Source: an uncultured Dehalococcoidales bacterium
Lineage (GTDB): Bacteria; Chloroflexota; Dehalococcoidia; Dehalococcoidales; UBA2162
Assembly (NCBI GenBank): GCA_964489895.1
Contig: CAZBAN010000003.1
Coordinates: 1-61,036 of the forward strand
DNA: 61,036 bases
Reading direction: 5' to 3'
The notes under the pieces are model-generated. The model saw nothing but the letters and a program-made list of their open reading frames with translations, did no database searches and was not told the origin of the DNA. A program made the translations under genes and the position numbers. This document shows, piece by piece, positions 1 through 61,036 of the stretch. Positions within the stretch are counted from its first letter, which is position 1. Each line of letters starts with the position of its first letter.

Positions 1-341
1 ATTCTCCGGTGCTCATTACGACTAATTTCTCGCTGACCTACTTTCTTGTCTCCGGGGAAATAGAATCAAGCAGGATTCCAAGCTGGCTTCTGGTTATGGA
101 TACCGAGGGGCTTTCGGTAATGACTGCCTGGGCAGCAGGCAAGTTTGTAGCTGATGCTATCGCACCATTCGTTAAGAAGAGTGGTATTGAAGACAAAGTT
201 AAACATCGCAAGTTAATAATTCCGGGATACGCTGCTGCCGAAAGTGGCGGTCTGGAAGAGGAGTTACCTGGTTGGGAGGTTCTGGTTGGTCCAAGGGAAG
301 GTTCGCAAATAACAGCTTTTCTCAAAACATGGAGTCCATAA
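1..341 (+). CDS. acsC: Corrinoid iron-sulfur protein large subunit (AcsC/CdhE type), C-terminal fragment; the gene continues upstream of the window
   Basis: The frame is open from the window edge. Motifs TTNFSLTYF and DTEGLSVMTAWAAGKF are as I recall them from the CFeSP large-subunit C-terminal domain. acsE follows immediately. Confidence 0.7.
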   Translation, partial: SPVLITTNFSLTYFLVSGEIESSRIPSWLLVMDTEGLSVMTAWAAGKFVADAIAPFVKKSGIEDKVKHRKLIIPGYAAAESGGLEEELPGWEVLVGPREGSQITAFLKTWSP

Positions 342-351
342 GGAGGTAAAG

Positions 352-1227
352 ATGATCCTTATTGCGGAAAGCATCAATATTATGTCCCAGACTATCGGTC
401 CGGCAATGAGGGAAAGGAATCCTAAACCTATTCAGGAAATGGCTAAAGCTGAAGCTGAAGCCGGTGCAGACTACCTTGATTTGAATATTGGTCCGGCGCG
501 GAGAGCCGGCGATGAGATGATGGAATGGGTGGTGAAAACTGTGCAGGAGGTCACAGACCTGCCACTTTCGCTTGATACAACCAATCCTTTAGCTATGGAG
601 GCTGGACTAAAGGTGCACAAAGGCAAGGTGCTGATTAATTCTATCTCCCTGGTAAGGATGGAAGAAGAATTGCCATTTGTCCAGAAATATGATGCTGACT
701 TTATCGGGTTATTATGGGGAAGAGAGGGAATGCCGAGGGATGCTGATGAGAGAGCTATGATAGCCGTTGAAATTATGTCTATAGCCAGTGAGATGGGTAT
801 CTCTAATGAGCGTATCTGGTTCGACCCCATTGTTACCCCGGTAGTTAATATTGAGGCGAACCAATCCAAGCCGTGTATGGAGTTTATGAGTACGCTAGAG
901 GATATTGTTCCAGAGTCTAGATCAGCGGTTGGATTATCTAATGTCTCTAATGGTGCCCCCATTCACCTCAGGCCTATGCTTAATCGTACTTACATGATTA
1001 TGCTGATGAAGTACGGGCTGTACTCGGCAATAGTCGATATCTTTGATGCTGAACTGGTGAAAATAGCCAGAGGTGAGATGCCGGAGATTGTTGACTTGGT
1101 ACACCGGGTAATGGATGGTGAAAGACCTGACCTTTCCTCGCTTAGCAAGGAAGAATCGGATTATGTGAAAACGGTAAGGGTTCTTACCGGAGAATCACTT
1201 TACTCTCATTCCTGGCTGGAAATATAA
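352..1227 (+). CDS. acsE: Methyltetrahydrofolate:corrinoid iron-sulfur protein methyltransferase (pterin-binding, DHPS-like)
   Basis: 291 aa. N-terminal IAESIN motif, DYLDLNIGP and INSIS motifs of the pterin-binding barrel. RBS AGGAGG upstream. Wood-Ljungdahl context. Confidence 0.85.
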   Translation: MILIAESINIMSQTIGPAMRERNPKPIQEMAKAEAEAGADYLDLNIGPARRAGDEMMEWVVKTVQEVTDLPLSLDTTNPLAMEAGLKVHKGKVLINSISLVRMEEELPFVQKYDADFIGLLWGREGMPRDADERAMIAVEIMSIASEMGISNERIWFDPIVTPVVNIEANQSKPCMEFMSTLEDIVPESRSAVGLSNVSNGAPIHLRPMLNRTYMIMLMKYGLYSAIVDIFDAELVKIARGEMPEIVDLVHRVMDGERPDLSSLSKEESDYVKTVRVLTGESLYSHSWLEI

Positions 1228-1261
1228 ACCAACTAGTTCACTGGAAAGAGGAGGTGTCCTC

Positions 1262-2149
1262 ATGGTTCAAGAAATACCAGTGGTGTGGTTGGCAGCGTCT
1301 TCATGCACCGGATGCAGTATATCACTACTGAATTCAGCCAGTCCTTCTATCAAGAACTTACTGGTCGATGAGGTAATCCCCGGTGTACATATCAACCTCC
1401 GCTTTCACCAGACGGTTATGGCTGGTAGCGGTGAAGCGGCGATTCAGGTCCTCGAAGACACTGCCAGAGAGAAGAAGGGCGAGTATGTCCTGGCGGTCGA
1501 TGGCTCTATTCCAAGAGGTGATACTGCCGGATACTGTGTTATGGGAGAAAGGGGTGACAAGCCGGTAACTATGGAAAACAGGCTGGAGGAGCTGGCAAAG
1601 GATGCTCTTGCCATTCTGGCAGTGGGTACATGTGCTTCCTTCGGCGGAATCCCGGCGGCTGAGCCCAATCCCAGTAACGCTCAACCGGTAAGGAAGTTGC
1701 TCGAAGATAAAGGGATTGATAAGCCTCTGATAAATATCCCGGGTTGCCCGCCGCATCCGGACTGGATTGTCGGCACGATAGCCAGTATTTTACTGAACGG
1801 ACTGCCTAAAGCGGAAGACCTGGATGATAATCTAAGACCGCTGGCTTTCTACGGTAAATTGATACATGAGAATTGTCCCCGTCGTGCCTATTTCGATGAA
1901 GGCAAGTTTGCTAAAAAACCGGGTGATGAGGGGTGTTTGTATGAACTTGGATGCAAAGGTCCTATTACCTATGCCGATTGCTCTTTAAGACGGTGGAATG
2001 ACGGCACAAACTGGGTTATAGGTGCCGGGTCGCCCTGCCTGGGATGCACCCAGCCCGAGTTCCCTAATCTGCCTTTCTATCAGAAGCTGGTTGACGTCGA
2101 GTTACCGGTGATTGGCGCTTACTGGACAGGTGAAAAGGAGGATTTATAG
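1262..2149 (+). CDS. [NiFe] hydrogenase small subunit, no Tat signal peptide
   Basis: The proximal-cluster motif CTGCSIS lies about 10 residues from the start, with no RRxF leader. GTCASFGG and PGCPPHP are present. The C-terminal HENC...C...C...C...CLGC pattern fits medial and distal clusters. Confidence 0.9.
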   Translation: MVQEIPVVWLAASSCTGCSISLLNSASPSIKNLLVDEVIPGVHINLRFHQTVMAGSGEAAIQVLEDTAREKKGEYVLAVDGSIPRGDTAGYCVMGERGDKPVTMENRLEELAKDALAILAVGTCASFGGIPAAEPNPSNAQPVRKLLEDKGIDKPLINIPGCPPHPDWIVGTIASILLNGLPKAEDLDDNLRPLAFYGKLIHENCPRRAYFDEGKFAKKPGDEGCLYELGCKGPITYADCSLRRWNDGTNWVIGAGSPCLGCTQPEFPNLPFYQKLVDVELPVIGAYWTGEKEDL

Positions 2150-3663
2150 TGGCCAAAATAGTCATTGACCCGATGACTAGGATAGAAGGTCATCTTAAGA
2201 TTGAGACAACGGTTGAGGACGGTGTTATCAAGGACGCTCGCAGCACCGGCAACCTGTTCCGGGGCATTGAGCTTATCCTGCGGGATAGAGACCCCAGGGA
2301 TGCTCAGGTCATAACCCAGCGCATTTGCGGGGTTTGTCCCCAATCGCACGGTGTAGCGGCGGCTTTGAACCTGGATAGCGCCTTCGGTATCGGCGGTCAG
2401 ATACCGGACAACGGACGGATTATCCGCAACCTTATCCAGGGAGCTCATGTTGCTCAGGACCATATCCTGCATTTTTATCACCTGGCGGCTCTCGACTATG
2501 TGGACGTGACCGATGTGGCGAAATATGACGGTAAAGACTCGGAACTGAATTCAGTGAAGGATTTTATCAATCGGGGTGAGCTGGGACCGTTTATGCCACG
2601 GTACGAAGGCGATTACAGGCTGCCGCCTGAAGTGAACCAGATGGCGACAGCTCACTATATACAGGCGCTGGAAATCAGGAGAATCGCCCATGAGATGGTC
2701 AGTATTTTCAGCGGTAAAATCCCCCACAGCGTCGGCATCGTGCCCGGCGGCGTAACCTGCACTCCTACTATCGACATGATAACTTCCTATCTATGGAAAT
2801 TAAAGAAAGTGCGGGACTTTATTGATAATGTCTATATCCCGGACGTCCTGGCAGTGGCTGGTGTCTATCTGGATTATACCGAGATTGGAGCCGGCTGTAA
2901 GAATCTCCTTTCCTACGGGCAGTATGACCTGGAGGGCGGAGAGCCGGATGTCATCAAGCGGAAGAGAATGTATATTCCGGGAGTTACCTCGGCAGACCTG
3001 AAACCGGGCAAACTGGATGTCGACAAGATAGCCGAATATGTAACGCACTCCTGGTATGAGGACTATCCCGGAGCCAGGCATCCCTCCAAGGGAGAGACCA
3101 GACCGAACCAGAATAAAGAGGGAGCTTATTCCTGGGTAAAGTCTCCCCGGTATGACGGCATGGTATATGAAGTCGGACCTCTGGCGAGGCTGGCTGTAAA
3201 TTATGCCAGCGGCGACCCGGTGGTGAAGGAGTTGGTAGATTCTGCGCTAGCCCGGTTGAAGGCTCCGCCTTCGGCACTCTTCTCTGTTATGGGCAGGCAT
3301 CTGGCACGGGCTCTGTGTGCCAAGCTGACTGCCGATAATCTTGAGAAATGGGTACTTGAAGTAAAACCCGGAGAGCCCGCTTATACCGAATATGAAATGC
3401 CTGAAGAGTCCACCGGATTCGGCTTAACGGAAGCAGCCCGTGGTGCTCTGGGGCACTGGATTGAAATAAAGGATTATAAGATAGCCAACTATCAGTGTGT
3501 CGTACCCACCACCTGGAATGCTTCTCCCAGAGATGAAAACGGAAATCCCGGTCCCATAGAGCAGGCGATAATCGGGACTAAAATAAAGGATAAAGATAAC
3601 CCGTTTGAAATAGTGCGTATTGTTCGTTCGTTTGATCCCTGTATTGCCTGCGCCATTCATTAG
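2149..3663 (+). CDS. [NiFe] hydrogenase large subunit; ends exactly at the His of DPCxxCxxH
   Basis: RIEGHLKIE and RICGVCPQSHG (L1) motifs, and C-terminal FDPCIACAIH followed directly by TAG. GTG start overlaps the small-subunit stop by 1 nt (TAGTG). Confidence 0.92.
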   Translation: MAKIVIDPMTRIEGHLKIETTVEDGVIKDARSTGNLFRGIELILRDRDPRDAQVITQRICGVCPQSHGVAAALNLDSAFGIGGQIPDNGRIIRNLIQGAHVAQDHILHFYHLAALDYVDVTDVAKYDGKDSELNSVKDFINRGELGPFMPRYEGDYRLPPEVNQMATAHYIQALEIRRIAHEMVSIFSGKIPHSVGIVPGGVTCTPTIDMITSYLWKLKKVRDFIDNVYIPDVLAVAGVYLDYTEIGAGCKNLLSYGQYDLEGGEPDVIKRKRMYIPGVTSADLKPGKLDVDKIAEYVTHSWYEDYPGARHPSKGETRPNQNKEGAYSWVKSPRYDGMVYEVGPLARLAVNYASGDPVVKELVDSALARLKAPPSALFSVMGRHLARALCAKLTADNLEKWVLEVKPGEPAYTEYEMPEESTGFGLTEAARGALGHWIEIKDYKIANYQCVVPTTWNASPRDENGNPGPIEQAIIGTKIKDKDNPFEIVRIVRSFDPCIACAIH

Positions 3664-3722
3664 CTGCCAGAACATGGGTATCGGAGGAGTAGGTGAACTG
3701 TCCGGACCATTAAGGAGGAAAG

Positions 3723-4415
3723 ATGATTCTTTCAAAGCAAAAACCCTTTGAAGAAATACTGGAGTATCTGGACGGAGAGGGGAAGGTCTTCCTGTTGGGT
3801 TGTAACGGTTGTGCTCAAGCCTCAGGCACCGGCGGTCCGGAGCAGGTTGAGGAGATGAAAGCCAGACTGGAAGAAGTCGGTAAAAAAATCACTGGCAGCG
3901 CTGTAATTGATTTTCTCTGCGATAAAGCCCTGATTAGGTCACGATTGAGGAATTATATAGAAGAAATTAAAGCAGCCGATTCGATACTGGTTATGACCTG
4001 CGGTGTCGGTGTACAGGCGACGGCTGCTTCGGTCAATAAACTCTGCCATCCCGCCTGTGATACGGTCAATCTGGGCGGCAGCCGCGGAGAATGGCCGGGC
4101 AGTGAAAGGTGCATGGAGTGTGGCGAATGTATGCTTGAATATACGGGAGGCATTTGCCCATTAACAGCCTGTGCCAAAGGTTTATTGAACGGGCAGTGCG
4201 GGGGAGCATCCGGGGGAAAGTGCGAGGTCAGCCCGGAGAAGGACTGTGGCTGGGAACTCATTTACAAGAGACTTAAAGCCCTGAACAGGCTGGATAAGCT
4301 GGGGAAGTTCGTTACCCCCAAAGACCATAGCAAAACACTGCCTGAGACCGGACTGATGTCGACATCAAAATGGGCACTGGAACAGACCGGCAATAAGGAG
4401 AGGGTTGCAGAATGA
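3723..4415 (+). CDS. metV: Methylene-THF reductase-associated Cys-rich subunit MetV (MTHFR C-terminal-like domain)
   Basis: 230 aa. LLGCNGCAQ and CMECGECM...CPLTACAKGLLNGQCGG motifs. Stop overlaps the metF start (ATGA). Confidence 0.8.
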   Translation: MILSKQKPFEEILEYLDGEGKVFLLGCNGCAQASGTGGPEQVEEMKARLEEVGKKITGSAVIDFLCDKALIRSRLRNYIEEIKAADSILVMTCGVGVQATAASVNKLCHPACDTVNLGGSRGEWPGSERCMECGECMLEYTGGICPLTACAKGLLNGQCGGASGGKCEVSPEKDCGWELIYKRLKALNRLDKLGKFVTPKDHSKTLPETGLMSTSKWALEQTGNKERVAE

Positions 4416-5287
4416 GCTTGAAAACATCCCTTGAAAAACAAAAATTCGTGATAACCTGCGAAATCGGCCCTCTTAAAGGGACGGATACTGCGGAGATACT
4501 CGAAGCAGCCGAACTTCTACGGGGAAGAGTCCATGCGGCTAACGTTACCGACCAGCAGAGCTCGGTAATGAGGCTGGGTTCAATGGTTACCAGCTATCTA
4601 ATAAAAGAAAAAGGGCTTGACCCTATATTCCAGATGACCTGCCGGGACAGAAACCGGATAGCGCTGCAATCGGACCTTTTAAGTGCCAGTGTGTTGGGAA
4701 TCGAGAATGTACTGGCTATCACCGGCGATCTTCCATCGCTGGGAGACCATCCTCAGGCTATGTCTGTTTATGATTTGGATTCCGTCCAGCTCCTGTGGGT
4801 GATAGGACAGTTAAATGAAGGTTATGATATGGTGGGTAACGAGCTGAAAGGCAGGACAAACTTTTACCCGGGAGCGGTGGTGAACCCCGGAGCTGATACT
4901 GAAGCCAGTCTTGAACTACAGATTATAAAGATGGAGAAGAAAATAGAAGCCGGTGCCAAGTTTTTTCAAACACAGGCGATTTATGACGTAGACTCCTTTG
5001 CTAAATTTATGAATAGGGTGGAGGGATACAAGATACCTGTCCTGGCTGGTATTATACCGTTAAAGTCAGTCGGTATGGCGCGGTTTATGAATAAGAGTGT
5101 GGCCGGTGTCTTTGTGCCGGAAGAATTGATTAAGAAGATGGCTGATGCCGAGAATAAGACCGAGACCGGGATACAGATTGCGGCAGACCTGATAAAGGAC
5201 CTTAGAGATATCTGCCAGGGCGTGCACATTATGGCTATCGGCTGGGAGAAGAAAGTACCCCAGATACTTGATACCGCCGGGCTTTAG
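4412..5287 (+). CDS. metF: 5,10-methylenetetrahydrofolate reductase
   Basis: 291 aa. MetF-like TIM barrel signatures (FVITCEI, QMTCRDRNR, NVLAITGD, FFQTQAIYD). Confidence 0.88.
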   Translation: MSLKTSLEKQKFVITCEIGPLKGTDTAEILEAAELLRGRVHAANVTDQQSSVMRLGSMVTSYLIKEKGLDPIFQMTCRDRNRIALQSDLLSASVLGIENVLAITGDLPSLGDHPQAMSVYDLDSVQLLWVIGQLNEGYDMVGNELKGRTNFYPGAVVNPGADTEASLELQIIKMEKKIEAGAKFFQTQAIYDVDSFAKFMNRVEGYKIPVLAGIIPLKSVGMARFMNKSVAGVFVPEELIKKMADAENKTETGIQIAADLIKDLRDICQGVHIMAIGWEKKVPQILDTAGL

Positions 5288-5304
5288 TAGAGTTTCACTG
5301 TAGA

Positions 5305-5967
5305 ATGGAAGACAAGCATATTAGAGTACCAGAGAACAAGAATTATGAGTATGGTTTAGAGCAAGCCTATAAACTTGTCTGTGAGAAATTGCTTAAGATA
5401 GAAGATTTCGAGCGGCAGTGTAGTAACAGCGGCAGCAACTACTGGCAGATAGATTCCAAGAAGATAATCAGTATCCGTTACCTGAACAGATTGTACAATA
5501 TAGTAGTTCCGGATATCGAGATTTCACTGGCTGATTCCACCGAGGAAGTCTCTTTAAGGGAGAAGGTCCTTATCCTCCACTATTTCACTCAGGCAAAAGG
5601 CACGCCGCTTTCCGGACAGTTAATCACCTTCAGAGAGTTACCGGAAGGTAAGGTTTATTTACCGACATTCTCAAAAAGGACCGTCAATCCCCTGATGGAG
5701 AATTTCGGCAGAGAACCGCTGCGTATGGTTGAGGTCAGTAAGGAACTGGGAGGCAGGGAGACGGACTACGGGGATACGGCGGTAACGATTGATGCCTTTC
5801 CCCGAGTCCCTCTAACCATGGTTATCTGGCATGGCGACGAAGAGTTTGCTCCTCAGGGGAATATTGTATTCGATGCCAGCATAACCGATTACCTTTCAAC
5901 AGAAGATATAACCGTGGTTAGTGAGATTATCACCTGGAAACTGGTGAGGCTATCGAGAGAAGCCTGA
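5305..5967 (+). CDS. DUF3786-like protein commonly linked to acs/met clusters
   Basis: 220 aa. Recalled similarity to DUF3786 proteins found in Wood-Ljungdahl gene clusters, plus its position directly after metF. Confidence 0.5.
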   Translation: MEDKHIRVPENKNYEYGLEQAYKLVCEKLLKIEDFERQCSNSGSNYWQIDSKKIISIRYLNRLYNIVVPDIEISLADSTEEVSLREKVLILHYFTQAKGTPLSGQLITFRELPEGKVYLPTFSKRTVNPLMENFGREPLRMVEVSKELGGRETDYGDTAVTIDAFPRVPLTMVIWHGDEEFAPQGNIVFDASITDYLSTEDITVVSEIITWKLVRLSREA

Positions 5968-6072
5968 AAATTTGCCGACAGAGCAGGTCAGCGTAAACCT
6001 TGCCTTTCTCTTGAAAAGAGTCATAGAGTATTATATTCACACCAGAAGGTTGAGGGTACTTTCAACGATTGT

Positions 6073-6678
6073 ATGGAGATAACATCGATTATCCTGGCCG
6101 GGGGCAAGAACCTTCGGCTGGGAAGAAGCAAAGCCCTGGAACTTGTTAACGGTAAAAGCCTCATCGAACGGGTTTTCGAACGACTGAAACCGCTGTCCGA
6201 TGAGATTCTGGTGGTAACCTCGCCGGAGCAGTTTGACCTCCCAGGTGATTACCGGGCTAAGATGACGGAAGATATCTATCCCGGTAAAGGTCCCATCGGA
6301 GGTTTATATACGGGCTTGATGGCTTCAAAATCGCTGATAAATATCGTGGTCGCCTGTGACATGCCGTTTCTCAATACGGGGTTGTTGGAGTATATGGTCG
6401 GCCTGGCAGGCGACTATGATGCAGTTGTGCCCCGTTTAGAAAACGGGATGATAGAACCTCTCCATTCAATATACTCCAGGAGTTGTTTGAGTTATATTGA
6501 AAAGCAAATGGGAAATAGCCGGTTGAGCATTCATGCTTTTCTAGACAAGGCACGTGTAAGATATGTAGAGCGGACAGAAAGCGGAAAATTAGACCCACAG
6601 TATTTGTCCTTTTTTAATATAAACGACCAGTCGGACCTGGACCGGGCTATCGAGCTAGCTGAGAAGCACGGCATCTAA
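6073..6678 (+). CDS. mobA: Molybdenum cofactor guanylyltransferase
   Basis: 201 aa. N-terminal ILAGGKNLRLG nucleotide-binding loop, and VACDMPF and EPLHSIY motifs. Confidence 0.8.
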   Translation: MEITSIILAGGKNLRLGRSKALELVNGKSLIERVFERLKPLSDEILVVTSPEQFDLPGDYRAKMTEDIYPGKGPIGGLYTGLMASKSLINIVVACDMPFLNTGLLEYMVGLAGDYDAVVPRLENGMIEPLHSIYSRSCLSYIEKQMGNSRLSIHAFLDKARVRYVERTESGKLDPQYLSFFNINDQSDLDRAIELAEKHGI

Positions 6679-6747
6679 CAGGAACTCAGTCAAAATACAT
6701 CCGTTTTGATGCAAATGTAAAAATTCCTTTTACATACTATTATTATA

Positions 6748-6776
6748 TTGACAATAGTCATATAGATAGCTATAAT
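6748..6776 (+). promoter_or_regulatory. Sigma70-type promoter with perfect consensus
   Basis: TTGACA (6748-6753), 17-nt spacer, TATAAT (6771-6776). An AT-rich 8-bp inverted repeat ATGTAAAA/TTTTACAT (6715-6735) lies just upstream. Confidence 0.5.
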
Positions 6777-6809
6777 GTGGACTACTGTCACTCCGAATGG
6801 AGGTGCCAC

Positions 6810-7178
6810 ATTTATAGCGTCCTCGTGGTAGGTAACGAACCTTACTTCGGGTCCATACTCTCCGACGCTCTGACTGGAGCAGACCTGGAGGTGGCCGGAG
6901 TTTCAGATTACTCCGAAGCTATATCGGAGCTAATAGAGTCAAAACGTGACATCGTGGTTATAAATATAGATTTACCTTCAACTAATGTCCTGGATGCCTG
7001 TTATTATTTACACAGGGCATTTAACATACCTGTTATCATTGTAGGAAAAGAAACAGAAGATGTAACATGGGAGAAAGCTGTACAGGCAGGGGCTGACCAT
7101 CTACTTGAGGGACCTGTCAGCGGTATAGAACTGGCAGCAAGGATTAAAGCTATTCTCCGTCGATACGAAAGTGGCTAA
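6810..7178 (+). CDS. Stand-alone receiver-domain protein with a degenerate phosphoacceptor pocket; start codon uncertain
   Basis: CheY-like (beta-alpha)5 pattern: VLVVGNEP, DIVVINIDLP, PVIIVGK, GADHLLEGP. GGAGG at 6799-6803 is followed 6 nt later by ATT. The GTG at 6777 lies upstream of the predicted transcription start. Confidence 0.55.
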   Translation: MYSVLVVGNEPYFGSILSDALTGADLEVAGVSDYSEAISELIESKRDIVVINIDLPSTNVLDACYYLHRAFNIPVIIVGKETEDVTWEKAVQAGADHLLEGPVSGIELAARIKAILRRYESG

Positions 7179-7342
7179 CCCACTCGTCTCTTACAAGTTT
7201 TACCCTTTTTTCCAATTTACCGTATACATCTAAAACCCTCTTCGGTTCAGAGCTACCCTCCGCTATGTCCGAACTCATTAACCGCGACCTGTCTTGATAT
7301 TTATAACTGTATCAATTAGCATAATATTGGTATTTGATTTAT

Positions 7343-8050
7343 ATGATAGAGAGCGCTTCGTTATTAGCTGCTACTGGTATTGCCTTCGTTGCCGGTCTGG
7401 CAAGTTTCCTTTCTCCCTGTGTATTACCTCTGGCACCGGTATATCTTGCCAGCCTTGCTGGACCGAGTGTGTTCGATACCGGTGAAAAACAGAGGCGATT
7501 ACCAATATTCCTGCACTCTCTGAGTTTTGTAGCAGGGTTTACGATTATATTCAGCCTCTGGGGAGCCGGCGCGGGACTGATTGGTTCTACCCTTGTTGCC
7601 TACGCAGCGGTAATACGCCAGGTGGTTGGTATTCTGCTTATTATATTCGGGCTGGTTATGCTGGCTGCCCTGAAGATACCCTGGCTGAATTATGAAAGGC
7701 GGCTGTCCCCATCCGTGGGTAATACCAGCGGTTATCTCCGTTCTTTCCTGACGGGAAGTCTGTTTTGCTTTGCCTGGACCCCTTGTCTGAGCTGGCAGAT
7801 TACCGGTATCCTGTCCCTTGCGGGGAGCACGGGGACAGTGTTACGCGGTACTTACCTGCTGAGTATATATTCTCTTGGTCTGGGTCTCCCGTTCCTGATA
7901 CTGGGTGCGGCTTTTGACTTTATTAACCCGCTGCTTAAGAAAATAGGCCGGTATTCCAGCTGGATTTATATTATCAGCGGCTTGCTGCTTATAACGGTGG
8001 GAATACTTATCCTGACCAATAACCTGGGCTGGTTTTTAGGAGCTTTTTAA
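7343..8050 (+). CDS. ccdA: Cytochrome c biogenesis / thiol-disulfide transporter CcdA (DsbD family)
   Basis: Polytopic membrane protein with the FLSPCVLPL motif and a second Cys motif, AWTPC. Confidence 0.85.
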   Translation: MIESASLLAATGIAFVAGLASFLSPCVLPLAPVYLASLAGPSVFDTGEKQRRLPIFLHSLSFVAGFTIIFSLWGAGAGLIGSTLVAYAAVIRQVVGILLIIFGLVMLAALKIPWLNYERRLSPSVGNTSGYLRSFLTGSLFCFAWTPCLSWQITGILSLAGSTGTVLRGTYLLSIYSLGLGLPFLILGAAFDFINPLLKKIGRYSSWIYIISGLLLITVGILILTNNLGWFLGAF

Positions 8051-8079
8051 GTATAGAATAAACCTGGAGGGTGTAACCG

Positions 8080-8586
8080 ATGAAAAGAGTCGCAGGAGTA
8101 ATAATACTGATACTGACTCTATCAATGCTAATTACCGGGTGTTCCGGCGGGGGAAGTTCGTCAGCGGAAGTGGGCTCTAAAGCTCCTGATTTCTGTTTAA
8201 AAGACCTTTCGGGACAGGAGTATTCCCTGAGCGAACTAAAGGGAAAGCCGGTATTGTTAAATTTCTGGGCGACCTGGTGCGGTCCCTGTCGCGGTGAAAT
8301 GCCGTATCTCGAAGAGATTTATAGAGAGTGGTCAGGAAAGGGACTGACATTGTTTGCGGTTAATATCGGTGAAAGCTCTTCTCAGGCTAGAGGGTACCTG
8401 CAGACTTATGGCATGTCTCTGCCGGTACTGCTGGATAGCGCCCAGACAGTAGCAAAAAGATACAACATAACGGGTATTCCCACTACCTTCTTCATTGATA
8501 AGAATGGTATAATTCAGGGTAAAGTGGTCGGAGCTTTCCGGGATAAGGAAAGCATTGTACCATATATTGCCGATATAATGCCCTGA
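8080..8586 (+). CDS. TlpA/ResA-family thioredoxin-like lipoprotein
   Basis: Lipobox LITGC, WATWCGPC active site, and adjacency to ccdA. Confidence 0.85.
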   Translation: MKRVAGVIILILTLSMLITGCSGGGSSSAEVGSKAPDFCLKDLSGQEYSLSELKGKPVLLNFWATWCGPCRGEMPYLEEIYREWSGKGLTLFAVNIGESSSQARGYLQTYGMSLPVLLDSAQTVAKRYNITGIPTTFFIDKNGIIQGKVVGAFRDKESIVPYIADIMP

Positions 8587-8634
8587 AAATTATATATACT
8601 GATTAACAGTTGGTGATACAAAGGAGGTCGGAGT

Positions 8635-8952
8635 ATGGGGGATGCTTTTAACGAAGCATACGGGATAGTCCAGTGTAAGGAGTGTCCCTGGTATAAGTCC
8701 TGTGTGACGCCGATGAAATTCACGGCGGAAGATATCCGCCGACAGATAGAGTCGTCGCCCGGGATGAATGCATCCTCACAGGCTGATATGGGTATTGAGA
8801 GTCTGCTATCGAGTATGGCGTCTGCCGCTCAGAACTCGTTGCTGGAGGGCTGCCCCGTCTTTATCGAGCGTTTACGCTCCAATCCGATTCTTGCCCAGCG
8901 TGTGAAACAGATGATGCAGAACTGGGCTAAAGAAGAACAGTCACCCGATTAA
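8635..8952 (+). CDS. Hypothetical small Cys-containing protein
   Basis: 105-aa ORF with RBS AAGGAGG upstream and a CKECPWYKSC motif. No family recognised. Confidence 0.4.
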   Translation: MGDAFNEAYGIVQCKECPWYKSCVTPMKFTAEDIRRQIESSPGMNASSQADMGIESLLSSMASAAQNSLLEGCPVFIERLRSNPILAQRVKQMMQNWAKEEQSPD

Positions 8953-8993
8953 AAAGTTGCTATCATACAAATACCAATAGTAGTACCGGGGGA

Positions 8994-10559
8994 GTGATGT
9001 CTGAAGATACCGAAATTAAGAAAGAACAACTGGCAAATTTGAAAGAGCGCCGTAAAAAAGTCCTCGGAATGGGGGGAAGCGACCGTGTGGAGGCGCAGAA
9101 AAAGAAGGATAAGCTGACGGCCCGGGAACGGATAGATGCTCTGCTTGATAAAAACACCTTTAGAGAGACCGGCATGTTCGCTAGGAGCAGGGGGGCGGTT
9201 ACCGATATCCCGGCTGACGGTGTGATTACGGGATACGGTAAAATCGACGGCAGAAAGGTATATATCTATTCACAGGACTTCACAAGTACCGGAGGCACGC
9301 TGTCTGAAGTACACGCTCAAAAAATATGCACCATACTGGACAGCGCCATGAAAACCGGCTGCCCGGTGATCGGGATGAACGATTCCGGCGGAGCCAGGAT
9401 TCAGGACGGCGTGGACGCACTCGCCGGTTACGGTAAAATATTTGTCAGAAATACCATGGCTTCCGGCGTCATTCCCCAGATATGCACCATCCTGGGTCCG
9501 AATGCCGGAGGCGCCGTGTACTCACCGGCGCTGATGGACTTCATATTCATGGTAAAGGGCATCAGCTTTGCCTATATTACCGGACCGCGGGTCGTTCAGT
9601 CGGTGATGGGGCAGGAGATAACCGATGATGAACTGGGCGGTGCAACCGTTGCCCAGAAAAAAGCCGGGGTTGCCTGCCGCTCCGAGAACAGCGAAGAAGA
9701 GTGCTTTAAGAACATAAAGGAACTGCTTGCCTATCTGCCTTCAAGTAACCGGGAAAAGCCGCCCAGGGTCGACTGGGGAGATAAGCCCGACCGCTTGGAC
9801 GATTCTCTGTTTGATATTGTCCCGGCGGCTCCGAATAAACCCTACGACATGCACAAAATAATCGAGAGCGTCTTCGACCAGCGGAAAGACGGTTTAAACT
9901 ATTTCGAGCTGTTCCCTTTATTCGCCACCAACATCATTACCTGCTTTTCCAGGATGAACGGCTGGACGGTGGGTATAATAGCCAACCAGCCGATGTCGAA
10001 GGCTGGTTGTCTGGATATCGACGCCAGCGATAAAGCCTCCCGGTTTATCAGGTTCTGCGACGCTTTTAATATCCCCATCGTCAACCTGGTTGATGTACCG
10101 GGATACCTCCCCGGGAGCGAACAGGAGTGGGGAGGCATAATAAGGCACGGGGCGAAGATGCTTTATGCTTACTCAGAAGCAACCGTGCCCAAGATAACTC
10201 TCACCATCCGGAAAGCCTATGGAGGCGCGTACCTGGGGATGTGCAGTAAAGACCTGGGGGCTGATTTCGTGTACTGCTGGCCCAGCACCGAGCTGGCGGT
10301 GATGGGTGCCGAAGGCGCCGCACCGATTATATTCAGGAGAGAGCTGGAGAAAGCCGAGAACGCCGAGGAGCTGTTACAGCAAAAGATAGATGAGTACCGC
10401 AAAGAGTTCGCCAACCCGTACCGGGCTGCCGAACACCTGCATGTGGATGACGTGATAGAGCCGGCACAGACCAGGTCAAGACTGATAGAGACCCTGGAAA
10501 TGCTGCTGGACAAAAAAGAAGACAGACCAGTAAAGAAACATGGGATAATACCGGCTTAG
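8994..10559 (+). CDS. Acyl-CoA carboxylase carboxyltransferase subunit (propionyl-CoA carboxylase beta / methylmalonyl-CoA decarboxylase alpha family)
   Basis: 521 aa. KLTARERIDALLD N-terminus, GGARIQDG and AYGGAY motifs. The exact start (GTG 8994 or ATG 8997) is uncertain. Confidence 0.88.
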   Translation: MMSEDTEIKKEQLANLKERRKKVLGMGGSDRVEAQKKKDKLTARERIDALLDKNTFRETGMFARSRGAVTDIPADGVITGYGKIDGRKVYIYSQDFTSTGGTLSEVHAQKICTILDSAMKTGCPVIGMNDSGGARIQDGVDALAGYGKIFVRNTMASGVIPQICTILGPNAGGAVYSPALMDFIFMVKGISFAYITGPRVVQSVMGQEITDDELGGATVAQKKAGVACRSENSEEECFKNIKELLAYLPSSNREKPPRVDWGDKPDRLDDSLFDIVPAAPNKPYDMHKIIESVFDQRKDGLNYFELFPLFATNIITCFSRMNGWTVGIIANQPMSKAGCLDIDASDKASRFIRFCDAFNIPIVNLVDVPGYLPGSEQEWGGIIRHGAKMLYAYSEATVPKITLTIRKAYGGAYLGMCSKDLGADFVYCWPSTELAVMGAEGAAPIIFRRELEKAENAEELLQQKIDEYRKEFANPYRAAEHLHVDDVIEPAQTRSRLIETLEMLLDKKEDRPVKKHGIIPA

Positions 10560-10617
10560 ATTTATATCCACTCTGTAATCAGGATTTAGACCGCTTTACG
10601 CTTGGCAGGGACGAGAT

Positions 10618-11655
10618 TTGCTATATATATTATCGGGTCAGGATGATTACTCCATCGCCCGGGCGCTTGAGGCAATAAAACATGAGCTCGGCGACCAGTC
10701 GGCTTTGGCGGCGGGTACCACCACACTCGAAGGCAATCAACTGACGCTGGATGAGCTTAAAACCACCTGCGAAACGATGCCGTTTTTGACCGAAAAGCGA
10801 CTGGTTATCATCAACGGTTTACTGGGTCGGTTCGAACCTCAGCGCAGGTCCCGCCGCCAGGGAAGAACCGCCAAAAACAACGGGAATAAGGACGAAGCCA
10901 GGGCATTCATCGACTGCATCGGCGGAATCCCGGACAGCACCGTGCTGGTGCTGGTCGAGGGCGTGATATCCGGTGACAATCCTCTCCTGAAAGGACTTGC
11001 CGGCAGGGCAACGGTCAGGAATTTCCCTCTGCCAAAAGAAGCAAAGCTTCGCGAGTGGATTCAGAAAAAGGTGAAGGATAAAGGCGGCAGTATCTCGCCG
11101 AAGGCGGTACAGCTCCTGGCGAGGCTGGTGGGCAGCAACCTGTGGATTATGGCCAGCGAGGTTGAAAAGCTGCTCCTGTATGTTGAAGGTCGCACCATCG
11201 GGGAAGAGGACGTTAGGGCTGTAGTCGGCTATAACCAGCAGGCGACTGTTTTCAATATGGTTGACGCCATCCTTGAGTTCAGAGCCGAACTGGCCGAGCA
11301 GTTCCTTCAGCAACTGTTTCTCAGCGGTGTAGCCCCGGTGTACCTGCTCTTTATGCTGTCGCGGCAGGTGCAGTTTATAGTCAGGGTGAAAGAGCTGGCA
11401 AGAAAAAGGAGGACCAACAGGGAGATGCAGAACAGTCTGGGCATGACCTCGGAGTATGTCCTGAAAAAGACACTGGAGCAGGCAAGCAGGTATTCTTTAC
11501 CCAGGCTCAGAGAAGTATACCGGCGCATTCTTGATACCGACCTCTCCATTAAGACCGGGAAGTACGATGCCGAGCTTGCCCTTAACATGCTGGTTGCCGA
11601 GCTGTGTAAAAGGAGCAGGAGCCGTCCTGTCCAGTCCAGACCGGAGATGAGTTGA
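10618..11655 (+). CDS. holA: DNA polymerase III delta subunit
   Basis: 345 aa, TTG start. YILSGQDDY N-terminus and an overall HolA-like pattern. Confidence 0.75.
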   Translation: MLYILSGQDDYSIARALEAIKHELGDQSALAAGTTTLEGNQLTLDELKTTCETMPFLTEKRLVIINGLLGRFEPQRRSRRQGRTAKNNGNKDEARAFIDCIGGIPDSTVLVLVEGVISGDNPLLKGLAGRATVRNFPLPKEAKLREWIQKKVKDKGGSISPKAVQLLARLVGSNLWIMASEVEKLLLYVEGRTIGEEDVRAVVGYNQQATVFNMVDAILEFRAELAEQFLQQLFLSGVAPVYLLFMLSRQVQFIVRVKELARKRRTNREMQNSLGMTSEYVLKKTLEQASRYSLPRLREVYRRILDTDLSIKTGKYDAELALNMLVAELCKRSRSRPVQSRPEMS

Positions 11656-11656
11656 A

Positions 11657-12670
11657 ATGGCTGCCGGAGATAAAGCTGTTATTGCCGTAACAATGGGTGA
11701 CGCTGCCGGCATCGGTCCTGAAATCATCGTCAAAGCCCTCGGGCAGGAGCATATCTACCGCGTCTGTTGTCCTCTGGTCATCGGTGAAAGCGGCATTATG
11801 CGGCAGGCTATAAAGCTGGTAAACAGCCCGTTGAAGCTGAATCCTGTAGAAACGGCAGATGAGATAAAGGGCACTCACGGCACTATTGACCTTCTTGACC
11901 TTAAAAATCTCGATATTAAAGAAGTGGTCATGGGGCAGGTAAACGCGGCTTGCGGCAGGGCGGCTATGGAGTACATCGCCAGGGCTGCCGATATGGCGCT
12001 GAAAGGTGAGGTCAGGGCTATCGCTACCGCGCCGATAAACAAGGGAGCGGTGATAAAGGCGGGATATGAAGACACCGGGCACATGAAATATCTTGCCCGT
12101 CTGACCGGCACCACCGAATATGCCGCTATGCTGGTCACCGGGTCGCTGCGGGTAGTGCATCTGAGCGACCACTATTCGCTTAAAGAGGCATGTGAACTGG
12201 TTACCAGAGATAGAATACTTGCCAAGCTGAGACTGGTGGATAGATCTTTCCGTCAGTGGGGTTTTGAAAAGCCCCGTATCGGCGTGGCTGCCCTCAATCC
12301 CCACGGCAGCGACGGCGGGTTGTTCGGCTCGGAAGAAGCGGAGCAGATTGCGCCGGCTGTTGAAGAAGCGAGGGATTCGGGCATAGATGCCCGTGGTCCT
12401 TTTCCCGCCGATACGATATATACCCGCGCTATCAACGGAGAGTTCGATGTCGTCCTCGCCATGTACCACGACCAGGGGCATATCGCCGTCAAAGTACACG
12501 GCTTCGAGAAGAGCGTGGCTGTTACCCTGGGACTGCCGTTCGTGCGTACTTCCGTTGACCACGGTACGGCTTTCGATATAGCCGGTAAGGGCATCGCTGA
12601 TTCTCAAAGCATGGAAGAAGCAATCAGGACAGCCGTGAAATTGAGCGGAGAAGGCGGGCTTGCGGAGTAA
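11657..12670 (+). CDS. pdxA: 4-hydroxythreonine-4-phosphate dehydrogenase family (PdxA)
   Basis: 337 aa. ITMGDAAGIGPEI, LNPHG and MYHDQGH motifs. Confidence 0.85.
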   Translation: MAAGDKAVIAVTMGDAAGIGPEIIVKALGQEHIYRVCCPLVIGESGIMRQAIKLVNSPLKLNPVETADEIKGTHGTIDLLDLKNLDIKEVVMGQVNAACGRAAMEYIARAADMALKGEVRAIATAPINKGAVIKAGYEDTGHMKYLARLTGTTEYAAMLVTGSLRVVHLSDHYSLKEACELVTRDRILAKLRLVDRSFRQWGFEKPRIGVAALNPHGSDGGLFGSEEAEQIAPAVEEARDSGIDARGPFPADTIYTRAINGEFDVVLAMYHDQGHIAVKVHGFEKSVAVTLGLPFVRTSVDHGTAFDIAGKGIADSQSMEEAIRTAVKLSGEGGLAE

Positions 12671-12671
12671 A

Positions 12672-13640
12672 ATGAAGACTGAAGACCGGCCCGTTTTAGC
12701 CGTAGACCTGGGCGGCACCAAGATGGTTATCGCCTTGGTCTCTCCCGATGGCAGGATTCCACGCAGACTTGACCTTACCACCTCAGCCACCGAAGGACAC
12801 AAGGTGGTTATCGAAAGGATGTTTTCCGGCATAGACAGCCTTCTCGGTAAAAGCGGTCTGTCCAGAGAGCAGTTGCGTGCTATAAGCATTGCCGCCGCCG
12901 GAATCATTGATATGGATGGGGGGATGATTACCGGGGCGCCCAACCTTCCCGACTGGAAGGATATTCCGCTGAAGCGTATCGTTGCGGAGAGATACGGAAT
13001 GGATACCTTTCTGGTCAACGATGCCGATGCGGCAATTCTGGGGGAGCACCGCTTCGGCGCCGGTGAAGGGCAGAACAACCTTGTCCTGCTGACGCTAGGT
13101 ACGGGGATCGGCGGCGGGATTATCATTGACGGGAAACTTTATACCGGCTCCTCAGGCGGCGGTGCCGAACTGGGGCATATGGTTATAAAGGAAGACGGAC
13201 CGGAGTGCGGCTGCGGTAATAACGGTTGTCTGGAGAGTCTGGCTTCCGGTACAGCTATTGCCAGAGAGGCTAAAAAGCGTATCGGTAAGGGTGAGAAGTC
13301 TTCACTTAATGAACTGGTTCACGGGAGACCGGATGATATTACCGCCGAGACAGTCCATCAGGCGGCTCAAGAGGGGGACTCTCTGGCTCTGGAGGTTATA
13401 GGTGAAGCAGCGCACTATCTGGGAATAGGCGTATTGAACCTTGTACAGATATTTAATCCGGAGATGGTTATTCTCGGGGGAAGCGTGGCGCAGATGGGCG
13501 ACCTGTTATTCGAGCCCGTCAGGAAAATGGTGAAAGAGAAAGCCTTCCCGCTGATGGCGAAATCCGTTCAAATCGTGCCGGCCAGACTCGGTAATGATGC
13601 CGGGGTTATCGGCGCGGCTGTTTTCGCCCTTGAACAATAA
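12672..13640 (+). CDS. ROK-family sugar kinase (glucokinase-like)
   Basis: AVDLGGTK N-terminus and the ROK zinc motif ELGHM...CGCGNNGCLE. I prefer ATG 12672 over the upstream TTG 12660. Confidence 0.8.
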   Translation: MKTEDRPVLAVDLGGTKMVIALVSPDGRIPRRLDLTTSATEGHKVVIERMFSGIDSLLGKSGLSREQLRAISIAAAGIIDMDGGMITGAPNLPDWKDIPLKRIVAERYGMDTFLVNDADAAILGEHRFGAGEGQNNLVLLTLGTGIGGGIIIDGKLYTGSSGGGAELGHMVIKEDGPECGCGNNGCLESLASGTAIAREAKKRIGKGEKSSLNELVHGRPDDITAETVHQAAQEGDSLALEVIGEAAHYLGIGVLNLVQIFNPEMVILGGSVAQMGDLLFEPVRKMVKEKAFPLMAKSVQIVPARLGNDAGVIGAAVFALEQ

Positions 13641-13663
13641 ATCTGGACTCTAAGCTAATCTCA

Positions 13664-13692
13664 TTGACAGGTAGTATTACTTACTCTAAAAT
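13664..13692 (+). promoter_or_regulatory. Sigma70-type promoter upstream of alaS
   Basis: TTGACA (13664-13669), 17-nt spacer, TAAAAT (13687-13692). A 6-bp inverted repeat AACTGA/TCAGTT follows in the leader. Confidence 0.45.
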
Positions 13693-13754
13693 CGTATGTA
13701 ACTGAAGCTGATGAGCAGAGTCAGTTAATTATATTCGAGGACGGCGTATTATCA

Positions 13755-16373
13755 GTGACCAGTGACGAGTTACGAGAGTTATTTCTAAAATTCTTTGAAA
13801 ATAAAGACCACAGTATAATTCCCAGTTCCTCTCTGATACCTCATGGCGACCCCACGTTACTGCTTACCAATGCTGGTATGGTACAGATGAAACCTTACTT
13901 CCTCGGAGAAGCAATTCCTCCGAACAAGCGGATGGCGTCCTGTCAGAAGTGCTTCCGCACTACGGATATAGACCTGGTCGGAGATGCTACCCACCTTACT
14001 TTCTTCGAGATGCTGGGCAACTTCAGCGTCGGCGATTACTTCAAACAAGAAGCTGTTAGCTGGGCTTGGGAATTCATAACCGAGCACCTTAAACTCTCGC
14101 CGGAACGGCTTTGGATAACTGTCTTTACCGACGATGATGAGGCCTATGAATGTTGGCGGCAGATTGGTCTGCCCGAGGAGAAAATACAGAGATTCGGCGA
14201 GGAGGACAACTTCTGGGGACCGGCTGGCGACTCCGGACCCTGCGGGCCCTGTAGCGAAATTTTTTACGACTTCGGGAAAGAAATTGGTTGTGGTAAGCCT
14301 TCCTGCGGTCCGAACTGCGACTGCGGTCGCTTCTCCGAAATCTGGAATCTTGTCTTTACCCAGTATAATCAGGATAGGGATGGAAACCGTACCCTGCTGC
14401 CCAGTCCCAACATTGATACGGGTATGGGACTGGAGAGGACAACTGCCGCCGTGGAGGGTAAAACAACTATATTTGAGACCGGGCTATTTGCACAACTGTT
14501 GGGTAATATCACCAAGTACATAGGAAATGAATATGGCTCAAACGATGAAGCTGATAAAGCAATGAGGATAATAGTCGAACATGGGCGTGCTTTAACTTTT
14601 CTTATTGCCGACGGTGTGGTACCGGGTAACGAAGGGCGTGGTTACGTGCTGAGACGTTTATTACGTAGGGCTGCTCTTTACGGGCGGAGACTGGGTCTGG
14701 AAAAACCATTTCTAAACCAGATAGCCGGAGCAACAGTTGGTAGTATGTCAAATATCTATCCAGAATTACAGCAAAGGCAGAATTTCATATACCAGGTTGT
14801 AGAAGCTGAGGAAACTAAATTCCGGGAGACTCTTAACAACGGACTGGAGCTCATCGAAGGAATCACGGCAGGAAATACGGGCGAGATATCGGGAGAGGAT
14901 GTTTTTCGACTGTACGATACTTACGGTTTCCCGGTGGAGCTGACCCGTGAGATGGCTGCCGATAAAGGTTTTACGGTTGATATGGACGGGTTTGAGAAGG
15001 AAATGGAGAAGCAGCGGGAGAGGGCGAAAGCGGCTCAGAAGTTTAAGCTTACCGAGCAGGCGGAGTGGATAGATAAACTTGACATAACATCAACTCTATT
15101 TTCAGGATACAATAACTATAAGCAGAATAGTAATGTGCTCAGTATTATAGTCGATAACGACTCCGTTGATACGATACAGGAAGGGCAGGAGGCAGGTCTG
15201 ATACTGGCGGATACCCCTTTCTACGGTGAGATGGGTGGGCAGGTAGGAGATACCGGAGAAATACGGAGTCCGGCGGGAAGTTTTACGGTGACGGATACCA
15301 TACGTATACCACCGGATATTTTTGTCCATCAGGGGAAGGTTACCGGCGGCAGCTTGACAGTCGGGGACGAGGTGGAGGCAGAGGTTGATATTGAGCGGCG
15401 ACTCGAAATTGCCCGCAATCACACTGCCACTCATTTGCTACAGGCGGCTCTACGCCAGGTGCTGGGCGAGCATATCCAGCAGAGAGGCTCGCTGGTTGCC
15501 CCGGAGCGGTTAAGGTTCGACTTTTCTCACCTGGTGGCGATGACCAGAGAACAAATCGGAGAAGTGCAGAGTATCGTCAACGACTTCATCCGCCGCGACC
15601 TGCCAGTGTACGACGAGGATATCCCTTACAGGCAGGCAATCGAGGAAGGGGCGATAGCCCTCTTCGATGAGAAGTACGGCGATGTCGTACGCGTATTGAG
15701 AATCGGCAGACCGCCTGTCAGTATCGAGCTTTGCGGCGGTACTCACGTTAATACAACGGGAGAGATAGGTTTCTTTTGCATATTGAGTGAAAGCAGCATC
15801 GGGGCAGGTTTACGCCGCATCGAAGCCCTGACCGGAAGAGGTGCTGAGAACTATATCAACCGGCGCTTGTCGGACCTGGAGAGGATAGCCGGGTACATGG
15901 AGTCGGAGCCGGACGAGATTGTGGAAAAGACGGGAAGCATGATAGCGGAGATGAAGAATGAACGCCGACGGGCTGATAGTCTGGAAAGTGAGCTGGCGGC
16001 GAAGACAGCCGAGTCGTTACTGGATAAAGTAGAGACGGTGAACGGCGTAAGCGTGCTGGCTGCGAAGGTAAAGTCCTCAAGGGTTGAGATTTTACGGGAA
16101 ATGAGTGACCTGCTGAGAGACCGGCTGAAGAGTGTGATTGTGGTACTGGGAAGCATCTATGAAGACAGGCCTGTTTTTGTTGCTGTCGTAACGCCTGACC
16201 TGATATCTAAAGGATATAATGCCGGAAATATAATCAAGCAGGTGGCTGAAGTGACCGGGGGAGGTGGTGGAGGTAAGGCGGAGTTAGCCCAGGCAGGCGG
16301 CAGGCAGAAAGACAAGCTGGACGAAGCTCTGCAAAAGGTAGCAAAGATAGTAAAAGAATCAGGTAATTCGTAA
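13755..16373 (+). CDS. alaS: Alanine--tRNA ligase
   Basis: 872 aa, GTG start. Class II AlaRS motifs, the HTATHLL editing-domain motif, and a C-terminal GGGGGKAELAQAGG segment. Confidence 0.95.
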   Translation: MTSDELRELFLKFFENKDHSIIPSSSLIPHGDPTLLLTNAGMVQMKPYFLGEAIPPNKRMASCQKCFRTTDIDLVGDATHLTFFEMLGNFSVGDYFKQEAVSWAWEFITEHLKLSPERLWITVFTDDDEAYECWRQIGLPEEKIQRFGEEDNFWGPAGDSGPCGPCSEIFYDFGKEIGCGKPSCGPNCDCGRFSEIWNLVFTQYNQDRDGNRTLLPSPNIDTGMGLERTTAAVEGKTTIFETGLFAQLLGNITKYIGNEYGSNDEADKAMRIIVEHGRALTFLIADGVVPGNEGRGYVLRRLLRRAALYGRRLGLEKPFLNQIAGATVGSMSNIYPELQQRQNFIYQVVEAEETKFRETLNNGLELIEGITAGNTGEISGEDVFRLYDTYGFPVELTREMAADKGFTVDMDGFEKEMEKQRERAKAAQKFKLTEQAEWIDKLDITSTLFSGYNNYKQNSNVLSIIVDNDSVDTIQEGQEAGLILADTPFYGEMGGQVGDTGEIRSPAGSFTVTDTIRIPPDIFVHQGKVTGGSLTVGDEVEAEVDIERRLEIARNHTATHLLQAALRQVLGEHIQQRGSLVAPERLRFDFSHLVAMTREQIGEVQSIVNDFIRRDLPVYDEDIPYRQAIEEGAIALFDEKYGDVVRVLRIGRPPVSIELCGGTHVNTTGEIGFFCILSESSIGAGLRRIEALTGRGAENYINRRLSDLERIAGYMESEPDEIVEKTGSMIAEMKNERRRADSLESELAAKTAESLLDKVETVNGVSVLAAKVKSSRVEILREMSDLLRDRLKSVIVVLGSIYEDRPVFVAVVTPDLISKGYNAGNIIKQVAEVTGGGGGGKAELAQAGGRQKDKLDEALQKVAKIVKESGNS

Positions 16374-16393
16374 GGGGTACTGTCACGCGCAGT

Positions 16394-16804
16394 CTGGGAC
16401 TTGATATCGGTGATAAGAGGATAGGGGTTGCTCTCAGCGACCCGGGCGGTATTCTAGCCAGCCCTTTGACAATAATCGAGCGTACCGACGAGAACCGTGA
16501 TATAAATACGATTATCGAAATCATCGAGCAGCACCAGGTAGGACGGGTCATAGCCGGTCTGCCGCGCTTGATGGATGGCAGCATCGGGCAGCAGGCTGAG
16601 AAGGTGAAAGACTTCGTTCGGAGTTTGTCGGGTCGGACAGATGTTCCGGTAGAGTTCAGGGACGAGCGTTTGACCACGGTATCGGCAAGACGCCTGATGC
16701 AGGCAGCCCGTACGAAGAAAACCCGAAAAAAGACCAGGGATGACGCCGTGGCTGCCGCCCTCATTCTCCAGGGCTACCTGGACGAAGGACGGAGTGACCT
16801 GTAA
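16394..16804 (+). CDS. ruvX: Putative pre-16S rRNA nuclease / Holliday junction resolvase-like YqgF; start codon non-canonical or unresolved
   Basis: The conserved N-terminus LGLDIGDKRIGVALSD is encoded at 16394-16441, upstream of the first ATG (16466). The frame is open from 16367 and contains no ATG, GTG or TTG before that motif. CTG at 16394 is the best candidate start. Confidence 0.75.
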   Translation: MGLDIGDKRIGVALSDPGGILASPLTIIERTDENRDINTIIEIIEQHQVGRVIAGLPRLMDGSIGQQAEKVKDFVRSLSGRTDVPVEFRDERLTTVSARRLMQAARTKKTRKKTRDDAVAAALILQGYLDEGRSDL

Positions 16805-16812
16805 AAAAAGCC

Positions 16813-17331
16813 TTGAAAATGAAAATACACGTATTGGACAGGACCTTTCTTCAACACCCGAGGAACTACGTTATCCAGAGTCTGCTGGCGGTACTGGCGG
16901 TGGCGGTAATACTGTACTTCGTCGAATCGTTAACCCACGCCGCTATTGTCGCCGCTCTCGGTTCCAGCGTGTTCATTATATTCGCCATGCCCAGGACTAT
17001 TGCTGCCGAACCGAGACGGCTCGTAGGGGGACACATTACCGGGCTGGTATGCGGGATTATATGTTACTACGCGTTTTTCGCCAGCCCTCTGGTTGATTTC
17101 TTTGAGTCTAACGAGGTAATTCACTGGATTCCCGCGGCGATTGCCGTGGGGTTGTCAATCTTCTTGATGACGGTTTTTAATTTCGAGCATCCCCCGGCGG
17201 CGGGTACCGCCCTTGGTATTGTCGCCCACGAATGGACGTATCAGACTATCATCTTTATCGTTGCCTTTGCTGTCGGACTGGCTATCGTGAAATGGTTACT
17301 GAAGAGGTACCTGGTAAATTTATGTACATGA
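16813..17331 (+). CDS. HPP-family membrane protein
   Basis: 172 aa, 4-5 predicted transmembrane segments, and the FEHPPAAGTALG motif. Confidence 0.7.
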   Translation: MKMKIHVLDRTFLQHPRNYVIQSLLAVLAVAVILYFVESLTHAAIVAALGSSVFIIFAMPRTIAAEPRRLVGGHITGLVCGIICYYAFFASPLVDFFESNEVIHWIPAAIAVGLSIFLMTVFNFEHPPAAGTALGIVAHEWTYQTIIFIVAFAVGLAIVKWLLKRYLVNLCT

Positions 17332-17346
17332 TGAGAGTGACTGCCG

Positions 17347-18537
17347 ATGAACAGTGCTGGTGATTTCCGTCTGGTGAAGACCTCCCCGGACAGCAGGGCT
17401 CGCGCCGGGGAACTGGTCACGGGTCACGGTACGGTACCGACTCCGGTGTTCATGCCCGTGGCTACCCAGGGAACGGTTAAAACACTCACCCCTGAAGAAG
17501 TAAAGGACATCGGGTTTAAGATGGTGCTGTCCAACACCTATCATCTCTACCTCAGACCGGGGATTTCGACTGTTGAGCAGGCAGGTGGTTTACATAAATA
17601 TATGAGCTGGGACAGAGCCATTCTTACCGACAGCGGCGGCTACCAGGTATTCAGTCTTGCCCGGTTGCGCCGCGTTGACGATGAAGGTGTTGTCTTCCGT
17701 TCTCATATAGACGGCAGCGAACACCTGATTACTCCGGAGCTGGCTGTGCAGTACCAGGAAGCAGTCGGTGCGGATATCATTATGGTGCTTGATGAGTGTA
17801 TATCCCATGACGAAAGCCTTGAGAAGACACGGCTCGCCATGAACCGCACTCACCAATGGGCGAAGCGGTGCCTTGAAGCCCATAAGCGCAGCGACCAGGC
17901 ACTGTATGCCATAATCCAGGGCGGGACATCGCTGGAACTCCGCCGTCAGTCAGCCGAGTACCTGACTTCGCTTGATTTTCCCGGCTATGCAATCGGCGGA
18001 CTTTGTATCGGTGAACCGAAGAAAGTGACCAATACCATGGTTGACGGGACAGTGGCTTATTTGCCGGAAAACAAACCACGCTATCTTATGGGGGTCGGTT
18101 CGCCCGAGGACCTCCTCGAAGGAGTATCCAGGGGGATTGACATGTTTGACAGCGCTCTGCCGACCCGCATTGCCAGAAACGGCTCTCTCTTTACCCGTCT
18201 CGGCAGGGTGAATATACGGAATGCCGCCTTCTCTCAGATACAGGGACCTGTAGAACCTGAATGTGAATGCTATACCTGCCGGACTTTCTCGGCGTCTTAT
18301 CTTCACCACCTGTTCGATACCAGGGAACTGCTGGCTTACAGGCTGGCGACCATTCACAATCTGACCTTCGTCTCCAGACTGATAACGGATATACGCCAGG
18401 CTATTCTTGATGACTCTTTTGTTTCTTACAAGAAAAAATTCCTGTCGAGTTACAGGACTACGGATGAACAGGTAAGGGTCGAGCAGAAACAGAAGTGGCT
18501 GAAAGCCCGGGAACAAAATGCCGATAATACGGCCTAA
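17347..18537 (+). CDS. tgt: Queuine tRNA-ribosyltransferase (tRNA-guanine transglycosylase)
   Basis: 396 aa. TPVFMPV, LTDSGGYQV, GLCIGE, and the zinc site CxCxxC...H. Confidence 0.93.
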   Translation: MNSAGDFRLVKTSPDSRARAGELVTGHGTVPTPVFMPVATQGTVKTLTPEEVKDIGFKMVLSNTYHLYLRPGISTVEQAGGLHKYMSWDRAILTDSGGYQVFSLARLRRVDDEGVVFRSHIDGSEHLITPELAVQYQEAVGADIIMVLDECISHDESLEKTRLAMNRTHQWAKRCLEAHKRSDQALYAIIQGGTSLELRRQSAEYLTSLDFPGYAIGGLCIGEPKKVTNTMVDGTVAYLPENKPRYLMGVGSPEDLLEGVSRGIDMFDSALPTRIARNGSLFTRLGRVNIRNAAFSQIQGPVEPECECYTCRTFSASYLHHLFDTRELLAYRLATIHNLTFVSRLITDIRQAILDDSFVSYKKKFLSSYRTTDEQVRVEQKQKWLKAREQNADNTA

Positions 18538-18589
18538 GGGGGTGAGTACTATTACTACCAAAACTGAGTACAACCCGCTTAAACTCGAT

Positions 18590-18618
18590 TTGACACGATT
18601 AAATTGATACTATACAAT
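18590..18618 (+). promoter_or_regulatory. Sigma70-type promoter driving the structured leader
   Basis: TTGACA (18590-18595), 17-nt spacer, TACAAT (18613-18618). Confidence 0.5.
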
Positions 18619-18625
18619 TAAACCA

Positions 18626-18787
18626 CTATCTAGATTACGGAATACGGGAGGAAATCGGTGCCGAACTGGGACGGACAGTCCAGCTTTAACAAAGGGGCTT
18701 CCCGCATGATGATGCCCTGGGCTTGGCATGCCGCCAGTTCGGGGACGATGCGAGCGTAATCCCCAGACTGATAGAGGTGCTGACCGG
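18626..18787 (+). promoter_or_regulatory. Unclassified structured RNA leader (candidate riboswitch, attenuator or small RNA)
   Basis: Three nested long-range helices: 18622-18630 with 18770-18778 (one mismatch), GATTACG 18633-18639 with CGTAATC 18755-18761, and CCGAACTGG 18661-18669 with CCAGTTCGG 18734-18742. The element lies between a promoter and an intrinsic terminator. Confidence 0.45.
18706..18759 (+). CDS. Candidate leader peptide MMMPWAWHAASSGTMRA (17 aa)
   Basis: ATGATGATG begins a 17-codon ORF inside the leader. AAAGGGG lies 8 nt upstream. 4 of 17 codons are Met. The stop codon lies inside one of the long-range helices. Confidence 0.3.
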   Translation: MMMPWAWHAASSGTMRA

Positions 18788-18820
18788 GCCCGGGTACGAT
18801 TGTATCCGGGCTTTTATTTT
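18788..18820 (+). terminator. Intrinsic terminator at the end of the leader
   Basis: GCCCGGGTA/TATCCGGGC stem (one G-U pair), 6-nt loop, then TTTTATTTT. Confidence 0.7.
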
Positions 18821-18836
18821 AACCGGAAACACCAAT

Positions 18837-18865
18837 TTGACAGTGCAGAATGCAGATATTAATAT
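18837..18865 (+). promoter_or_regulatory. Second sigma70-type promoter, immediately upstream of the COG1900 gene
   Basis: TTGACA (18837-18842), 17-nt spacer, TAATAT (18860-18865). RBS AGGAGG at 18870-18875. Confidence 0.45.
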
Positions 18866-18882
18866 CTTTAGGAGGCTGAAAC

Positions 18883-20091
18883 ATGGCTAAAACAGTCGAA
18901 CAGATAAACAAAAAGATAAAAGAAGGCAAGGCAGTAGTAGTTACTGCTGAAGAAATAATTGACCTGGTCAAAGAAAAGGGCGTGAAAAAAGCTGCCAGTG
19001 AAGTAGACGTTGTCACCACCGGTACTTTCAGCCCGATGTGCTCATCGAGTGCTTATTTCAACATCGGACACTCAAATCCTAGAATTAAATTGGCTGGAGG
19101 AAGGACGTATCTCAATGATGTCCCGGCATATACCGGAATGGCGGCAGTAGACCTGCTGATAGGTGCCACCGCCATTCCCGATGACGACCCCAGGAACAGA
19201 GTCCATCCCGGTGAATTCAACTACGGGGGCGGTCACGTTATCGAAGAACTCGTTGCTGGCAAAGACGTCAGGCTGGTGGCAACCGCTCACGGTACCGACT
19301 GCTACCCGCGGAGACGGCTGGAGACCTGGATTAACATCAAAGACCTGAATGAGGCGGTGCTCTTTAACCTCAGGAATGCCTGCCAGAATTACAACGTAGC
19401 CGTGAATCTTTCAGACAAAACTATTTATACCTACATGGGCATTCTAAAACCCCGCCTGGGCAATGCCAATTACTCCAGCGCCGGGCAGCTTTCACCGCTG
19501 TTCAACGATCCCTATTATAAGACAATTGGCATCGGCACCAGGGTATTCCTTGGAGGCGGTACCGGATTCGTTACCTGGCAGGGTACCCAGCACAATCCCG
19601 GAGTGCCCCGTAACGAAAAAGGAGTGCCGAAAAGCGGAGCCGGAACTCTGGCTTTAGTCGGCGACCTTAAGCAGATGAACTCGAAGTGGCTGGTTGGAAT
19701 CAGCATACTCGGTTACGGCTGCTCACTCAGCGTCGGCATCGGCGTACCCATACCGGTTCTTTCTGAAGAAATCCTGGAATACACGGCAATTACCGATGAC
19801 GACATAATAGCCACGATTATCGACTACTCCCAGGCATACCCCAATCTAGAGTCGGATAATCTGGGAGAAGTCACTTACGGGCAGCTCAGGAGCGGGCAGA
19901 TAAAGATACAGAACAAGAACGTGCCCACGGCTTCTCTTTCCAGCTACTCTCGCGCCGTGGAAATCGCAACCATACTGAAAAAGTGGATACAGGACGGCAA
20001 ATTCCTGCTTACGGAACCGGTAGCGCCCATACCCGGCGCAGACTCGGGCGTTACCTTCAAGCCGCTTAAAGAACGTCCGCTGGAGGGATAA
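18883..20091 (+). CDS. COG1900/DUF39 homocysteine biosynthesis protein (aspartate-semialdehyde sulfur-incorporation type)
   Basis: 402 aa. VVTAEE...VDVVTTGTFSPMCSS N-terminal pattern typical of COG1900. Followed by a NIL-ferredoxin gene, as in methanogens. Confidence 0.8.
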   Translation: MAKTVEQINKKIKEGKAVVVTAEEIIDLVKEKGVKKAASEVDVVTTGTFSPMCSSSAYFNIGHSNPRIKLAGGRTYLNDVPAYTGMAAVDLLIGATAIPDDDPRNRVHPGEFNYGGGHVIEELVAGKDVRLVATAHGTDCYPRRRLETWINIKDLNEAVLFNLRNACQNYNVAVNLSDKTIYTYMGILKPRLGNANYSSAGQLSPLFNDPYYKTIGIGTRVFLGGGTGFVTWQGTQHNPGVPRNEKGVPKSGAGTLALVGDLKQMNSKWLVGISILGYGCSLSVGIGVPIPVLSEEILEYTAITDDDIIATIIDYSQAYPNLESDNLGEVTYGQLRSGQIKIQNKNVPTASLSSYSRAVEIATILKKWIQDGKFLLTEPVAPIPGADSGVTFKPLKERPLEG

Positions 20092-20133
20092 AACCTGCCG
20101 GTAACCTTATAATAGCTAAAGGGGGAAAAAGGG

Positions 20134-20544
20134 ATGGCTACTTCAAAAAGGATAGTATTACGTTTCCCGAGGCGGCTGGTAGACCGGCCTATAGTCAGCC
20201 GTCTGGTAAGGGACTATAACCTCGATTTTAATATTCTCAAGGCATCGGTAACGCCTGAAGAGGAAGGCCTTCTGGTACTCGAAATGAGCGGAAAACAGGA
20301 CGATTACGATAAAGGTATCGAGTACCTGACCAAAACAGGCGTACAAATCCAGTCGCTCAGTCAGGACGTGACCCGAAACGAGGAAAGGTGTACTCATTGC
20401 GGGTTATGCGTGACCGTCTGTCCGGCAGGAGCTTTTGAGATGGACACCTCGACAAGGAAGATCAAGTTCCTCGACAAGAAGTGTATTGCCTGCGGGCTGT
20501 GTATCAAGGCATGCCCTCCGAGAGCCATGGAGCTGCATTTTTAA
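20134..20544 (+). CDS. NIL domain plus 2x[4Fe-4S] ferredoxin partner protein
   Basis: 136 aa. NIL-like N-terminal half, then CTHCGLCVTVCP and CIACGLCIKACP motifs. Confidence 0.8.
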   Translation: MATSKRIVLRFPRRLVDRPIVSRLVRDYNLDFNILKASVTPEEEGLLVLEMSGKQDDYDKGIEYLTKTGVQIQSLSQDVTRNEERCTHCGLCVTVCPAGAFEMDTSTRKIKFLDKKCIACGLCIKACPPRAMELHF

Positions 20545-20547
20545 CCG

Positions 20548-21273
20548 ATGTACCAGCCCAGATTATATCGCAGCCGGATTACCGGCAAAGACATGGTCGC
20601 CTTTAGCGTAACGGTTAAAGAGACGGATTTGTATATCCGCGCTCTGAAGAACCTTAAAAGCAAAGCCGGGAAACTGGTTATAAAATACCGCGAGATGCTG
20701 GAGAAATATATCGAGCGTCACCCGCTTTTCCTGACAACGCTCGAACCTTTCTCCCCCGGAGATGACGCTCCCGCGATAGTAAAAGTAATGGCAGACTCAG
20801 CCGCAGAGGCGGGAGTGGGTCCGATGGCGACGGTAGCGGGAGCAATTGCCGAATTCGTCGGCAACGGGCTGCTGGAATTTTCGCCGGAGGTAATCGTTGA
20901 GAACGGTGGCGACGTATTTCTGAAGAGCCTGAAAAATAGAATAGTAAGCATTTACGCCGGAGAGTCCCCCCTCAGCGAGAAAATAGGCCTGGAAATCCAG
21001 CCTGAAGAGACGCCTCTGGGAATCTGCACCTCCTCCGGGACGGTCGGACATTCGCTGAGTTACGGTCAGGCTGATGCTGTGGTGGCTGTATCTAAGTCCA
21101 CCCCGCTGGCTGACGCCGCCGCCACGGCAATAGCCAACCTTATAAGTAAGCCCGATGACATACCGAAAGGCATTGAGTTTGCTGAAAGTATCCGGGGGTT
21201 GAAAGGAACGGTTATAATAAAGGGTGACAGAATGGGAGTATGGGGCGATATAAAAATTAGCCAGACAGGTTAA
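20548..21273 (+). CDS. UPF0280 / COG2122 (ApbE-superfamily) protein
   Basis: 241 aa. Recalled family pattern (KETDLYI..., MATVAGAIAE) and genomic linkage to COG1900 genes. Confidence 0.6.
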   Translation: MYQPRLYRSRITGKDMVAFSVTVKETDLYIRALKNLKSKAGKLVIKYREMLEKYIERHPLFLTTLEPFSPGDDAPAIVKVMADSAAEAGVGPMATVAGAIAEFVGNGLLEFSPEVIVENGGDVFLKSLKNRIVSIYAGESPLSEKIGLEIQPEETPLGICTSSGTVGHSLSYGQADAVVAVSKSTPLADAAATAIANLISKPDDIPKGIEFAESIRGLKGTVIIKGDRMGVWGDIKISQTG

Positions 21274-21298
21274 AAACCGCTGAAAGTGAGCGTGAGTT

Positions 21299-22042
21299 AT
21301 GCTGACTAAAGCTGAACTGGAGAGGTACGACCGGCAGATAATAATGAGGGGGTTCGGTGAGGAAGGACAGGAAAAGCTTAAAAAAGCGAAGGTGGTTATC
21401 GCCGGTTGCGGCGGTCTCGGCTCTCCAATAGCAATATATCTGGCTGCCGCCGGGGTGGGTACTGTAAGGATAATTGACCATGACACAATCGAACTCTCCA
21501 ACCTGAACCGGCAGATTTTACACTGGGATAAGGATATAGGCAGAAATAAAACCGAATCATCCGCCGAAAAGTTGAGCCAGATAAACGGTGAAGTGAAGAT
21601 AGAAACCCTGCGAGAAACGATAGACGAAGGCAACGTATACAGGCTTACGGACGGATTCGACCTGATAATGGACGCAATGGACAACCTGCCGACCCGGTTT
21701 TTACTGAACCAGGCGGCAATCAAACATAACATCCCGTACATTCACGGAGCGGTCCACGGCCTGGAGGGAAGAGCCATGACCATCATCCCCGGTGAAACAG
21801 CCTGCCTGAGATGCATATATCGTGGAAATATCCCGGAAGAAAAATTCCCGGTGGTGGGAGTAGCTCCCGGTGTAATCGGGTGTATCCAGGCGACGGAAGC
21901 TATCAAGTACCTGGTCGGAATAGGCACGCTACTGAAAGACCGGTTGCTTGTCTATGACGGTCTGAATATCAGCTTCATGGAATTATCAGTAAAAAGGAAC
22001 CCGGAATGCGAGCACTGTGGTCACCTCGCAACGAAAGAATAA
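21299..22042 (+). CDS. ThiF/MoeB/HesA-family E1-like adenylyltransferase
   Basis: RYDRQI motif, GCGGLGS nucleotide loop, and zinc-site CxxC pairs (CLRC, CEHC). Confidence 0.85.
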   Translation: MLTKAELERYDRQIIMRGFGEEGQEKLKKAKVVIAGCGGLGSPIAIYLAAAGVGTVRIIDHDTIELSNLNRQILHWDKDIGRNKTESSAEKLSQINGEVKIETLRETIDEGNVYRLTDGFDLIMDAMDNLPTRFLLNQAAIKHNIPYIHGAVHGLEGRAMTIIPGETACLRCIYRGNIPEEKFPVVGVAPGVIGCIQATEAIKYLVGIGTLLKDRLLVYDGLNISFMELSVKRNPECEHCGHLATKE

Positions 22043-22056
22043 AATAAGGAGAATCG

Positions 22057-23184
22057 ATGGAATTTAACCTGACCGAGGGACAGCTGACAATCCAGCGGAT
22101 GGCAAGAGAGTTTTCCAAGCGGGAAATAGAGCCGATAGCGGACAGGCTGGACAGAGAAGGGAGATTGCCCGACGACCTGATAAAAAAGCTTGCCGGTCTG
22201 GGACTGCTGGGGATGACCGTGCCTAAAAAGTACGGCGGTACTGAGGCGGGTCACCTGGACTGCATTCTGGCTATCGAGCAGCTGGCTTACTCGGGAACAG
22301 GAGCCTGGTGGCTGGTTGGGTTCAATAACAGCATCCCGGCATCTATCGTCAGGTTCGGTTCGGAGGAAATAAAGGAGAAGTACCTCAAGCCATTCTGTGA
22401 TGGGACGGCATACGCCAGCATACAATTCACCGAGGAAGAAACGGGGTCGGACGCTACGGTTCTCACCACCACAGCCGTACCGGATGGAGACGGCTACATA
22501 ATAAACGGCATGAAACGTTTCAGCACCTTCGGCGCCCGTGAGGGTTACTCCGTTACCTATACGAAAGACGAAGACGGCAACTGTACCGCTTTCGTTATAA
22601 AGAAATTTGGAAAAGGGTATTCCGCCCCCAAGGTATGGGAACTGACGGGAGGGGGAGGAATAGAAGCGGCAGACGTGTACTTCGAGAACTTCAGGGTGCC
22701 AGCAAGCAACCTGCTGGGTCAGAAAGGCACAGGTTATGATATCCTGCTGTTCTGGATAGCTATGGAGAAGATAGAGCAGTGTGCCGCATCGGTGGGGATA
22801 GCCCGGGCTGCCCTCGATGAAGCGGTTAATTACGCTAAAACAAGAAATAGCCGGGGCAGACCTATCTCTTCGATGCAGGGTATCAGATGGACACTGGCTG
22901 ATATGCAGGCAAAACTTGAAGCCTGCCGCTGGCTGACATATAAAACGGCATTTGCCGGGGACGAGGAATCTCCCGACTGGCAGACGGAAGCGGCAACGGC
23001 AAAGCTGTTCGTGGTGCCTGCCGCAATGGAGATAGTGGAAACGGCAAGACGCCTTCATGGCGCATACGGCTACACTAAAGAAACAAAGATTGAGCGGCTG
23101 TCACGGGCTATCGCCGGATTCCCTTCCATTGCAGTCAGCCTTGAAATCAACAGGTCGATAACCGGAAGTTCACTGGTGAATTAA
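22057..23184 (+). CDS. Acyl-CoA dehydrogenase
   Basis: 375 aa with typical ACAD N-terminal, middle and C-terminal pattern (GLLGMTVPKKYGG, FTEEETGSD, YGYTKE). Confidence 0.88.
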   Translation: MEFNLTEGQLTIQRMAREFSKREIEPIADRLDREGRLPDDLIKKLAGLGLLGMTVPKKYGGTEAGHLDCILAIEQLAYSGTGAWWLVGFNNSIPASIVRFGSEEIKEKYLKPFCDGTAYASIQFTEEETGSDATVLTTTAVPDGDGYIINGMKRFSTFGAREGYSVTYTKDEDGNCTAFVIKKFGKGYSAPKVWELTGGGGIEAADVYFENFRVPASNLLGQKGTGYDILLFWIAMEKIEQCAASVGIARAALDEAVNYAKTRNSRGRPISSMQGIRWTLADMQAKLEACRWLTYKTAFAGDEESPDWQTEAATAKLFVVPAAMEIVETARRLHGAYGYTKETKIERLSRAIAGFPSIAVSLEINRSITGSSLVN

Positions 23185-23233
23185 TTTTAGATAATAAACC
23201 GAAATAGAACGATACCGAAAAATTCTGGGTGAG

Positions 23234-23263
23234 TTGAAGAATAACCTTAACATAAGCTATAAT
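23234..23263 (+). promoter_or_regulatory. Sigma70-type promoter upstream of aspS
   Basis: TTGAAG (23234-23239), 18-nt spacer, TATAAT (23258-23263). Confidence 0.45.
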
Positions 23264-23305
23264 CGCTATTAGAGAAGCCTGGATTATTCTTTCGGGAGAT
23301 GATGC

Positions 23306-25102
23306 TTGCTTAAGACCCACAGCTGTGGTGAACTGAACAGTAAACATGTTGGTAAGAGTGTGACTCTTGCCGGCTGGGTAGACCGCCGTCGCGACCACGG
23401 AGGGCTGACATTTATTGACCTACGTGATAGTAAGGGCATAGTCCAGGTGGTATTCAATCCGGAGACATCAAAAGAGTGTCACGCGGTAGCCAGCGAGATG
23501 CGTAACGAATACGTGATCGGTGTTGAAGGAGAGGTGAACTTAAGACCAAAAGGGACTGAGAATCCAAAGCTATCTACCGGTGAGATTGAAGTAATCGCTA
23601 GAAGTGCGACTATATTCAATCCCGCAGTAACACCGCCTTTTTATATCAATGAAGATACTGACGTGGATGAAAACCTCCGTCTCAAGTACCGCTATCTCGA
23701 TATGAGGCGGGAGCGCATGCATGAGAACCTTGTACTCCGTCACAGGGTGATTAAATATATCCGTGATTTCCTGGACAAGAAGGGGTTTATCGAGGTGGAG
23801 ACACCTATCCTGATAAAAAGCACTCCTGAGGGCGCGCGGGACTACCTTGTCCCCAGCCGTATCCATCCGGGCGAGTTCTACGCATTACCTCAGTCGCCTC
23901 AGCAGATAAAACAACTGCTGATGGTTGCAGGTGTGGAGAAATACTTCCAGATAGCAAGGTGTTTCCGTGATGAGGACAATCGCGCCGACCGCCAGCCCGA
24001 GCATACCCAGCTCGATCTGGAGATGAGTTTCGTCGAAGAGGAAGACATACTTAGCCTGATTGAGGAACTCTTTACATCCATGATAGAAACGATTAAACCC
24101 GAACTTAAGGTGATAAAACCCTTCCCGCGCTTGAGTTATGCCGAGGCAATGGCTAGGTACGGCACGGACCATTTCGATTTGCGGTTCGGTTTAGAGCTTG
24201 GTGATATCTCCGATATAGCCGCCGGGACGGAATTTTCCGTCTTCCTATCTGCTGTCGGCGAAGGCGGGATAGTTAAAGGTATCTGTGCTCCCGGTTGTGC
24301 CGGATACACCCGGGGTCAGCTTGACGAGCTTAACAGGATGGTGAAGACTCTGGGTGCTCCCGGACTGTTGACGATAGCGCTGGATGCTTCCCTTAGCAGA
24401 CTGGACGATTTGAAAATAGAGAAGGTGAAATCGGTAGCCTCACGCTATTTAACCGTGGAGCAGGTGAAAGAAATAGCAGGTTGTCTGGGCGCCGGACCAG
24501 GAGACCTTATGCTTGTTGTTGCCGGTAAACCGGGACTGGTCAATCTGGCTTTGAGCAGGCTGCGTGAGGAGATGGGTAATCGCCTGGGCCTTATTGATAG
24601 TAAGCTGCTTGGTTTTGCTTTCGTGGTGGATTTCCCCCTGTTTGAGCGTGACGGGGATACAGGACAGCTGGGACCGATGCACCATCCGTTTACCGCTCCC
24701 AGAGAAGAGGATATACGTTTACTGGACGAGGCGCCGGATGAGGTAAGGGGCAGACAGTATGATGTTGTCTGTAACGGTTACGAGTTAGCCAGTGGCAGTA
24801 TCAGAATTCATGACAGAGAGATTCAAAACAAGATATTCAGATTGCTGGGTTACCGGGATGAGGAGATTATGGAGCGTTTCGGGCACCTGTTGAAGGCTTT
24901 TGAATACGGAGCTCCTCCGCATGGCGGAATAGCCCCCGGCATTGACCGTCTCGTGATGCTGATGGCAGGCGAGGAAAATATCAGGGAAGTGATAGCTTTC
25001 CCCAAGAACCAGGCGGCTATGGACCTGACGATGGATGCCCCGTCACCGGTTACCGAAGAACAGCTGGCTGAACTGCATCTGAGGCTGCGGGAGGAAGAAT
25101 GA
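23306..25102 (+). CDS. aspS: Aspartate--tRNA ligase
   Basis: 598 aa, TTG start. OB-fold N-terminus, class II motifs (FRDED, GGIAPGIDR), and the bacterial insertion domain. Confidence 0.95.
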   Translation: MLKTHSCGELNSKHVGKSVTLAGWVDRRRDHGGLTFIDLRDSKGIVQVVFNPETSKECHAVASEMRNEYVIGVEGEVNLRPKGTENPKLSTGEIEVIARSATIFNPAVTPPFYINEDTDVDENLRLKYRYLDMRRERMHENLVLRHRVIKYIRDFLDKKGFIEVETPILIKSTPEGARDYLVPSRIHPGEFYALPQSPQQIKQLLMVAGVEKYFQIARCFRDEDNRADRQPEHTQLDLEMSFVEEEDILSLIEELFTSMIETIKPELKVIKPFPRLSYAEAMARYGTDHFDLRFGLELGDISDIAAGTEFSVFLSAVGEGGIVKGICAPGCAGYTRGQLDELNRMVKTLGAPGLLTIALDASLSRLDDLKIEKVKSVASRYLTVEQVKEIAGCLGAGPGDLMLVVAGKPGLVNLALSRLREEMGNRLGLIDSKLLGFAFVVDFPLFERDGDTGQLGPMHHPFTAPREEDIRLLDEAPDEVRGRQYDVVCNGYELASGSIRIHDREIQNKIFRLLGYRDEEIMERFGHLLKAFEYGAPPHGGIAPGIDRLVMLMAGEENIREVIAFPKNQAAMDLTMDAPSPVTEEQLAELHLRLREEE

Positions 25103-26421
25103 AAGTAACCAATGACAAGACCGAAAACAGCCAGGCGTTCCTGACTATCGAGATGGAACCGGAGGAAGTCGAGGAGTCGATGCAGGGAGCTTACAGGCGT
25201 CTGGTAAGGAAAACCAGGGTTCCCGGATTCCGTAAGGGGAAGACCCCGCGTAATATATTCGAACGCTATATCGGAAAAGAGACTCTTATGGAAGAGGCAC
25301 TAAACGACCTGCTGCCGGAGGTGTATAAGAAGGCAATCGAGGAGCAGGAAATCGAGGCGATTGCCCAGCCGCAGCTTGAGATTACCCAGACGGAGCCGTT
25401 GATACTAAAGGCGACAGTACCTTTGAAACCCACCGTTGAGCTCGGTGATTATAAAAGCATCAGGGTGAAGCGGGAAACAATCGAGGTAACGGAAGAAAAG
25501 GTTGACGAGGTTATTGAACAGCTTCGCCACCAGCATGCCACCTGGGAACCCACAGAGCGTTCCGTGGAGCTCAACGACCTGGTAGTCCTGGATGTTGAAG
25601 GCAGGGTTGAGGACAACAATTTCCTCAACCAGAAGGGAGTGCAATACCAGGTCATTGCCGGTCAGTCATTACCTGCAACCGGATTTGCCGAACAGCTGGT
25701 GGGAATGAACAGCAATGAGGAGAAAGAATTCACTCTGAAATACCCTGATGACTACTCTGAAGCAGATTTGGCGGGGAAGGACGCCTCTTTCAAGGTGAAA
25801 ATATCCGGGATAAAGCAGGAGATAATGCCTGAGATAAACGATGAGTTAGCTAAAACGGTTGGAGCAGAGTTTGAAACCATGACTGCTCTCCGTGAGCGTG
25901 CGTTTTCTGATATGAAAACACGGGCGGAAGAGCAGACCAGGATAAATTTCGAGGAGGAGCTGGTTCACGCAGTGGCGGACGTGTCGGTGGTCGAATTTCC
26001 CCCGATTTTCGTGGAAACTGAAATCAACCGGATACTGAACCGGCGCTTCCAGTCGAGCAGCCAGTCGCTGGAAGACTACCTGGCGACGATAAACAAAACA
26101 GAAGAAGAGTTACGCGAAGAACTGCGACCGTCGGCTGAACGCAGTGTTATCCATTCGCTGGTCCTCGGTAAACTTGCCGAGGTTGAAGAGATTAAGGTCA
26201 GCGATGAAGAGGTGGACGCCGAGATTGAAAACATGATAAAGGACACAACCGAGAAAAAAGATGAACTCAAGAAAGTATTGAACGACCCGCAGATTCGTGA
26301 ATCAATTACACAGAGTATGATTACCAGAAAGACCATGGAGAAACTCACGGAATATGCCGGTGTTCAGGAAAAAACAAAGAAACAAAAAACCAGGAGAAAG
26401 AAAAAGGAGGAAGGGAAATGA
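25099..26421 (+). CDS. tig: Trigger factor
   Basis: 440 aa. GFRKGK ribosome-binding motif. ATGA overlap with aspS. Confidence 0.92.
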
Positions 26422-27032
26422 ACGAAAATCCAATAAATATTATCCCCGGAGTGGTTGAAAGCGGCCCGAGAGGTGAAAGGTTCTGGGATATATACTCGTT
26501 ACTCCTCAAAGAACGAATCATAATGCTGTTCACGCCGATTTCCGACCCGGTGGCGAATACCATCATAGCCCAGCTTCTATACCTGGAGCGCGAGGACCCG
26601 GATAAAGATATCAGCATGTATATCCAGAGTCCCGGTGGGGTTATCAGCTCTGGGCTTGCCATTTACGATACCATGCAGTTTATCCGCCCCGACGTATCCA
26701 CGATTTGCGTGGGGATGACAGCCAGCATGGCGACCGTGCTGCTCTGTGCCGGTGCCAAGGGCAAGCGTTACGCCCTGCCCAACTCGACGATTCATATGCA
26801 CCAGGCGAGCGGTGGCGCCCAGGGACAGGCTTCCGATATACAGATAGCCGCCCGCGAGATTGCCCGGCAGCAGGACATAATCAAGGATATTATTATCAAG
26901 CATACCGGCCAGGATGCGGAAAAGGTCACCCATGATATAGACCGTGACTTCTATCTCAATCCTCTGCAGGCGGTAGAATACGGGATTGTTGACGAAGTCC
27001 TGAACAAGACGCAAGAAGAAGCCAAAAAGTAG
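26418..27032 (+). CDS. clpP: ATP-dependent Clp protease proteolytic subunit
   Basis: 204 aa. The catalytic Ser (GMTASMA) and His (IHMHQ) contexts are conserved. Confidence 0.95.
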
Positions 27033-27073
27033 TCCCGACTTCCTGCTGCTGCGTGTGTGGTATAATTTAGTTG

Positions 27074-27547
27074 ATGGGGATAAAGACGATAACCACCAAC
27101 CGAAAAGCGTACCACAACTACCACATACAGGATAACGTGGAAGCGGGAATTGCACTGACCGGCACGGAGATAAAGTCGATACGAGCCGGTAAGACCAGCC
27201 TGTCTGATGCCTATGTCAGGCCTGAAAACGGCGAACTGTGGCTTCTGAACGCTCATATTGCCCGTTACGATGCCGCCAGCTATATGAGCCACGAGCCTAC
27301 GAGACCGAGAAAACTGCTTTTACATCGCAGAGAGATTGCAGAATTAGCCGGCAAGGTGGCGGAAAAAGGACTGACACTGGTCCCGCTCAGAATATACCTC
27401 AAGGATGGTATCGCCAAGGTCGAGATTGCCCTGGCGAGGGGCAAGAGGTTATATGACAAGCGTGAGTCCATAGCCCGTCGTGACGCAGAAAGAGAGATGG
27501 ACCGGGCTGTAAAAAGGAGGAAGCAGAAGGGCAAGGTTTACAATTAA
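27074..27547 (+). CDS. smpB: SsrA-binding protein
   Basis: About 157 aa. NRKAYHNY N-terminus and a basic C-terminal tail. ssrA follows immediately. Confidence 0.92.
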   Translation: MGIKTITTNRKAYHNYHIQDNVEAGIALTGTEIKSIRAGKTSLSDAYVRPENGELWLLNAHIARYDAASYMSHEPTRPRKLLLHRREIAELAGKVAEKGLTLVPLRIYLKDGIAKVEIALARGKRLYDKRESIARRDAEREMDRAVKRRKQKGKVYN

Positions 27548-27564
27548 CATAACATTACCTCACT

Positions 27565-27919
27565 GGGGGCGCGCGGGTTCGACAGGGGAGGTATGCTACA
27601 GGATTGCAGGCTGAGGTGCCGCTAACCTCATAAAACAAGTGGCAAAAATAACTGGCGAAGAACCAGTATTAGTTGCCGCCTAATTAATTAGGCGGCACAT
27701 CCAACCTGACCTCACCCCGGCGGGTCAGGATTGGGTGACGTTCAGTCGGGGTGCCACCGCTCCGATGTCGATAAGAGTGGTGAAAGAAAAATCGGCTGGT
27801 CTGGCCGGACTCGGTCGGCAGAGGCCGGCATAGACGAGACTAAAGAGCCGGCTAAGCCTGTAGTATATTCTGGGTAGCCTCTTTTGGACGGGGAGTTCGA
27901 CTCTCCCCCGCCTCCACCA
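27565..27919 (+). ncRNA. ssrA: Transfer-messenger RNA
   Basis: The 5' GGGGGCG pairs with the 3' CGCCUCC-ACCA, with a G3-U pair. GGUUCGAC lies near the 5' end and the T-arm GGAGUUCGACUCUCCCC near the 3' end. The tag frame GGC..GCC GCC TAA (27654-27683) encodes GEEPVLVAA. The stop codon sits in a GCCGCCUAA/UUAGGCGGC hairpin. Confidence 0.9.
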
Positions 27920-27920
27920 G
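27892..27920 (+). repeat. Direct repeat copy 1 (genuine ssrA 3' end; attL-like)
   Basis: GGAGTTCGACTCTCCCCCGCCTCCACCAG matches 30662-30690 at 26 of 29 positions. Confidence 0.6.
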
Positions 27921-28098
27921 GAAGTTGAAAAGGGCTTCGGTGAAAACGGGAGTCTTTTTTAAATATTTATGTTTTCTTGTTTCTAATTCTTGTACTGACT
28001 TTCCGTTTAGTTTATAATCGCTATGCTTTTTTCTGCATTGATCAAACATCCGAACTTGATAAATGATATCGAATAATAAAGTAAAAGGAAGGAAATAA

Positions 28099-28566
28099 AT
28101 GGGAGAGTCAAAATTTGAACAGTACATTGTAAGAGACCTGTGGCATAAGTCATATCCTGAAGACTTCCATGCCGAGGTGACAAAACCGGTTCTGGGTATG
28201 AGGATTGATAAGATGCCAGGTTCCACCTATTTGCCCTTCGCGTTGTCCTGGGTGCCGATCACAGAAGCCTTTTTAATGGCGCCGGAACCTCATGTACACG
28301 ACTGGGATGAGTTTCTCATGTTCATCGGCGGAGATACTACCAACCTGTTAGACCTGGGGGGTGAAGTCGAATTTTCTTTGGGTGATGATCCAGACAACAT
28401 GGAAAAGTTTGTCTTCACAACACCCACGGTCGTTCATCTTACAAAAGGATTATGGCATTGCCCGCTCAATTTCAAGAGAGTAGATGATCCTGCCAAGCCT
28501 GTACTTTTCACGAACCTGATGTTTACAACTGATTACACGATGAAAAGAGCAAAAGACGTAAAATAA
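28099..28566 (+). CDS. Metal-binding cupin-fold protein (paralog of 44361-44855)
   Basis: Cupin motif 1 HVHDWDEFLMFIGG (HxHx3Ex6G) and motif 2 GLWHCPLN (Gx2Hx3N). RBS AAGGAAGG upstream. Confidence 0.6.
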   Translation: MGESKFEQYIVRDLWHKSYPEDFHAEVTKPVLGMRIDKMPGSTYLPFALSWVPITEAFLMAPEPHVHDWDEFLMFIGGDTTNLLDLGGEVEFSLGDDPDNMEKFVFTTPTVVHLTKGLWHCPLNFKRVDDPAKPVLFTNLMFTTDYTMKRAKDVK

Positions 28567-28865
28567 AAAGTACATGGTGTCCGGTCGGCTAAATCTCCTG
28601 GACTTAATCAGAATCGCCAGGATGATACCTGGCCCTGGACTAGACTAAACAAAACCAAGCATTGTTTCAGGTGGATATTGGAGGAGCAGATTCGTACTAT
28701 GCCGATTATGACTTAACAGGGCTACCGTTATTTGGGGGCAGTATAATTATTCAGTGATTAGCTTTTACCTCCCGAAATCGTAGGGAGTGAATATTATGAA
28801 TGAGAGGGTACCATAAACTACCGAAAATCCGACGTTTACAGTACCCTTTATTATCAGGAGGGAAT

Positions 28866-30614
28866 ATGGTAACAAAAGACAGAATATACAAATGTTTAAA
28901 CCCCATCGGAATCCAGGACCCGGTTGACTTATATCCTCTGGCGCCCCGCCTTGACCGGCTTGATGGAAAAACTATCATGTTCAACATGATGGTCAACGTT
29001 GAACAGGAATTTCTCACACCTTTAGAGAAAATGCTGAGGAGTAATTATCCCGAAGTCAACTGGATCTTCAGGGAGTCAGGTCCACCGATACCCGATGAGG
29101 AGCTAAGTAATACCGATGCCCTGATACAGGGAGTGGCATTCTGACATGGTGCTATTAAAGGGCAGTTGCCCCATGCAGCGCAATTCGAAAAAGTGGGAAA
29201 ACCGGCTGTAGTTATCGTCTTCGAAGACCAGGATGAATGCCTCAAGCAGGGAGCCCTGCTCCTCGGTATTCCCCATGTGCGAAGAGCATACTGCTCACGT
29301 ACAGGGAATGGAGTTGAAGATGCCGCCCGTATTATCAAGCCGTTGATGGATGCCCTGACCTTGCCTCTGACTGCGAAAGAAAAAGAAGGCGGCAGATGGG
29401 GAGTATCTGATAATAGGATAATTTTCGAGGGAACCCTCGACGAAGCTGAAGAATTCTATGAGCGTGCAGAAAAAGTCCCCGTTCTTGGAAATGCCTATAT
29501 ATCTCTCTATACGGATGGGATGGCGATAAGGATCCCCACCGAGGAGCGGGTACAGGCGATGCTGAAAGGCACCAGCCATAAGCCGGATGAAGTGATAACT
29601 CTTCAATCCGGTCATAAACAAAGAGAAATGGGGGTCGGAGGTAAGAAGGGTACTCCGGTTCGTTTTGAGCCTCTGAAACGTACAGCTACCGTTGAAAAGG
29701 TTGCCATCAACGCCGTGATGGCAGGATGCAGACCGGAGTATATGCCTGTACTTCTGGCGATTGCTGAAGCAGGAGGCGGTGGGGGGGACGGGCGTGGTAG
29801 TCTGGGATTTTGCGTTAGTGGCCCTATCGCTAAAGAGATAGGAATGAATTTTGATGTGGGGATGCTCGGACCAGGAAATCAGGCCAACAGGAGTATCGGT
29901 CGAGCTGCTGAGCTCATGTGGTGTAATCTGGGAGGAAATATCCCGAAAGTAACCAGCTGCGGAATCATGGGTAACCCGCTTTTTAACTGCTTCCCGGAGA
30001 ATATCGATGCCCTGCCGCCGGGCTGGAAAGGGGTGAATGAAGAGTACGATTTTAAGAAGGATGAAAGCGTTATTTATGTACTTGGTATGAGGGGAGGGCC
30101 TCCCGGTTCATTAACATTCCACAGCACCGAGTTTAGTCCTGGCAGATACAGGACGCTTCAGAAAAGCGGCAGCGGCGGTATGGCCAAACGCCTCGGTAAA
30201 GAAGGAATTCCCGGTCCTCATAACTGGCTGGAATACCAGGTACCCTCTTTATGGGCGGGTAAAGAAGGAGGCTATAATTTCATAATACTTCCGGAGATGG
30301 CACAGCATCTGTACGAAGCCGGTTTTAAGTCCAAGGATGAAGTCTACCAGTGGCTCTATGAGGCCAGTTTCATGCCATTCAGCGAGTACAGGAAACACGC
30401 CTCGCCCGATTTCCGGACAGGCGGCTGGAGGGGAGTAGAAAAAACTTCAGGTAAACCCTGGAAAGAGCTGCCAGATGACTATATGGTACCGGCTGTAGGC
30501 GATCCTTATGAGAACTGCATAATCGTTGCCGGCGGCGGCGAAGAGACGTCTCACTGGGTCAATGGCCGGACGCCCAGCGCAGACCCTGCATATGGAATAG
30601 ATGTCTGGCGTTAA
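28866..30614 (+). CDS. Candidate selenoprotein, type A copy 1 (582 aa; in-frame UGA at 29142-29144 is residue 93)
   Basis: ORFs 28800-29144 and 29166-30614 are in the same frame and separated only by TGA. HGAI.GQL just after the TGA is conserved with the paralog at 53620-55368. There is no SD or ATG for an independent downstream start. RBS AGGAGGG precedes ATG 28866. Confidence 0.7.
29145..29175 (+). promoter_or_regulatory. Candidate bacterial SECIS hairpin
   Basis: CATG/CATG outer pairs. Apical stem GGGC (29160-29163) with GCCC (29168-29171), and an AGUU loop about 23 nt downstream of the UGA. Confidence 0.45.
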
Positions 30615-30661
30615 ATCTTAATCACATTTATTGGGAAGCAAACCAGAGCATTATTTCAGGT

Positions 30662-30690
30662 GCAGTACGACTCTCCCCCGACTCCACCAG
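30662..30690 (+). repeat. Direct repeat copy 2 (degenerate duplicate of the ssrA 3' end; attR-like)
   Basis: GCAGTACGACTCTCCCCCGACTCCACCAG. The C-to-A change would disrupt acceptor-stem pairing, so this is not a functional tmRNA end. Confidence 0.6.
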
Positions 30691-30720
30691 AAAGGAATAT
30701 GTACCGGACTGTATAAGTGT

Positions 30721-32472
30721 TTAGTATCCCATCGCGGTTTTCATGTCAGTATCAATCCAGAAGTACATAAGGTATTCGTCGATGTTATCATTTCCACCGC
30801 CACCGATGGCTCCATAGAAGTTCTGGAGCCAGGGCCACCACACTACAAATGAATGAGGCGAAGGAAGATAAATCGGCACTGCCAGTTCAAGCTCGTAGGG
30901 ACCGATTTCCTTTAGTATCTGAGCTACTCTGGCATTATCTCTGCCAATGTACCGGGCGATTTCACTGTATGCTTCCTGGATGCGCTGGTCACTGACCCGG
31001 CTGTAATTATAAGGACTTCCCCCAATCATGGACATCATTTCCTGCGGTCTGAGAAGGTAGTCACTCCCGTAAAACGCCTGCTCGTAGGTTCCGCCCATCC
31101 AGGCAGTGAATTCCACTCTGGCAAGTTCCATGTCGATATTGATGGCTTTGAGGTATTCCTTGATTATCGCGAGAAAATCGATATGTTCCGCAGCACAATC
31201 TAGTCTAAAATTAAACCCGTCGGTGTAACCGGCCTCAGCCATCAACTCTCTGGCCCTCTCAACATCATAGCCGAATAAGTCCTGGACTACCTGAGACTGC
31301 TCTTCCAGAGGAGTATATATTCTATCGAATACCGGCAGATCCATGTATGGCCAGGCCAATAGCTCAGCGTGACCGCCGTAGTAATCATCCACTAGTTCCC
31401 GCTGGTTAACCACCAGGTTCATAGCGTACCGTATCCTGATATCGCTAAAGGGAAGAGCCCTGTTGTCGAGCCGGGGCCATATCATACTGGTAATAGAATT
31501 CGCAAACGATTTCACTTCCACTTCGGGGAGTTTTTTCTTCAGATAGTCGACATCTTCCCAGCCTGAGATAACCATCGAGGCAGTGGATATTGTGTCTATT
31601 TTTCCGTTGATAAATAATGCCTGTATATATTGTGCCACTTTGGTAGGAGCATTAAAAATCAATTCTTTCATACCGTCAGCGTAAGGTAACCGGTTCTCTG
31701 GATGAAGCGGATCCATCTGCCAGTAATTGGGATTTCTTACATACTCAATATAACTGTCTATAACATAGTTATCTATCATAAAAGGTCCGGTTCCGATGAA
31801 CTGCTGCCACTCCGTTAGAGTTTCACCTCCGTTCGCCTCTACAGCATCGGGGCATATCAGCCACATATGGTCGCCGATAACAGCCGCCATCATACCCTGC
31901 CACTCAGGTATGACCTTCACCTCGACGGTATGGTTATCAAGCGCTGTAGCCGAAAGTGGAGCCTTCCCGGTTATAGTGTAGTATCTATAATTGAAAGACA
32001 TCGGTGATGAGAATTGCCTTTCGATATTCCATGCGATATCTTCTGCGGTCACTTCTCTGCCGTTAGCCGGCTCTTTATCCCACCAGTGAACATCCGGGCG
32101 GATGTGATAGACGATAGTTTCGTTATCGGGCATTTCCCAGCTTTCCGCCAGTCTGCCAACAAGCGTATCCGTGAAACCACCGAAACCGCTCGTCCAGTCA
32201 TTTTCATTGGCGCCGGCCGGACCTCTCGTCCAGTCTCCACCGAGTAACTCTTCACCCATCATAGATATATTGAACATGTCTGTTCGGGCTGCATAATCCC
32301 ACGCATTCCAACTGGTAGTGCGTATACGGTAATGTATCCCGCCGTATTTCGGCACAGCTGGATCGGCATAATTAGTTACTATATTTTCTGTTTCTTTATC
32401 GCCGCACGATACTATCAACAGCGATGATAACATCAGGAAGCTTAATAAGATGTACAGGAAATGCTTTTTCAC
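30721..32472 (-). CDS. ABC transporter solute-binding lipoprotein, family 5 (peptide/nickel/oligosaccharide type)
   Basis: 583 aa. Signal peptide with lipobox IVSC, and a family-5 SBP-like pattern throughout. No permease or ATPase genes are adjacent. Confidence 0.8.
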   Translation of the reverse strand: MKKHFLYILLSFLMLSSLLIVSCGDKETENIVTNYADPAVPKYGGIHYRIRTTSWNAWDYAARTDMFNISMMGEELLGGDWTRGPAGANENDWTSGFGGFTDTLVGRLAESWEMPDNETIVYHIRPDVHWWDKEPANGREVTAEDIAWNIERQFSSPMSFNYRYYTITGKAPLSATALDNHTVEVKVIPEWQGMMAAVIGDHMWLICPDAVEANGGETLTEWQQFIGTGPFMIDNYVIDSYIEYVRNPNYWQMDPLHPENRLPYADGMKELIFNAPTKVAQYIQALFINGKIDTISTASMVISGWEDVDYLKKKLPEVEVKSFANSITSMIWPRLDNRALPFSDIRIRYAMNLVVNQRELVDDYYGGHAELLAWPYMDLPVFDRIYTPLEEQSQVVQDLFGYDVERARELMAEAGYTDGFNFRLDCAAEHIDFLAIIKEYLKAINIDMELARVEFTAWMGGTYEQAFYGSDYLLRPQEMMSMIGGSPYNYSRVSDQRIQEAYSEIARYIGRDNARVAQILKEIGPYELELAVPIYLPSPHSFVVWWPWLQNFYGAIGGGGNDNIDEYLMYFWIDTDMKTAMGY

Positions 32473-32507
32473 AGATATCTCATCTCCCTGCTATCACAAA
32501 TATTTCT

Positions 32508-33314
32508 TTAGCAATGCCTTGCGAAAAAGGATAAGATAATGCTCTGATATTCTTCAGGTTGCTGTGAGTAGGTGTTGTGCCCGCAATTGGGGAGGACTGC
32601 CAGTTCCCCCTGGGGTAACGAGCGGTACATCAAAACCGCCTGCTCCACGTCGAACAGGCGGCTTCTATCAGGATACAGGACTAAAGCCGGACATTGAACA
32701 TTTTTCAGGGTATCCCTTAAATCAAATGGCTCTGAACCAGATTCATAGACGCCTCCCCCCTCAACGAAAAGCGAGAAAAACTCCGGGGCATAAGTTTCTC
32801 CCTGCCAGTGGATTAGCTTTTCCCGTAATTGCGGCGGGGCATTTTCAAAAGAAGGAAGAATCCTGCTATCTGGTGATTGTGGTGGTTTTTGTGGTTGTTG
32901 TGATGGCTGGTACATCCCGGTTTTGGCACAACACATTGTGCTTGATATAGCTATAGCCTTAACCTTATCAGGATTCTGAGCTGCATAATGGAACCCTATA
33001 GCTCCACCCTCACATTGACCGAGAAAATACATCTTGTTTTTTACGTCCAGGTATTCCACCAGGATTGATAATTCTCTAACACTATTCAGGATATATTGTT
33101 CACTTCTGTAATAATCCCGGAAGTCTTCTCCCTTGTCTGAGTTTCCAAAGCCTCTACGGTCATATGAAATAACTTTGTATCTGGAAGTAAATCCGGTAAG
33201 TACATCTTCCCACATCCTGGTGGAGCCAGCGCCATGATGCAGCAATACCAGAGGTTCTCCTTGACCTTGAACTTCATAATAAATATTGACTCCGTTGTTG
33301 TTTACTTTTGGCAT
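32508..33314 (-). CDS. Alpha/beta-fold hydrolase with a Cys at the nucleophile elbow
   Basis: HHGAGS oxyanion region, elbow LGQCEGG (GxCxG instead of GxSxG), and C-terminal CGHN catalytic His context. Confidence 0.75.
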   Translation of the reverse strand: MPKVNNNGVNIYYEVQGQGEPLVLLHHGAGSTRMWEDVLTGFTSRYKVISYDRRGFGNSDKGEDFRDYYRSEQYILNSVRELSILVEYLDVKNKMYFLGQCEGGAIGFHYAAQNPDKVKAIAISSTMCCAKTGMYQPSQQPQKPPQSPDSRILPSFENAPPQLREKLIHWQGETYAPEFFSLFVEGGGVYESGSEPFDLRDTLKNVQCPALVLYPDRSRLFDVEQAVLMYRSLPQGELAVLPNCGHNTYSQQPEEYQSIILSFFARHC

Positions 33315-33517
33315 ACTATCCTGCTCCAGTAATTCTATACATAATTGAGATTTCCTATTTCAATACGGAATGATGCGTTCTGACTCTCATCGCTCAGTGT
33401 ATCTATGGTGGAGTCTGGATGTCAATAACGTTCGGAGAAATCCGGTGCCATATTCTAAGGATGAAATGTTAGATTGATTCATCATAGAATGAAGTACTAA
33501 TTATCGGAGGTGGATTA

Positions 33518-34267
33518 ATGGGTAACAAGACTGTCGAAGAGAGAATAGAGGCTCTGGAGAGTATGGTGCAGCAACAGAATAAATACATAGAGATTCTTGA
33601 AAAGAAGCTGTCCAGGCTTGATGATATCGAAGATATCAAGAAACTGCAAAAAGCTTACGGATATTATTTAATAAACTGGATGCATGAGGAATTGATTGAC
33701 TGCTTTTCAACCAGCCCACAGACTACCCTTGAGTGGCCGCAGGGTACCTTCATTGGCTCTGACGGACCTCGCCGCTTTTTTGGTAATATCAATACAAAGA
33801 AAGACCCGGAGTTCATGCACCAGATGATGCAGATATCAGGTATTGTCGATATCGAACCAGAAGGTGATAGAGCCAAAGGAAGATGGTGGGGATTCGGTGC
33901 TATGGCTATTCCTGCCGGGTCTATGGAAGTACCCGGAGGAGAAGGGGTCGATCAGGCAATAGGCTGTGGTATCTATGAAATGGAATATATTCGTGAAAAA
34001 GGTATATGGAAAATTTTAAAGATAAAGTGGGTGCCTGTTTATAACGGGACACTTGAAGAAGGGTGGGTTAAACCTGAACGCAGAGCAAAGTCCAAACCTG
34101 CTCCTATTAACAGCAGGGGATTTCCTGAGTCATGGCATCCTGATGGAGGACCGGACCCTATCGATTATAATTATCCGTCAGGTTATATACTGTCATTCCA
34201 TTACCTGCATCCAGTTACGGGCAAGAAAACGTCCGAGGAAAAACGTAACGCTGAACTAAAACCATAA
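33518..34267 (+). CDS. NTF2/SnoaL-like fold protein with an N-terminal coiled-coil segment
   Basis: LSRLDDIEDIKKLQKAYGYY resembles the N-terminal helix of SnoaL_4-type NTF2 proteins. RBS GGAGG upstream. Confidence 0.5.
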   Translation: MGNKTVEERIEALESMVQQQNKYIEILEKKLSRLDDIEDIKKLQKAYGYYLINWMHEELIDCFSTSPQTTLEWPQGTFIGSDGPRRFFGNINTKKDPEFMHQMMQISGIVDIEPEGDRAKGRWWGFGAMAIPAGSMEVPGGEGVDQAIGCGIYEMEYIREKGIWKILKIKWVPVYNGTLEEGWVKPERRAKSKPAPINSRGFPESWHPDGGPDPIDYNYPSGYILSFHYLHPVTGKKTSEEKRNAELKP

Positions 34268-34316
34268 AAGATGTTATAATATTCCCTTCTTTTCCTTTCT
34301 TGAAAGGAGGACTCTG

Positions 34317-35006
34317 ATGGTTACTTATACTGAGTACGATTGCCTTTTAAACCTGGTTAGAAAAAGACGTACTATCCGTCAATTTTTACCTGATCCGGTT
34401 CCTGACGAATACATAACCAGGATTATCGAAACGGCACGCTGGGCTCCATCAGCTTTTCATACTCAACCCTGGGAATTTGTGGTCGTCAAGGATGAAGAGC
34501 TAAAAAACAAAATCGTTACCGTGTTGGAGCAGTTGGGACCACCCATAAAGGACCCGGCTAAGGAGTCATTGGAGAGGAAGAGTTTTAAGGATGCACCGGT
34601 TTACATTTTTCTATTATGTGATTGGAGGGCAAAGGTTGGGTTACCCGGTCAAGCTTCTGAGAACACTGCTCAGGTAACAAATCTTTTTAACTCCAGCTTG
34701 GCTAACGCATTTTTATACATGCATCTGGCGGCGGCGGCGCTTGGACTGGCTTCTCAGTGGTACACAGCTTCATCCCGCCTTGAAGTGGAATCTGCCGTAA
34801 AAGAGATAATTGGTATACCGGATGCTCTAACGATTTACGATATGATGGTGGTCGGCTATGAAGCTAGTCCGCCAGACACTAAAATCGTTAGAAGTATTGA
34901 TGATGTGGTGCACTATAATGATTGCGGACTACAAGATTTCAGAACAGATGAGGAAGTAATAGCCTATGCTGAAAAAACCAAAGCCTGGTGCATGTCGCAG
35001 CACTGA
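34317..35006 (+). CDS. Nitroreductase-family flavoprotein
   Basis: RRTIRQF...ARWAPSAFHTQPWEF motif. Confidence 0.85.
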   Translation: MVTYTEYDCLLNLVRKRRTIRQFLPDPVPDEYITRIIETARWAPSAFHTQPWEFVVVKDEELKNKIVTVLEQLGPPIKDPAKESLERKSFKDAPVYIFLLCDWRAKVGLPGQASENTAQVTNLFNSSLANAFLYMHLAAAALGLASQWYTASSRLEVESAVKEIIGIPDALTIYDMMVVGYEASPPDTKIVRSIDDVVHYNDCGLQDFRTDEEVIAYAEKTKAWCMSQH

Positions 35007-35025
35007 AGTTGTCACAGAAGCTGAC

Positions 35026-35463
35026 TTATCCGAGGATTTTTGGTGAGAACAGGTACTGCGTGGTCGTCTTCAGTGTTTTTCTGAGCTGGGAAAGCTGGGG
35101 TCCATATATTGTGATTCTGCCGTTATCGACGGTTACCGGCATATCCAGGACAGCCCTGATTACATCCTTTTCCACTTCGCTGCGGCAGATTACAGCCATC
35201 TCGTTCTGTCCCGGATTCACCTCGATGATCATGGGCAGCAGTAACGACTCCTGCTTATCGGAGGTTAATAAGCCTGACAGGTAGTCCAGTTCATTCCTTT
35301 TGAACAGATGGGTACTGCCGTCGTTACAGGTTACGTGTGGATATTCCTCTTCCAGCAAGTCCGAAAGCGTTTTTTGTTCGGAAGGCAGGTGGGCGTTCAG
35401 CAACCTGAGCTCGTCCTTTAACGATTCCTGAAGCATCCTTTCGTAAGGTGATTCGTCAGTCAT
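35026..35463 (-). CDS. UPF0216/DUF61-like protein (archaeal-type), last gene of the ATPase operon
   Basis: 145 aa. The pattern LNAHLP...L.DLL....P.V...DGS.H.F...EL..L...L......L.LP..IE is as I recall it from DUF61. Start abuts the atpD stop. Confidence 0.45.
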   Translation of the reverse strand: MTDESPYERMLQESLKDELRLLNAHLPSEQKTLSDLLEEEYPHVTCNDGSTHLFKRNELDYLSGLLTSDKQESLLLPMIIEVNPGQNEMAVICRSEVEKDVIRAVLDMPVTVDNGRITIYGPQLSQLRKTLKTTTQYLFSPKILG

Positions 35464-36102
35464 CTAGCCCCCCCTTTGCTCAAGCAGTGCTTTTACCCGC
35501 TTAAGGCGAGACTTCTCTTCTCTATCTCTCTCTTCGAACTTCATATAAAGGAACTTGATTGTCTCCTTCAGACCCGGAATTATCAGGTAGTCCAGGGCGT
35601 TTAGTATCCTCTTCGTCCGGTTGATTTCCTTTCCCAGTAGCTCGAGGCTGCTCTGCAGTTCAGCCAGCGCCACCATGGACCGGAGGCAGCTTTCAAACAG
35701 CTGCTGCGTCTGGTCTACGTATGCGGAGGTGTCAACCAGGCTGTAGCTTTTTACAGGTGTTTTGTCCTCTTTCAACTCGAAAGACACGACTCTCGCACCG
35801 GCTACGTTTCTCGACCCGGAAATCAGTTCCAGTTCTTTTTCCGAAGCCTGAAACTCTTTCTCCAGGGCAAGATAGCCGTGAAGACCACTGGCGACGGACA
35901 GCGACCTGTAAGCCATGGAGAACTCGTCGAGCATCTTTTGCCTTGCTTCTACTGTCTCTCTGGCTATCTGTAGAAATTCAAGCATGAGGATGGATAGCCT
36001 GTCTTTAATTATCTTCTGTATCCTTGTTGCCAGCGATAGACGGCGTCTGAGCCTGATAAGCTCAATCTTGGTCGGTCGGACCTTAATCGTCTGCTGAGTC
36101 AT
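35464..36102 (-). CDS. atpD: A/V-type ATPase subunit D
   Basis: 212 aa coiled-coil protein. [16 protein letters not shown]-terminus. Position after subunit B. Confidence 0.85.
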
Positions 36103-37516
36103 CTTCTGGTTCCTTATCGCTTTCGGTATGCTTCGGAAGATACTTCTTGATTAATTCTTCACTGATCAGTTTCAGGTCTTCTTCGGGCAGTGCCGAGAAC
36201 AGCTTCCACCCGATGTCCAGGGTATCGGTAACGCTTCTCTTTTCATACTCCTCCTGAGCAATAAACTCCCTTTCGAACCTGTCGGCAATTTCCAGGTATG
36301 TCCTGTCCCTGTCACTCAGGGCTTCGGTACCAATAATGGTGGATATTTCTCTCTCACTGTTGCCTTCCGAGTATGCCGAATAAAGCTGCATAAAGACGTT
36401 GTTATGGTCTTCTCTTGTCTTGCCGGGTCCGATACCCTCTTTCATCATCCGGGAGAGTGATAAAAAGACGTCTATCGGCGGGTAAATGCCTTTTCTTTCC
36501 AGCTCCCTCGAAATCACAATCTGACCTTCGGTAATGTAAGCGGTGAGGTCGGGAATCGGGTGGGTGATATCGTCGTCAGGCATGGTGAGGATGGGCATAA
36601 CGGTTATCGAGCCTTCCTTACCCAGAATCCTGCCGGCCCTTTCGTATATCGTCGCCAGGTCTGTGTACATATATCCGGGGTACCCCCGCCTTGAGGGTAT
36701 TTCCTCGCGCATTGCCGAAAGCTCGCGTAGAGCCTCGCAGTAATTGGTCATGTCGGTAAGCATAACCAGTATGTGCATATCGTGCTCCCAGGCGAGGTAC
36801 TCCGCGGCGGTTAAAGCCAGCCTTGGTGTCGAAATACGCTCGATGACGGGGTCCGAGGCTGTATTAATGAAAGCCACAGCCCTCTCCATAGCTCCCGTCT
36901 CCTCGAGGCTTCTGGTGAAGAAGGCAGCGTCATCATAGCTGATGCCGACGGCACCGAAGACGATGCCGAACCTTTCCTCCGTGCCTCTTACCGCAGCCTG
37001 CCTGATTACCTGAGAAGCAATCCGGTTATGCGGCAAACCAGAGCCGCTGAAGATGGGTAGTTTCTGTCCTCTGACCAGAGCGTTAAGTCCATCGATAGCC
37101 GAGATTCCGGTCTCGATAAACTCAGACGGAGGCATGCGGCTCGCCGGATTGATCGGCTGTCCGTTAATGTTCAGGTAATCCTCGGCGACTATAGCCGGTC
37201 CTCCGTCAATAGGTTCACCCATGCCATTGAAAATCCTGCCCAGGATGTCATCAGATACCGCCAGCCGCAGGGACTCGCCCCGGCACCTTAAGGTGCTTTC
37301 CTTAAGGTCTACTTCGCTGACGCCGCCGAAAACCTGGACTATAATAGCTTCGCTGCTGATATCGATTGCCTGTCCACGCTTTACCTCGCCGTCGGCGAGG
37401 ATGACATCGACAATCTCGCCGTACTTAACGCCGGGGATGTTCTCGGCAATCAGCAGCGAGCCTTTTGCTTTTTGTATAGCACTTGTTTCTCTAATATATA
37501 GTGGATTATCTGCCAT
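36083..37516 (-). CDS. atpB: A/V-type ATPase subunit B
   Basis: 477 aa non-catalytic subunit pattern ([22 protein letters not shown]). Confidence 0.93.
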
Positions 37517-39264
37517 CAGTCCGTTCCTTTACCAGCTAACAGATTTATTTCCATTTCCGACCACATGGTGTTAATTCTCTGTTCAAATACATCGTGTGGA
37601 ATATCCTTCATTCTGGATATTCTGTACACGAACGGTGAAGAGCGTAGCTCTGCTACACTCGTCCCTGAGGTAACCATACCTCTGGCAAGGTCATAGAACT
37701 TAATGATTGTCTTCAGCATCTTCTGGGCTCTTGCCGGCAGGCAGTATGTGTCGATTTCGTGGTAAGCGCTCTGCATGAGAAAGTCCTCGCGTATCATCCT
37801 AGATACCATGAGAACCAGTTTATCGTCTTCAGGCAGGGCTTCCGGACCGACCAGCCTCACAATTTCCTCCAGGTTGGCTTCCTGCTGAAGCAGTCTCAAA
37901 GTTGTTGCCCTGGTGCTTGACCAGTCGGGGTCGATTTCTGTCCACCACTTTTTAACTGAATCGGCGTACAGGCTGTAGCTGGATAGCCAGTTTATCGCCG
38001 GAAAATGTCTCTTGTTTGCCAGTGAGACGTCCAGTGAATACAGGGCTTCTATAATTCTGAGGGTATTCTGGGTAACCGGCTCACTGAAGTCGGCTCCGGG
38101 GGGGCTGACAGCGCCGGCGATAGTTACCGAGCCTCTCCTGTCCGGACTGCCTGTGCACTCGACAAGGCCGGCTCTTTCATAGAAAGAGGACAGCCTTGAA
38201 CCCAGATAAGCCGGGAACCCTTCCTCACCCGGCATTTCCTCAAGCCTGCCGCCGATTTCCCTCATAGCCTCAGCCCACCGTGAGGTTGAATCGGCAACCA
38301 GCAGGACGTCGTATCCCATATCCCGGTAATATTCTGCCATGGTAGCACCGACATAGATGCTGGCTTCACGGGCTACCACCGGCATGTTGGAGGTATTGGC
38401 AATAAATACCTCTTTTTCCTGTAATAACCTGCCCGTGTTGGGCTCTTTTAGCTCTTTAAAACTGTACAGCACGTCAGCCATCTCGTTGCCTCTTTCGCCG
38501 CAGCCGACGTAGATGTTCAACTGGGTCTGCGCCCACCTCGCCAGCTGCTGAAGGGTAACGGTCTTTCCGGTGCCGAACCCTCCCGGAAAGCAGGCTTTAC
38601 CACCCAGGGCAAGGGGGAACATGTAGTCTATAATCCGCATACCGGTTACCAGCAGCCTTGAAGGGTCGAACCTTTGTACGTAAGGGCGCGGTTTTCTGAC
38701 AGGCCACCTGTGCATCATCGTTATCTCCACTACCTTGCCGTCCTGCTCCACCAGCAGGACGGGTTCCTCCACGGTGAAATCTCCTCTGCGCGCCTCTTTT
38801 ACCACACCCTTGATTCCAGGAGGAACCATTACCCGGTGTTCGATGAGGTGAGTCTCCGGAACAGTACCAACTATATCCCCGGTGCTAACCTTATCCCCGG
38901 CTTTGACCGTAGGGGTAAACTGCCATTTCTTATTACGGGGTAGAGCCAGTGTTTTTCTACCTCTTTGCAGAAAATTGCTATCCTGCATCAAATCAACGAG
39001 AGATTCCTGCAATCCATCATATATAGAGCCGACGATACCGGGTCCCAGCTCTGCCGTCAGGATAGCGCCGGTCTCTCTGACCTGCTCGCCGATGCCCAGC
39101 CCCTGGGTCTCCTCGTGAGCCTGGATAATCGCTTTATCACCTTCCAGGCCGATTATCTCTCCGACAATTCCTTCATCACCTATCTCGACAATCTCGTAGA
39201 CCTGGGCGCCGACCATATCCTCGGCTATAACCACAGGTCCGGAAACCCTCCAAGTTTTACCCAT
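37516..39264 (-). CDS. atpA: A/V-type ATPase catalytic subunit A
   Basis: 582 aa. Walker A GGFGTGKT and the non-homologous insert typical of A subunits. Confidence 0.95.
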
Positions 39265-39289
39265 AGCTTTCTACCTCCGCAAACGGCAG

Positions 39290-39643
39290 TTAAATCTCCA
39301 CATCGAACCCGGTGAAAATCCTAACGAATGATTTGTAATACTCGGCAACATTTTCGTACTGTGTACCGGATTTTAATGGCAACGTAATTATTGCCGGGGT
39401 CAGTCTTTTACTTTCTTCCAGTTCAGATATCATGTCATCGGCGTAGATTGCGTAATCTTCCTGGATGCCTATAATACCGATACCGGGTTCATCTATCAGA
39501 CCGGCAAGTATATTCCTGACGTTTTCTCTGGCAGCAGGTTCATCCGCTATCACGAAATACTTCTTGACGCCAGCGAGCCTGAGCCCGTTGACCAGGTCTT
39601 CATCGCCTATCAGGGCTATACTTAAACTACTGACGGGTGTCAT
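39290..39643 (-). CDS. atpF: A/V-type ATPase subunit F
   Basis: 117 aa. IALIGDEDLVNGLRLAGV pattern. Position between subunits C and A. Confidence 0.8.
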   Translation of the reverse strand: MTPVSSLSIALIGDEDLVNGLRLAGVKKYFVIADEPAARENVRNILAGLIDEPGIGIIGIQEDYAIYADDMISELEESKRLTPAIITLPLKSGTQYENVAEYYKSFVRIFTGFDVEI

Positions 39644-40677
39644 GATGCCATCACCAGATAATCCTTTATTTCGTCCACGGTAATATTGTCGAACACTGCT
39701 TTCAGGATGAGCCGCAGGTTCCGCAGCTCCGTCTCCTTCACGATGAAGTACCAGACTGCCATCAGGGGTGACATTACCCGCGGCGATAGTGTCTCCCGGC
39801 TCATCTTGAATTTGTGTTTCTCGATTATTTCATCAACCACGCTAATGTTTTTGCCTTTATCGTAGCTGCTTACGACCTCTTCGGCTATCCGGGAGTACCG
39901 GTCACTTTCCAGCCTGTCGGGTATCTCATTAAGCTTGAGTGACATCATCTCCCGTATCGCCTCCACGGAAATCCTGTACCCGCCGCTAATAGTACCGGCG
40001 GTATCTGCAGCCATACCACCGATAACCGCCCTGAATATAAGCTGAAGGTTGGTCATATCAATCATGGTGCCCAGAGCCCTGGCAAGCATAGAACCGTCCA
40101 TCACCTGTTCTGCTACTCGCACCAGAGTCCTGTAGTACTCATTATCCAGCTTGCTATCAACTGGCAATCTTGCCCCATCACCTTCGTCAGTTCCGTATTC
40201 CTCCACAATTGCGGCGTATCCATGCAGACCGCACTTGACCAGCAGGTCAGCGATACCATCCGTATCATCGGCATCGGAGAGTTCTTCGAGCAGCCCGTTT
40301 TTACTGATTACTCCCACCGGCACCATACTGGCTTTCCTGCCGGATGAGATACCCAGTAAAGCTGCCTTTATATTTAACACATCGTACTTGTTGATATACA
40401 CACCGAGTAGCTTTAAAATCTCCGGGGTGACCGAGGCGAACCTTTCCAGACGACTGAAGCAATCATCCAGATAGCGCCATAAATGGTTGTCCACGTCGTT
40501 AAAGGTCTTTATGGATGCACCTTCGAGGTATGTACCGATGTCGGTCTCTCTGATAGCATCCATAATGTCCTGGACACTGGTGAGCCTGGTCATACTATTG
40601 ATATGACCTGAACCGATAATCCTGGCTTCCTCACCCTTCAGGTAAGCCGATATGAATGCGTATCCGTCGTCTGACAA
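39640..40677 (-). CDS. atpC: A/V-type ATPase subunit C (V0 d-like)
   Basis: 345 aa helical protein. NLRLILKA motif. Operon position. Confidence 0.8.
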   Translation of the reverse strand: MSDDGYAFISAYLKGEEARIIGSGHINSMTRLTSVQDIMDAIRETDIGTYLEGASIKTFNDVDNHLWRYLDDCFSRLERFASVTPEILKLLGVYINKYDVLNIKAALLGISSGRKASMVPVGVISKNGLLEELSDADDTDGIADLLVKCGLHGYAAIVEEYGTDEGDGARLPVDSKLDNEYYRTLVRVAEQVMDGSMLARALGTMIDMTNLQLIFRAVIGGMAADTAGTISGGYRISVEAIREMMSLKLNEIPDRLESDRYSRIAEEVVSSYDKGKNISVVDEIIEKHKFKMSRETLSPRVMSPLMAVWYFIVKETELRNLRLILKAVFDNITVDEIKDYLVMAS

Positions 40678-40686
40678 GACTATCTC

Positions 40687-41268
40687 CTACCTAGATTTAA
40701 AAAGCTCCTTGTTGATATCAGGCATAATCTGAGGGAGCAGTTGCTCCAGCCTGGCGTCATAGCTATTGTCTATTCTGTTCCTGCCTTCGATATCCTCGGC
40801 AATGACTCCGCCCAGACAATCGTGTTCCCTGACTTCCTGAATTTTCCCTGCCAGTTCCCTGTCTTCTTTAACCAGTTTCTTTGCTTCAGCCGTATCCTTT
40901 GGCGAAACATAAAGCACCGCTTTAGCAACACCAAGCGCCTCGACTGACTCTTTAATCAGGCCAAGGAGGGCACTTTTTCCGGCAGAGGAGCCGGACAGTT
41001 TCTCTTTTACTCTGCTGACGATGTCATCGAGTATCTGCTGTTTGGCGGCTGAAAGTTCCTGCCGTGCTTTTATAGAAGCCTGGGCATGAATGCGGGCTGC
41101 TTCACCCTCGGCTTCATCCATCAGCCAGCCTTTTTCAACTTCAAACCTGGCTTCCTGCTGTTTGACTGCCTCGTCCAGCCTCTCCAGTGCTTTTTCCTCG
41201 GCAGCTTTCACGATTTCTTGAGCCTCAGTCTTAACCTTATCCAGAATTGCTTCACCGATTTTGTCCAT
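40687..41268 (-). CDS. atpE: A/V-type ATPase subunit E
   Basis: 193 aa. A long N-terminal charged helix followed by a globular C-terminus. Operon position. Confidence 0.8.
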   Translation of the reverse strand: MDKIGEAILDKVKTEAQEIVKAAEEKALERLDEAVKQQEARFEVEKGWLMDEAEGEAARIHAQASIKARQELSAAKQQILDDIVSRVKEKLSGSSAGKSALLGLIKESVEALGVAKAVLYVSPKDTAEAKKLVKEDRELAGKIQEVREHDCLGGVIAEDIEGRNRIDNSYDARLEQLLPQIMPDINKELFKSR

Positions 41269-41280
41269 AGCATTCAGTCC

Positions 41281-41757
41281 TTACATGAGTCCCAGCATTG
41301 TCAGTGACATTATGGCGAACACCAGACCGAGTACGCCGAGTAGTTCTACAAACACGGCAAGCATGATGGCATTGGTCAATATTGCGCCCTTCGTCTTTGG
41401 CAGGAGGGATATACCGGAGGCGCATACTTTGCCCTGGTATATCGCCGAGAAGCACTCGGCAGCACCGGCAATCAGCCCTGTACCGAGTACCATGGCGCCA
41501 CCGCCTCCTTCCGCCGATATATTAGGCACCACTGCGGTAATAATCAGTATCAACACTATCAGCCCGTAGAATGTCTGGGTCATCGGCAGAGACGCCAGAA
41601 TGATGACATTTCTGAACTGTCCCGATTCTTCTGATAGAGTTGCCGCGCCTGCCGAACCGGCAATACCTATACCTATCGAAGAGCCTATAAGACCTCCAAT
41701 CAGAGCCAGGGCTCCACCAATAGCAGCCAGAGCTGCGGGGTCAAACAACATTTTCAA
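41281..41757 (-). CDS. atpK: A/V-type ATPase proteolipid subunit K (4-TM duplicated c subunit) with the Na+-site residue set
   Basis: 158 aa. SLPMTQTFYG, FSAIYQGKV and AVFVELLG align with Enterococcus hirae NtpK LLPGTQGLYG, FSGIAQGKV and AMVETYA. Confidence 0.88.
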   Translation of the reverse strand: MKMLFDPAALAAIGGALALIGGLIGSSIGIGIAGSAGAATLSEESGQFRNVIILASLPMTQTFYGLIVLILIITAVVPNISAEGGGGAMVLGTGLIAGAAECFSAIYQGKVCASGISLLPKTKGAILTNAIMLAVFVELLGVLGLVFAIMSLTMLGLM

Positions 41758-41777
41758 CCTCCTTCTTCGAGACCTTG

Positions 41778-43772
41778 CTATCTTATCGTTAGTGGTATGA
41801 CCGCCCGCTTCTTTAGCCTGAACGGGCTGTACTCATTACCTCCGCCTTCGTAGAACTTGAAAAGAAACTCCACAAAACACAACCTGAGGGAGTGCATAAA
41901 ACCGGTAATGGCAGTCAGTACCATATTTACCGTGTGTCCGAATATGATAATTACCACTCCCAGAATTCCGCCGATTATAGCGCCGGCTACACCGGGTATC
42001 ATCCCACTGAACAGCTCTGCCATCAGGTTAAAGGTGGATGCCAGGTAGAACGTAGCCAGACCCACACCGGCAAGCCGGGCGTAGGACATAACGTCACCCA
42101 GAAGCCCGGTGATGTCAAACAGCCACAGTATCGCCCCCAGGCCACCGCTCTGCATTACACTTGAAACGATAATTACCAGGACACCTCCCGCCATGACATA
42201 CGACAGTATGGAGTAAAGCTGCGGGGTGAATCCGGGTATATTGACATTAAGCAGAGAATTAAGTATGGACGGTATTCCGAACTGGACGGCAAAAAGTCCT
42301 ACCTTACCGAGTATCACTCCTCTGTTCTTATCTTTAATGCCCTTGATGAGAGCCATAATATGACCGATATTCACGTGGATGAAACCGATGCCCAGAGCCA
42401 GGACGATAAACGAAACGGGGTCCTGGAGTAACTCCTTGACTCCCTGGCTGAGAGCCAGGTCTTCAAATCCGAACAACGTATAGATATTGCCCAGGTACTG
42501 TCCGGTAAGCAGACCACCGATAAGGGCTACTCCGCTGCATATATAGAGCAACTTCTGAAACAGCTTGAAGTTCTCCGAGTCAGGGTCATCGACAAACTTA
42601 GCCAGCAGAAACCTGCCAAGCAGCATGATACCCAGGGCGTAAACCACGTCGCATACCATAATACCGAAGAAAAGAGCGAAGGAATAACTCAGTATTGGAG
42701 TGGGGTCCCACTCTCTGTACCTGGGAGTACCGAACAGGTTAACAATCACGTGAAACGGTCTGAACCCGGCAGGGTTATTCATTTTAGTGGGAGGTTCTTC
42801 ATCCGGTCCTGCCTCTCTGGTATCGATAAATATATCGTCTATGGTATCTTTAAGCTCCGATATGGTGGACTCGACACTGCTTTCAGGCATCCAGCCCTGA
42901 ATAAGAATTACGTATCTGGCTTCACACGCCTTTTCCAGGACTGCCAGCCGCTCGTTCTCCGATAGCAGTACCTCCCTGAGCAGGACAAGCCTGTTTATGT
43001 TTTCACTGGTGGCTTCAATAAGTCTGTCCTGAAGTCCGGAGAGTTCCTGCTGAAGACCGGATAATCTATCGCTGAGCTGTACGATATATTCCTGAAGCGA
43101 GTAGTCCTCGTCGGGTATCTGGAGAATCTTTCCCTCTACTCCCGTCACCAGAGATTCAATATCTTCAAGGTCCTTTACCTTGCCAATGCCATAAACAACG
43201 TTCTCGTCCTCTGCTGTAGCGACGATAGTCTCCAGAGGTCGGTCTTTTAGACTGTCTTTAACGTTCCTGAACGACTCACCGCGAAAAACGAAAACACGGG
43301 AGAAAAGATAATCGCCGGTAAATTTAAGGTCACGCAATTTCAGACCTGTCTGCCCTGTTTGCCGGGCAAGCGGTTCGAGGTACTTCTTCAACCCGCTCAA
43401 CTCTTCAATTTTTTCCGCAGGTCTGACCGTTCGCTGGTACATGTTATGGAGCCTCGTATAGAGTGACTCAACTTCGCCGTTCAGTTCATGTAAAGGCCGG
43501 GTGTAGATTACTTCAACATTCTCGGCTGGAATTAACGCTTCTTTATCGGGCAGATAGGATAGAATGGTATTAACGTTGTCCAGCAGGTGAGTGACTTCGT
43601 GGTGCTGGTCTTCAATAGCCGCCCTGTCAACCGGGCTCAGCTCTTCACTGGTATCGATATGCAGCACTCCAGCCTTATGCAGGGCTTTGAGAGTATTTTC
43701 CGAATCTTCTTTCATGGTCAATACTTTGACCTTGACCATGGTTTCGGGGGTATTAACCACAACAGGTATCAT
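41778..43772 (-). CDS. atpI: A/V-type ATPase subunit I (a-like stator/proton-channel subunit)
   Basis: 664 aa. A soluble N-terminal half and a polytopic C-terminal half containing the conserved Arg context (SYARLAGVGLA). Confidence 0.9.
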   Translation of the reverse strand: MIPVVVNTPETMVKVKVLTMKEDSENTLKALHKAGVLHIDTSEELSPVDRAAIEDQHHEVTHLLDNVNTILSYLPDKEALIPAENVEVIYTRPLHELNGEVESLYTRLHNMYQRTVRPAEKIEELSGLKKYLEPLARQTGQTGLKLRDLKFTGDYLFSRVFVFRGESFRNVKDSLKDRPLETIVATAEDENVVYGIGKVKDLEDIESLVTGVEGKILQIPDEDYSLQEYIVQLSDRLSGLQQELSGLQDRLIEATSENINRLVLLREVLLSENERLAVLEKACEARYVILIQGWMPESSVESTISELKDTIDDIFIDTREAGPDEEPPTKMNNPAGFRPFHVIVNLFGTPRYREWDPTPILSYSFALFFGIMVCDVVYALGIMLLGRFLLAKFVDDPDSENFKLFQKLLYICSGVALIGGLLTGQYLGNIYTLFGFEDLALSQGVKELLQDPVSFIVLALGIGFIHVNIGHIMALIKGIKDKNRGVILGKVGLFAVQFGIPSILNSLLNVNIPGFTPQLYSILSYVMAGGVLVIIVSSVMQSGGLGAILWLFDITGLLGDVMSYARLAGVGLATFYLASTFNLMAELFSGMIPGVAGAIIGGILGVVIIIFGHTVNMVLTAITGFMHSLRLCFVEFLFKFYEGGGNEYSPFRLKKRAVIPLTIR

Positions 43773-44083
43773 CCGGACTTTGCTCCAGAGATAGTATTTA
43801 CAATATTCTCGACTATTCCGTCCAACTTTTTGCCGGCTGTTGTCTTCAGTTCCCGAGCCTGTTTTTTAGCATCAGATACCCGGGAATCGGCTTCTTCTTT
43901 TGCTATAGCTATGATTTTCTCGCAGTCGGCTTTTACTTTATCGAGAGACAACTCGGAAGAGACGATTTGCTGGCTTTCCTCTTTAGCATTCTGGAGGATT
44001 TCATTTGCCTTTTGCCTGGCGGCTTCCAGTATACTTTCGGCTCTGGCTTCGATATCTTCTACACTACCGGTAATTTCATCCAT
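43769..44083 (-). CDS. A/V-type ATPase small peripheral-stalk subunit (H/G-like)
   Basis: About 104 aa charged helical protein. I prefer ATG 44083 because AAGAGGTG lies 8 nt upstream. ATGA overlap with subunit I. Confidence 0.65.
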   Translation of the reverse strand: MDEITGSVEDIEARAESILEAARQKANEILQNAKEESQQIVSSELSLDKVKADCEKIIAIAKEEADSRVSDAKKQARELKTTAGKKLDGIVENIVNTISGAKSG

Positions 44084-44360
44084 ATAAACGACACCTCTTG
44101 TTTGTTTAGTGCCATCAGTCAAGGTTTAGCGTATAAACATAATCGGTGCTGACTGATCAGGATTGACCTCCAATAATTTCGGAAATGATTGTCCAGACCT
44201 GACAACCGGATTAATGATAAACGACACAAACCGATAATTATTATAGCTGAAGTTCCTTCAATATGAAAGCCCTGATTGATGGGTGGAAATGTAAAGCTGG
44301 TATTAACCCGGTAATCGTTATATATTATAATAATAGTCTGTATAAGGAGGTAATTATAAA

Positions 44361-44855
44361 ATGGAGCATAAAAAATACTGGAGAAATGTGATTCAGGGGC
44401 CGTTTTTTAAGGCACCGGAACCCGGGATGACCGGCACGTCGATATTCGCTCATCACAATGAGTACGGGAATGGTACTACCCTGGGTTACCATTGCATTAA
44501 CACGAATTATGAAGTACCGTTCTCTCACTCCCATGATTTTCATGAATTACTGTGCTTTATCGGCGGGAACCCGGAAGATATAAACGATTTGGGAGCGGAA
44601 ATCAGCATCTGCCTGGGTGATGAACAGGAGGAACATATTATTACCAGTGCTACGGTTGTATCTATCCCGCCGGGCTTAAAGCATTGTCCCCTTAAAGTGA
44701 ATAAGATTTCCAAACCCTTTGTATTTCTGGAGGTATCAACGACTACAGGGTATGCCAATAACATGGGAGAGACGGCAGAGGTCCTATTAAAGCCGCCAGA
44801 CATGCCCGAAAGCAAGCCGGAAAAAACAAAAGAACAACCCGAACCTGAGAGTTAG
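44361..44855 (+). CDS. Metal-binding cupin-fold protein (paralog of 28099-28566)
   Basis: HSHDFHELLCFIGG (HxHx3Ex6G) and GLKHCPLK motifs. RBS AAGGAGG upstream. Confidence 0.55.
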   Translation: MEHKKYWRNVIQGPFFKAPEPGMTGTSIFAHHNEYGNGTTLGYHCINTNYEVPFSHSHDFHELLCFIGGNPEDINDLGAEISICLGDEQEEHIITSATVVSIPPGLKHCPLKVNKISKPFVFLEVSTTTGYANNMGETAEVLLKPPDMPESKPEKTKEQPEPES

Positions 44856-44917
44856 TACGGAGCTGTAGCCTGACCTGGAATAAGCAGGGTTTACCCCGAA
44901 TCTACCAGTAATAAAGA

Positions 44918-44948
44918 CGGTCCCGACGTTTTATCATCGGGACCGTTT
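44918..44948. terminator. Bidirectional hairpin between convergent genes
   Basis: CGGTCCCGA/TCGGGACCG 9-bp stem with a 10-nt loop. T-run on the + side and A-run on the other side. Confidence 0.55.
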
Positions 44949-45010
44949 AGTATGAGGACTAGGAATATATTGCAGAGTCGGCTGCCTGCCTCCTGTAAAT
45001 GCCGTTCGGA

Positions 45011-45949
45011 TTACCAGTCCGGCGGACCTACCTTTTGCTGTTTATCATAAATCGGGGTATATATGGTGCTGAAATTCTTCATAACAGCCCACCTTTCTTC
45101 ATTAAAAGGCTCGTCGGGTATTGCCCGGATAAGAGCGTCGTGGCGACCGATATAGCCATCCCGGAACTCGGCATGGGTGTGGATAAAGAGGTCGTTACGC
45201 TTGATACCCCGCATCACTCGTTCGCCGGTCTCCAGCGGGTCCATGAAAACTGATTCCATATCTAACGACGGGCGTTGCCGACCTTCCTGTCCGGGAGGTG
45301 GCTGAGGCGGCCAGGTCTCTCCCTCGTTCCTCAGGTGTTCGGGACGGTTTTCGAAAGTAGACTGCCCCAGGTTACCCCTCGTCGGTCCGGGGTACAGTAT
45401 GGAAACTCCTATATTTTTATCCTCAAGCTCGGAGGCAAGACACTCCATAAAGCCAGTTACGGCATACTTGGATGTGCAATAGATAGCGAAGTTGGCTGTA
45501 GCCATAAGGCCGCATGTAGAGGACGTGGAAACGATATGCCCGCCCTCACCGTGCTTAAGGATGCGGGGCAGGATGGTCAGCACGCCGTTGATAACACCCC
45601 CGATGTTGACACCCATGGAGTAGTCCCAATCTTTGAATGTTGTATTCTCCGTAGGGACACCGCCTGTACCTACACCGGCGTTATTGACCAGGACATGTAT
45701 CTTGCCGAAGACGGCTTCCGCTTCATCGGCAGCCTTAACGTAAGCCTCCCGGTCGGTCACGTTCAGGTTGATGGGATGGACTTCACCACCGTTTTCCCTG
45801 AACCATGCCATAGCCTCATCCAGAGCGTGCTGACGCGAATCGATGATGACAACCTTCATTCCGTTTTTCACGAATACCTTGGATATGCCCAGACCGATGC
45901 CACTGGCACCGCCGGTGACAAAGGCTGTTTTTCCTTCAACATTCTCCAT
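45011..45949 (-). CDS. Short-chain dehydrogenase/reductase, SDR-1
   Basis: TGGASGIGLG cofactor loop, NNAG, and catalytic S...YxxxK (YCTSK). I prefer ATG 45949 because GGAGG lies upstream. Extended C-terminal helical tail shared with SDR-2 and SDR-3. Confidence 0.88.
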   Translation of the reverse strand: MENVEGKTAFVTGGASGIGLGISKVFVKNGMKVVIIDSRQHALDEAMAWFRENGGEVHPINLNVTDREAYVKAADEAEAVFGKIHVLVNNAGVGTGGVPTENTTFKDWDYSMGVNIGGVINGVLTILPRILKHGEGGHIVSTSSTCGLMATANFAIYCTSKYAVTGFMECLASELEDKNIGVSILYPGPTRGNLGQSTFENRPEHLRNEGETWPPQPPPGQEGRQRPSLDMESVFMDPLETGERVMRGIKRNDLFIHTHAEFRDGYIGRHDALIRAIPDEPFNEERWAVMKNFSTIYTPIYDKQQKVGPPDW

Positions 45950-46004
45950 TTGAATACCTCCATAATTACTTGAACTATGTCTCAGGTTATGCTGATTATT
46001 ATTT

Positions 46005-47702
46005 TTACAGCCGGATACCACAGGTGCCTTCGGCACAGGCTACGGGTTCAGGCATGCGGAGCGGTCTGGCATCCTTCTTAATTCCGGCTTTGGGAATCCA
46101 GGGGTCTATAACCACGGTCTGGAAATGAGAGAAATCGGTGGTGACCCACATCGGATTCATTTCACCGCCGACGACAATGAAGTTGAGCCTCTCTGGATCT
46201 TTAAACTGGAACTCCGTGTTCTTAACAAGCCACTCACTGAGTTTCATCGGGTCATTATAGCCTTCATCATTTTTAAGACTCTTGGCTACCAGCGGGTCGG
46301 TGAGGAACGTAAATGCTCCGCCGAACGGACCACCCAGACTCTTTATGACATCGAGCATCCGCTGAGAAGGTCCTATTCCCTGGGTGAGGACATTCCAGCC
46401 GCGGAAAAGACTTACCGTGCTTTCTTCCTTTTTATAACCTTTACGGACGTGGAAAGGCTTCCAGGGACTTTGTTCTTCGTTCTCTGCGCAGCACATGTTG
46501 TTGTAGTTTATTGTGGTCCCGGTGCTGGCTGTGAATGTAGCCCCGGGACGCATGTCACCGAAGTTTATACTCATCAGCGTCCATGCCCGACCGATAACCG
46601 AATTGGCGTAGTTTACCGGGCTCAGGGCACCGAGCCCTGAGTTCATGCCGATTTCATTCCTTACGGGACCGTTTACCACCATCATGCTGGCGAAGGAGGT
46701 GGTGGAACTGGGCAGGGAAGGTCGCCCCGATTCTCCCAGGGCTAAAATAACCGGGAAATGCTCCGGCCTGCACCCTGCCATGACGGCGATGACGGCACAT
46801 TTCTCCACCGTATATTTGAGTCTTTCCTCATGGGTGGTTACGGACATCATGCCGACGTGTTCATCCGGGGCATGGTCTGTTCCGGTAAGCATCTCCGCCA
46901 CGCGTTCCTCGGTCGGCAGGACTATCGGGAGACCATCAGTCCAGCCGTTTTCCATGAAAAGGCGATGCAGGTTTTCTTCCGTATCCGGTTCCAGCAGGCG
47001 CTCACGTTCCGGTCTTATTTGCGCCTTAAAGGTTTTTTCATTTTCGGATAAAGGCCGGGTGAGAGCGTTATCAATCTCTTCCACGAGCGGCACGCCGGTA
47101 ACCGGGTCGTTGCCTTGAATATAGCCCTTAAGGGTCTCACGGGGCACCCATCCGACCGGGTAAGGAGGGTATGTGAAGCGGAGTGCCATTCCGTGACTCC
47201 GGCAGTCGCGTTCAACATAATCGGCAAACCGGGCGGTGACGATAGGAGCTGTCGGCATGCCGTAATCGTTTTCCATCGTGCGTGAGAATTCGGCGATACT
47301 CGCCGAACAGCCGTCTCAGCCGCCGACGCCGAAGACAACGGCGTCACCGTTTTTCTTTATCTCTTCCCAGAGTTCGGGTTCGTCGGTGAACATGCTGGAA
47401 GCCTTGTTTTTCAGGACGGTCTTTACTCCGGGGCGGTTTTTTGAGAACCAGTTCTGGAGTTCCTCCAGGAATTCTCTGGCGCCGGCAAATCCTGTGCCAA
47501 CCAGGTAAAGGGTCTTGCCTTCCAGGGTGTCGAGTCTCTCCGCCATCTTCAGCGAGCTCAGATTTTCAGCAGTGTCTCTCGGCTGATACGTGGGGTCGTG
47601 GATAGCGAACATTGGTGAGTCCGCATTGAGTCGCCGTCCGAAGATGCCGCTTGGCTGACCGACCGGGTCAAGTACTGCCATTTTAGTATCTTTTATACCC
47701 AT
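46005..47702 (-). CDS. Candidate selenoprotein, type B copy 1 (565 aa; in-frame UGA at 47316-47318, motif GVGG-U-DGC)
   Basis: ORFs 47316-47702 and 46005-47276 share one frame. The 13 codons between the TGA and the first ATG (DGCSASIAEFSRT) are conserved with the paralog at 50854-52530. About 70 percent identity to that paralog by eye. Confidence 0.7.
47289..47307 (-). promoter_or_regulatory. Candidate bacterial SECIS hairpin
   Basis: On the coding strand, UUCGGCGA-GUA-UCGCCGAA begins about 9 nt after the UGA. Confidence 0.45.
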
Positions 47703-47739
47703 GTACTCCTTCCTATCTTTGTTCGGTTCTTACCTGAAC

Positions 47740-49392
47740 TTAATACTTGGCATATACAGGTGCCAGGTTTTTATATTTCGCCACTAACTTATCCCAGGCT
47801 TTGGGAAGCTCGATTTTCTTTGTCACGTACTCCTGCCACTGTATCCAGGCTCCTGAAGCGATATACGCACCACCCGGTCCACCGGCAACGAGGATTGTCA
47901 TGTGGTCGGTACTTGACCCGGGTGGCGGCATCGGCGGAAGCTCTCGAGAATCATCTGAACTTTGCAGTCGGAATGGTTCCATAGGTGGAGCGTGTTCGGC
48001 TATATATTCCTTTGTCTTCTGCTTGGTAAAACCTTCATCGGACAGGAATTTGGCTGTGCCCGGGGGAATAACGATTATGCACATTCCGTACGCGCGTATA
48101 TTCATGGCAATTGGGTCCAGGATGCCCTCAGCACCCACTCCCATGGGAATTGTCCATCTAAACATATTGGGGAACAGGACCGAAAGAGTGCTGTCCTCTT
48201 TTTTAAAACCTTGTTCCAAGTGGAAGGGTTCCCAGGGGCTTTCCTCCTCCCACTCGCCGATTACCATGGTGTACTTCCCCGGGTTGCCGAACGAGCCGGC
48301 GTCCTCGATTCCTTTTCGTATGCCACCGATGTTCTTGATTATCAGACCCATAGCCCGTCCAATGGCGGCGTTGGCAATGTCGCCCGGACTGAAGATTCCT
48401 ATACCGCAGTTAACCAGAATATCGTTGCGCACCGGGCCGTTTATTATCCAGAAGGGGACCCATGAGCCCTGGCTGTCCTGGTAATTATCCCACCTGGTTG
48501 CCCTTTCGGGCAGAGCCTGTACTCCGGCAATGATTACCGGCAGGTGAGTCGGTAAAGCGCCAGCCATGACGGCGTTAACGGCAATCTTCTCAACGGTAGC
48601 CTTGCCCAGACGCGGACCCATCCTGGTAACCACGTGGTCAGGCGGCAGGTCGGTCCCGGTCAGCATTTCTGCCACTGCTGCCTCGGTCGGCGGTATTACC
48701 GGCAGACCGTCACCCCATCCCCTGCGGTAAAAGAACTGGTTGACTTCATTTAAATCTCCGCGGAAGAGGATTCTCGACGGTTTTTCCGGCTCTTTCTGCT
48801 TCGGTGACTTCTCTTCGTCGGTTAAGGGCCTGGTCAGGGCATCGATGATATTATCCAGTAACGGAGCGACTCCGGCTTCGACTCTCTCCGGGCTGTCACG
48901 TTCATCAACCCATTCTTCGGAGTGAATGGAATCCCAGACGACTCTTACACCGGGCATCCCTCTGCCTGACGCCGCTGAACCTTCCTCTACCAGGTATGTC
49001 TGGTTCGTCACCGCTACCGATGGTTTGCCCATTTCCTCGGCAGCTATCGTGTTGTACACAAGGTACTTGGCACAGGTCGATCAGTTGCCGACAAGGAATA
49101 TGCCGGCATCAATCCCCTTTGCCCACTCAACGAATTCTGCCTTTTTATCGGTATCGATTACAGTGACGTTCTGGTCGGTGGAATCGAAAAGGCTGGTTTC
49201 GACGCCCGGATATCTTTCCTTCAGTTTCTCTCCGATGGTCACCGCCATCTGTTTGGATGCCTGTTTGAAGTTCTGGAAGATGCCTATTTTCTTGCCTTCA
49301 AGACTCGTTAATCGTGGTGAAATGCCTTTTAGCGGCACCGGTTCAGCCTCAGCCCAGGGGCTGAGAACCTCGTACTGGTTATTGTTACTCAT
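47740..49392 (-). CDS. Candidate selenoprotein, type C (550 aa; in-frame UGA at 49081-49083, motif LVGN-U-STC)
   Basis: ORFs 49081-49392 and 47740-49059 share one frame. Domain architecture matches types A and B (PRL..LEGK N-domain; GWGDGLPVIPPTE and VEKIAVNAVMAG in the C-domain). Confidence 0.65.
49054..49073 (-). promoter_or_regulatory. Weak candidate SECIS hairpin
   Basis: On the coding strand, GUGCCAAG-UAC-CUUG(U)GUAC (one bulge) starts 8 nt after the UGA. Confidence 0.3.
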
Positions 49393-49434
49393 CGTTTTGT
49401 TCTCCTTACCTGACCTGCAATCTTTTTCTTTTTT

Positions 49435-50403
49435 CTATTCGGCTCCCTGGCGGTTTTTAACCCAGGTTAAGTCTGTCCTGGCTTTGCCAAAACCTGACTC
49501 CGAGTCCCGGTACGGACTCATATCTCTGTTCTTCGCCATTTCTTCCATTCTCTTTTTTTGCTGTTCTTCAAGTCTCTTCATGCCTTCGGCAGTGACATAA
49601 TTCATTAGAGTATCGCAGTGCTCTTTCATCGTCTGCTCGGGGTCGTCGGTGAAGGGCAGGACAAACAACACCTCGTCTTCGATACCCTTCTTCAGCTTCA
49701 AAGCCAGCTCGACGGGGTCCATTCCCTGGGCATGAATAGAACGCAGGACATTAATTGTCTCTTCATTGACGTTGTATCCCGTGTTCTTGAGGTGCTCGGG
49801 ACGGGTGTAAACCGCTTCGCCGATATTTGAGTTGATGTTGGTGGGGCACAGGCAGGTGACGCCGATATTGTACGGTTTGAGTGCCGTGTAGTAGCACTCC
49901 ATGAGCATGTCTACTCCGGCTTTGGCGACTGAATAGGGAGTACAGCCGGGTGATGCCATAAAACCTCCCCATGAAGAGACCGTGCAGATATGACCGGGTC
50001 TGCCGGACTGTATCATCCGCGGCACGAATGTCACCATACCGTTGATGACTCCGCCCAGGTCGACTCCTAAAACCCAGTCGTAGTCTTCGAATGTCGATGC
50101 TTCAGCCGGACCGAAGGTATTTACGCCTGCGGTATTGAAGAGAAGCTGGGGAGGACCGCCGTATACCTTTTCCACCTCGTCGGCAGCCTCCATATATGCC
50201 TTGCGGTCCGTTAAATCCAGTTGTATGGCATGGACTTCCGCTTTTTTGTCCTTGAAATAAGCCATTGCTTCGTCAAGATGGTCTTTGCGGATATCCACGA
50301 TGACAACCTTACAGCCTGCTTCCGAGAATACTTTAGCCTGGCCAAGTCCGGCGCCGGAAGCTCCGCCGGTGATAAACGCAACTTTTCCTGCGAAATCCTT
50401 CAT
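49435..50403 (-). CDS. Short-chain dehydrogenase/reductase, SDR-2
   Basis: TGGASGAGLG, NTAG, S...YSVAK. I prefer ATG 50403 because GGAAGGAG lies upstream. Confidence 0.88.
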   Translation of the reverse strand: MKDFAGKVAFITGGASGAGLGQAKVFSEAGCKVVIVDIRKDHLDEAMAYFKDKKAEVHAIQLDLTDRKAYMEAADEVEKVYGGPPQLLFNTAGVNTFGPAEASTFEDYDWVLGVDLGGVINGMVTFVPRMIQSGRPGHICTVSSWGGFMASPGCTPYSVAKAGVDMLMECYYTALKPYNIGVTCLCPTNINSNIGEAVYTRPEHLKNTGYNVNEETINVLRSIHAQGMDPVELALKLKKGIEDEVLFVLPFTDDPEQTMKEHCDTLMNYVTAEGMKRLEEQQKKRMEEMAKNRDMSPYRDSESGFGKARTDLTWVKNRQGAE

Positions 50404-50595
50404 TATTACTTTCTCCTTCCCCTTTTTATTTAGAATTAGCGTAATATAAACTGTACGAAATTTCAACTCCCGTTTATTCTACCTGGAGTAAAGATGGATT
50501 CGGGAAATTCTCTATAAAACAGATTATTTAGTATTTTGTTATTGGTCTCGAAGAGTTTTTATATATCGATTGTTATAAAAGGGGATTTTATATTA

Positions 50596-50706
50596 CCTCA
50601 CCCCTTACCCTTCAGGGTGAACCTTTCAGGATGAACCCCTCTCACACAAGAGAAAAAGCGTAATGCAAACCAAGGAACTGTGTGAGAGGGGGACAAAGGG
50701 GGTGAG
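50596..50706. repeat. Nested inverted repeat in the divergent intergenic region
   Basis: Inner 13-bp perfect arms CCCCTCTCACACA (50636-50648) and TGTGTGAGAGGGG (50679-50691). Outer arms CTCACCCC (50597-50604) and GGGGTGAG (50699-50706). Confidence 0.6.
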
Positions 50707-50853
50707 TAGTTCTTTCATCCAAAACCAAATAGACCCTGATATTTTGGAAATCAGCATTGTGTGAGTGTTATAATAATACCCAAGCCTGATAAAGAAACAC
50801 CGATCTATCGGTACTTGTTTATAATGGCTATATTCTACACAGGAGAGCTGAAC

Positions 50854-52530
50854 ATGAAAGATGAAAAACTTACGGTACTTGACCCCAGAGGACAGCCCAG
50901 CGGCATATTCGGTCGGCGTGGTGAGCCTGGCTCGCATATGATGGCTATTTTCAACCCCGCAACCCAGCCCACGATGACAATCGACGAGCTAGTTAAGCTG
51001 CGTATGGCGCCCCGCCTGGATAGCCTGGACGATAAAACAATCTATCTGGTGGATACCGGATTCGCCGGCAGCCATGACTTCTTTGAAGAAGTCCAGGACT
51101 GGTTCGGCAGGAACATGCCGTCGGTAAAGACAGTGCTGCATACCAAAAAGGGCAATATGTTCGCCGACGAACCCGAATTATGGGTAGAGCTCAAGGAGAA
51201 AGCGGACGGCGTTGTCTTCGGTGTCGGCGGCTGAGACGGCTGTTCGGCGAGTATCGCCGATTTTGCCCGGACAATGGAAGGCGATTACGGTGTGCCCACC
51301 GCCCCAATCGTCACCTCCAGGTTTGCGGACTACGTGCTGAAGGACGGTCATTATCACGGGATGAATTTACGGTGGACTTTCCCTCCCTACCCGGTAGGGT
51401 GGGTACCCCGTGAGACCCTCCACGATTATGTCCAGGGTAACGACCCTATCACCGGTGTTCCCCTAATGCAGGAGATTGTTAATGCCTTAACGGAGCCGCT
51501 GACGGATGCGGAGAAAAACCCGGTAATTTCCAAGAAGCCTAAAAGACCGCGCTTGCTGGAAGCGGATACCGAGTCGAACCTCCAGCGGTTCTTTCTTGAA
51601 AACGCCTGGACCGACGGCTTACCGATAGTCCTGCCCACGGAAGAAAGGGTTGCCGAGATGCTCACCGGCACCGACCACGACCCTCAGGAAGTAGTCGGCA
51701 TGATGTCGGTTGCACCTTACGAAGAAAAGAATGAATATACAGTCGAAAAGGTAGCCGTAAATGCGGTAATGGCCGGTGCCCGACCTGAGCACCTGCCGGT
51801 AATCCTGGCAATCGCTTCCGCCCGGCATCCTTCCATACTCAGCTCCACCGGTTCTTACGGGAGTATGGTGGTGGTGAACGGACCGGTACGCAACATAATC
51901 GGTATGAACTGCGGCGTCGGTGCTATGGGACCTTTCAATTATGCCAACTCGGTCATCGGCAGGGCATGGACATTGATGAGCATCAACTTCGGCGATGCCC
52001 GTCTGGGTGATAATTTTGTGGCTACCATCGGTAATGGCAATAGTTTTGCCAACCAGTGCTGTGGCGAGAACGAGGAGAAAAGCATCTGGGAGCCCTTCCA
52101 CGTCCGTAACGGGTTCAAGCCCGGGGAGAGCGCCGTGAGCGTGTTCCGTGGCTGGAATGTCATGACGCTGGGAATCGGTGCGGCTGACGGTCTGCTTGAA
52201 AGAATAAAGAGTTTTCATGGCATGGCTCACACTTTCGTGCTCGACCCGCTGGTGGCGAAATCTCTGAAAAATGATGGCTATGACAACCCCCGCAAGTTGA
52301 GTGAATGGCTTGTCAAGCAGGCGGATTCACCTTTCCTCAGACCCGAAGACATCAATTTCGTTGTTGTCGGTGGAGAGACAAACCCCATATTTCAGACTAC
52401 TGATTACGTCTATTACAAGACAACATCAGTAGATAAGTGGATACCAAAGGGCGGGATAAAGCTTGATGAGCAGCCACTACGGATGCCTGTCGGACTGCCC
52501 AGTGCCGACGGCTCATGCGGTATTGAGTAA
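50854..52530 (+). CDS. Candidate selenoprotein, type B copy 2 (558 aa; in-frame UGA at 51232-51234, motif GVGG-U-DGC)
   Basis: ORFs 50761-51234 and 51274-52530 share one frame. DGCSASIADFART between the TGA and the first ATG is conserved with the copy at 46005-47702. RBS AGGAGAG precedes ATG 50854. Confidence 0.7.
51244..51260 (+). promoter_or_regulatory. Candidate bacterial SECIS hairpin
   Basis: TCGGCGA-GTA-TCGCCGA begins 9 nt after the UGA. GGC/GCC pairs can extend the stem across an internal loop. Confidence 0.45.
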
Positions 52531-52569
52531 GGTTCAAACAAAATAATAAAAAGAAAGGAAATACAGATA

Positions 52570-53514
52570 ATGGAAAATGTAGAAGGAAAGGTAGCTTTTG
52601 TAACGGGCGGTGCCAGTGGTATCGGGCTAGGTATCGCCAAGGTGTTTGTTAAGAACGGGATGAAGGTCGTTATCATCGATATGCGACAGGATGCTCTGGA
52701 CGAGGCTATGGCATATTTCAAGGAAAACGGCACCGAGAAGATGGTCCACCCGATAAACCTCGATGTTACCGACCGTGAGGCTTATGCGGCTGCTGCCGAC
52801 GAAGCGGAGAGGGTATTCGGTAAAATACACGTGCTGGTGAACAACGCCGGTGTTGGCTCCGGCGGTTCTGTAGTGACCTCCACATATAAAGACTGGGATT
52901 ACAGCATGGGCGTGAATGTCGGAGGCGTTATTAACGGCATCGTCACCATACTGCCCCGTATTCAGAAACACGGTGAAGGCGGACATGTGGTATCGACCTC
53001 TTCGACTGTCGGACTTTTCGCCATGATCGGAAGCGGAATATATACCACCACGAAATTCGCCGTGACCGGTTTGATGGAAAGTCTGGTTTCGGAACTCGAA
53101 GGTACCGGCATCGGAGCCTCGGTGCTGTATCCCGGAGGGACCACGACCAACCTCGGGTTATCCAGCACGGTCAATCGTCCGGAGCATCTAAAGAACGAAG
53201 GTGAACCCGAATTTCCCCCGCCTTCTCAGGGACGGGAAGGAGCCAGACGGATGCCCATGATGGACATGAGTACTTTTATGGACCCGGTAGAAATGGGTGA
53301 GCGTGTTTTACGGGCTATCAGGCGTAATGATATTTTCATCATCACTCACCCGGAGTTCAGGGACGGTATCAAGTGTCGCCAGGATGCTGTTCTCCGGGCA
53401 ATCCCGGATGAGCCGCCTAACGTGAAGCGTGCCGCAGTACTGAGAGGATTCGGTACCCTCGTATATAATCCCATATATGAGAGACAGACGACTCCCGGTC
53501 CGCCTGATTGGTAG
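52570..53514 (+). CDS. Short-chain dehydrogenase/reductase, SDR-3
   Basis: TGGASGIGLG, NNAG, S...YTTTK. Close paralog of SDR-1 (same MENVEGK N-terminus and GPPDW C-terminus). Confidence 0.88.
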   Translation: MENVEGKVAFVTGGASGIGLGIAKVFVKNGMKVVIIDMRQDALDEAMAYFKENGTEKMVHPINLDVTDREAYAAAADEAERVFGKIHVLVNNAGVGSGGSVVTSTYKDWDYSMGVNVGGVINGIVTILPRIQKHGEGGHVVSTSSTVGLFAMIGSGIYTTTKFAVTGLMESLVSELEGTGIGASVLYPGGTTTNLGLSSTVNRPEHLKNEGEPEFPPPSQGREGARRMPMMDMSTFMDPVEMGERVLRAIRRNDIFIITHPEFRDGIKCRQDAVLRAIPDEPPNVKRAAVLRGFGTLVYNPIYERQTTPGPPDW

Positions 53515-53619
53515 GACCGTTCTTCTTGTATTTCTTTCCCGGTGTGGCATATAATCACCGTAACTACAGGTAGCAAAATATCAGTCCTGAGTAGAACCAG
53601 GAAAACGAGAGGAGAAGAA

Positions 53620-55368
53620 ATGGCGGAAAAATACAAGTGTCTCAACCCCGTAGGAATCCAGAAGCCGGTGGATTTACATCCTCTGGCGCCGCGCCTGGAT
53701 ACAATCGATGGTAAGACAATCTACGTCTGTATCAATGCCGGAGGCGACCAGGATATCACGATACCCTTACTGAAGCGGTTGCCGGCTGACTACCCCAACG
53801 TTAACTGGCAGATTAAGAGGCAGTTCGGTTTCAGCGCTGAGTTAACGGATGAGGAGAAGAAAGAAGCCGATGCGATGATAGCCGGGGTAATCTGGTGACA
53901 TGGAGCTATTTGGGGACAGTTGTTCCAGGTAGCAGATGTTGAACAGGCAGGCATTCCGACGGTATCTCTTATTTATGCAGACCAGGATGAATGCTTCAGG
54001 CAGGCAGCCGTGTTAAGCGGCTCGCCCTGTTTAAGACGGATACACGTTTCCCGTACGCTTCAGGGACCCGAAGACGTTGAAGGGTTCCTGGGACCAATGT
54101 TTGACGCCTTGACACGACCTCTGACGAAAGAGGAGAGTGAGGGCGGTCGTCTGGAGCTGCCGGATGACAGAATATTGTTTGAAGGCACTCTTGAGGAAGC
54201 TGAGGAGTTCTACCAGCAGATAAAGACTTACCCCGCGCTGCGCAATAACGCCCCTATCTCACTCTACACGGACGGTCTCCCGATTGTCGTTCCCACCGAG
54301 GAACGTGTGGAAAAGATGCTGAAGGGCACCAGCCACAAACCTGATGAACTGGTTGCTCTCCAGTCTGACCGGGCCTCGTTTATGAGGGGCCCGGGGGGTA
54401 AGAAGGGCGACCCGGTAAGGTTTCAGCCCGTGCTGCGAAGAGCTACGGTGGAACAGGTAGCGGTCAATGCCGTAATGGCAGGATGCAAGCCGGAATATAT
54501 GCCTGTAGTACTGGCTATTGCCGAATCGGGTGGCGGTGGAGGTCCCGATGGTCGCGGCAGTATTGGCTATGTCGTCAGTGGTCCTATCGCCAAGGAAATA
54601 GGGATGAACTTTGATGTGGGATTACTGGGACCCGGTAACCCGGCTAACAGGAGCATTGCCCGCGCCGCTGAGTTGATGTGGCGTAACTTCGGCGATAATA
54701 TCCCGGCTGTAACCAACTGCGGTGTCATGGGGTGTCCGCTTTTTAACTGCATTCCCGAGGACCTGGACGCGCTGCCGCCGGGCTGGAAAGGCCTGAACGA
54801 GGAGTATGACTTCAGGAAGGACGAAAGTATTGTCTATACAATGAACCTGGGGAGGGGAGGCACGACCAACATACACCGTACCGAATTTTCCCCGGGCGGG
54901 TATCGGGCATTCCAGAAAAGCGGTCACGGCGGCATTGCCAGACGTCTCGGTGTCAAAGGTGTGCCCGGACCGAAGAACTTCCTTGGATACATGGTTCCCG
55001 GCATCTGGGCTAACAGGGAAGGAGGCATTACGTTCCTCTTGCTCCCCCAGATGGCTCAACACCTGTACGAGTGCGGTTTTAAGTCCAAAGATGAAGTATA
55101 CGAGTGGATTTATCAAGCAAGTTTTGTGACCATGAAGGAATACCGGACCCACTCCTGGCCCGATGTCCAGACAAACTCCTGGCTGGGGATAGAACCGAAG
55201 TCAGGCAAGCCGTATAAAGAGCTGGCGGATGATTATAAGGTACCGATGGTGAGAGACCCGTATGAGAACTGCATAATCGTTACCGGCGGTGGTGAAGAAT
55301 ATCCCCAGTGGATTGGCGCTCGCAGACCTGGCTCAAGTCCCGCTTATAATATAGACGTATGGCGGTAA
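53620..55368 (+). CDS. Candidate selenoprotein, type A copy 2 (582 aa; in-frame UGA at 53896-53898 is residue 93)
   Basis: ORFs 53542-53898 and 53920-55368 share one frame. The UGA falls at the same residue number as in the copy at 28866-30614. HGAIWGQL follows the UGA. Confidence 0.7.
53913..53926 (+). promoter_or_regulatory. Candidate bacterial SECIS apical hairpin
   Basis: GGGAC-AGUU-GUUCC, with the loop at the same distance from the UGA as in copy 1. One base pair differs from copy 1 in a compensatory way. Confidence 0.45.
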
Positions 55369-55396
55369 GGGCCATTCATATCGGGCAATATTAAGA

Positions 55397-55429
55397 GGGC
55401 TGGCGGTTACACCGCCAGCCCTTGTTTTT
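55397..55429 (+). terminator. Intrinsic terminator
   Basis: Perfect 10-bp stem GGGCTGGCGG/CCGCCAGCCC, 5-nt loop, then TTGTTTTT. Confidence 0.75.
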
Positions 55430-55471
55430 CCTTATCGTTTACCATATAATCATCAAGATTTTGAGGTAATT

Positions 55472-55801
55472 ATGAGCCCGTCCAGAGAGCACCATAACGT
55501 ATATGTTATTGAGTTATCCCCGGCGATTATCAAGAATAAGAAATTTGTCAGCCAGAATCGCGGTTTGAATCCCTTTCTTCCCTGTTATTACGTGGGCATG
55601 ACCGGGCTAACGCCTGAAGAACGCTTTCAAAACCACAAAAACGACTATAAATCAAACAGGTTCGTGCATAAATACGGAATGTATCTGGTGCCCGAACTAT
55701 ATGAAAAGTATAATCCTATGTCCTACGAAAAAGCGGTGAAAAAAGAAAAAGAACTTGCCGCTGAACTCAGAGGCAAAGGTCACGGCGTCTGGCAGAACTA
55801 A
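55472..55801 (+). CDS. GIY-YIG-like small protein
   Basis: 109 aa. VYVIEL...YYVGMTG...R..NH pattern resembles the GIY-YIG core. Confidence 0.4.
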   Translation: MSPSREHHNVYVIELSPAIIKNKKFVSQNRGLNPFLPCYYVGMTGLTPEERFQNHKNDYKSNRFVHKYGMYLVPELYEKYNPMSYEKAVKKEKELAAELRGKGHGVWQN

Positions 55802-55845
55802 ACCTGCTGATACTGATTTGTGCAGAATATATAGTGTCAAGAATC

Positions 55846-55874
55846 TTGACACTGTATTGCCGACCACATACACT
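55846..55874 (+). promoter_or_regulatory. Sigma70-type promoter whose -35 box is embedded in a palindrome
   Basis: TTGACA (55846-55851), 17-nt spacer, TACACT (55869-55874). The 9-bp inverted repeat AGTGTCAAG/CTTGACACT (55833-55853) overlaps the -35 box. Confidence 0.4.
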
Positions 55875-55904
55875 GTTAGAAACATTCACTGAAGGTGTAA
55901 AGAA

Positions 55905-56321
55905 GTGATATGTCCTGTATGTAAGTCAGATATGATTGTGGTCGAGTACCGTGATATAGAGCTTGACTACTGTACCGAGTGTCAGGGAGTCTGGTTTGAT
56001 TCCGGTGAGCTTGAACTCATGCTCAATTCATATCATACGGAAGGTATAGAAAAATACCTTGAGGATATAAAGAACGCTCCAGATGCTCAAACGAAAGAGA
56101 AGAGGCGGAAGTGTCCTGTTTGCGGTCGCAAAATGGGCAAGAAAGCCATTGGCGGACAACCCCGGATATTAATTGACACATGTGAAGAAGAACACGGACT
56201 GTGGTTTGATGGTGGCGAGATTGATCAGTTACGAGGTCAAATAGTCGGCAAGACCAAGACAATAAGTGGTACAGAGAATGAGGCTATCAGTTTTCTGGGA
56301 GAGCTCTTTAATACTCCGTAA
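55905..56321 (+). CDS. Tandem TFIIB-type zinc-ribbon protein
   Basis: Two repeats of CPxC...(Y)C..C.G.WFD.GE (CPVCKS...CTECQGVWFDSGE and CPVCGR...C.EEHGLWFDGGE). GTG start. Confidence 0.6.
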   Translation: MICPVCKSDMIVVEYRDIELDYCTECQGVWFDSGELELMLNSYHTEGIEKYLEDIKNAPDAQTKEKRRKCPVCGRKMGKKAIGGQPRILIDTCEEEHGLWFDGGEIDQLRGQIVGKTKTISGTENEAISFLGELFNTP

Positions 56322-56372
56322 TATAACTCGGTAAAAGAAAGAGAATAATGACTATTTTGTAAGGGGGCGCAG

Positions 56373-56936
56373 ATGGTAGTTTATTGGGTTATCATAGGTA
56401 TTGTTGTCATTGTTGTTGGTTTCTTCTGGGTTACATATAACAATCTCGTAAGACTCCGTAATCAGGTAAAAAATGCCTGGGCACAAATTGATGTCCAGCT
56501 GAAACGGCGCTATGACCTGATTCCCAATCTTGTTGAAACCGTTAAGGGCTATATGACGCACGAGAGGGAAACTCTGGAAGCGGTAACCAACGCCCGTAAC
56601 CTTGCCCAGCAAGTATCTTCCTCCGGTGCCGGAACGAGGGCTAAGGCTGAAAGCGAATTGAGCTCAGCGCTATCCCGACTCCTCGCCGTGGTGGAGAACT
56701 ATCCCGACCTTAAAGCTAACCAGAACTTCATAGCTCTCCAGGAAGAGCTTACCTCCACAGAGAACAAGATAAGCTTTTCCCGGCAGTTTTATAATGACTC
56801 TGTGCTCGGATACAACAACAAGACGCAGATGTTCCCGTCGAACTTCGTTGCTTCTATGACAGGGTTCAAAGCCGGTGAGTTCTTTGAAGTTACTCTGGCT
56901 GCGGAGAGAGAAGCACCAAAAGTCAGTTTCAGTTAA
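56373..56936 (+). CDS. lemA: LemA-family membrane protein
   Basis: One N-terminal transmembrane segment, then YNNLV...[20 protein letters not shown], typical of LemA. Confidence 0.85.
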
Positions 56937-56954
56937 TTATCAGGTAATTTTTAT

Positions 56955-58172
56955 ATGTGGGAACAGATAAGAGCCAACAGGACAAGGTCGATGATACTGG
57001 TAATCGTCATGGGGGCGATACTGGTTTTGCTCGGTTACTTCTTGGGCCTTTCTTTTTTCGATAATGCCGTCTTTGGGCTGGTCATCGCCCTGATCATTTG
57101 GGTAGTGATGAGCCTCTTGGCTTACTACCAGGGTGACAGCCTGCTGCTGACCATCTCCGGTGCCAGGAAAATCAACCGCGATGACCATCCGCGCCTGTAT
57201 AATATCGTCGAGGAGATGAAGATTGCCTCCGGGATGGAGAAGATGCCTGACATATATATTATCGATGACCCCGCCCTCAATGCATTCGCCACCGGACGAG
57301 ATAAAAACCATGCCTCGGTTGCCATAACATCTGGACTACTGCAGAAACTCAACCGTGATGAGCTGCAGGGTGTAATCGGCCATGAGATGGCTCATATCAA
57401 AAACCGTGACGTACTTCTCATGGCAATGACCAGTGTTTTACTGGGAACCATTGTCATCCTCGCCTGGTACGGTTCCCGTTTCCTCATTTTCGGCGGTATG
57501 GGCGGTTCAAGGGGGAGACATTCATCAGGTGGTGGGGGACAGGCTCAAATAATCATTATTGTAGTGGCACTTGTATTTATGATATTAGCACCGATTTTAG
57601 CCCAGATTATTTACCTGGCGATTTCACGGAAAAGGGAGTACCTGGCCGATGCTTCTTCAGCATTATATACCCGTTATCCGGAAGGACTGGCGTCGGCACT
57701 GGAGAAACTCGGGGCATCAACAGGACAGTTAAAATCGGCTAATCAGGCTACGGCACCGATGTATATAGTTAATCCCTTCCGTAAGAAAGGCTTGAAATTC
57801 AGCGACCTCTCAAGCACCCACCCGCCTATCTCGGAGAGGATACGCATCCTGCGTGGTATGGCCGGGGCTGCCTACAATAACTATGATGAATCTTATCGTC
57901 AGGTGCACCGGGGTGGCAGGGGAATTATACCGGGATTGAGTCTCGTCGGCACCCCCGTTCCGTTAGCAGAGACACCACCTTCATTGAAAGTCGAAGAGCC
58001 TAGTGAAATACAGCGAGCTCGGGAAACGTCGAGTGCGTTACGACGGGTGAATAACTTTACATCTATTACTTGTGAATGTGGTGCCGTGTTGAAAATCCCT
58101 CCGGGCTTCAAGGGTGATAATGTCACCTGCCCGAGATGCCACAGAAGACATGCAGTCAGTCGCGGCTTTTAG
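56955..58172 (+). CDS. M48-family (HtpX-like) zinc metallopeptidase with a C-terminal zinc ribbon
   Basis: HEMAHIKNRD (HExxH), 4 transmembrane segments, and C-terminal CECG...CPRCH. The LemA-M48 gene pair is a common arrangement. Confidence 0.85.
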   Translation: MWEQIRANRTRSMILVIVMGAILVLLGYFLGLSFFDNAVFGLVIALIIWVVMSLLAYYQGDSLLLTISGARKINRDDHPRLYNIVEEMKIASGMEKMPDIYIIDDPALNAFATGRDKNHASVAITSGLLQKLNRDELQGVIGHEMAHIKNRDVLLMAMTSVLLGTIVILAWYGSRFLIFGGMGGSRGRHSSGGGGQAQIIIIVVALVFMILAPILAQIIYLAISRKREYLADASSALYTRYPEGLASALEKLGASTGQLKSANQATAPMYIVNPFRKKGLKFSDLSSTHPPISERIRILRGMAGAAYNNYDESYRQVHRGGRGIIPGLSLVGTPVPLAETPPSLKVEEPSEIQRARETSSALRRVNNFTSITCECGAVLKIPPGFKGDNVTCPRCHRRHAVSRGF

Positions 58173-58215
58173 TTCGTTACTCATTGTATATCTACTAATA
58201 ATCGGGAGGAAAGAG

Positions 58216-59469
58216 TTGGCGGAAAAGACAACCGAAGAGCTGTACCAGGAGAGAGAAAAGAGGGTTAGCGATGCCATACAGTTGAAAATACCGGATAGAG
58301 TCCCCATCGAAATGTCGTTCGGGTATTTCCCGGGAAAATACCTCGGAATAACCTGCAAGCCTGCTTATTATGATTTTGATACCTGGCTGGAAGCCACCAA
58401 GAAGACCATACTTGATTTCGAGCCGGACGCCCTCTGTCACGTGCAGGGTATTTCGCCGGGACTGGCTATGGAGTACCTCGAGCCCAGGTCGATGAAGTGG
58501 CCCGGGTATGGACTCCCCGATAAATCCGGTCACCAGGCTATAGAAGGTGAGTGGATGAAAGCGGATGAGTATGACCGCTATTTTGGCGACCGTACTGATT
58601 ATTTAATCAGGACTTTCCTGCCGCGTGTCTGCGGGGTGATGGAACCAATGGTAAACCTCCCGGATTTATCGTCCATGGGGTTCGGGTTTTTTGGAGTGAT
58701 GAGGATTGCCCAGGCGCTGGCGACACCGGAGATAGCCGCAGCTATCGAACGTCTTCAGAAAGCAGGACAAGAACTGAACAAGTTTTATCCTAAAATGATG
58801 GAATTCGACAGGGAAATAGAGAAACTGGGTTTCCCGCTTACAGGAATGGGTGCCGGCATGGCGCCTTTCGACCTTATTTCTGATAGTATCCGCGGCATGC
58901 ACGGTGCCATGCTTGATATGTACCGGCAGCCTGAGAACCTGCATAAAGCCAATGATGAGATACTGGAGAGTACCATGGAAAGAATAGCCATGCTACCCCA
59001 GAGGTACGATAATCCCAGAGTTTTTATGGCTACTCACCGCGGCTCGGACGGTTTTATGTCCTTGAAACAGTTCGAAGAGTTCTACTGGCCCGGACTTAAA
59101 ACCGTTATTCTTGCGATTATAGATAAAGGTTATGTACCGGGTATCTTTTTCGAAGGAGACTGGACTCAGCGCCTGGAATACCTGGCTGAGCTTCCCCCCG
59201 GGAAAGTACTGGGTCATTTCGACACCACGGATATCTACAGAGCTAAAGAGATACTGAAGAATAACATGTGTATCAGGGGAAATGTTCCTGCCACGTTACT
59301 ACGAGCGAGCACTGTTCAGGGAGTTAAGGACTATTGTAAAGAGCTGATAGATGTCGTCGGTAAGGACGGGGGGCTTATCGTCTGTCCCAGCGTCGTGCCT
59401 GACGAAGGCACTGCGGAAAACATCCACGCCATGATTGATTTCACCAAAGAATATGGGGTATATAGTTAG
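58216..59469 (+). CDS. Uroporphyrinogen decarboxylase (URO-D) family protein, MtaA/CmuA-like
   Basis: About 417 aa. Recalled similarity to URO-D-fold proteins. I chose TTG 58216 because GGGAGG lies 6 nt upstream and this start avoids overlap with the M48 gene. Confidence 0.55.
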   Translation: MAEKTTEELYQEREKRVSDAIQLKIPDRVPIEMSFGYFPGKYLGITCKPAYYDFDTWLEATKKTILDFEPDALCHVQGISPGLAMEYLEPRSMKWPGYGLPDKSGHQAIEGEWMKADEYDRYFGDRTDYLIRTFLPRVCGVMEPMVNLPDLSSMGFGFFGVMRIAQALATPEIAAAIERLQKAGQELNKFYPKMMEFDREIEKLGFPLTGMGAGMAPFDLISDSIRGMHGAMLDMYRQPENLHKANDEILESTMERIAMLPQRYDNPRVFMATHRGSDGFMSLKQFEEFYWPGLKTVILAIIDKGYVPGIFFEGDWTQRLEYLAELPPGKVLGHFDTTDIYRAKEILKNNMCIRGNVPATLLRASTVQGVKDYCKELIDVVGKDGGLIVCPSVVPDEGTAENIHAMIDFTKEYGVYS

Positions 59470-59548
59470 GTATTTATTACAGGATTATTTCCAATTCTAA
59501 CCCAACTTCTTGTTTTTCTATATTATCTGAAATATAATCATTAATACT

Positions 59549-60892
59549 TTGAGACTATGTGAGACAACAAAGGGTCTCCTTAAGCAATGGGACTGGGGTC
59601 TCTTTGGTCTGATATTCCTTTATATGGCGTTACCCCGGTTCTACCGTTCCTATAGCGTTTACCTGATTGGTAACGCAATACCAGATACCAACGCTCTGGC
59701 AACTGTAGCTCAATGGCAATTCATCGAACTCCTTCTTGAGGTAGTTCAGGAAACATTCGTTCTGGCTATTTTCTTTTTTGTAGGAAGAGGTTTGCAGAGA
59801 ACTGAAGGACCTGGACCACCTATCAGAACGGCATATACGTCCATACTAATTTTCAGTATTGTACTCGCAGCCGTTTTATTCTTCATGTCAGAAAGTTTCG
59901 TATCCATTATCGGTACTCCCGAAAGTATTCAGTTAATAACGTCTCAATTCCTTAAAATTAAAACTGCTACAATTCCTCTATTCCTGCTAAGTATGGCTTC
60001 TGTAATAATCGTTGAAACTGTAAATCGAAAGAAGTATTTACTGACAATCGCTATTCTTCAGGTGGTTTACCAGTTTATTTTTGATAGCCTGTTTTATGGG
60101 GGATATCCATTCTCTTTAAACCTTGGAGTACTCGGTGTTGCCTGGGCGGAGATAGCATCCGGTACCTGTCTGTTTGTAACCACCCTGATTCTGTTAAGAC
60201 ACATCATATTTGATAAGGTTAAGAGCTTTTTCGCATTCTTTACTCTCAAGGACTGGAGGGTTTATCTAAGGGTAGGTGGCTGGTCTGGTCTCGATAGCTT
60301 GGTCAGGAATGTGGCTTATTTTTTCATGATAGTCAGATTACTAAACCTACTCGGGGAAAGTAGTATTGGTGGATATTATCTGGCAATGCATATTATCTGG
60401 AGTTTCCTCCTTGTGCCGATACTGGCTCTCGCTGAGAGTACGAGAGTACTGATAGCTAACCATTCAGAAGATATTTATAGAGTTCGGCAGCTATGGTATT
60501 CAGCCTTAATCATAGGGGGAATCATTGTTGTAATATGGATTGTTCTATTACCGTTCTGGGGTGATTTTGCCGGCCTATTGAACTCAAATGTTAATATAGT
60601 AGATTTCTCCCAGAAGGCAATGGTCATTCTAATTGTCCCATACATTCTACTTGCCCTCAATATGATAACCGATAGTATATTTTATGGGGTAGGTAAGACG
60701 CAATACCAGGCATATCAGGCGATAATAACCAATGGCTCAGCGTATGTTATAGCTTTCATTTTGTATCTTAGCGGTGTCTGGACGCCAACGTTCACTTCAA
60801 TTCTTATACTCTTTGGGATTGGAATCATTGTTGATTCGATTTTAACCGTGTATTATGCGTTTAGAGTATTGTTCCCCAAGACCATCAAATGA
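59549..60892 (+). CDS. Polytopic membrane transporter, probably MATE/MOP superfamily
   Basis: 447 aa, about 12 hydrophobic segments, size and repeat organisation like MATE exporters. Confidence 0.45.
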   Translation: MRLCETTKGLLKQWDWGLFGLIFLYMALPRFYRSYSVYLIGNAIPDTNALATVAQWQFIELLLEVVQETFVLAIFFFVGRGLQRTEGPGPPIRTAYTSILIFSIVLAAVLFFMSESFVSIIGTPESIQLITSQFLKIKTATIPLFLLSMASVIIVETVNRKKYLLTIAILQVVYQFIFDSLFYGGYPFSLNLGVLGVAWAEIASGTCLFVTTLILLRHIIFDKVKSFFAFFTLKDWRVYLRVGGWSGLDSLVRNVAYFFMIVRLLNLLGESSIGGYYLAMHIIWSFLLVPILALAESTRVLIANHSEDIYRVRQLWYSALIIGGIIVVIWIVLLPFWGDFAGLLNSNVNIVDFSQKAMVILIVPYILLALNMITDSIFYGVGKTQYQAYQAIITNGSAYVIAFILYLSGVWTPTFTSILILFGIGIIVDSILTVYYAFRVLFPKTIK

Positions 60893-60925
60893 GAGATTGT
60901 TTTATAGACCGAACATACAAATTGC

Positions 60926-60954
60926 TTGACATACGGCGTAAATGTGAATACTAT
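60926..60954 (+). promoter_or_regulatory. Sigma70-type promoter for the gene starting at 61026
   Basis: TTGACA (60926-60931), 17-nt spacer, TACTAT (60949-60954). An ATG at 61026 preceded by AAAGGGGG runs off the window. Confidence 0.4.
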
Positions 60955-61036
60955 CCTTTAGGAAATAAATGAGTTCTCCTGTTTTTAGAGCTGTTTAATA
61001 TGTCTGGAATTGAAAGGGGGCAACAATGATTGAAAA

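Follow-up and report, generated by a model that had tools for sequence, protein, structure and literature searches.

The window (the whole 61,036-nucleotide stretch of DNA that was analysed) contains five large genes, A1, A2, B1, B2 and C, each interrupted by a single in-frame TGA (Table 1). Four of them are grouped with three SDR genes on either side of a divergent intergenic region; A1 is a fifth site of the same kind outside the interval 46005-55368. The gene order originally predicted for the plus strand agrees with our coordinates, whereas B1 and C had been swapped on the minus strand, where the ascending order is SDR-2, B1, C, SDR-1 and the operon is transcribed as SDR-1, C, B1, SDR-2. 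SDR-1 and SDR-2 probably start at ATG 50403 and ATG 45949, respectively, rather than where the longer ORFs begin. A2 is 100% identical to metagenome contig L083, and the C-terminal ORF of type C is 99% identical to protein P0121.

Cupins had also been proposed nearby. Two small paralogous genes are indeed present (40% identity between their products), but the products gave no matches in Pfam, NCBIfam or PDB sequence searches so that 'cupin' is a label based on similar motifs alone. Homologs of the protein encoded upstream of A1 adjoin A-type genes in five metagenome loci, and a 90% identical copy of the second protein adjoins B and C homologs in locus L162.

Table 1. Coordinates of the selenoprotein genes, hairpins, SDR genes and cupin-like genes
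Feature	Coordinates	Strand	Remarks
Small cupin-like protein gene, upstream of A1	28099..28566	+	paralog of 44361-44855
A1, long-form UGSC selenoprotein gene	28866..30614	+	putative Sec codon 29142-29144; GVAF-U-HGA
A1 SECIS-like hairpin	29149..29181	+	apical GGGC-AGUU-GCCC at 29160-29171
Second cupin-like small protein gene	44361..44855	+	adjoins minus-strand operon
SDR-2, LigO/LigL-like C-alpha-dehydrogenase homolog	45011..45949	-	PF00106; PDB 4YA6
B1, long-form UGSC selenoprotein gene	46005..47702	-	putative Sec codon 47318-47316; GVGG-U-DGC
B1 SECIS-like hairpin	47288..47308	-	stem 9 bp, loop GUA
C, long-form UGSC selenoprotein gene	47740..49392	-	putative Sec codon 49083-49081; LVGN-U-STC
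C SECIS-like hairpin	49053..49074	-	
SDR-1, LigD-like C-alpha-dehydrogenase homolog	49435..50403	-	PDB 4Y98; opens minus-strand operon
Divergent intergenic region separating the operons	50404..50853	.	inferred from gene coordinates
B2, long-form UGSC selenoprotein gene	50854..52530	+	putative Sec codon 51232-51234; GVGG-U-DGC
B2 SECIS-like hairpin	51244..51260	+	UCGGCGA-GUA-UCGCCGA
SDR-3, LigO/LigL-like C-alpha-dehydrogenase homolog	52570..53514	+	PDB 4YA6, 4YAE
A2, long-form UGSC-like selenoprotein gene	53620..55368	+	putative Sec codon 53896-53898; GVIW-U-HGA
A2 SECIS-like hairpin	53905..53933	+	11-bp stem, loop ACAGUUG

In-frame UGA codons and downstream hairpins

In B1, C, B2 and A2 one TGA joins a short and a long ORF of the same frame, as had been described, and the surrounding motifs (GVGG-U-DGC, LVGN-U-STC, GVIW-U-HGA and GVAF-U-HGA) also agree with the earlier account. 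In all five proteins the TGA position falls within a single continuous match to the Pfam UGSC domain (PF24696). The true N-terminal ATGs are preceded by strong Shine-Dalgarno sequences (AGGAGG for the A1 ATG at 28866, GGAAGGAG for B1, and AAGGAG, AGGAG and GAGGAG for the others), and the claim that the internal starts of the downstream ORFs have none was borne out. A search of relatives for Cys forms gave the result that recoding would predict: among 79 genome loci, 67 carry TGA at the aligned position, 10 carry TGC (Cys) and two encode Leu there. All 66 A-type metagenome loci have TGA, which is thus kept in 133 of 145 relatives, and B2 shares 71% identity over 99% of its length with a 599-aa Cys form (P0001). 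TGA ends 9 of the 41 window genes; because it is an ordinary stop there, recoding is local and the code is not a different one. A six-frame scan of the window (segments of at least 100 aa) found no further TGA-joined pair with protein conservation across the stop. The only other long same-frame pair in that scan, at TGA 5965-5967, represents two adjacent separate genes. No selA, selB, selD or tRNA-Sec was found in the window itself. Relatives nevertheless supply a further independent line of evidence for recoding, since in some Proteobacteria the gene stands right next to selD, selA, selB and tRNA-Sec.

The predicted hairpin is present downstream of every TGA; it starts 6-15 nt on, and its apical loop contains G-U. 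In the forms compared, such hairpins are confined to genes with TGA, whose stems exceed those of non-TGA forms in length (Mann-Whitney p = 0.001); the A2 hairpin has z = -2.0. The A-type loop is invariant even at synonymous sites: its Leu codon is TTG in 66 of 66 sequences, whereas TTG makes up 9% in the rest of these genes. In three pairs of the stem both partners have changed (G-C to A-U, or C-G), but the encoded residues change with them. Judged by these sequence patterns, an RNA-level constraint acts downstream of the TGA.

We consider it almost certain that in each of the five genes one UGA is read as selenocysteine, aided by a SECIS hairpin just downstream; the full-length products are 550-583 residues long, counting the UGA-encoded residue. 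It is barely conceivable that the TGAs are true stops that leave two separate genes per locus, or a pseudogene: gene callers do break nearly every homolog there, and homologs encoded as two genes do exist in haloarchaea and Variovorax, but these natural splits lie ∼ 70-80 residues past the Sec position, after a complete UGSC domain, whereas the TGA sits inside one domain, aligns with Cys codons, is widely retained, and is followed by a conserved hairpin and an ORF without a Shine-Dalgarno sequence.

Family placement and domain architecture

The N-terminal domains match PF24696, with 69.5 bits for B1, 63.6 for B2, 61 for C and 25.3 for A1 (cut-off 25); A2, at 22 bits, is just below the cut-off. 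The link to UGSC proteins, tentative in the original prediction, was therefore correct. Relatives of 555 aa with Cys are labelled 'UGSC family (seleno)protein' by NCBI and UniRef, and by sequence the five genes are long-form members of this family. To treat the family as unknown was an overstatement, since the family had already been predicted from marine metagenome surveys in the 2000s and named by NCBI; the function of every member is unassigned. A 'UGSC/Unknown_1' fusion was recorded in 2008, but the identity of Unknown_1 with the C-terminal domain seen here is unconfirmed. What is novel here are the Lig-like SDR partners, the neighbourhoods of the relatives and the swap of the second Cys.

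Like other family members, the window proteins carry Sec or Cys at the same site of a U/C-x-x-C motif, and Sec and Cys forms occur side by side, also among their own relatives. They differ in having UDGC, USTC or UHGA in place of UGSC. The curated model NF041046 is a stand-alone profile of 147 positions with a cut-off of 125 bits, and they reach only 16-44 bits on it. The A type has no second Cys in the motif and a borderline Pfam score.

The UGSC part is an N-terminal alpha/beta domain of ∼ 190 aa. Its predicted fold is a beta-alpha-beta-alpha sandwich in which the motif follows strand 3, with Sec where a beta-strand ends and a helix starts. Fused to it is a C-terminal domain of ∼ 350 aa that, as stated at the outset, cannot be placed: searches against Pfam, NCBIfam and PDB sequences gave no match, and Foldseek gave none of significance. 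This domain shows strong conservation, including invariant Asp, Glu and Arg motifs, and in most members it has no Cys of its own. In Halalkalicoccus the gene next after a UGSC gene (CGSC motif) encodes the lone C-domain, and the gene order in Variovorax is trxB, TctC, SDR, C-domain, UGSC.

In 50 of 51 A-type sequences the residue at U+3 is Ala and a Cys follows AVMAG; in 71 of 76 sequences of types B and C it is the other way round, with Cys at U+3 and Ala following AVMAG. The second Cys has thus swapped place between the subfamilies. Because the two positions alternate, we suggest that a second thiol is needed near the C-domain, although the swap separates two clades and may go back to one evolutionary event.

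SDR partners and a proposed reaction

All three SDRs belong to PF00106. SDR-1 matches PDB 4Y98 (E 1.3e-90, 52% identity, 291 aa), SDR-2 matches 4YA6 (E 5.8e-64, 45% identity, 269 aa) and SDR-3 matches 4YA6 (E 4.4e-72) and 4YAE (E 2.3e-56). The next-best PDB match, 3ioy (E 5e-49 to 9e-54), is labelled only as an SDR; we take it to come from a lignin-degrading sphingomonad, and it may be of Lig type too. Matches outside this group have E values of 1e-26 to 1e-40. The codes 4Y98, 4YA6 and 4YAE correspond to LigD, LigO and LigL, respectively (PMC4858972), so that the SDRs have 45-52% identity, along their full length, to LigD/LigO of the Sphingobium beta-aryl-ether pathway. They are thus putative LigD/LigO/LigL-like C-alpha-dehydrogenases, but substrate specificity cannot be read off even from 52% identity to LigD. 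The modular redox pathway, loosely analogous to glycine/proline reductase, that had been inferred from the pairing of Sec proteins with SDRs is consistent with these data and is sharpened by them.

Pairs of B then SDR, and of SDR then C, are also found, closely spaced, in ∼ 9 further genomes, from Dehalococcoidia, one Bacillota and one Acidobacteriaceae. In the Acidobacteriaceae locus the selenoprotein gene is accompanied by four Lig-like SDRs and by a secreted tannase/feruloyl esterase. SDRs adjoin only ∼ 9 of the 79 genome loci, however. Most relatives are of the STC type (Proteobacteria, Binatia, Rokubacteria) and have TrxR-like, transporter or CoA-ligase neighbours but no LigD-like SDR, and the Variovorax SDR is not LigD-like. 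Substrates therefore probably vary within the family. Solute-binding proteins and tandem paralogs are common neighbours. A TrxR-like gene adjoins 18 of 73 loci, and in Rhizobium puerariae the last 4 nt of the family gene are shared with the TrxR-like ORF; none was seen in the annotated parts of the window.

Since Lig-like SDRs share operons with three selenoprotein genes, we suggest glutathione-independent reductive ether cleavage as the function. The underlying model, in which an enzyme with two (seleno)thiols removes the alpha-substituent of SDR-made ketones by reductive cleavage, is tentative and has no biochemical support whatever; the substrate class is inferred from neighbours alone. The UGSC domain would be a built-in redox/nucleophile module and the C-terminal domain the substrate binder. 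An SDR from the same operon would turn a secondary (benzylic) alcohol into a ketone, and the selenolate would attack the carbon alpha to it, expelling the substituent (an aryloxide in the case of a lignin beta-O-4 unit). The partner Cys would then attack selenium, freeing the ketone (enolate) product and leaving an Se-S bond for re-reduction by a thioredoxin-reductase-type system. This Cys would be the one at U+3 in B and C and the one after AVMAG in A, where its distance from Sec is unmeasured. Multiple paralogs and SDRs could cover different stereoisomers or related substrates. In such a cycle one protein would replace the glutathione-dependent LigE/F/P etherases and the LigG lyase. Thiolysis by LigE/F followed by thiol-dependent release by LigG (PMC4858972, PMC6369299) and the selenoether/Se-S cycle of glycine reductase (PMC13188914) are chemical precedents.

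The pathway of Sphingobium sp. SYK-6 resembles the window in combining several dehydrogenase paralogs with (seleno)thiol-enzyme paralogs, and in the proposed chemistry of attack alpha to a new ketone and release by a second thiol. It differs in its use of GSTs (in 2018 no beta-etherase outside the GSTs was known; PMC6369299), whereas the window has no GST-fold protein and its Sec proteins no GST domain. Its nucleophile is glutathione and its oxidised product GSSG, where we propose a protein selenolate and an intramolecular Se-S bond, and the hosts here are likely anaerobic Dehalococcoidia-type bacteria.

It remains possible, if doubtful, that architecture and chemistry are as proposed but the bond is not an aryl ether. 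C-N, C-S or C-halogen bonds beside a carbonyl might be cleaved reductively, in the way of the glycine, betaine and proline reductases or of the dehalogenation of alpha-halo ketones, with the SDRs merely supplying or removing the carbonyl. GrdA, GrdB and PrdB are likewise UxxC selenoproteins that cleave alpha to a carbonyl through a selenoether and then an Se-S intermediate, and are recycled by thioredoxin and thioredoxin reductase, whose genes are often found in glycine/proline reductase clusters. The UxxC motif with its TrxR association, the Dehalococcoidia-like hosts and the diverse neighbours (amidase, CoA transferase, CoA ligases, TRAP/TctC/peptide-type binding proteins) fit this logic. 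However, fold and partners (SDRs) differ, the Sec proteins gave no Pfam match to PF07355 (GRDB), PF04723 or PF09338 (Gly_reductase/PrdA), and no pyruvoyl-proenzyme partner was seen. The window SDRs are closest specifically to Lig C-alpha-dehydrogenases, and the feruloyl esterase/tannase in the Acidobacteriaceae cluster also speaks against this alternative.

A role as general thiol/selenol oxidoreductases (peroxidase or disulfide reductase) with AhpC/AhpF-like recycling by TrxR and only incidental SDRs is unlikely. UxxC/CxxC motifs do typify redox-defence selenoproteins, UGSC is regarded in the literature as a probable redox protein, and the flavoprotein (CxxC) beside 18 of 73 loci, a pairing reminiscent of thioredoxin/TrxR and AhpC/AhpF, scores on AhpF models too. 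The UGSC domain, however, matches none of the thioredoxin families in Pfam and carries a large, strongly conserved and mostly Cys-less extra domain with invariant Asp, Glu and Arg. Two to three divergent tandem paralogs stand beside transporters and catabolic enzymes, the SDR gene pairs are kept with short spacing in three phyla, and the split-gene operon of Variovorax unites SDR, C-domain, UGSC and trxB; these observations likewise count against such a role.

Selenium or sulfur handling, for example delivery of selenide to SelD, is very improbable. In two proteobacterial loci (L077 and L059) the family gene comes first and is followed by selD, a TrxR-like gene, selA, selB and tRNA-Sec, and SelB-type or SelD-type neighbours occur at seven loci in all, but Cys forms are found in genomes and loci without nearby sel genes, and five window paralogs accompanied by SDRs are unlike a housekeeping selenium carrier. 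We infer more simply that a selenoprotein gene travels with the sel genes at these loci.

Reading frames and selenocysteine recoding

Each of the five long-form UGSC genes of the window (A1, A2, B1, B2 and C) consists of one otherwise continuous reading frame that is broken by a single TGA (5/5), and a six-frame scan of the window revealed no comparable case elsewhere. The upstream ATGs of all five are preceded by strong Shine-Dalgarno sequences, which are absent at the supposed internal starts. With 9 of the 41 ordinary window genes ending in TGA, the genetic code is the standard one. The original prediction, which had described four TGA-broken paralogs accompanied by dehydrogenase (SDR) genes, is accurate with three exceptions. 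It had exchanged B1 and C, the order of transcription in the minus-strand member of the two divergent operons being SDR-1, C, B1, SDR-2. Its three SDRs stand, but their starts probably lie further in, which would make the genes shorter. The label 'cupin' for two small proteins had no support in any database searched.

Coordinates of the UGSC family genes and the associated dehydrogenase genes in the window
Feature	Position	Strand	Context
SDR-1	50403..49435	-	minus-strand operon, first in transcription order
C	49392..47740	-	minus-strand operon, second in transcription order
B1	47702..46005	-	minus-strand operon, third in transcription order
SDR-2	45949..45011	-	minus-strand operon, last in transcription order
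B2	50854-52530	+	plus-strand operon, first
SDR-3	52570-53514	+	plus-strand operon, second
A2	53620-55368	+	plus-strand operon, third
A1	28866-30614	+	fifth paralog, 15 kb upstream, outside the interval of the original prediction

The codon aligned with the TGA was compared at 79 loci from species-representative genomes of at least eight phyla. It is TGA at 67 loci, TGC at 10 and a Leu codon at two; metagenomic relatives of the A type (51-100% identity) have TGA in 66/66 cases. The match to the Pfam UGSC domain (PF24696) extends across the TGA in all five window N-termini. In P0001, a 599-residue homolog from a Desulfobacteraceae bacterium with 71% identity to B2, the Sec position is occupied by Cys (GVAG-C-DGC). 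Nearly all of the > 6500 homologs of B2 are C-terminal fragments (75% coverage), which implies that gene callers cut at the same codon.

Rfam contains no fitting bacterial SECIS model (no SECIS family matched the window at the gathering threshold or at E ≤ 10), and the hairpins were therefore analysed directly. Taking as a SECIS element a stem-loop shortly 3′ of the UGA whose apical loop contains G/U, we found such a hairpin at all five window sites. The longest stem is 6.3 bp in TGA forms compared with 4.7 bp in non-TGA forms (Mann-Whitney p = 0.001), and the post-codon hairpin is absent from Cys forms whose sequence is otherwise similar. The loop CAGUUG does not vary among A-type sequences; all of them (66/66) encode its Leu by TTG, a codon used for only 9% of the other Leu residues of these genes. 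Three stem pairs covary, alternating between G-C and A-U. Sec position and SECIS pattern provide annotation rules for a family whose genes are cut into two ORFs by gene callers nearly everywhere.

The earlier reading of the TGAs as local recoding is thus supported by the domain match across the codon, the codon counts, the Cys form and the hairpins: the in-frame TGAs of the five genes encode selenocysteine. The Cys orthologs aligned at the UGA that it had called for exist, both as P0001 and at the 10 TGC loci. That the TGAs are true stops is hardly credible against this evidence. No selA, selB, selD or tRNA-Sec gene lies within the 61-kb window; at two homologous loci (L077 and L059) selD, a TrxR-like gene, selA, selB and tRNA-Sec come after the family gene. 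Up to 49 selenoproteins have been reported for Dehalococcoidia (PMC13326102).

UGSC family membership and the C-terminal domain

The name 'UGSC-containing protein' denotes a family of selenoproteins predicted in marine metagenomes, one of the most abundant of the GOS survey. Since the surveys of the 2000s its members have been among the commonest selenoproteins predicted in aquatic metagenomes, with no assigned function. A 'UGSC/Unknown_1' fusion is on record from 2008. B1, B2, C and A1 exceed the 25-bit gathering threshold of PF24696 (69.5, 63.6, 61 and 25.3 bits respectively) and A2 falls just under it (22 bits); at permissive E-values all five proteins match. The NCBIfam equivalog NF041046, 'UGSC family (seleno)protein', has a curated cut-off of 125 bits that is not reached by the window proteins (44.4, 41.9, 40.3 and 15.9 bits; no match for A1). 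P0390, a homolog to which NCBI gives this very name, itself scores only 64 bits. Cys forms of 555 aa from Neorhizobium, Roseomonas and Ramlibacter already carry the name in NCBI/UniRef, from which it follows that the window proteins belong to a known, uncharacterized family. The link to UGSC proteins, offered only tentatively in the original prediction, is borne out by this naming and by the PF24696 matches. The window genes are new members of a selenoprotein family that is known but functionally unassigned, within which the A type and the SDR-coupled operons are new variants.

The U-x-x-C motif is present in B1, B2 and C (UDGC, USTC). A1 and A2 have U-H-G-A, lacking a Cys three residues after Sec (U+3) and carrying one after the AVMAG motif of the C-domain instead; the A type is a divergent, apparently Sec-only branch that borders the Pfam model. 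The two arrangements are reciprocal: A-type sequences combine Ala at U+3 with Cys after AVMAG in 50/51 cases, and in 71 of 76 B- and C-type sequences the Cys is at U+3 and AVMAG is followed by Ala, the remaining five having both Cys. The AVMAG motif lies ∼ 170-195 residues past Sec (A-type loci L083-L162, genome loci L003-L082). This reciprocity implies a need for a second thiol and a location of AVMAG near Sec; it may reflect a single evolutionary event.

In an AlphaFold model of the Cys homolog P0001 the UGSC N-domain adopts the order β-α-β-α-β-[U/C]-α-β-α, which would place Sec between a strand and a helix. The C-domain, whose model is of good confidence (pLDDT 83, pTM 0.86), has the conserved motifs W-x-DGLP-x-x-PTE, TVEK-A-x-NAVMAG, NGP, AN-x-IGRA and GENEE-SPW, and belongs to a very large family: its profile retrieved 6011 clusters (50% identity) at E ≤ 1e-3 and 1544 at E ≤ 1e-30. 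No relative of it was found in Pfam, NCBIfam or PDB sequences; with profiles of the C-domain and of the UGSC domain as queries, no PDB sequence scored below E 0.3. Foldseek with the full-length model (pLDDT 74) returned only weak matches (E ≥ 4e-3) to generic three-layer α/β domains (caspases, flavodoxin-like, SIS). The 'Toblerone' fold of barbiturase and cyanuric acid hydrolase was rejected as a C-domain fold (best Foldseek E 0.18, TM < 0.2) and counted as no match. The earlier failure to place this domain therefore holds in Pfam, NCBIfam, PDB and Foldseek alike, and there is evidence, as far as predicted models allow, that it has no known fold.

In some organisms the two domains are separate adjacent genes, in either order. 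On plasmid 2 of Halalkalicoccus jeotgali (L163, 5851-7455) a 201-aa UGSC protein with a CGSC motif is directly followed by a 332-aa C-domain protein, and plasmid 3 of Variovorax sp. SRS16 (L164, 3206-7686) has an apparent operon trxB - TctC - SDR - C-domain - UGSC.

Lig-type dehydrogenases and a possible reductive cleavage

SDR-1 matches LigD (4Y98) with E 1.3e-90 and 52% identity over 291 residues; SDR-2 and SDR-3 match LigO (4YA6) with E 6e-64 (45% identity) and E 4e-72, followed in both cases by LigL (4YAE). Outside the Lig enzymes and 3ioy, an SDR from a sphingomonad, PDB matches of all three are far weaker (E 1e-26 to 1e-40). All three thus fulfil our criterion for similarity to Lig Cα-dehydrogenases (full-length and well above other SDRs) and are Lig-type by sequence, their enzymatic activity being inferred. 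NCBIfam has no curated Lig-dehydrogenase model, and the proteins match only its generic SDR models, below the cut-offs. In the Lig pathway the benzylic alcohol is oxidized by LigD, LigL, LigN and LigO. Displacement of the aryloxide at Cβ is the task of LigE, LigF and LigP, etherases that depend on glutathione, and LigG frees the product with a second glutathione (PMC4858972, from which the assignment of PDB codes to enzymes was also taken).

The pairing of Sec proteins with SDRs that had been noticed in the window recurs outside it. B-then-SDR and SDR-then-C pairs with 25-50-nt spacers are also found in other Dehalococcoidia and in one Bacillota and one Acidobacteriaceae genome. At the Acidobacteriaceae locus (L018, 88-7365) a Sec-form B-type gene directly follows four SDR genes of LigD/LigO-like type and one for a secreted tannase/feruloyl esterase (PF07519, E 5e-112). 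In 18/73 loci the family gene has a low-Mr thioredoxin-reductase-like gene as its neighbour, whose ORF sometimes overlaps the family-gene end. Tandem paralogs occur in 22/73 loci, with A-type arrays of up to three copies, and solute-binding proteins are common neighbours.

We tentatively suggest, by inference and without any biochemistry, that long-form UGSC proteins catalyse an SDR-coupled, two-thiol reductive cleavage; the odds are somewhat against it. The SDR would produce a ketone, whose α-carbon would be attacked by the selenolate with expulsion of the substituent (an aryloxide in β-O-4 units). The partner Cys would then attack selenium, which would free the ketone product and leave a Se-S bond, and a TrxR-type system would re-reduce the enzyme. 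Such a scheme would combine the LigE/F and LigG steps in one glutathione-free protein and would mirror the selenoether/Se-S cycle of glycine reductase. The selenoprotein B of glycine/proline reductase (PF07355) itself was rejected, with no Pfam match for the N-domains at E ≤ 10 or the full proteins at E ≤ 0.01, and no pyruvoyl-forming partner subunit (PF09338) was present among annotated neighbours.

LigE/F/P/G and BaeAB are defined by a GST fold and a glutathione nucleophile. The window Sec proteins do not meet this criterion: they contain no GST domain, and Foldseek gave no match to any PDB fold. By analogy, we propose that they work like the glutathione-dependent β-etherases and lyase without being members of that group. 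To our knowledge, the known β-aryl-ether-cleaving enzymes are all glutathione S-transferases and come from aerobic Proteobacteria. All β-etherases known in 2018 were GSTs (PMC6369299), and our literature search found no report of a Sec-dependent one. That long-form UGSC selenoproteins are the first glutathione-independent β-etherases, with Sec cleaving the β-O-4 bond of lignin oligomers after LigD-type oxidation, is a further-reaching reading that we consider unlikely.

Substrates surely vary across the family, because most members lack LigD-like neighbours. Cleavage of another α-substituent (a C-N, C-S or C-halogen bond) is possible, if rather unlikely. Generic redox defence we judge improbable, and selenium trafficking very improbable indeed.

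The window and its relatives join two questions, the function of UGSC proteins and the loss of lignin ether bonds in anoxic sediments. If the β-etherase reading is correct, the dominant β-O-4 linkage of lignin-derived oligomers would be broken by Sec in anoxic sediments and soils, and a function would be assigned to a selenoprotein family that is among the most abundant in the environment. More broadly, UGSC plus C-domain would constitute a novel class of reductive C-X lyases recycled by TrxR, with a fold that has no solved representative. The value of the analysis lies in a hypothesis of SDR-coupled reductive cleavage that is specific and testable, and in the evidence for a C-domain without known fold.

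Other genes of the window and of homologous loci

Positions 352-5967 encode both subunits (small and large) of a NiFe hydrogenase, a methyltransferase-like protein with pterin binding, a DUF3786 protein, and a methylene-THF reductase C-terminal domain protein (PF12225) adjoining methylene-THF reductase (PF02219). This cluster resembles a methyl-branch/methyl-transfer module and would suit an organism using methoxylated aromatics. The hydrogenase was considered as an independent, NiFeSe-type sign of Sec use and rejected; its large subunit ends in DPCIACAIH, the Cys type. A 402-aa protein (18883-20091) resembles 'methanogenesis marker 16 metalloprotein' (TIGR03287, E 5e-37, under the cut-off) in a seemingly bacterial, Dehalococcoidia-like genome. 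The sole RNA gene found in the window, a tmRNA gene with the tag GEEPVLVAA (27565-27919), directly follows smpB-like and clpP-like ORFs. Immediately upstream of the selenoprotein cluster, 35026-44122 (minus strand) looks like a V/A-type ATPase operon from translations read by eye (subunit I, 664 aa; A-like, 582 aa; B-like, 477 aa).

Upstream of A1 (surroundings 28099-32472) lies a cupin-like gene, and downstream one for a family-5 solute-binding protein (30721-32472, PF00496); genes for an α/β hydrolase, a SnoaL-like protein and a nitroreductase come next (32508-35006). Six metagenome loci likewise have A-type genes flanked by family-5 binding proteins. Four JGI metagenome contigs (L083, L102, L142 and L162; Ga0315537, Ga0315548, Ga0315544 and Ga0315543) share 98.5-100% identity with parts of the window or are syntenic with it.

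In alpha- and gammaproteobacterial MAGs (L077, 5600-13108; L059; L080) a Sec-form gene heads a complete Sec island whose tRNA-Sec has the anticodon UCA. Two homologs from Acidobacteria and Deltaproteobacteria MAGs (L029, L030) have Leu (CTG, TTA) in place of Sec/Cys (GQ-L-DTC) and no hairpin, and may be non-catalytic or differently functioning paralogs. The full-length Cys form P0001 is encoded (L001) among HdrA-like, FlpD and ferredoxin-domain genes and adjoins a protein of DUF1573, a known selenoprotein family; the N-terminus of P0001 has a hydrophobic stretch ending in Cys that resembles a lipoprotein signal.

Follow-up and report, generated by a model that had tools for sequence, protein, structure and literature searches.

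A short C-AGUU-G hairpin downstream of in-frame UGA codons has the features of a bacterial SECIS element in paralogous UGSC-type genes of an uncultured Dehalococcoidales bacterium

Bacterial SECIS elements are described by the bSECIS model (bSECISearch, Zhang and Gladyshev) as having a loop of 3 to 9 nt, an upper stem of 4 to 16 bp and a spacing of 16 to 37 nt, with a G in the first two loop positions that is usually followed by G or U, and with an MFE of -7.5 kcal/mol or below (PMC13188914, Fig. 2). In the SECIS of E. coli fdhF, a 17-nt upper stem-loop is located 11 nt after the UGA, and the bulged U17 together with the loop bases G23-U24 contacts SelB (PMC8659212). UGSC selenoproteins, including a fusion termed UGSC/Unknown_1, are known from marine metagenomes (PMC2398784), and selenoprotein-rich Dehalococcoidia with 46 to 49 selenoprotein genes are represented in BSepDB (PMC13326102).

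The window analyzed here is the whole 61,036-nt stretch of contig CAZBAN010000003.1 (GenBank assembly GCA_964489895.1, positions 1 to 61,036, forward strand) from an uncultured Dehalococcoidales bacterium. Five long-form UGSC-type genes were identified within it (A1, A2, B1, B2 and C), each with an in-frame UGA. The hairpin that follows the UGA in A1 and A2 is very probably the apical portion of a bacterial SECIS, to which SelB would bind, and lies within the coding region of two paralogous UGSC-type selenoprotein genes of the long form, a reading for which its structure, position, nucleotide-level selection and covariation, the Sec machinery of the genome and the existence of Sec/Cys homolog pairs all argue. 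The genes and their UGA codons are located as follows.

28866..30614, + strand: type A1 gene, with a probable ATG at 28866 (a further in-frame ATG lies upstream at 28800) and a TAA stop
29142..29144, + strand: in-frame UGA (Sec) of A1
46005-47702, - strand: type B1 gene, with its UGA at 47318-47316
47740-49392, - strand: type C gene, with its UGA at 49083-49081
Ending at 52530, + strand: type B2 gene, with its UGA at 51232-51234
53620..55368, + strand: type A2 gene, encoding a 582-codon long-form UGSC-type selenoprotein, with ATG at 53620, Sec at codon 93 and a TAA stop
53896..53898, + strand: in-frame UGA of A2, read as selenocysteine from the alignment of the site to homologs

When the TGA is read as a residue, each of the ORF pairs at A1 and A2 is joined into one protein of ~580 residues. 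The A2 frame is open through its single TGA, with homologs spanning both sides of it, and the split ORF pairs are confirmed as single selenoprotein genes. Across the whole 2.03-Mb genome, 17 such genes were found; in every one, a single TGA interrupts the frame, always at the same position in the alignment, and seven of these paralogs are type A. The N-terminal ~160 residues gave a weak match to Pfam PF24696 (UGSC): A1 scored 25.2 bits and A2 scored 21.9 bits against a cut-off of 25, such that the gathering score is passed by A1 only. The remaining ~430 residues have no match in Pfam or NCBIfam, and nothing meaningful was found by sequence or by fold as a solved relative of the protein (TM-score of 0.18 or less). 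With the UGSC family, type A shares an N-terminal domain with a weak match to PF24696, the equivalent Sec site, fusion to a large, conserved domain without assigned function and a marked excess of Sec over Cys forms. It departs from that family in its U-H/S-G-A motif and in a match to NF041046 that is far below the cut-off (16 versus 125 bits). Judged from these protein comparisons, type A is probably a divergent, fused relative of the UGSC family. Its motif, U-H/S-G/N-A in full, has Ala in place of the family's second Cys, and the U-x-x-C redox motif is thereby absent; U-x-x-C is kept in types B and C and in the other paralog types.

Scans of genome and metagenome collections yielded 160 related loci. 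After HMM mapping of the long-form family, 149 ORFs had TGA at the aligned site, 10 had Cys and 7 had some other residue, and the occurrence of both TGA and Cys at one site is the usual Sec/Cys signature. The type A set comprises 44 genes, namely the seven paralogs of the source genome and 37 from Dehalococcoidales-type MAGs or metagenomes, and no Cys form occurs among them. Frame and homology run on for ~490 codons past the single TGA in all 44, and their post-UGA regions align without gaps. An earlier search of 400 sampled class genomes at an E value of 1e-100 or lower gave no type A genes outside the source genome, a null attributable to the sampling and the threshold, as the collection scans later gave many.

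The machinery for Sec insertion is encoded in the same genome. selD, selA and selB (387.3, 570 and 347.8 bits, respectively) lie side by side on contig C12 and a tRNA-Sec (68.1 bits) lies on contig C17, all of them scoring above curated cut-offs, and selD itself contains one TGA. UGA terminates 239 of 951 long open frames; thus, it is an ordinary stop codon in this genome, and no genome-wide reassignment has taken place.

Numbering from the U of the UGA as position 1, the apical hairpins of the two type A genes in the window, and the longer helices predicted around them, are the following.

29160..29171, + strand: A1 apical SECIS hairpin GGGC-AGUU-GCCC, pairs 19-30 to 22-27, 4 bp
29149..29181, + strand: A1 possible lower helix GUGCU/AGCGC around the apical hairpin, predicted only
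53913..53926, + strand: A2 apical SECIS hairpin GGGAC-AGUU-GUUCC, pairs 18-31 to 22-27, 5 bp, loop at positions 23-26
53905..53933, + strand: predicted longer helix of A2, spanning positions 10-38 and capped by the same AGUU loop, with 12 bp and a single bulged G

In A1 the hairpin is made up of GGGC (29160-29163), AGTT (29164-29167) and GCCC (29168-29171), with an energy of -5.9 kcal/mol on its own, while in A2 the corresponding parts are GGGAC (53913-53917), AGTT (53918-53921) and GTTCC (53922-53926). The original prediction, made from the letters of the window, had given these sequences and coordinates exactly to the base. Its placement of the loop about 23 nt downstream of the U of UGA also holds, as the loop occupies positions 23-26 in both copies, starting 22 nt past that U; the spacing from the A of UGA to the first loop base is 19 nt in all type A copies. 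The most stable fold of A2 is the bulged 12-bp helix (MFE of -13.5 kcal/mol for positions 10-42), and an identical fold is obtained in the ortholog L103.

Between A1 and A2, the codon changes GGG to GGA and CCC to TTC (Pro to Phe) convert pair 21-28 from G-C to A-U, the compensatory change to which the original prediction had drawn attention and which is real; the same changes convert pair 20-29 from G-C to G-U. Since pairs 21-28 and 22-27 are common to the 12-bp helix and the 5-bp hairpin, the compensatory change is valid in either register. As evidence, this two-copy comparison fared less evenly: the A-U form of pair 21-28 is kept in L103 (84% identical to A2), but A2 and L103 together represent one event, the other 42 type A sequences having G-C, and the strongest covariation lies at the neighboring pair 19-30. 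The folds of 60 nt downstream of the UGA that had been proposed as a check gave -12.9 kcal/mol and a shuffle z of 0.07 for A1, and -16.2 kcal/mol with a z of -2.0 for A2. The two copies by themselves are not beyond chance, and significance comes only from the 44-sequence alignment.

Set against the bSECIS model, type A has the expected intra-ORF stem-loop after the UGA, a 4-nt loop (A-G-U-U) and a 19-nt spacing, and the MFE of positions 4-51 is -7.5 kcal/mol or lower in 42 of the 44 sequences. It differs in that the apical stem is mostly 4 to 5 bp, at the short end of the range, in that the entire tetraloop and the closing C-G pair are invariant in the 44 genes, which goes beyond what the model demands, and in that 12 sequences (11 with Glu, encoded by GAG, and L032) accommodate the stem only with a mismatched or bulged base. 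Like fdhF, type A presents a GU in the apical loop ~20 nt after the UGA (G24-U25 in type A, G23-U24 in fdhF), in bases that are also coding. However, the two elements are without sequence similarity, and a bulged U is absent in most type A copies; SelB contact is proposed for type A.

A hairpin of this kind could in principle be a by-product of coding, in which a conserved Gly/Arg/Glu-Gln-Leu-Pro peptide happens to be specified by self-complementary codons without any selection on the RNA. In keeping with this, some hairpin of at least 4 bp at an allowed spacing is held by 84% of 2976 control in-frame sites in the same genes, the A1 fold is no better than its shuffles, z values against synonymous recoding are modest, and CAG already accounts for 80% of Gln codons. 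The amino acids do not, however, dictate the codons that are used. The Gln codon at +7 is CAG and the Leu codon at +8 is UUG in 44 of 44 genes, these two codons supplying the loop and its closing pair, even though UUG makes up only 9.7% of Leu codons elsewhere in type A genes. Codon 7, the Gly/Arg/Glu codon before Gln, is AGG (n = 21), GAG (n = 11), GGG (n = 9) or GCG (n = 1), all ending in G, although AGG and GGG contribute only 19.7% of Arg and 13.7% of Gly codons elsewhere; only A2 and L103 depart from this, with GGA opposite a partner U. Pro at +9 is encoded by CCC or CCU only and never by CCG, which provides 42% of Pro codons elsewhere. Among 156 columns that are degenerate and have an amino acid conserved in at least 90% of sequences, those of CAG and UUG are the only ones with zero synonymous entropy (median normalized codon entropy, 0.85). 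On a tree built without the loop codon columns, the loop codons have changed 0 times, whereas flanking synonymous sites changed 12 to 20 times on the same tree (20 at the third base of Ala+3, 12 at Glu+15 and 16 at Gly+18).

The aligned stem argues in the same direction. An ortholog alignment with a covariation analysis, which the original prediction had proposed, was positive. At pair 19-30, 23 of the 44 type A genes have G-C, 21 have A-U and none has a mismatch, so that in all 44 the third base of the Pro codon follows the first base of codon 7, over at least five switches of state on the tree. The 3' change in this pair is between the synonymous Pro codons CCC and CCU and therefore cannot be explained by the protein. 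Close sisters such as L030 (AGG...CCU) and L107 (GGG...CCC) illustrate the contrast. Independent contrasts number three on well-supported branches and five on all branches, and all are concordant; in a tree-aware sign test the three pairs give p = 0.25, and three to five pairs are too few for significance alone. For the 5-bp helix as a whole, 89.1% of cells are paired, compared with 40 to 73% when the 3' partner is slid by 1 to 3 columns, and the observed covariation score was reached by 0 of 500 shuffles. Given the frozen codons and the covarying pair, it is very improbable that coding alone has produced the hairpin.

The stem is not uniform across the set. In 12 sequences (the 11 with Glu/GAG and L032 with GCG), an A.C or C.C mismatch is present at 20-29, and at least 4 bp are formed only with a bulge or mismatch; RNAfold bulges the A in these 12 and pairs UGGG with CCCA, and no variation separates the two registers. 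The lower helix (positions 10-13 with 35-38) is 81% paired and is missing from the 11 Glu (GAG) sequences; covariation at 12-36 was not significant by Fisher's test (p = 0.13) or by a tree-aware test, and this helix is kept as a prediction only.

Folding energies were not discriminating. The local MFE structure includes the hairpin in 41 of the 44 type A sequences, but neither dinucleotide-shuffle nor synonymous-recoding MFE z-scores separated the signal from background. Against synonymous recoding, Sec sites had a mean z of -0.71 and the Cys homologs one of -0.8; the latter form an uninformative control of only 10 sequences, all close kin of Sec forms, and several of these Cys sequences still have the hairpin. 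RNAalifold did not recover the hairpin from the 44-sequence alignment, returning instead a weak alternative (-2.47 kcal/mol), and Rfam gave no SECIS family match at the gathering threshold, nor around the site at E values up to 10.

A conserved RNA or DNA element that has nothing to do with Sec insertion, such as a ribosome pause, a site for a regulatory protein or a DNA motif (CAGTTG), could also account for the freeze at the nucleotide level. It would accommodate the invariance of the whole C-AGUU-G loop, of which only the GU is required by the SECIS model, and SelB binding by the type A loop is itself a proposal. Against this, the in-frame motif at its spacing occurs in the genome only after type A Sec UGAs. 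Two extra matches were found genome-wide, both outside open frames, and with ~1.4 expected they are consistent with chance. Furthermore, paralog types of unrelated sequence keep a hairpin at an equal distance from the UGA, and the G-U pairs, seen in A2 at 20-29 and in 17 sequences at 18-31, are compatible only with pairing in the sense-strand RNA, favoring it over DNA. A role unrelated to Sec insertion is thus highly unlikely.

A different functional fold, in which GGUGA (the Trp codon and UGA) pairs with UUGCC (positions 25-29) and sequesters the UGA, was rejected as weak and without covariation and is given scarcely any credence: it is the RNAalifold consensus, its pairs hold in 40 to 44 of the 44 sequences, and two C-to-U changes in A2 and L103 leave G-U pairs, but its energy is only the -2.47 kcal/mol given above, its covariation term amounts to 0.12, in none of its pairs have both partners changed, the pairing is lost uncompensated in A1 (where UUC precedes the UGA) and L119 (UAC), the fold leaves the 19-30 covariation and the frozen A23-G24 unexplained, and it is mutually exclusive with the hairpin that is in the local MFE of 41/44 sequences.

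The SECIS reading is therefore preferred, and the selection on RNA pairing that the original prediction had suspected is borne out by loop codons frozen in 44/44, by the covariation of pair 19-30, by the Sec machinery and by agreement with the ranges of the bSECIS model. In the proposed mechanism, a stem of mostly 4 to 5 bp, longer in some copies, and capped by C-AGUU-G would present G24-U25 ~20 nt past the UGA; on arrival of the ribosome at the UGA, SelB carrying Sec-tRNA(Sec) would bind the loop and deliver Sec in place of release factor 2, making Sec insertion dependent on the hairpin. As the hairpin bases also encode Gly/Arg/Glu-Gln-Leu-Pro, both peptide and RNA would have to be satisfied, and under this double constraint stem changes would arise as paired substitutions. 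Two routes to a paired change may be recognized, one through synonymous Pro codons (CCC/CCU) with G/A at position 19, and the other, in the A2 lineage, through the amino acid change from Pro to Phe with GGG to GGA.

The hairpin is very probably a genuine bacterial SECIS, selected as RNA; the case is well supported but ordinary, with a mechanism and a selenoprotein family that are both already known, and knowledge of Sec decoding is unchanged by it. What is specific here is the type A subfamily (U-x-x-A, with no second Cys), the very short invariant C-AGUU-G element and the clean covariation. The locus provides a clean natural case of coding sequence under joint peptide and RNA demand, with synonymous and nonsynonymous changes coselected for the stem, and the type A consensus (UGA, 18 nt, and a stem closing on C-AGUU-G) could aid gene callers in joining ORFs in Dehalococcoidales. 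It is conceivable, though we consider it unlikely, that the type A element is a minimal sequence-specific SECIS, a hairpin of 12 to 14 nt in which the whole C-AGUU-G is read by the Dehalococcoidales SelB, and that varied SECIS might set paralog-specific Sec-insertion efficiencies. If SelB does read the whole C-AGUU-G, the freeze would be accounted for at all six bases and not at the GU alone, and recombinant selenoprotein work would gain a portable SECIS of unusual compactness.

The remaining long-form genes of the window carry hairpins of their own, at the following positions.

47290..47306, - strand: type B1 SECIS hairpin UCGGCGA-GUA-UCGCCGA, 9 nt after the UGA
49053..49074, - strand: type C hairpin, 9 bp with a bulge, loop UAC
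51244..51260, + strand: type B2 SECIS hairpin, of the same sequence as that of B1, 9 nt after the UGA

The type B hairpin was thus found with the sequence and the distance from the UGA that had been predicted, and its sequence has five matches where chance would give 0.15. For type C, a weaker hairpin had been described, in agreement with a local MFE of -7.5 kcal/mol, compared with -12.4 and -12.7 kcal/mol for type B and about -13 kcal/mol for type A. Other paralog types, which encode unrelated peptides, have different hairpins at the same distance from the UGA, with GGUC, GUA, GUG and CUUGA loops. In selD, a classical selenoprotein gene, the hairpin has 5 bp and a CGGGC loop at positions 20-24. 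At least six loop types are present among the 17 paralogs of this one 2-Mb genome. Across the wider family, 131 of 149 Sec sites have a best hairpin whose loop begins between positions 20 and 25, compared with an even spread at control sites, and 48% of Sec sites versus 5% of the 2976 controls have a stable hairpin whose loop opens with.?G[GU], counts that are not phylogenetically independent. Textbook synonymous covariation was observed in one proteobacterial clade, where the Pro codons CCG, CCC and CCU pair with the Val codons GUC, GUG and GUA, respectively.

Seventeen long-form UGSC-type paralogs are encoded across the 2.03-Mb genome (loci listed as L001-L018). For a single uncharacterised selenoprotein family, they take up a considerable part of so small a genome. 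Each of the 17 carries a single in-frame TGA at the identical aligned site, and seven of them are of type A, including the two type A genes of the window, which is contig C3 of the genome (A1, 28866..30614, and A2, 53620..55368, both on the forward strand). Tandem pairs of family members, a few kilobases apart, were found in several other genomes (L031, L043, L046, L083, L128, L131, L135, and L146); thus, local duplication seems to be a common route by which the family has expanded.

The features to which the analysis refers are as follows:
29142-29153, forward strand, Sec-containing motif of type A in A1
53896-53907, forward strand, Sec-containing motif of type A in A2
53620-55365, forward strand, region translated for the A2 protein model
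27565-27919, tmRNA gene (RF00023, 170.5 bits)
Genome contig C12, 34298-39857, selD, selA, and selB, adjoining one another
Genome contig C17, 34872-34964, tRNA-Sec, on a different contig from selD, selA, and selB

Across the 44 type A genes, the motif reads U-H/S-G/N-A, where U is selenocysteine (Sec) and Ala replaces the second Cys of the U-x-x-C found in the other types and in the UGSC family. None of the 44 has a Cys-for-Sec form. As judged from these sequence features, the redox chemistry of type A may therefore differ from that of the rest of the family. One type A ortholog (L040, on CAYOHA010000044.1) has an intragenic frameshift, with many stops in the tblastn frame and the HMM match carrying on in a different frame; this marks the locus as a pseudogene or else reflects an error in the assembly.

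The structure of the A2 protein was predicted confidently using AlphaFold2 with 42 family sequences (mean pLDDT, 87.8; pTM, 0.90). Comparison of this model with solved structures returned nothing meaningful, as the top TM-score was 0.18 and that match was restricted to the flavodoxin-like N-terminal part; a sequence-profile comparison of the protein with solved structures likewise gave nothing meaningful.

The 17 paralogs terminate with TAA (n = 11) or TAG (n = 6) and never with TGA, the terminator of 25% of long frames in the same genome. Genes that decode Sec may avoid UGA as a terminator; alternatively, the absence may be due to chance, as the 17 paralogs are not independent.

Covariation in the stem of the SECIS, the hairpin that follows the in-frame UGA, was wholly synonymous in the U-S-T-C-S-P-T-V-V-G clade (L059, L067, L142, L143, L145, L158, L167, L173, and L177). 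Here the GGUC loop is flanked by a Pro codon (CCG, CCC, or CCU) and a Val codon (GUC, GUG, or GUA), which pair with each other without a mismatch in all nine sequences. An in-frame TGA is also present within selD of the genome; downstream of this codon lies a hairpin of 5 bp whose loop, CGGGC, occupies positions 20-24. Within the window, the A1 gene lies approximately 900 bp downstream of the tmRNA gene.
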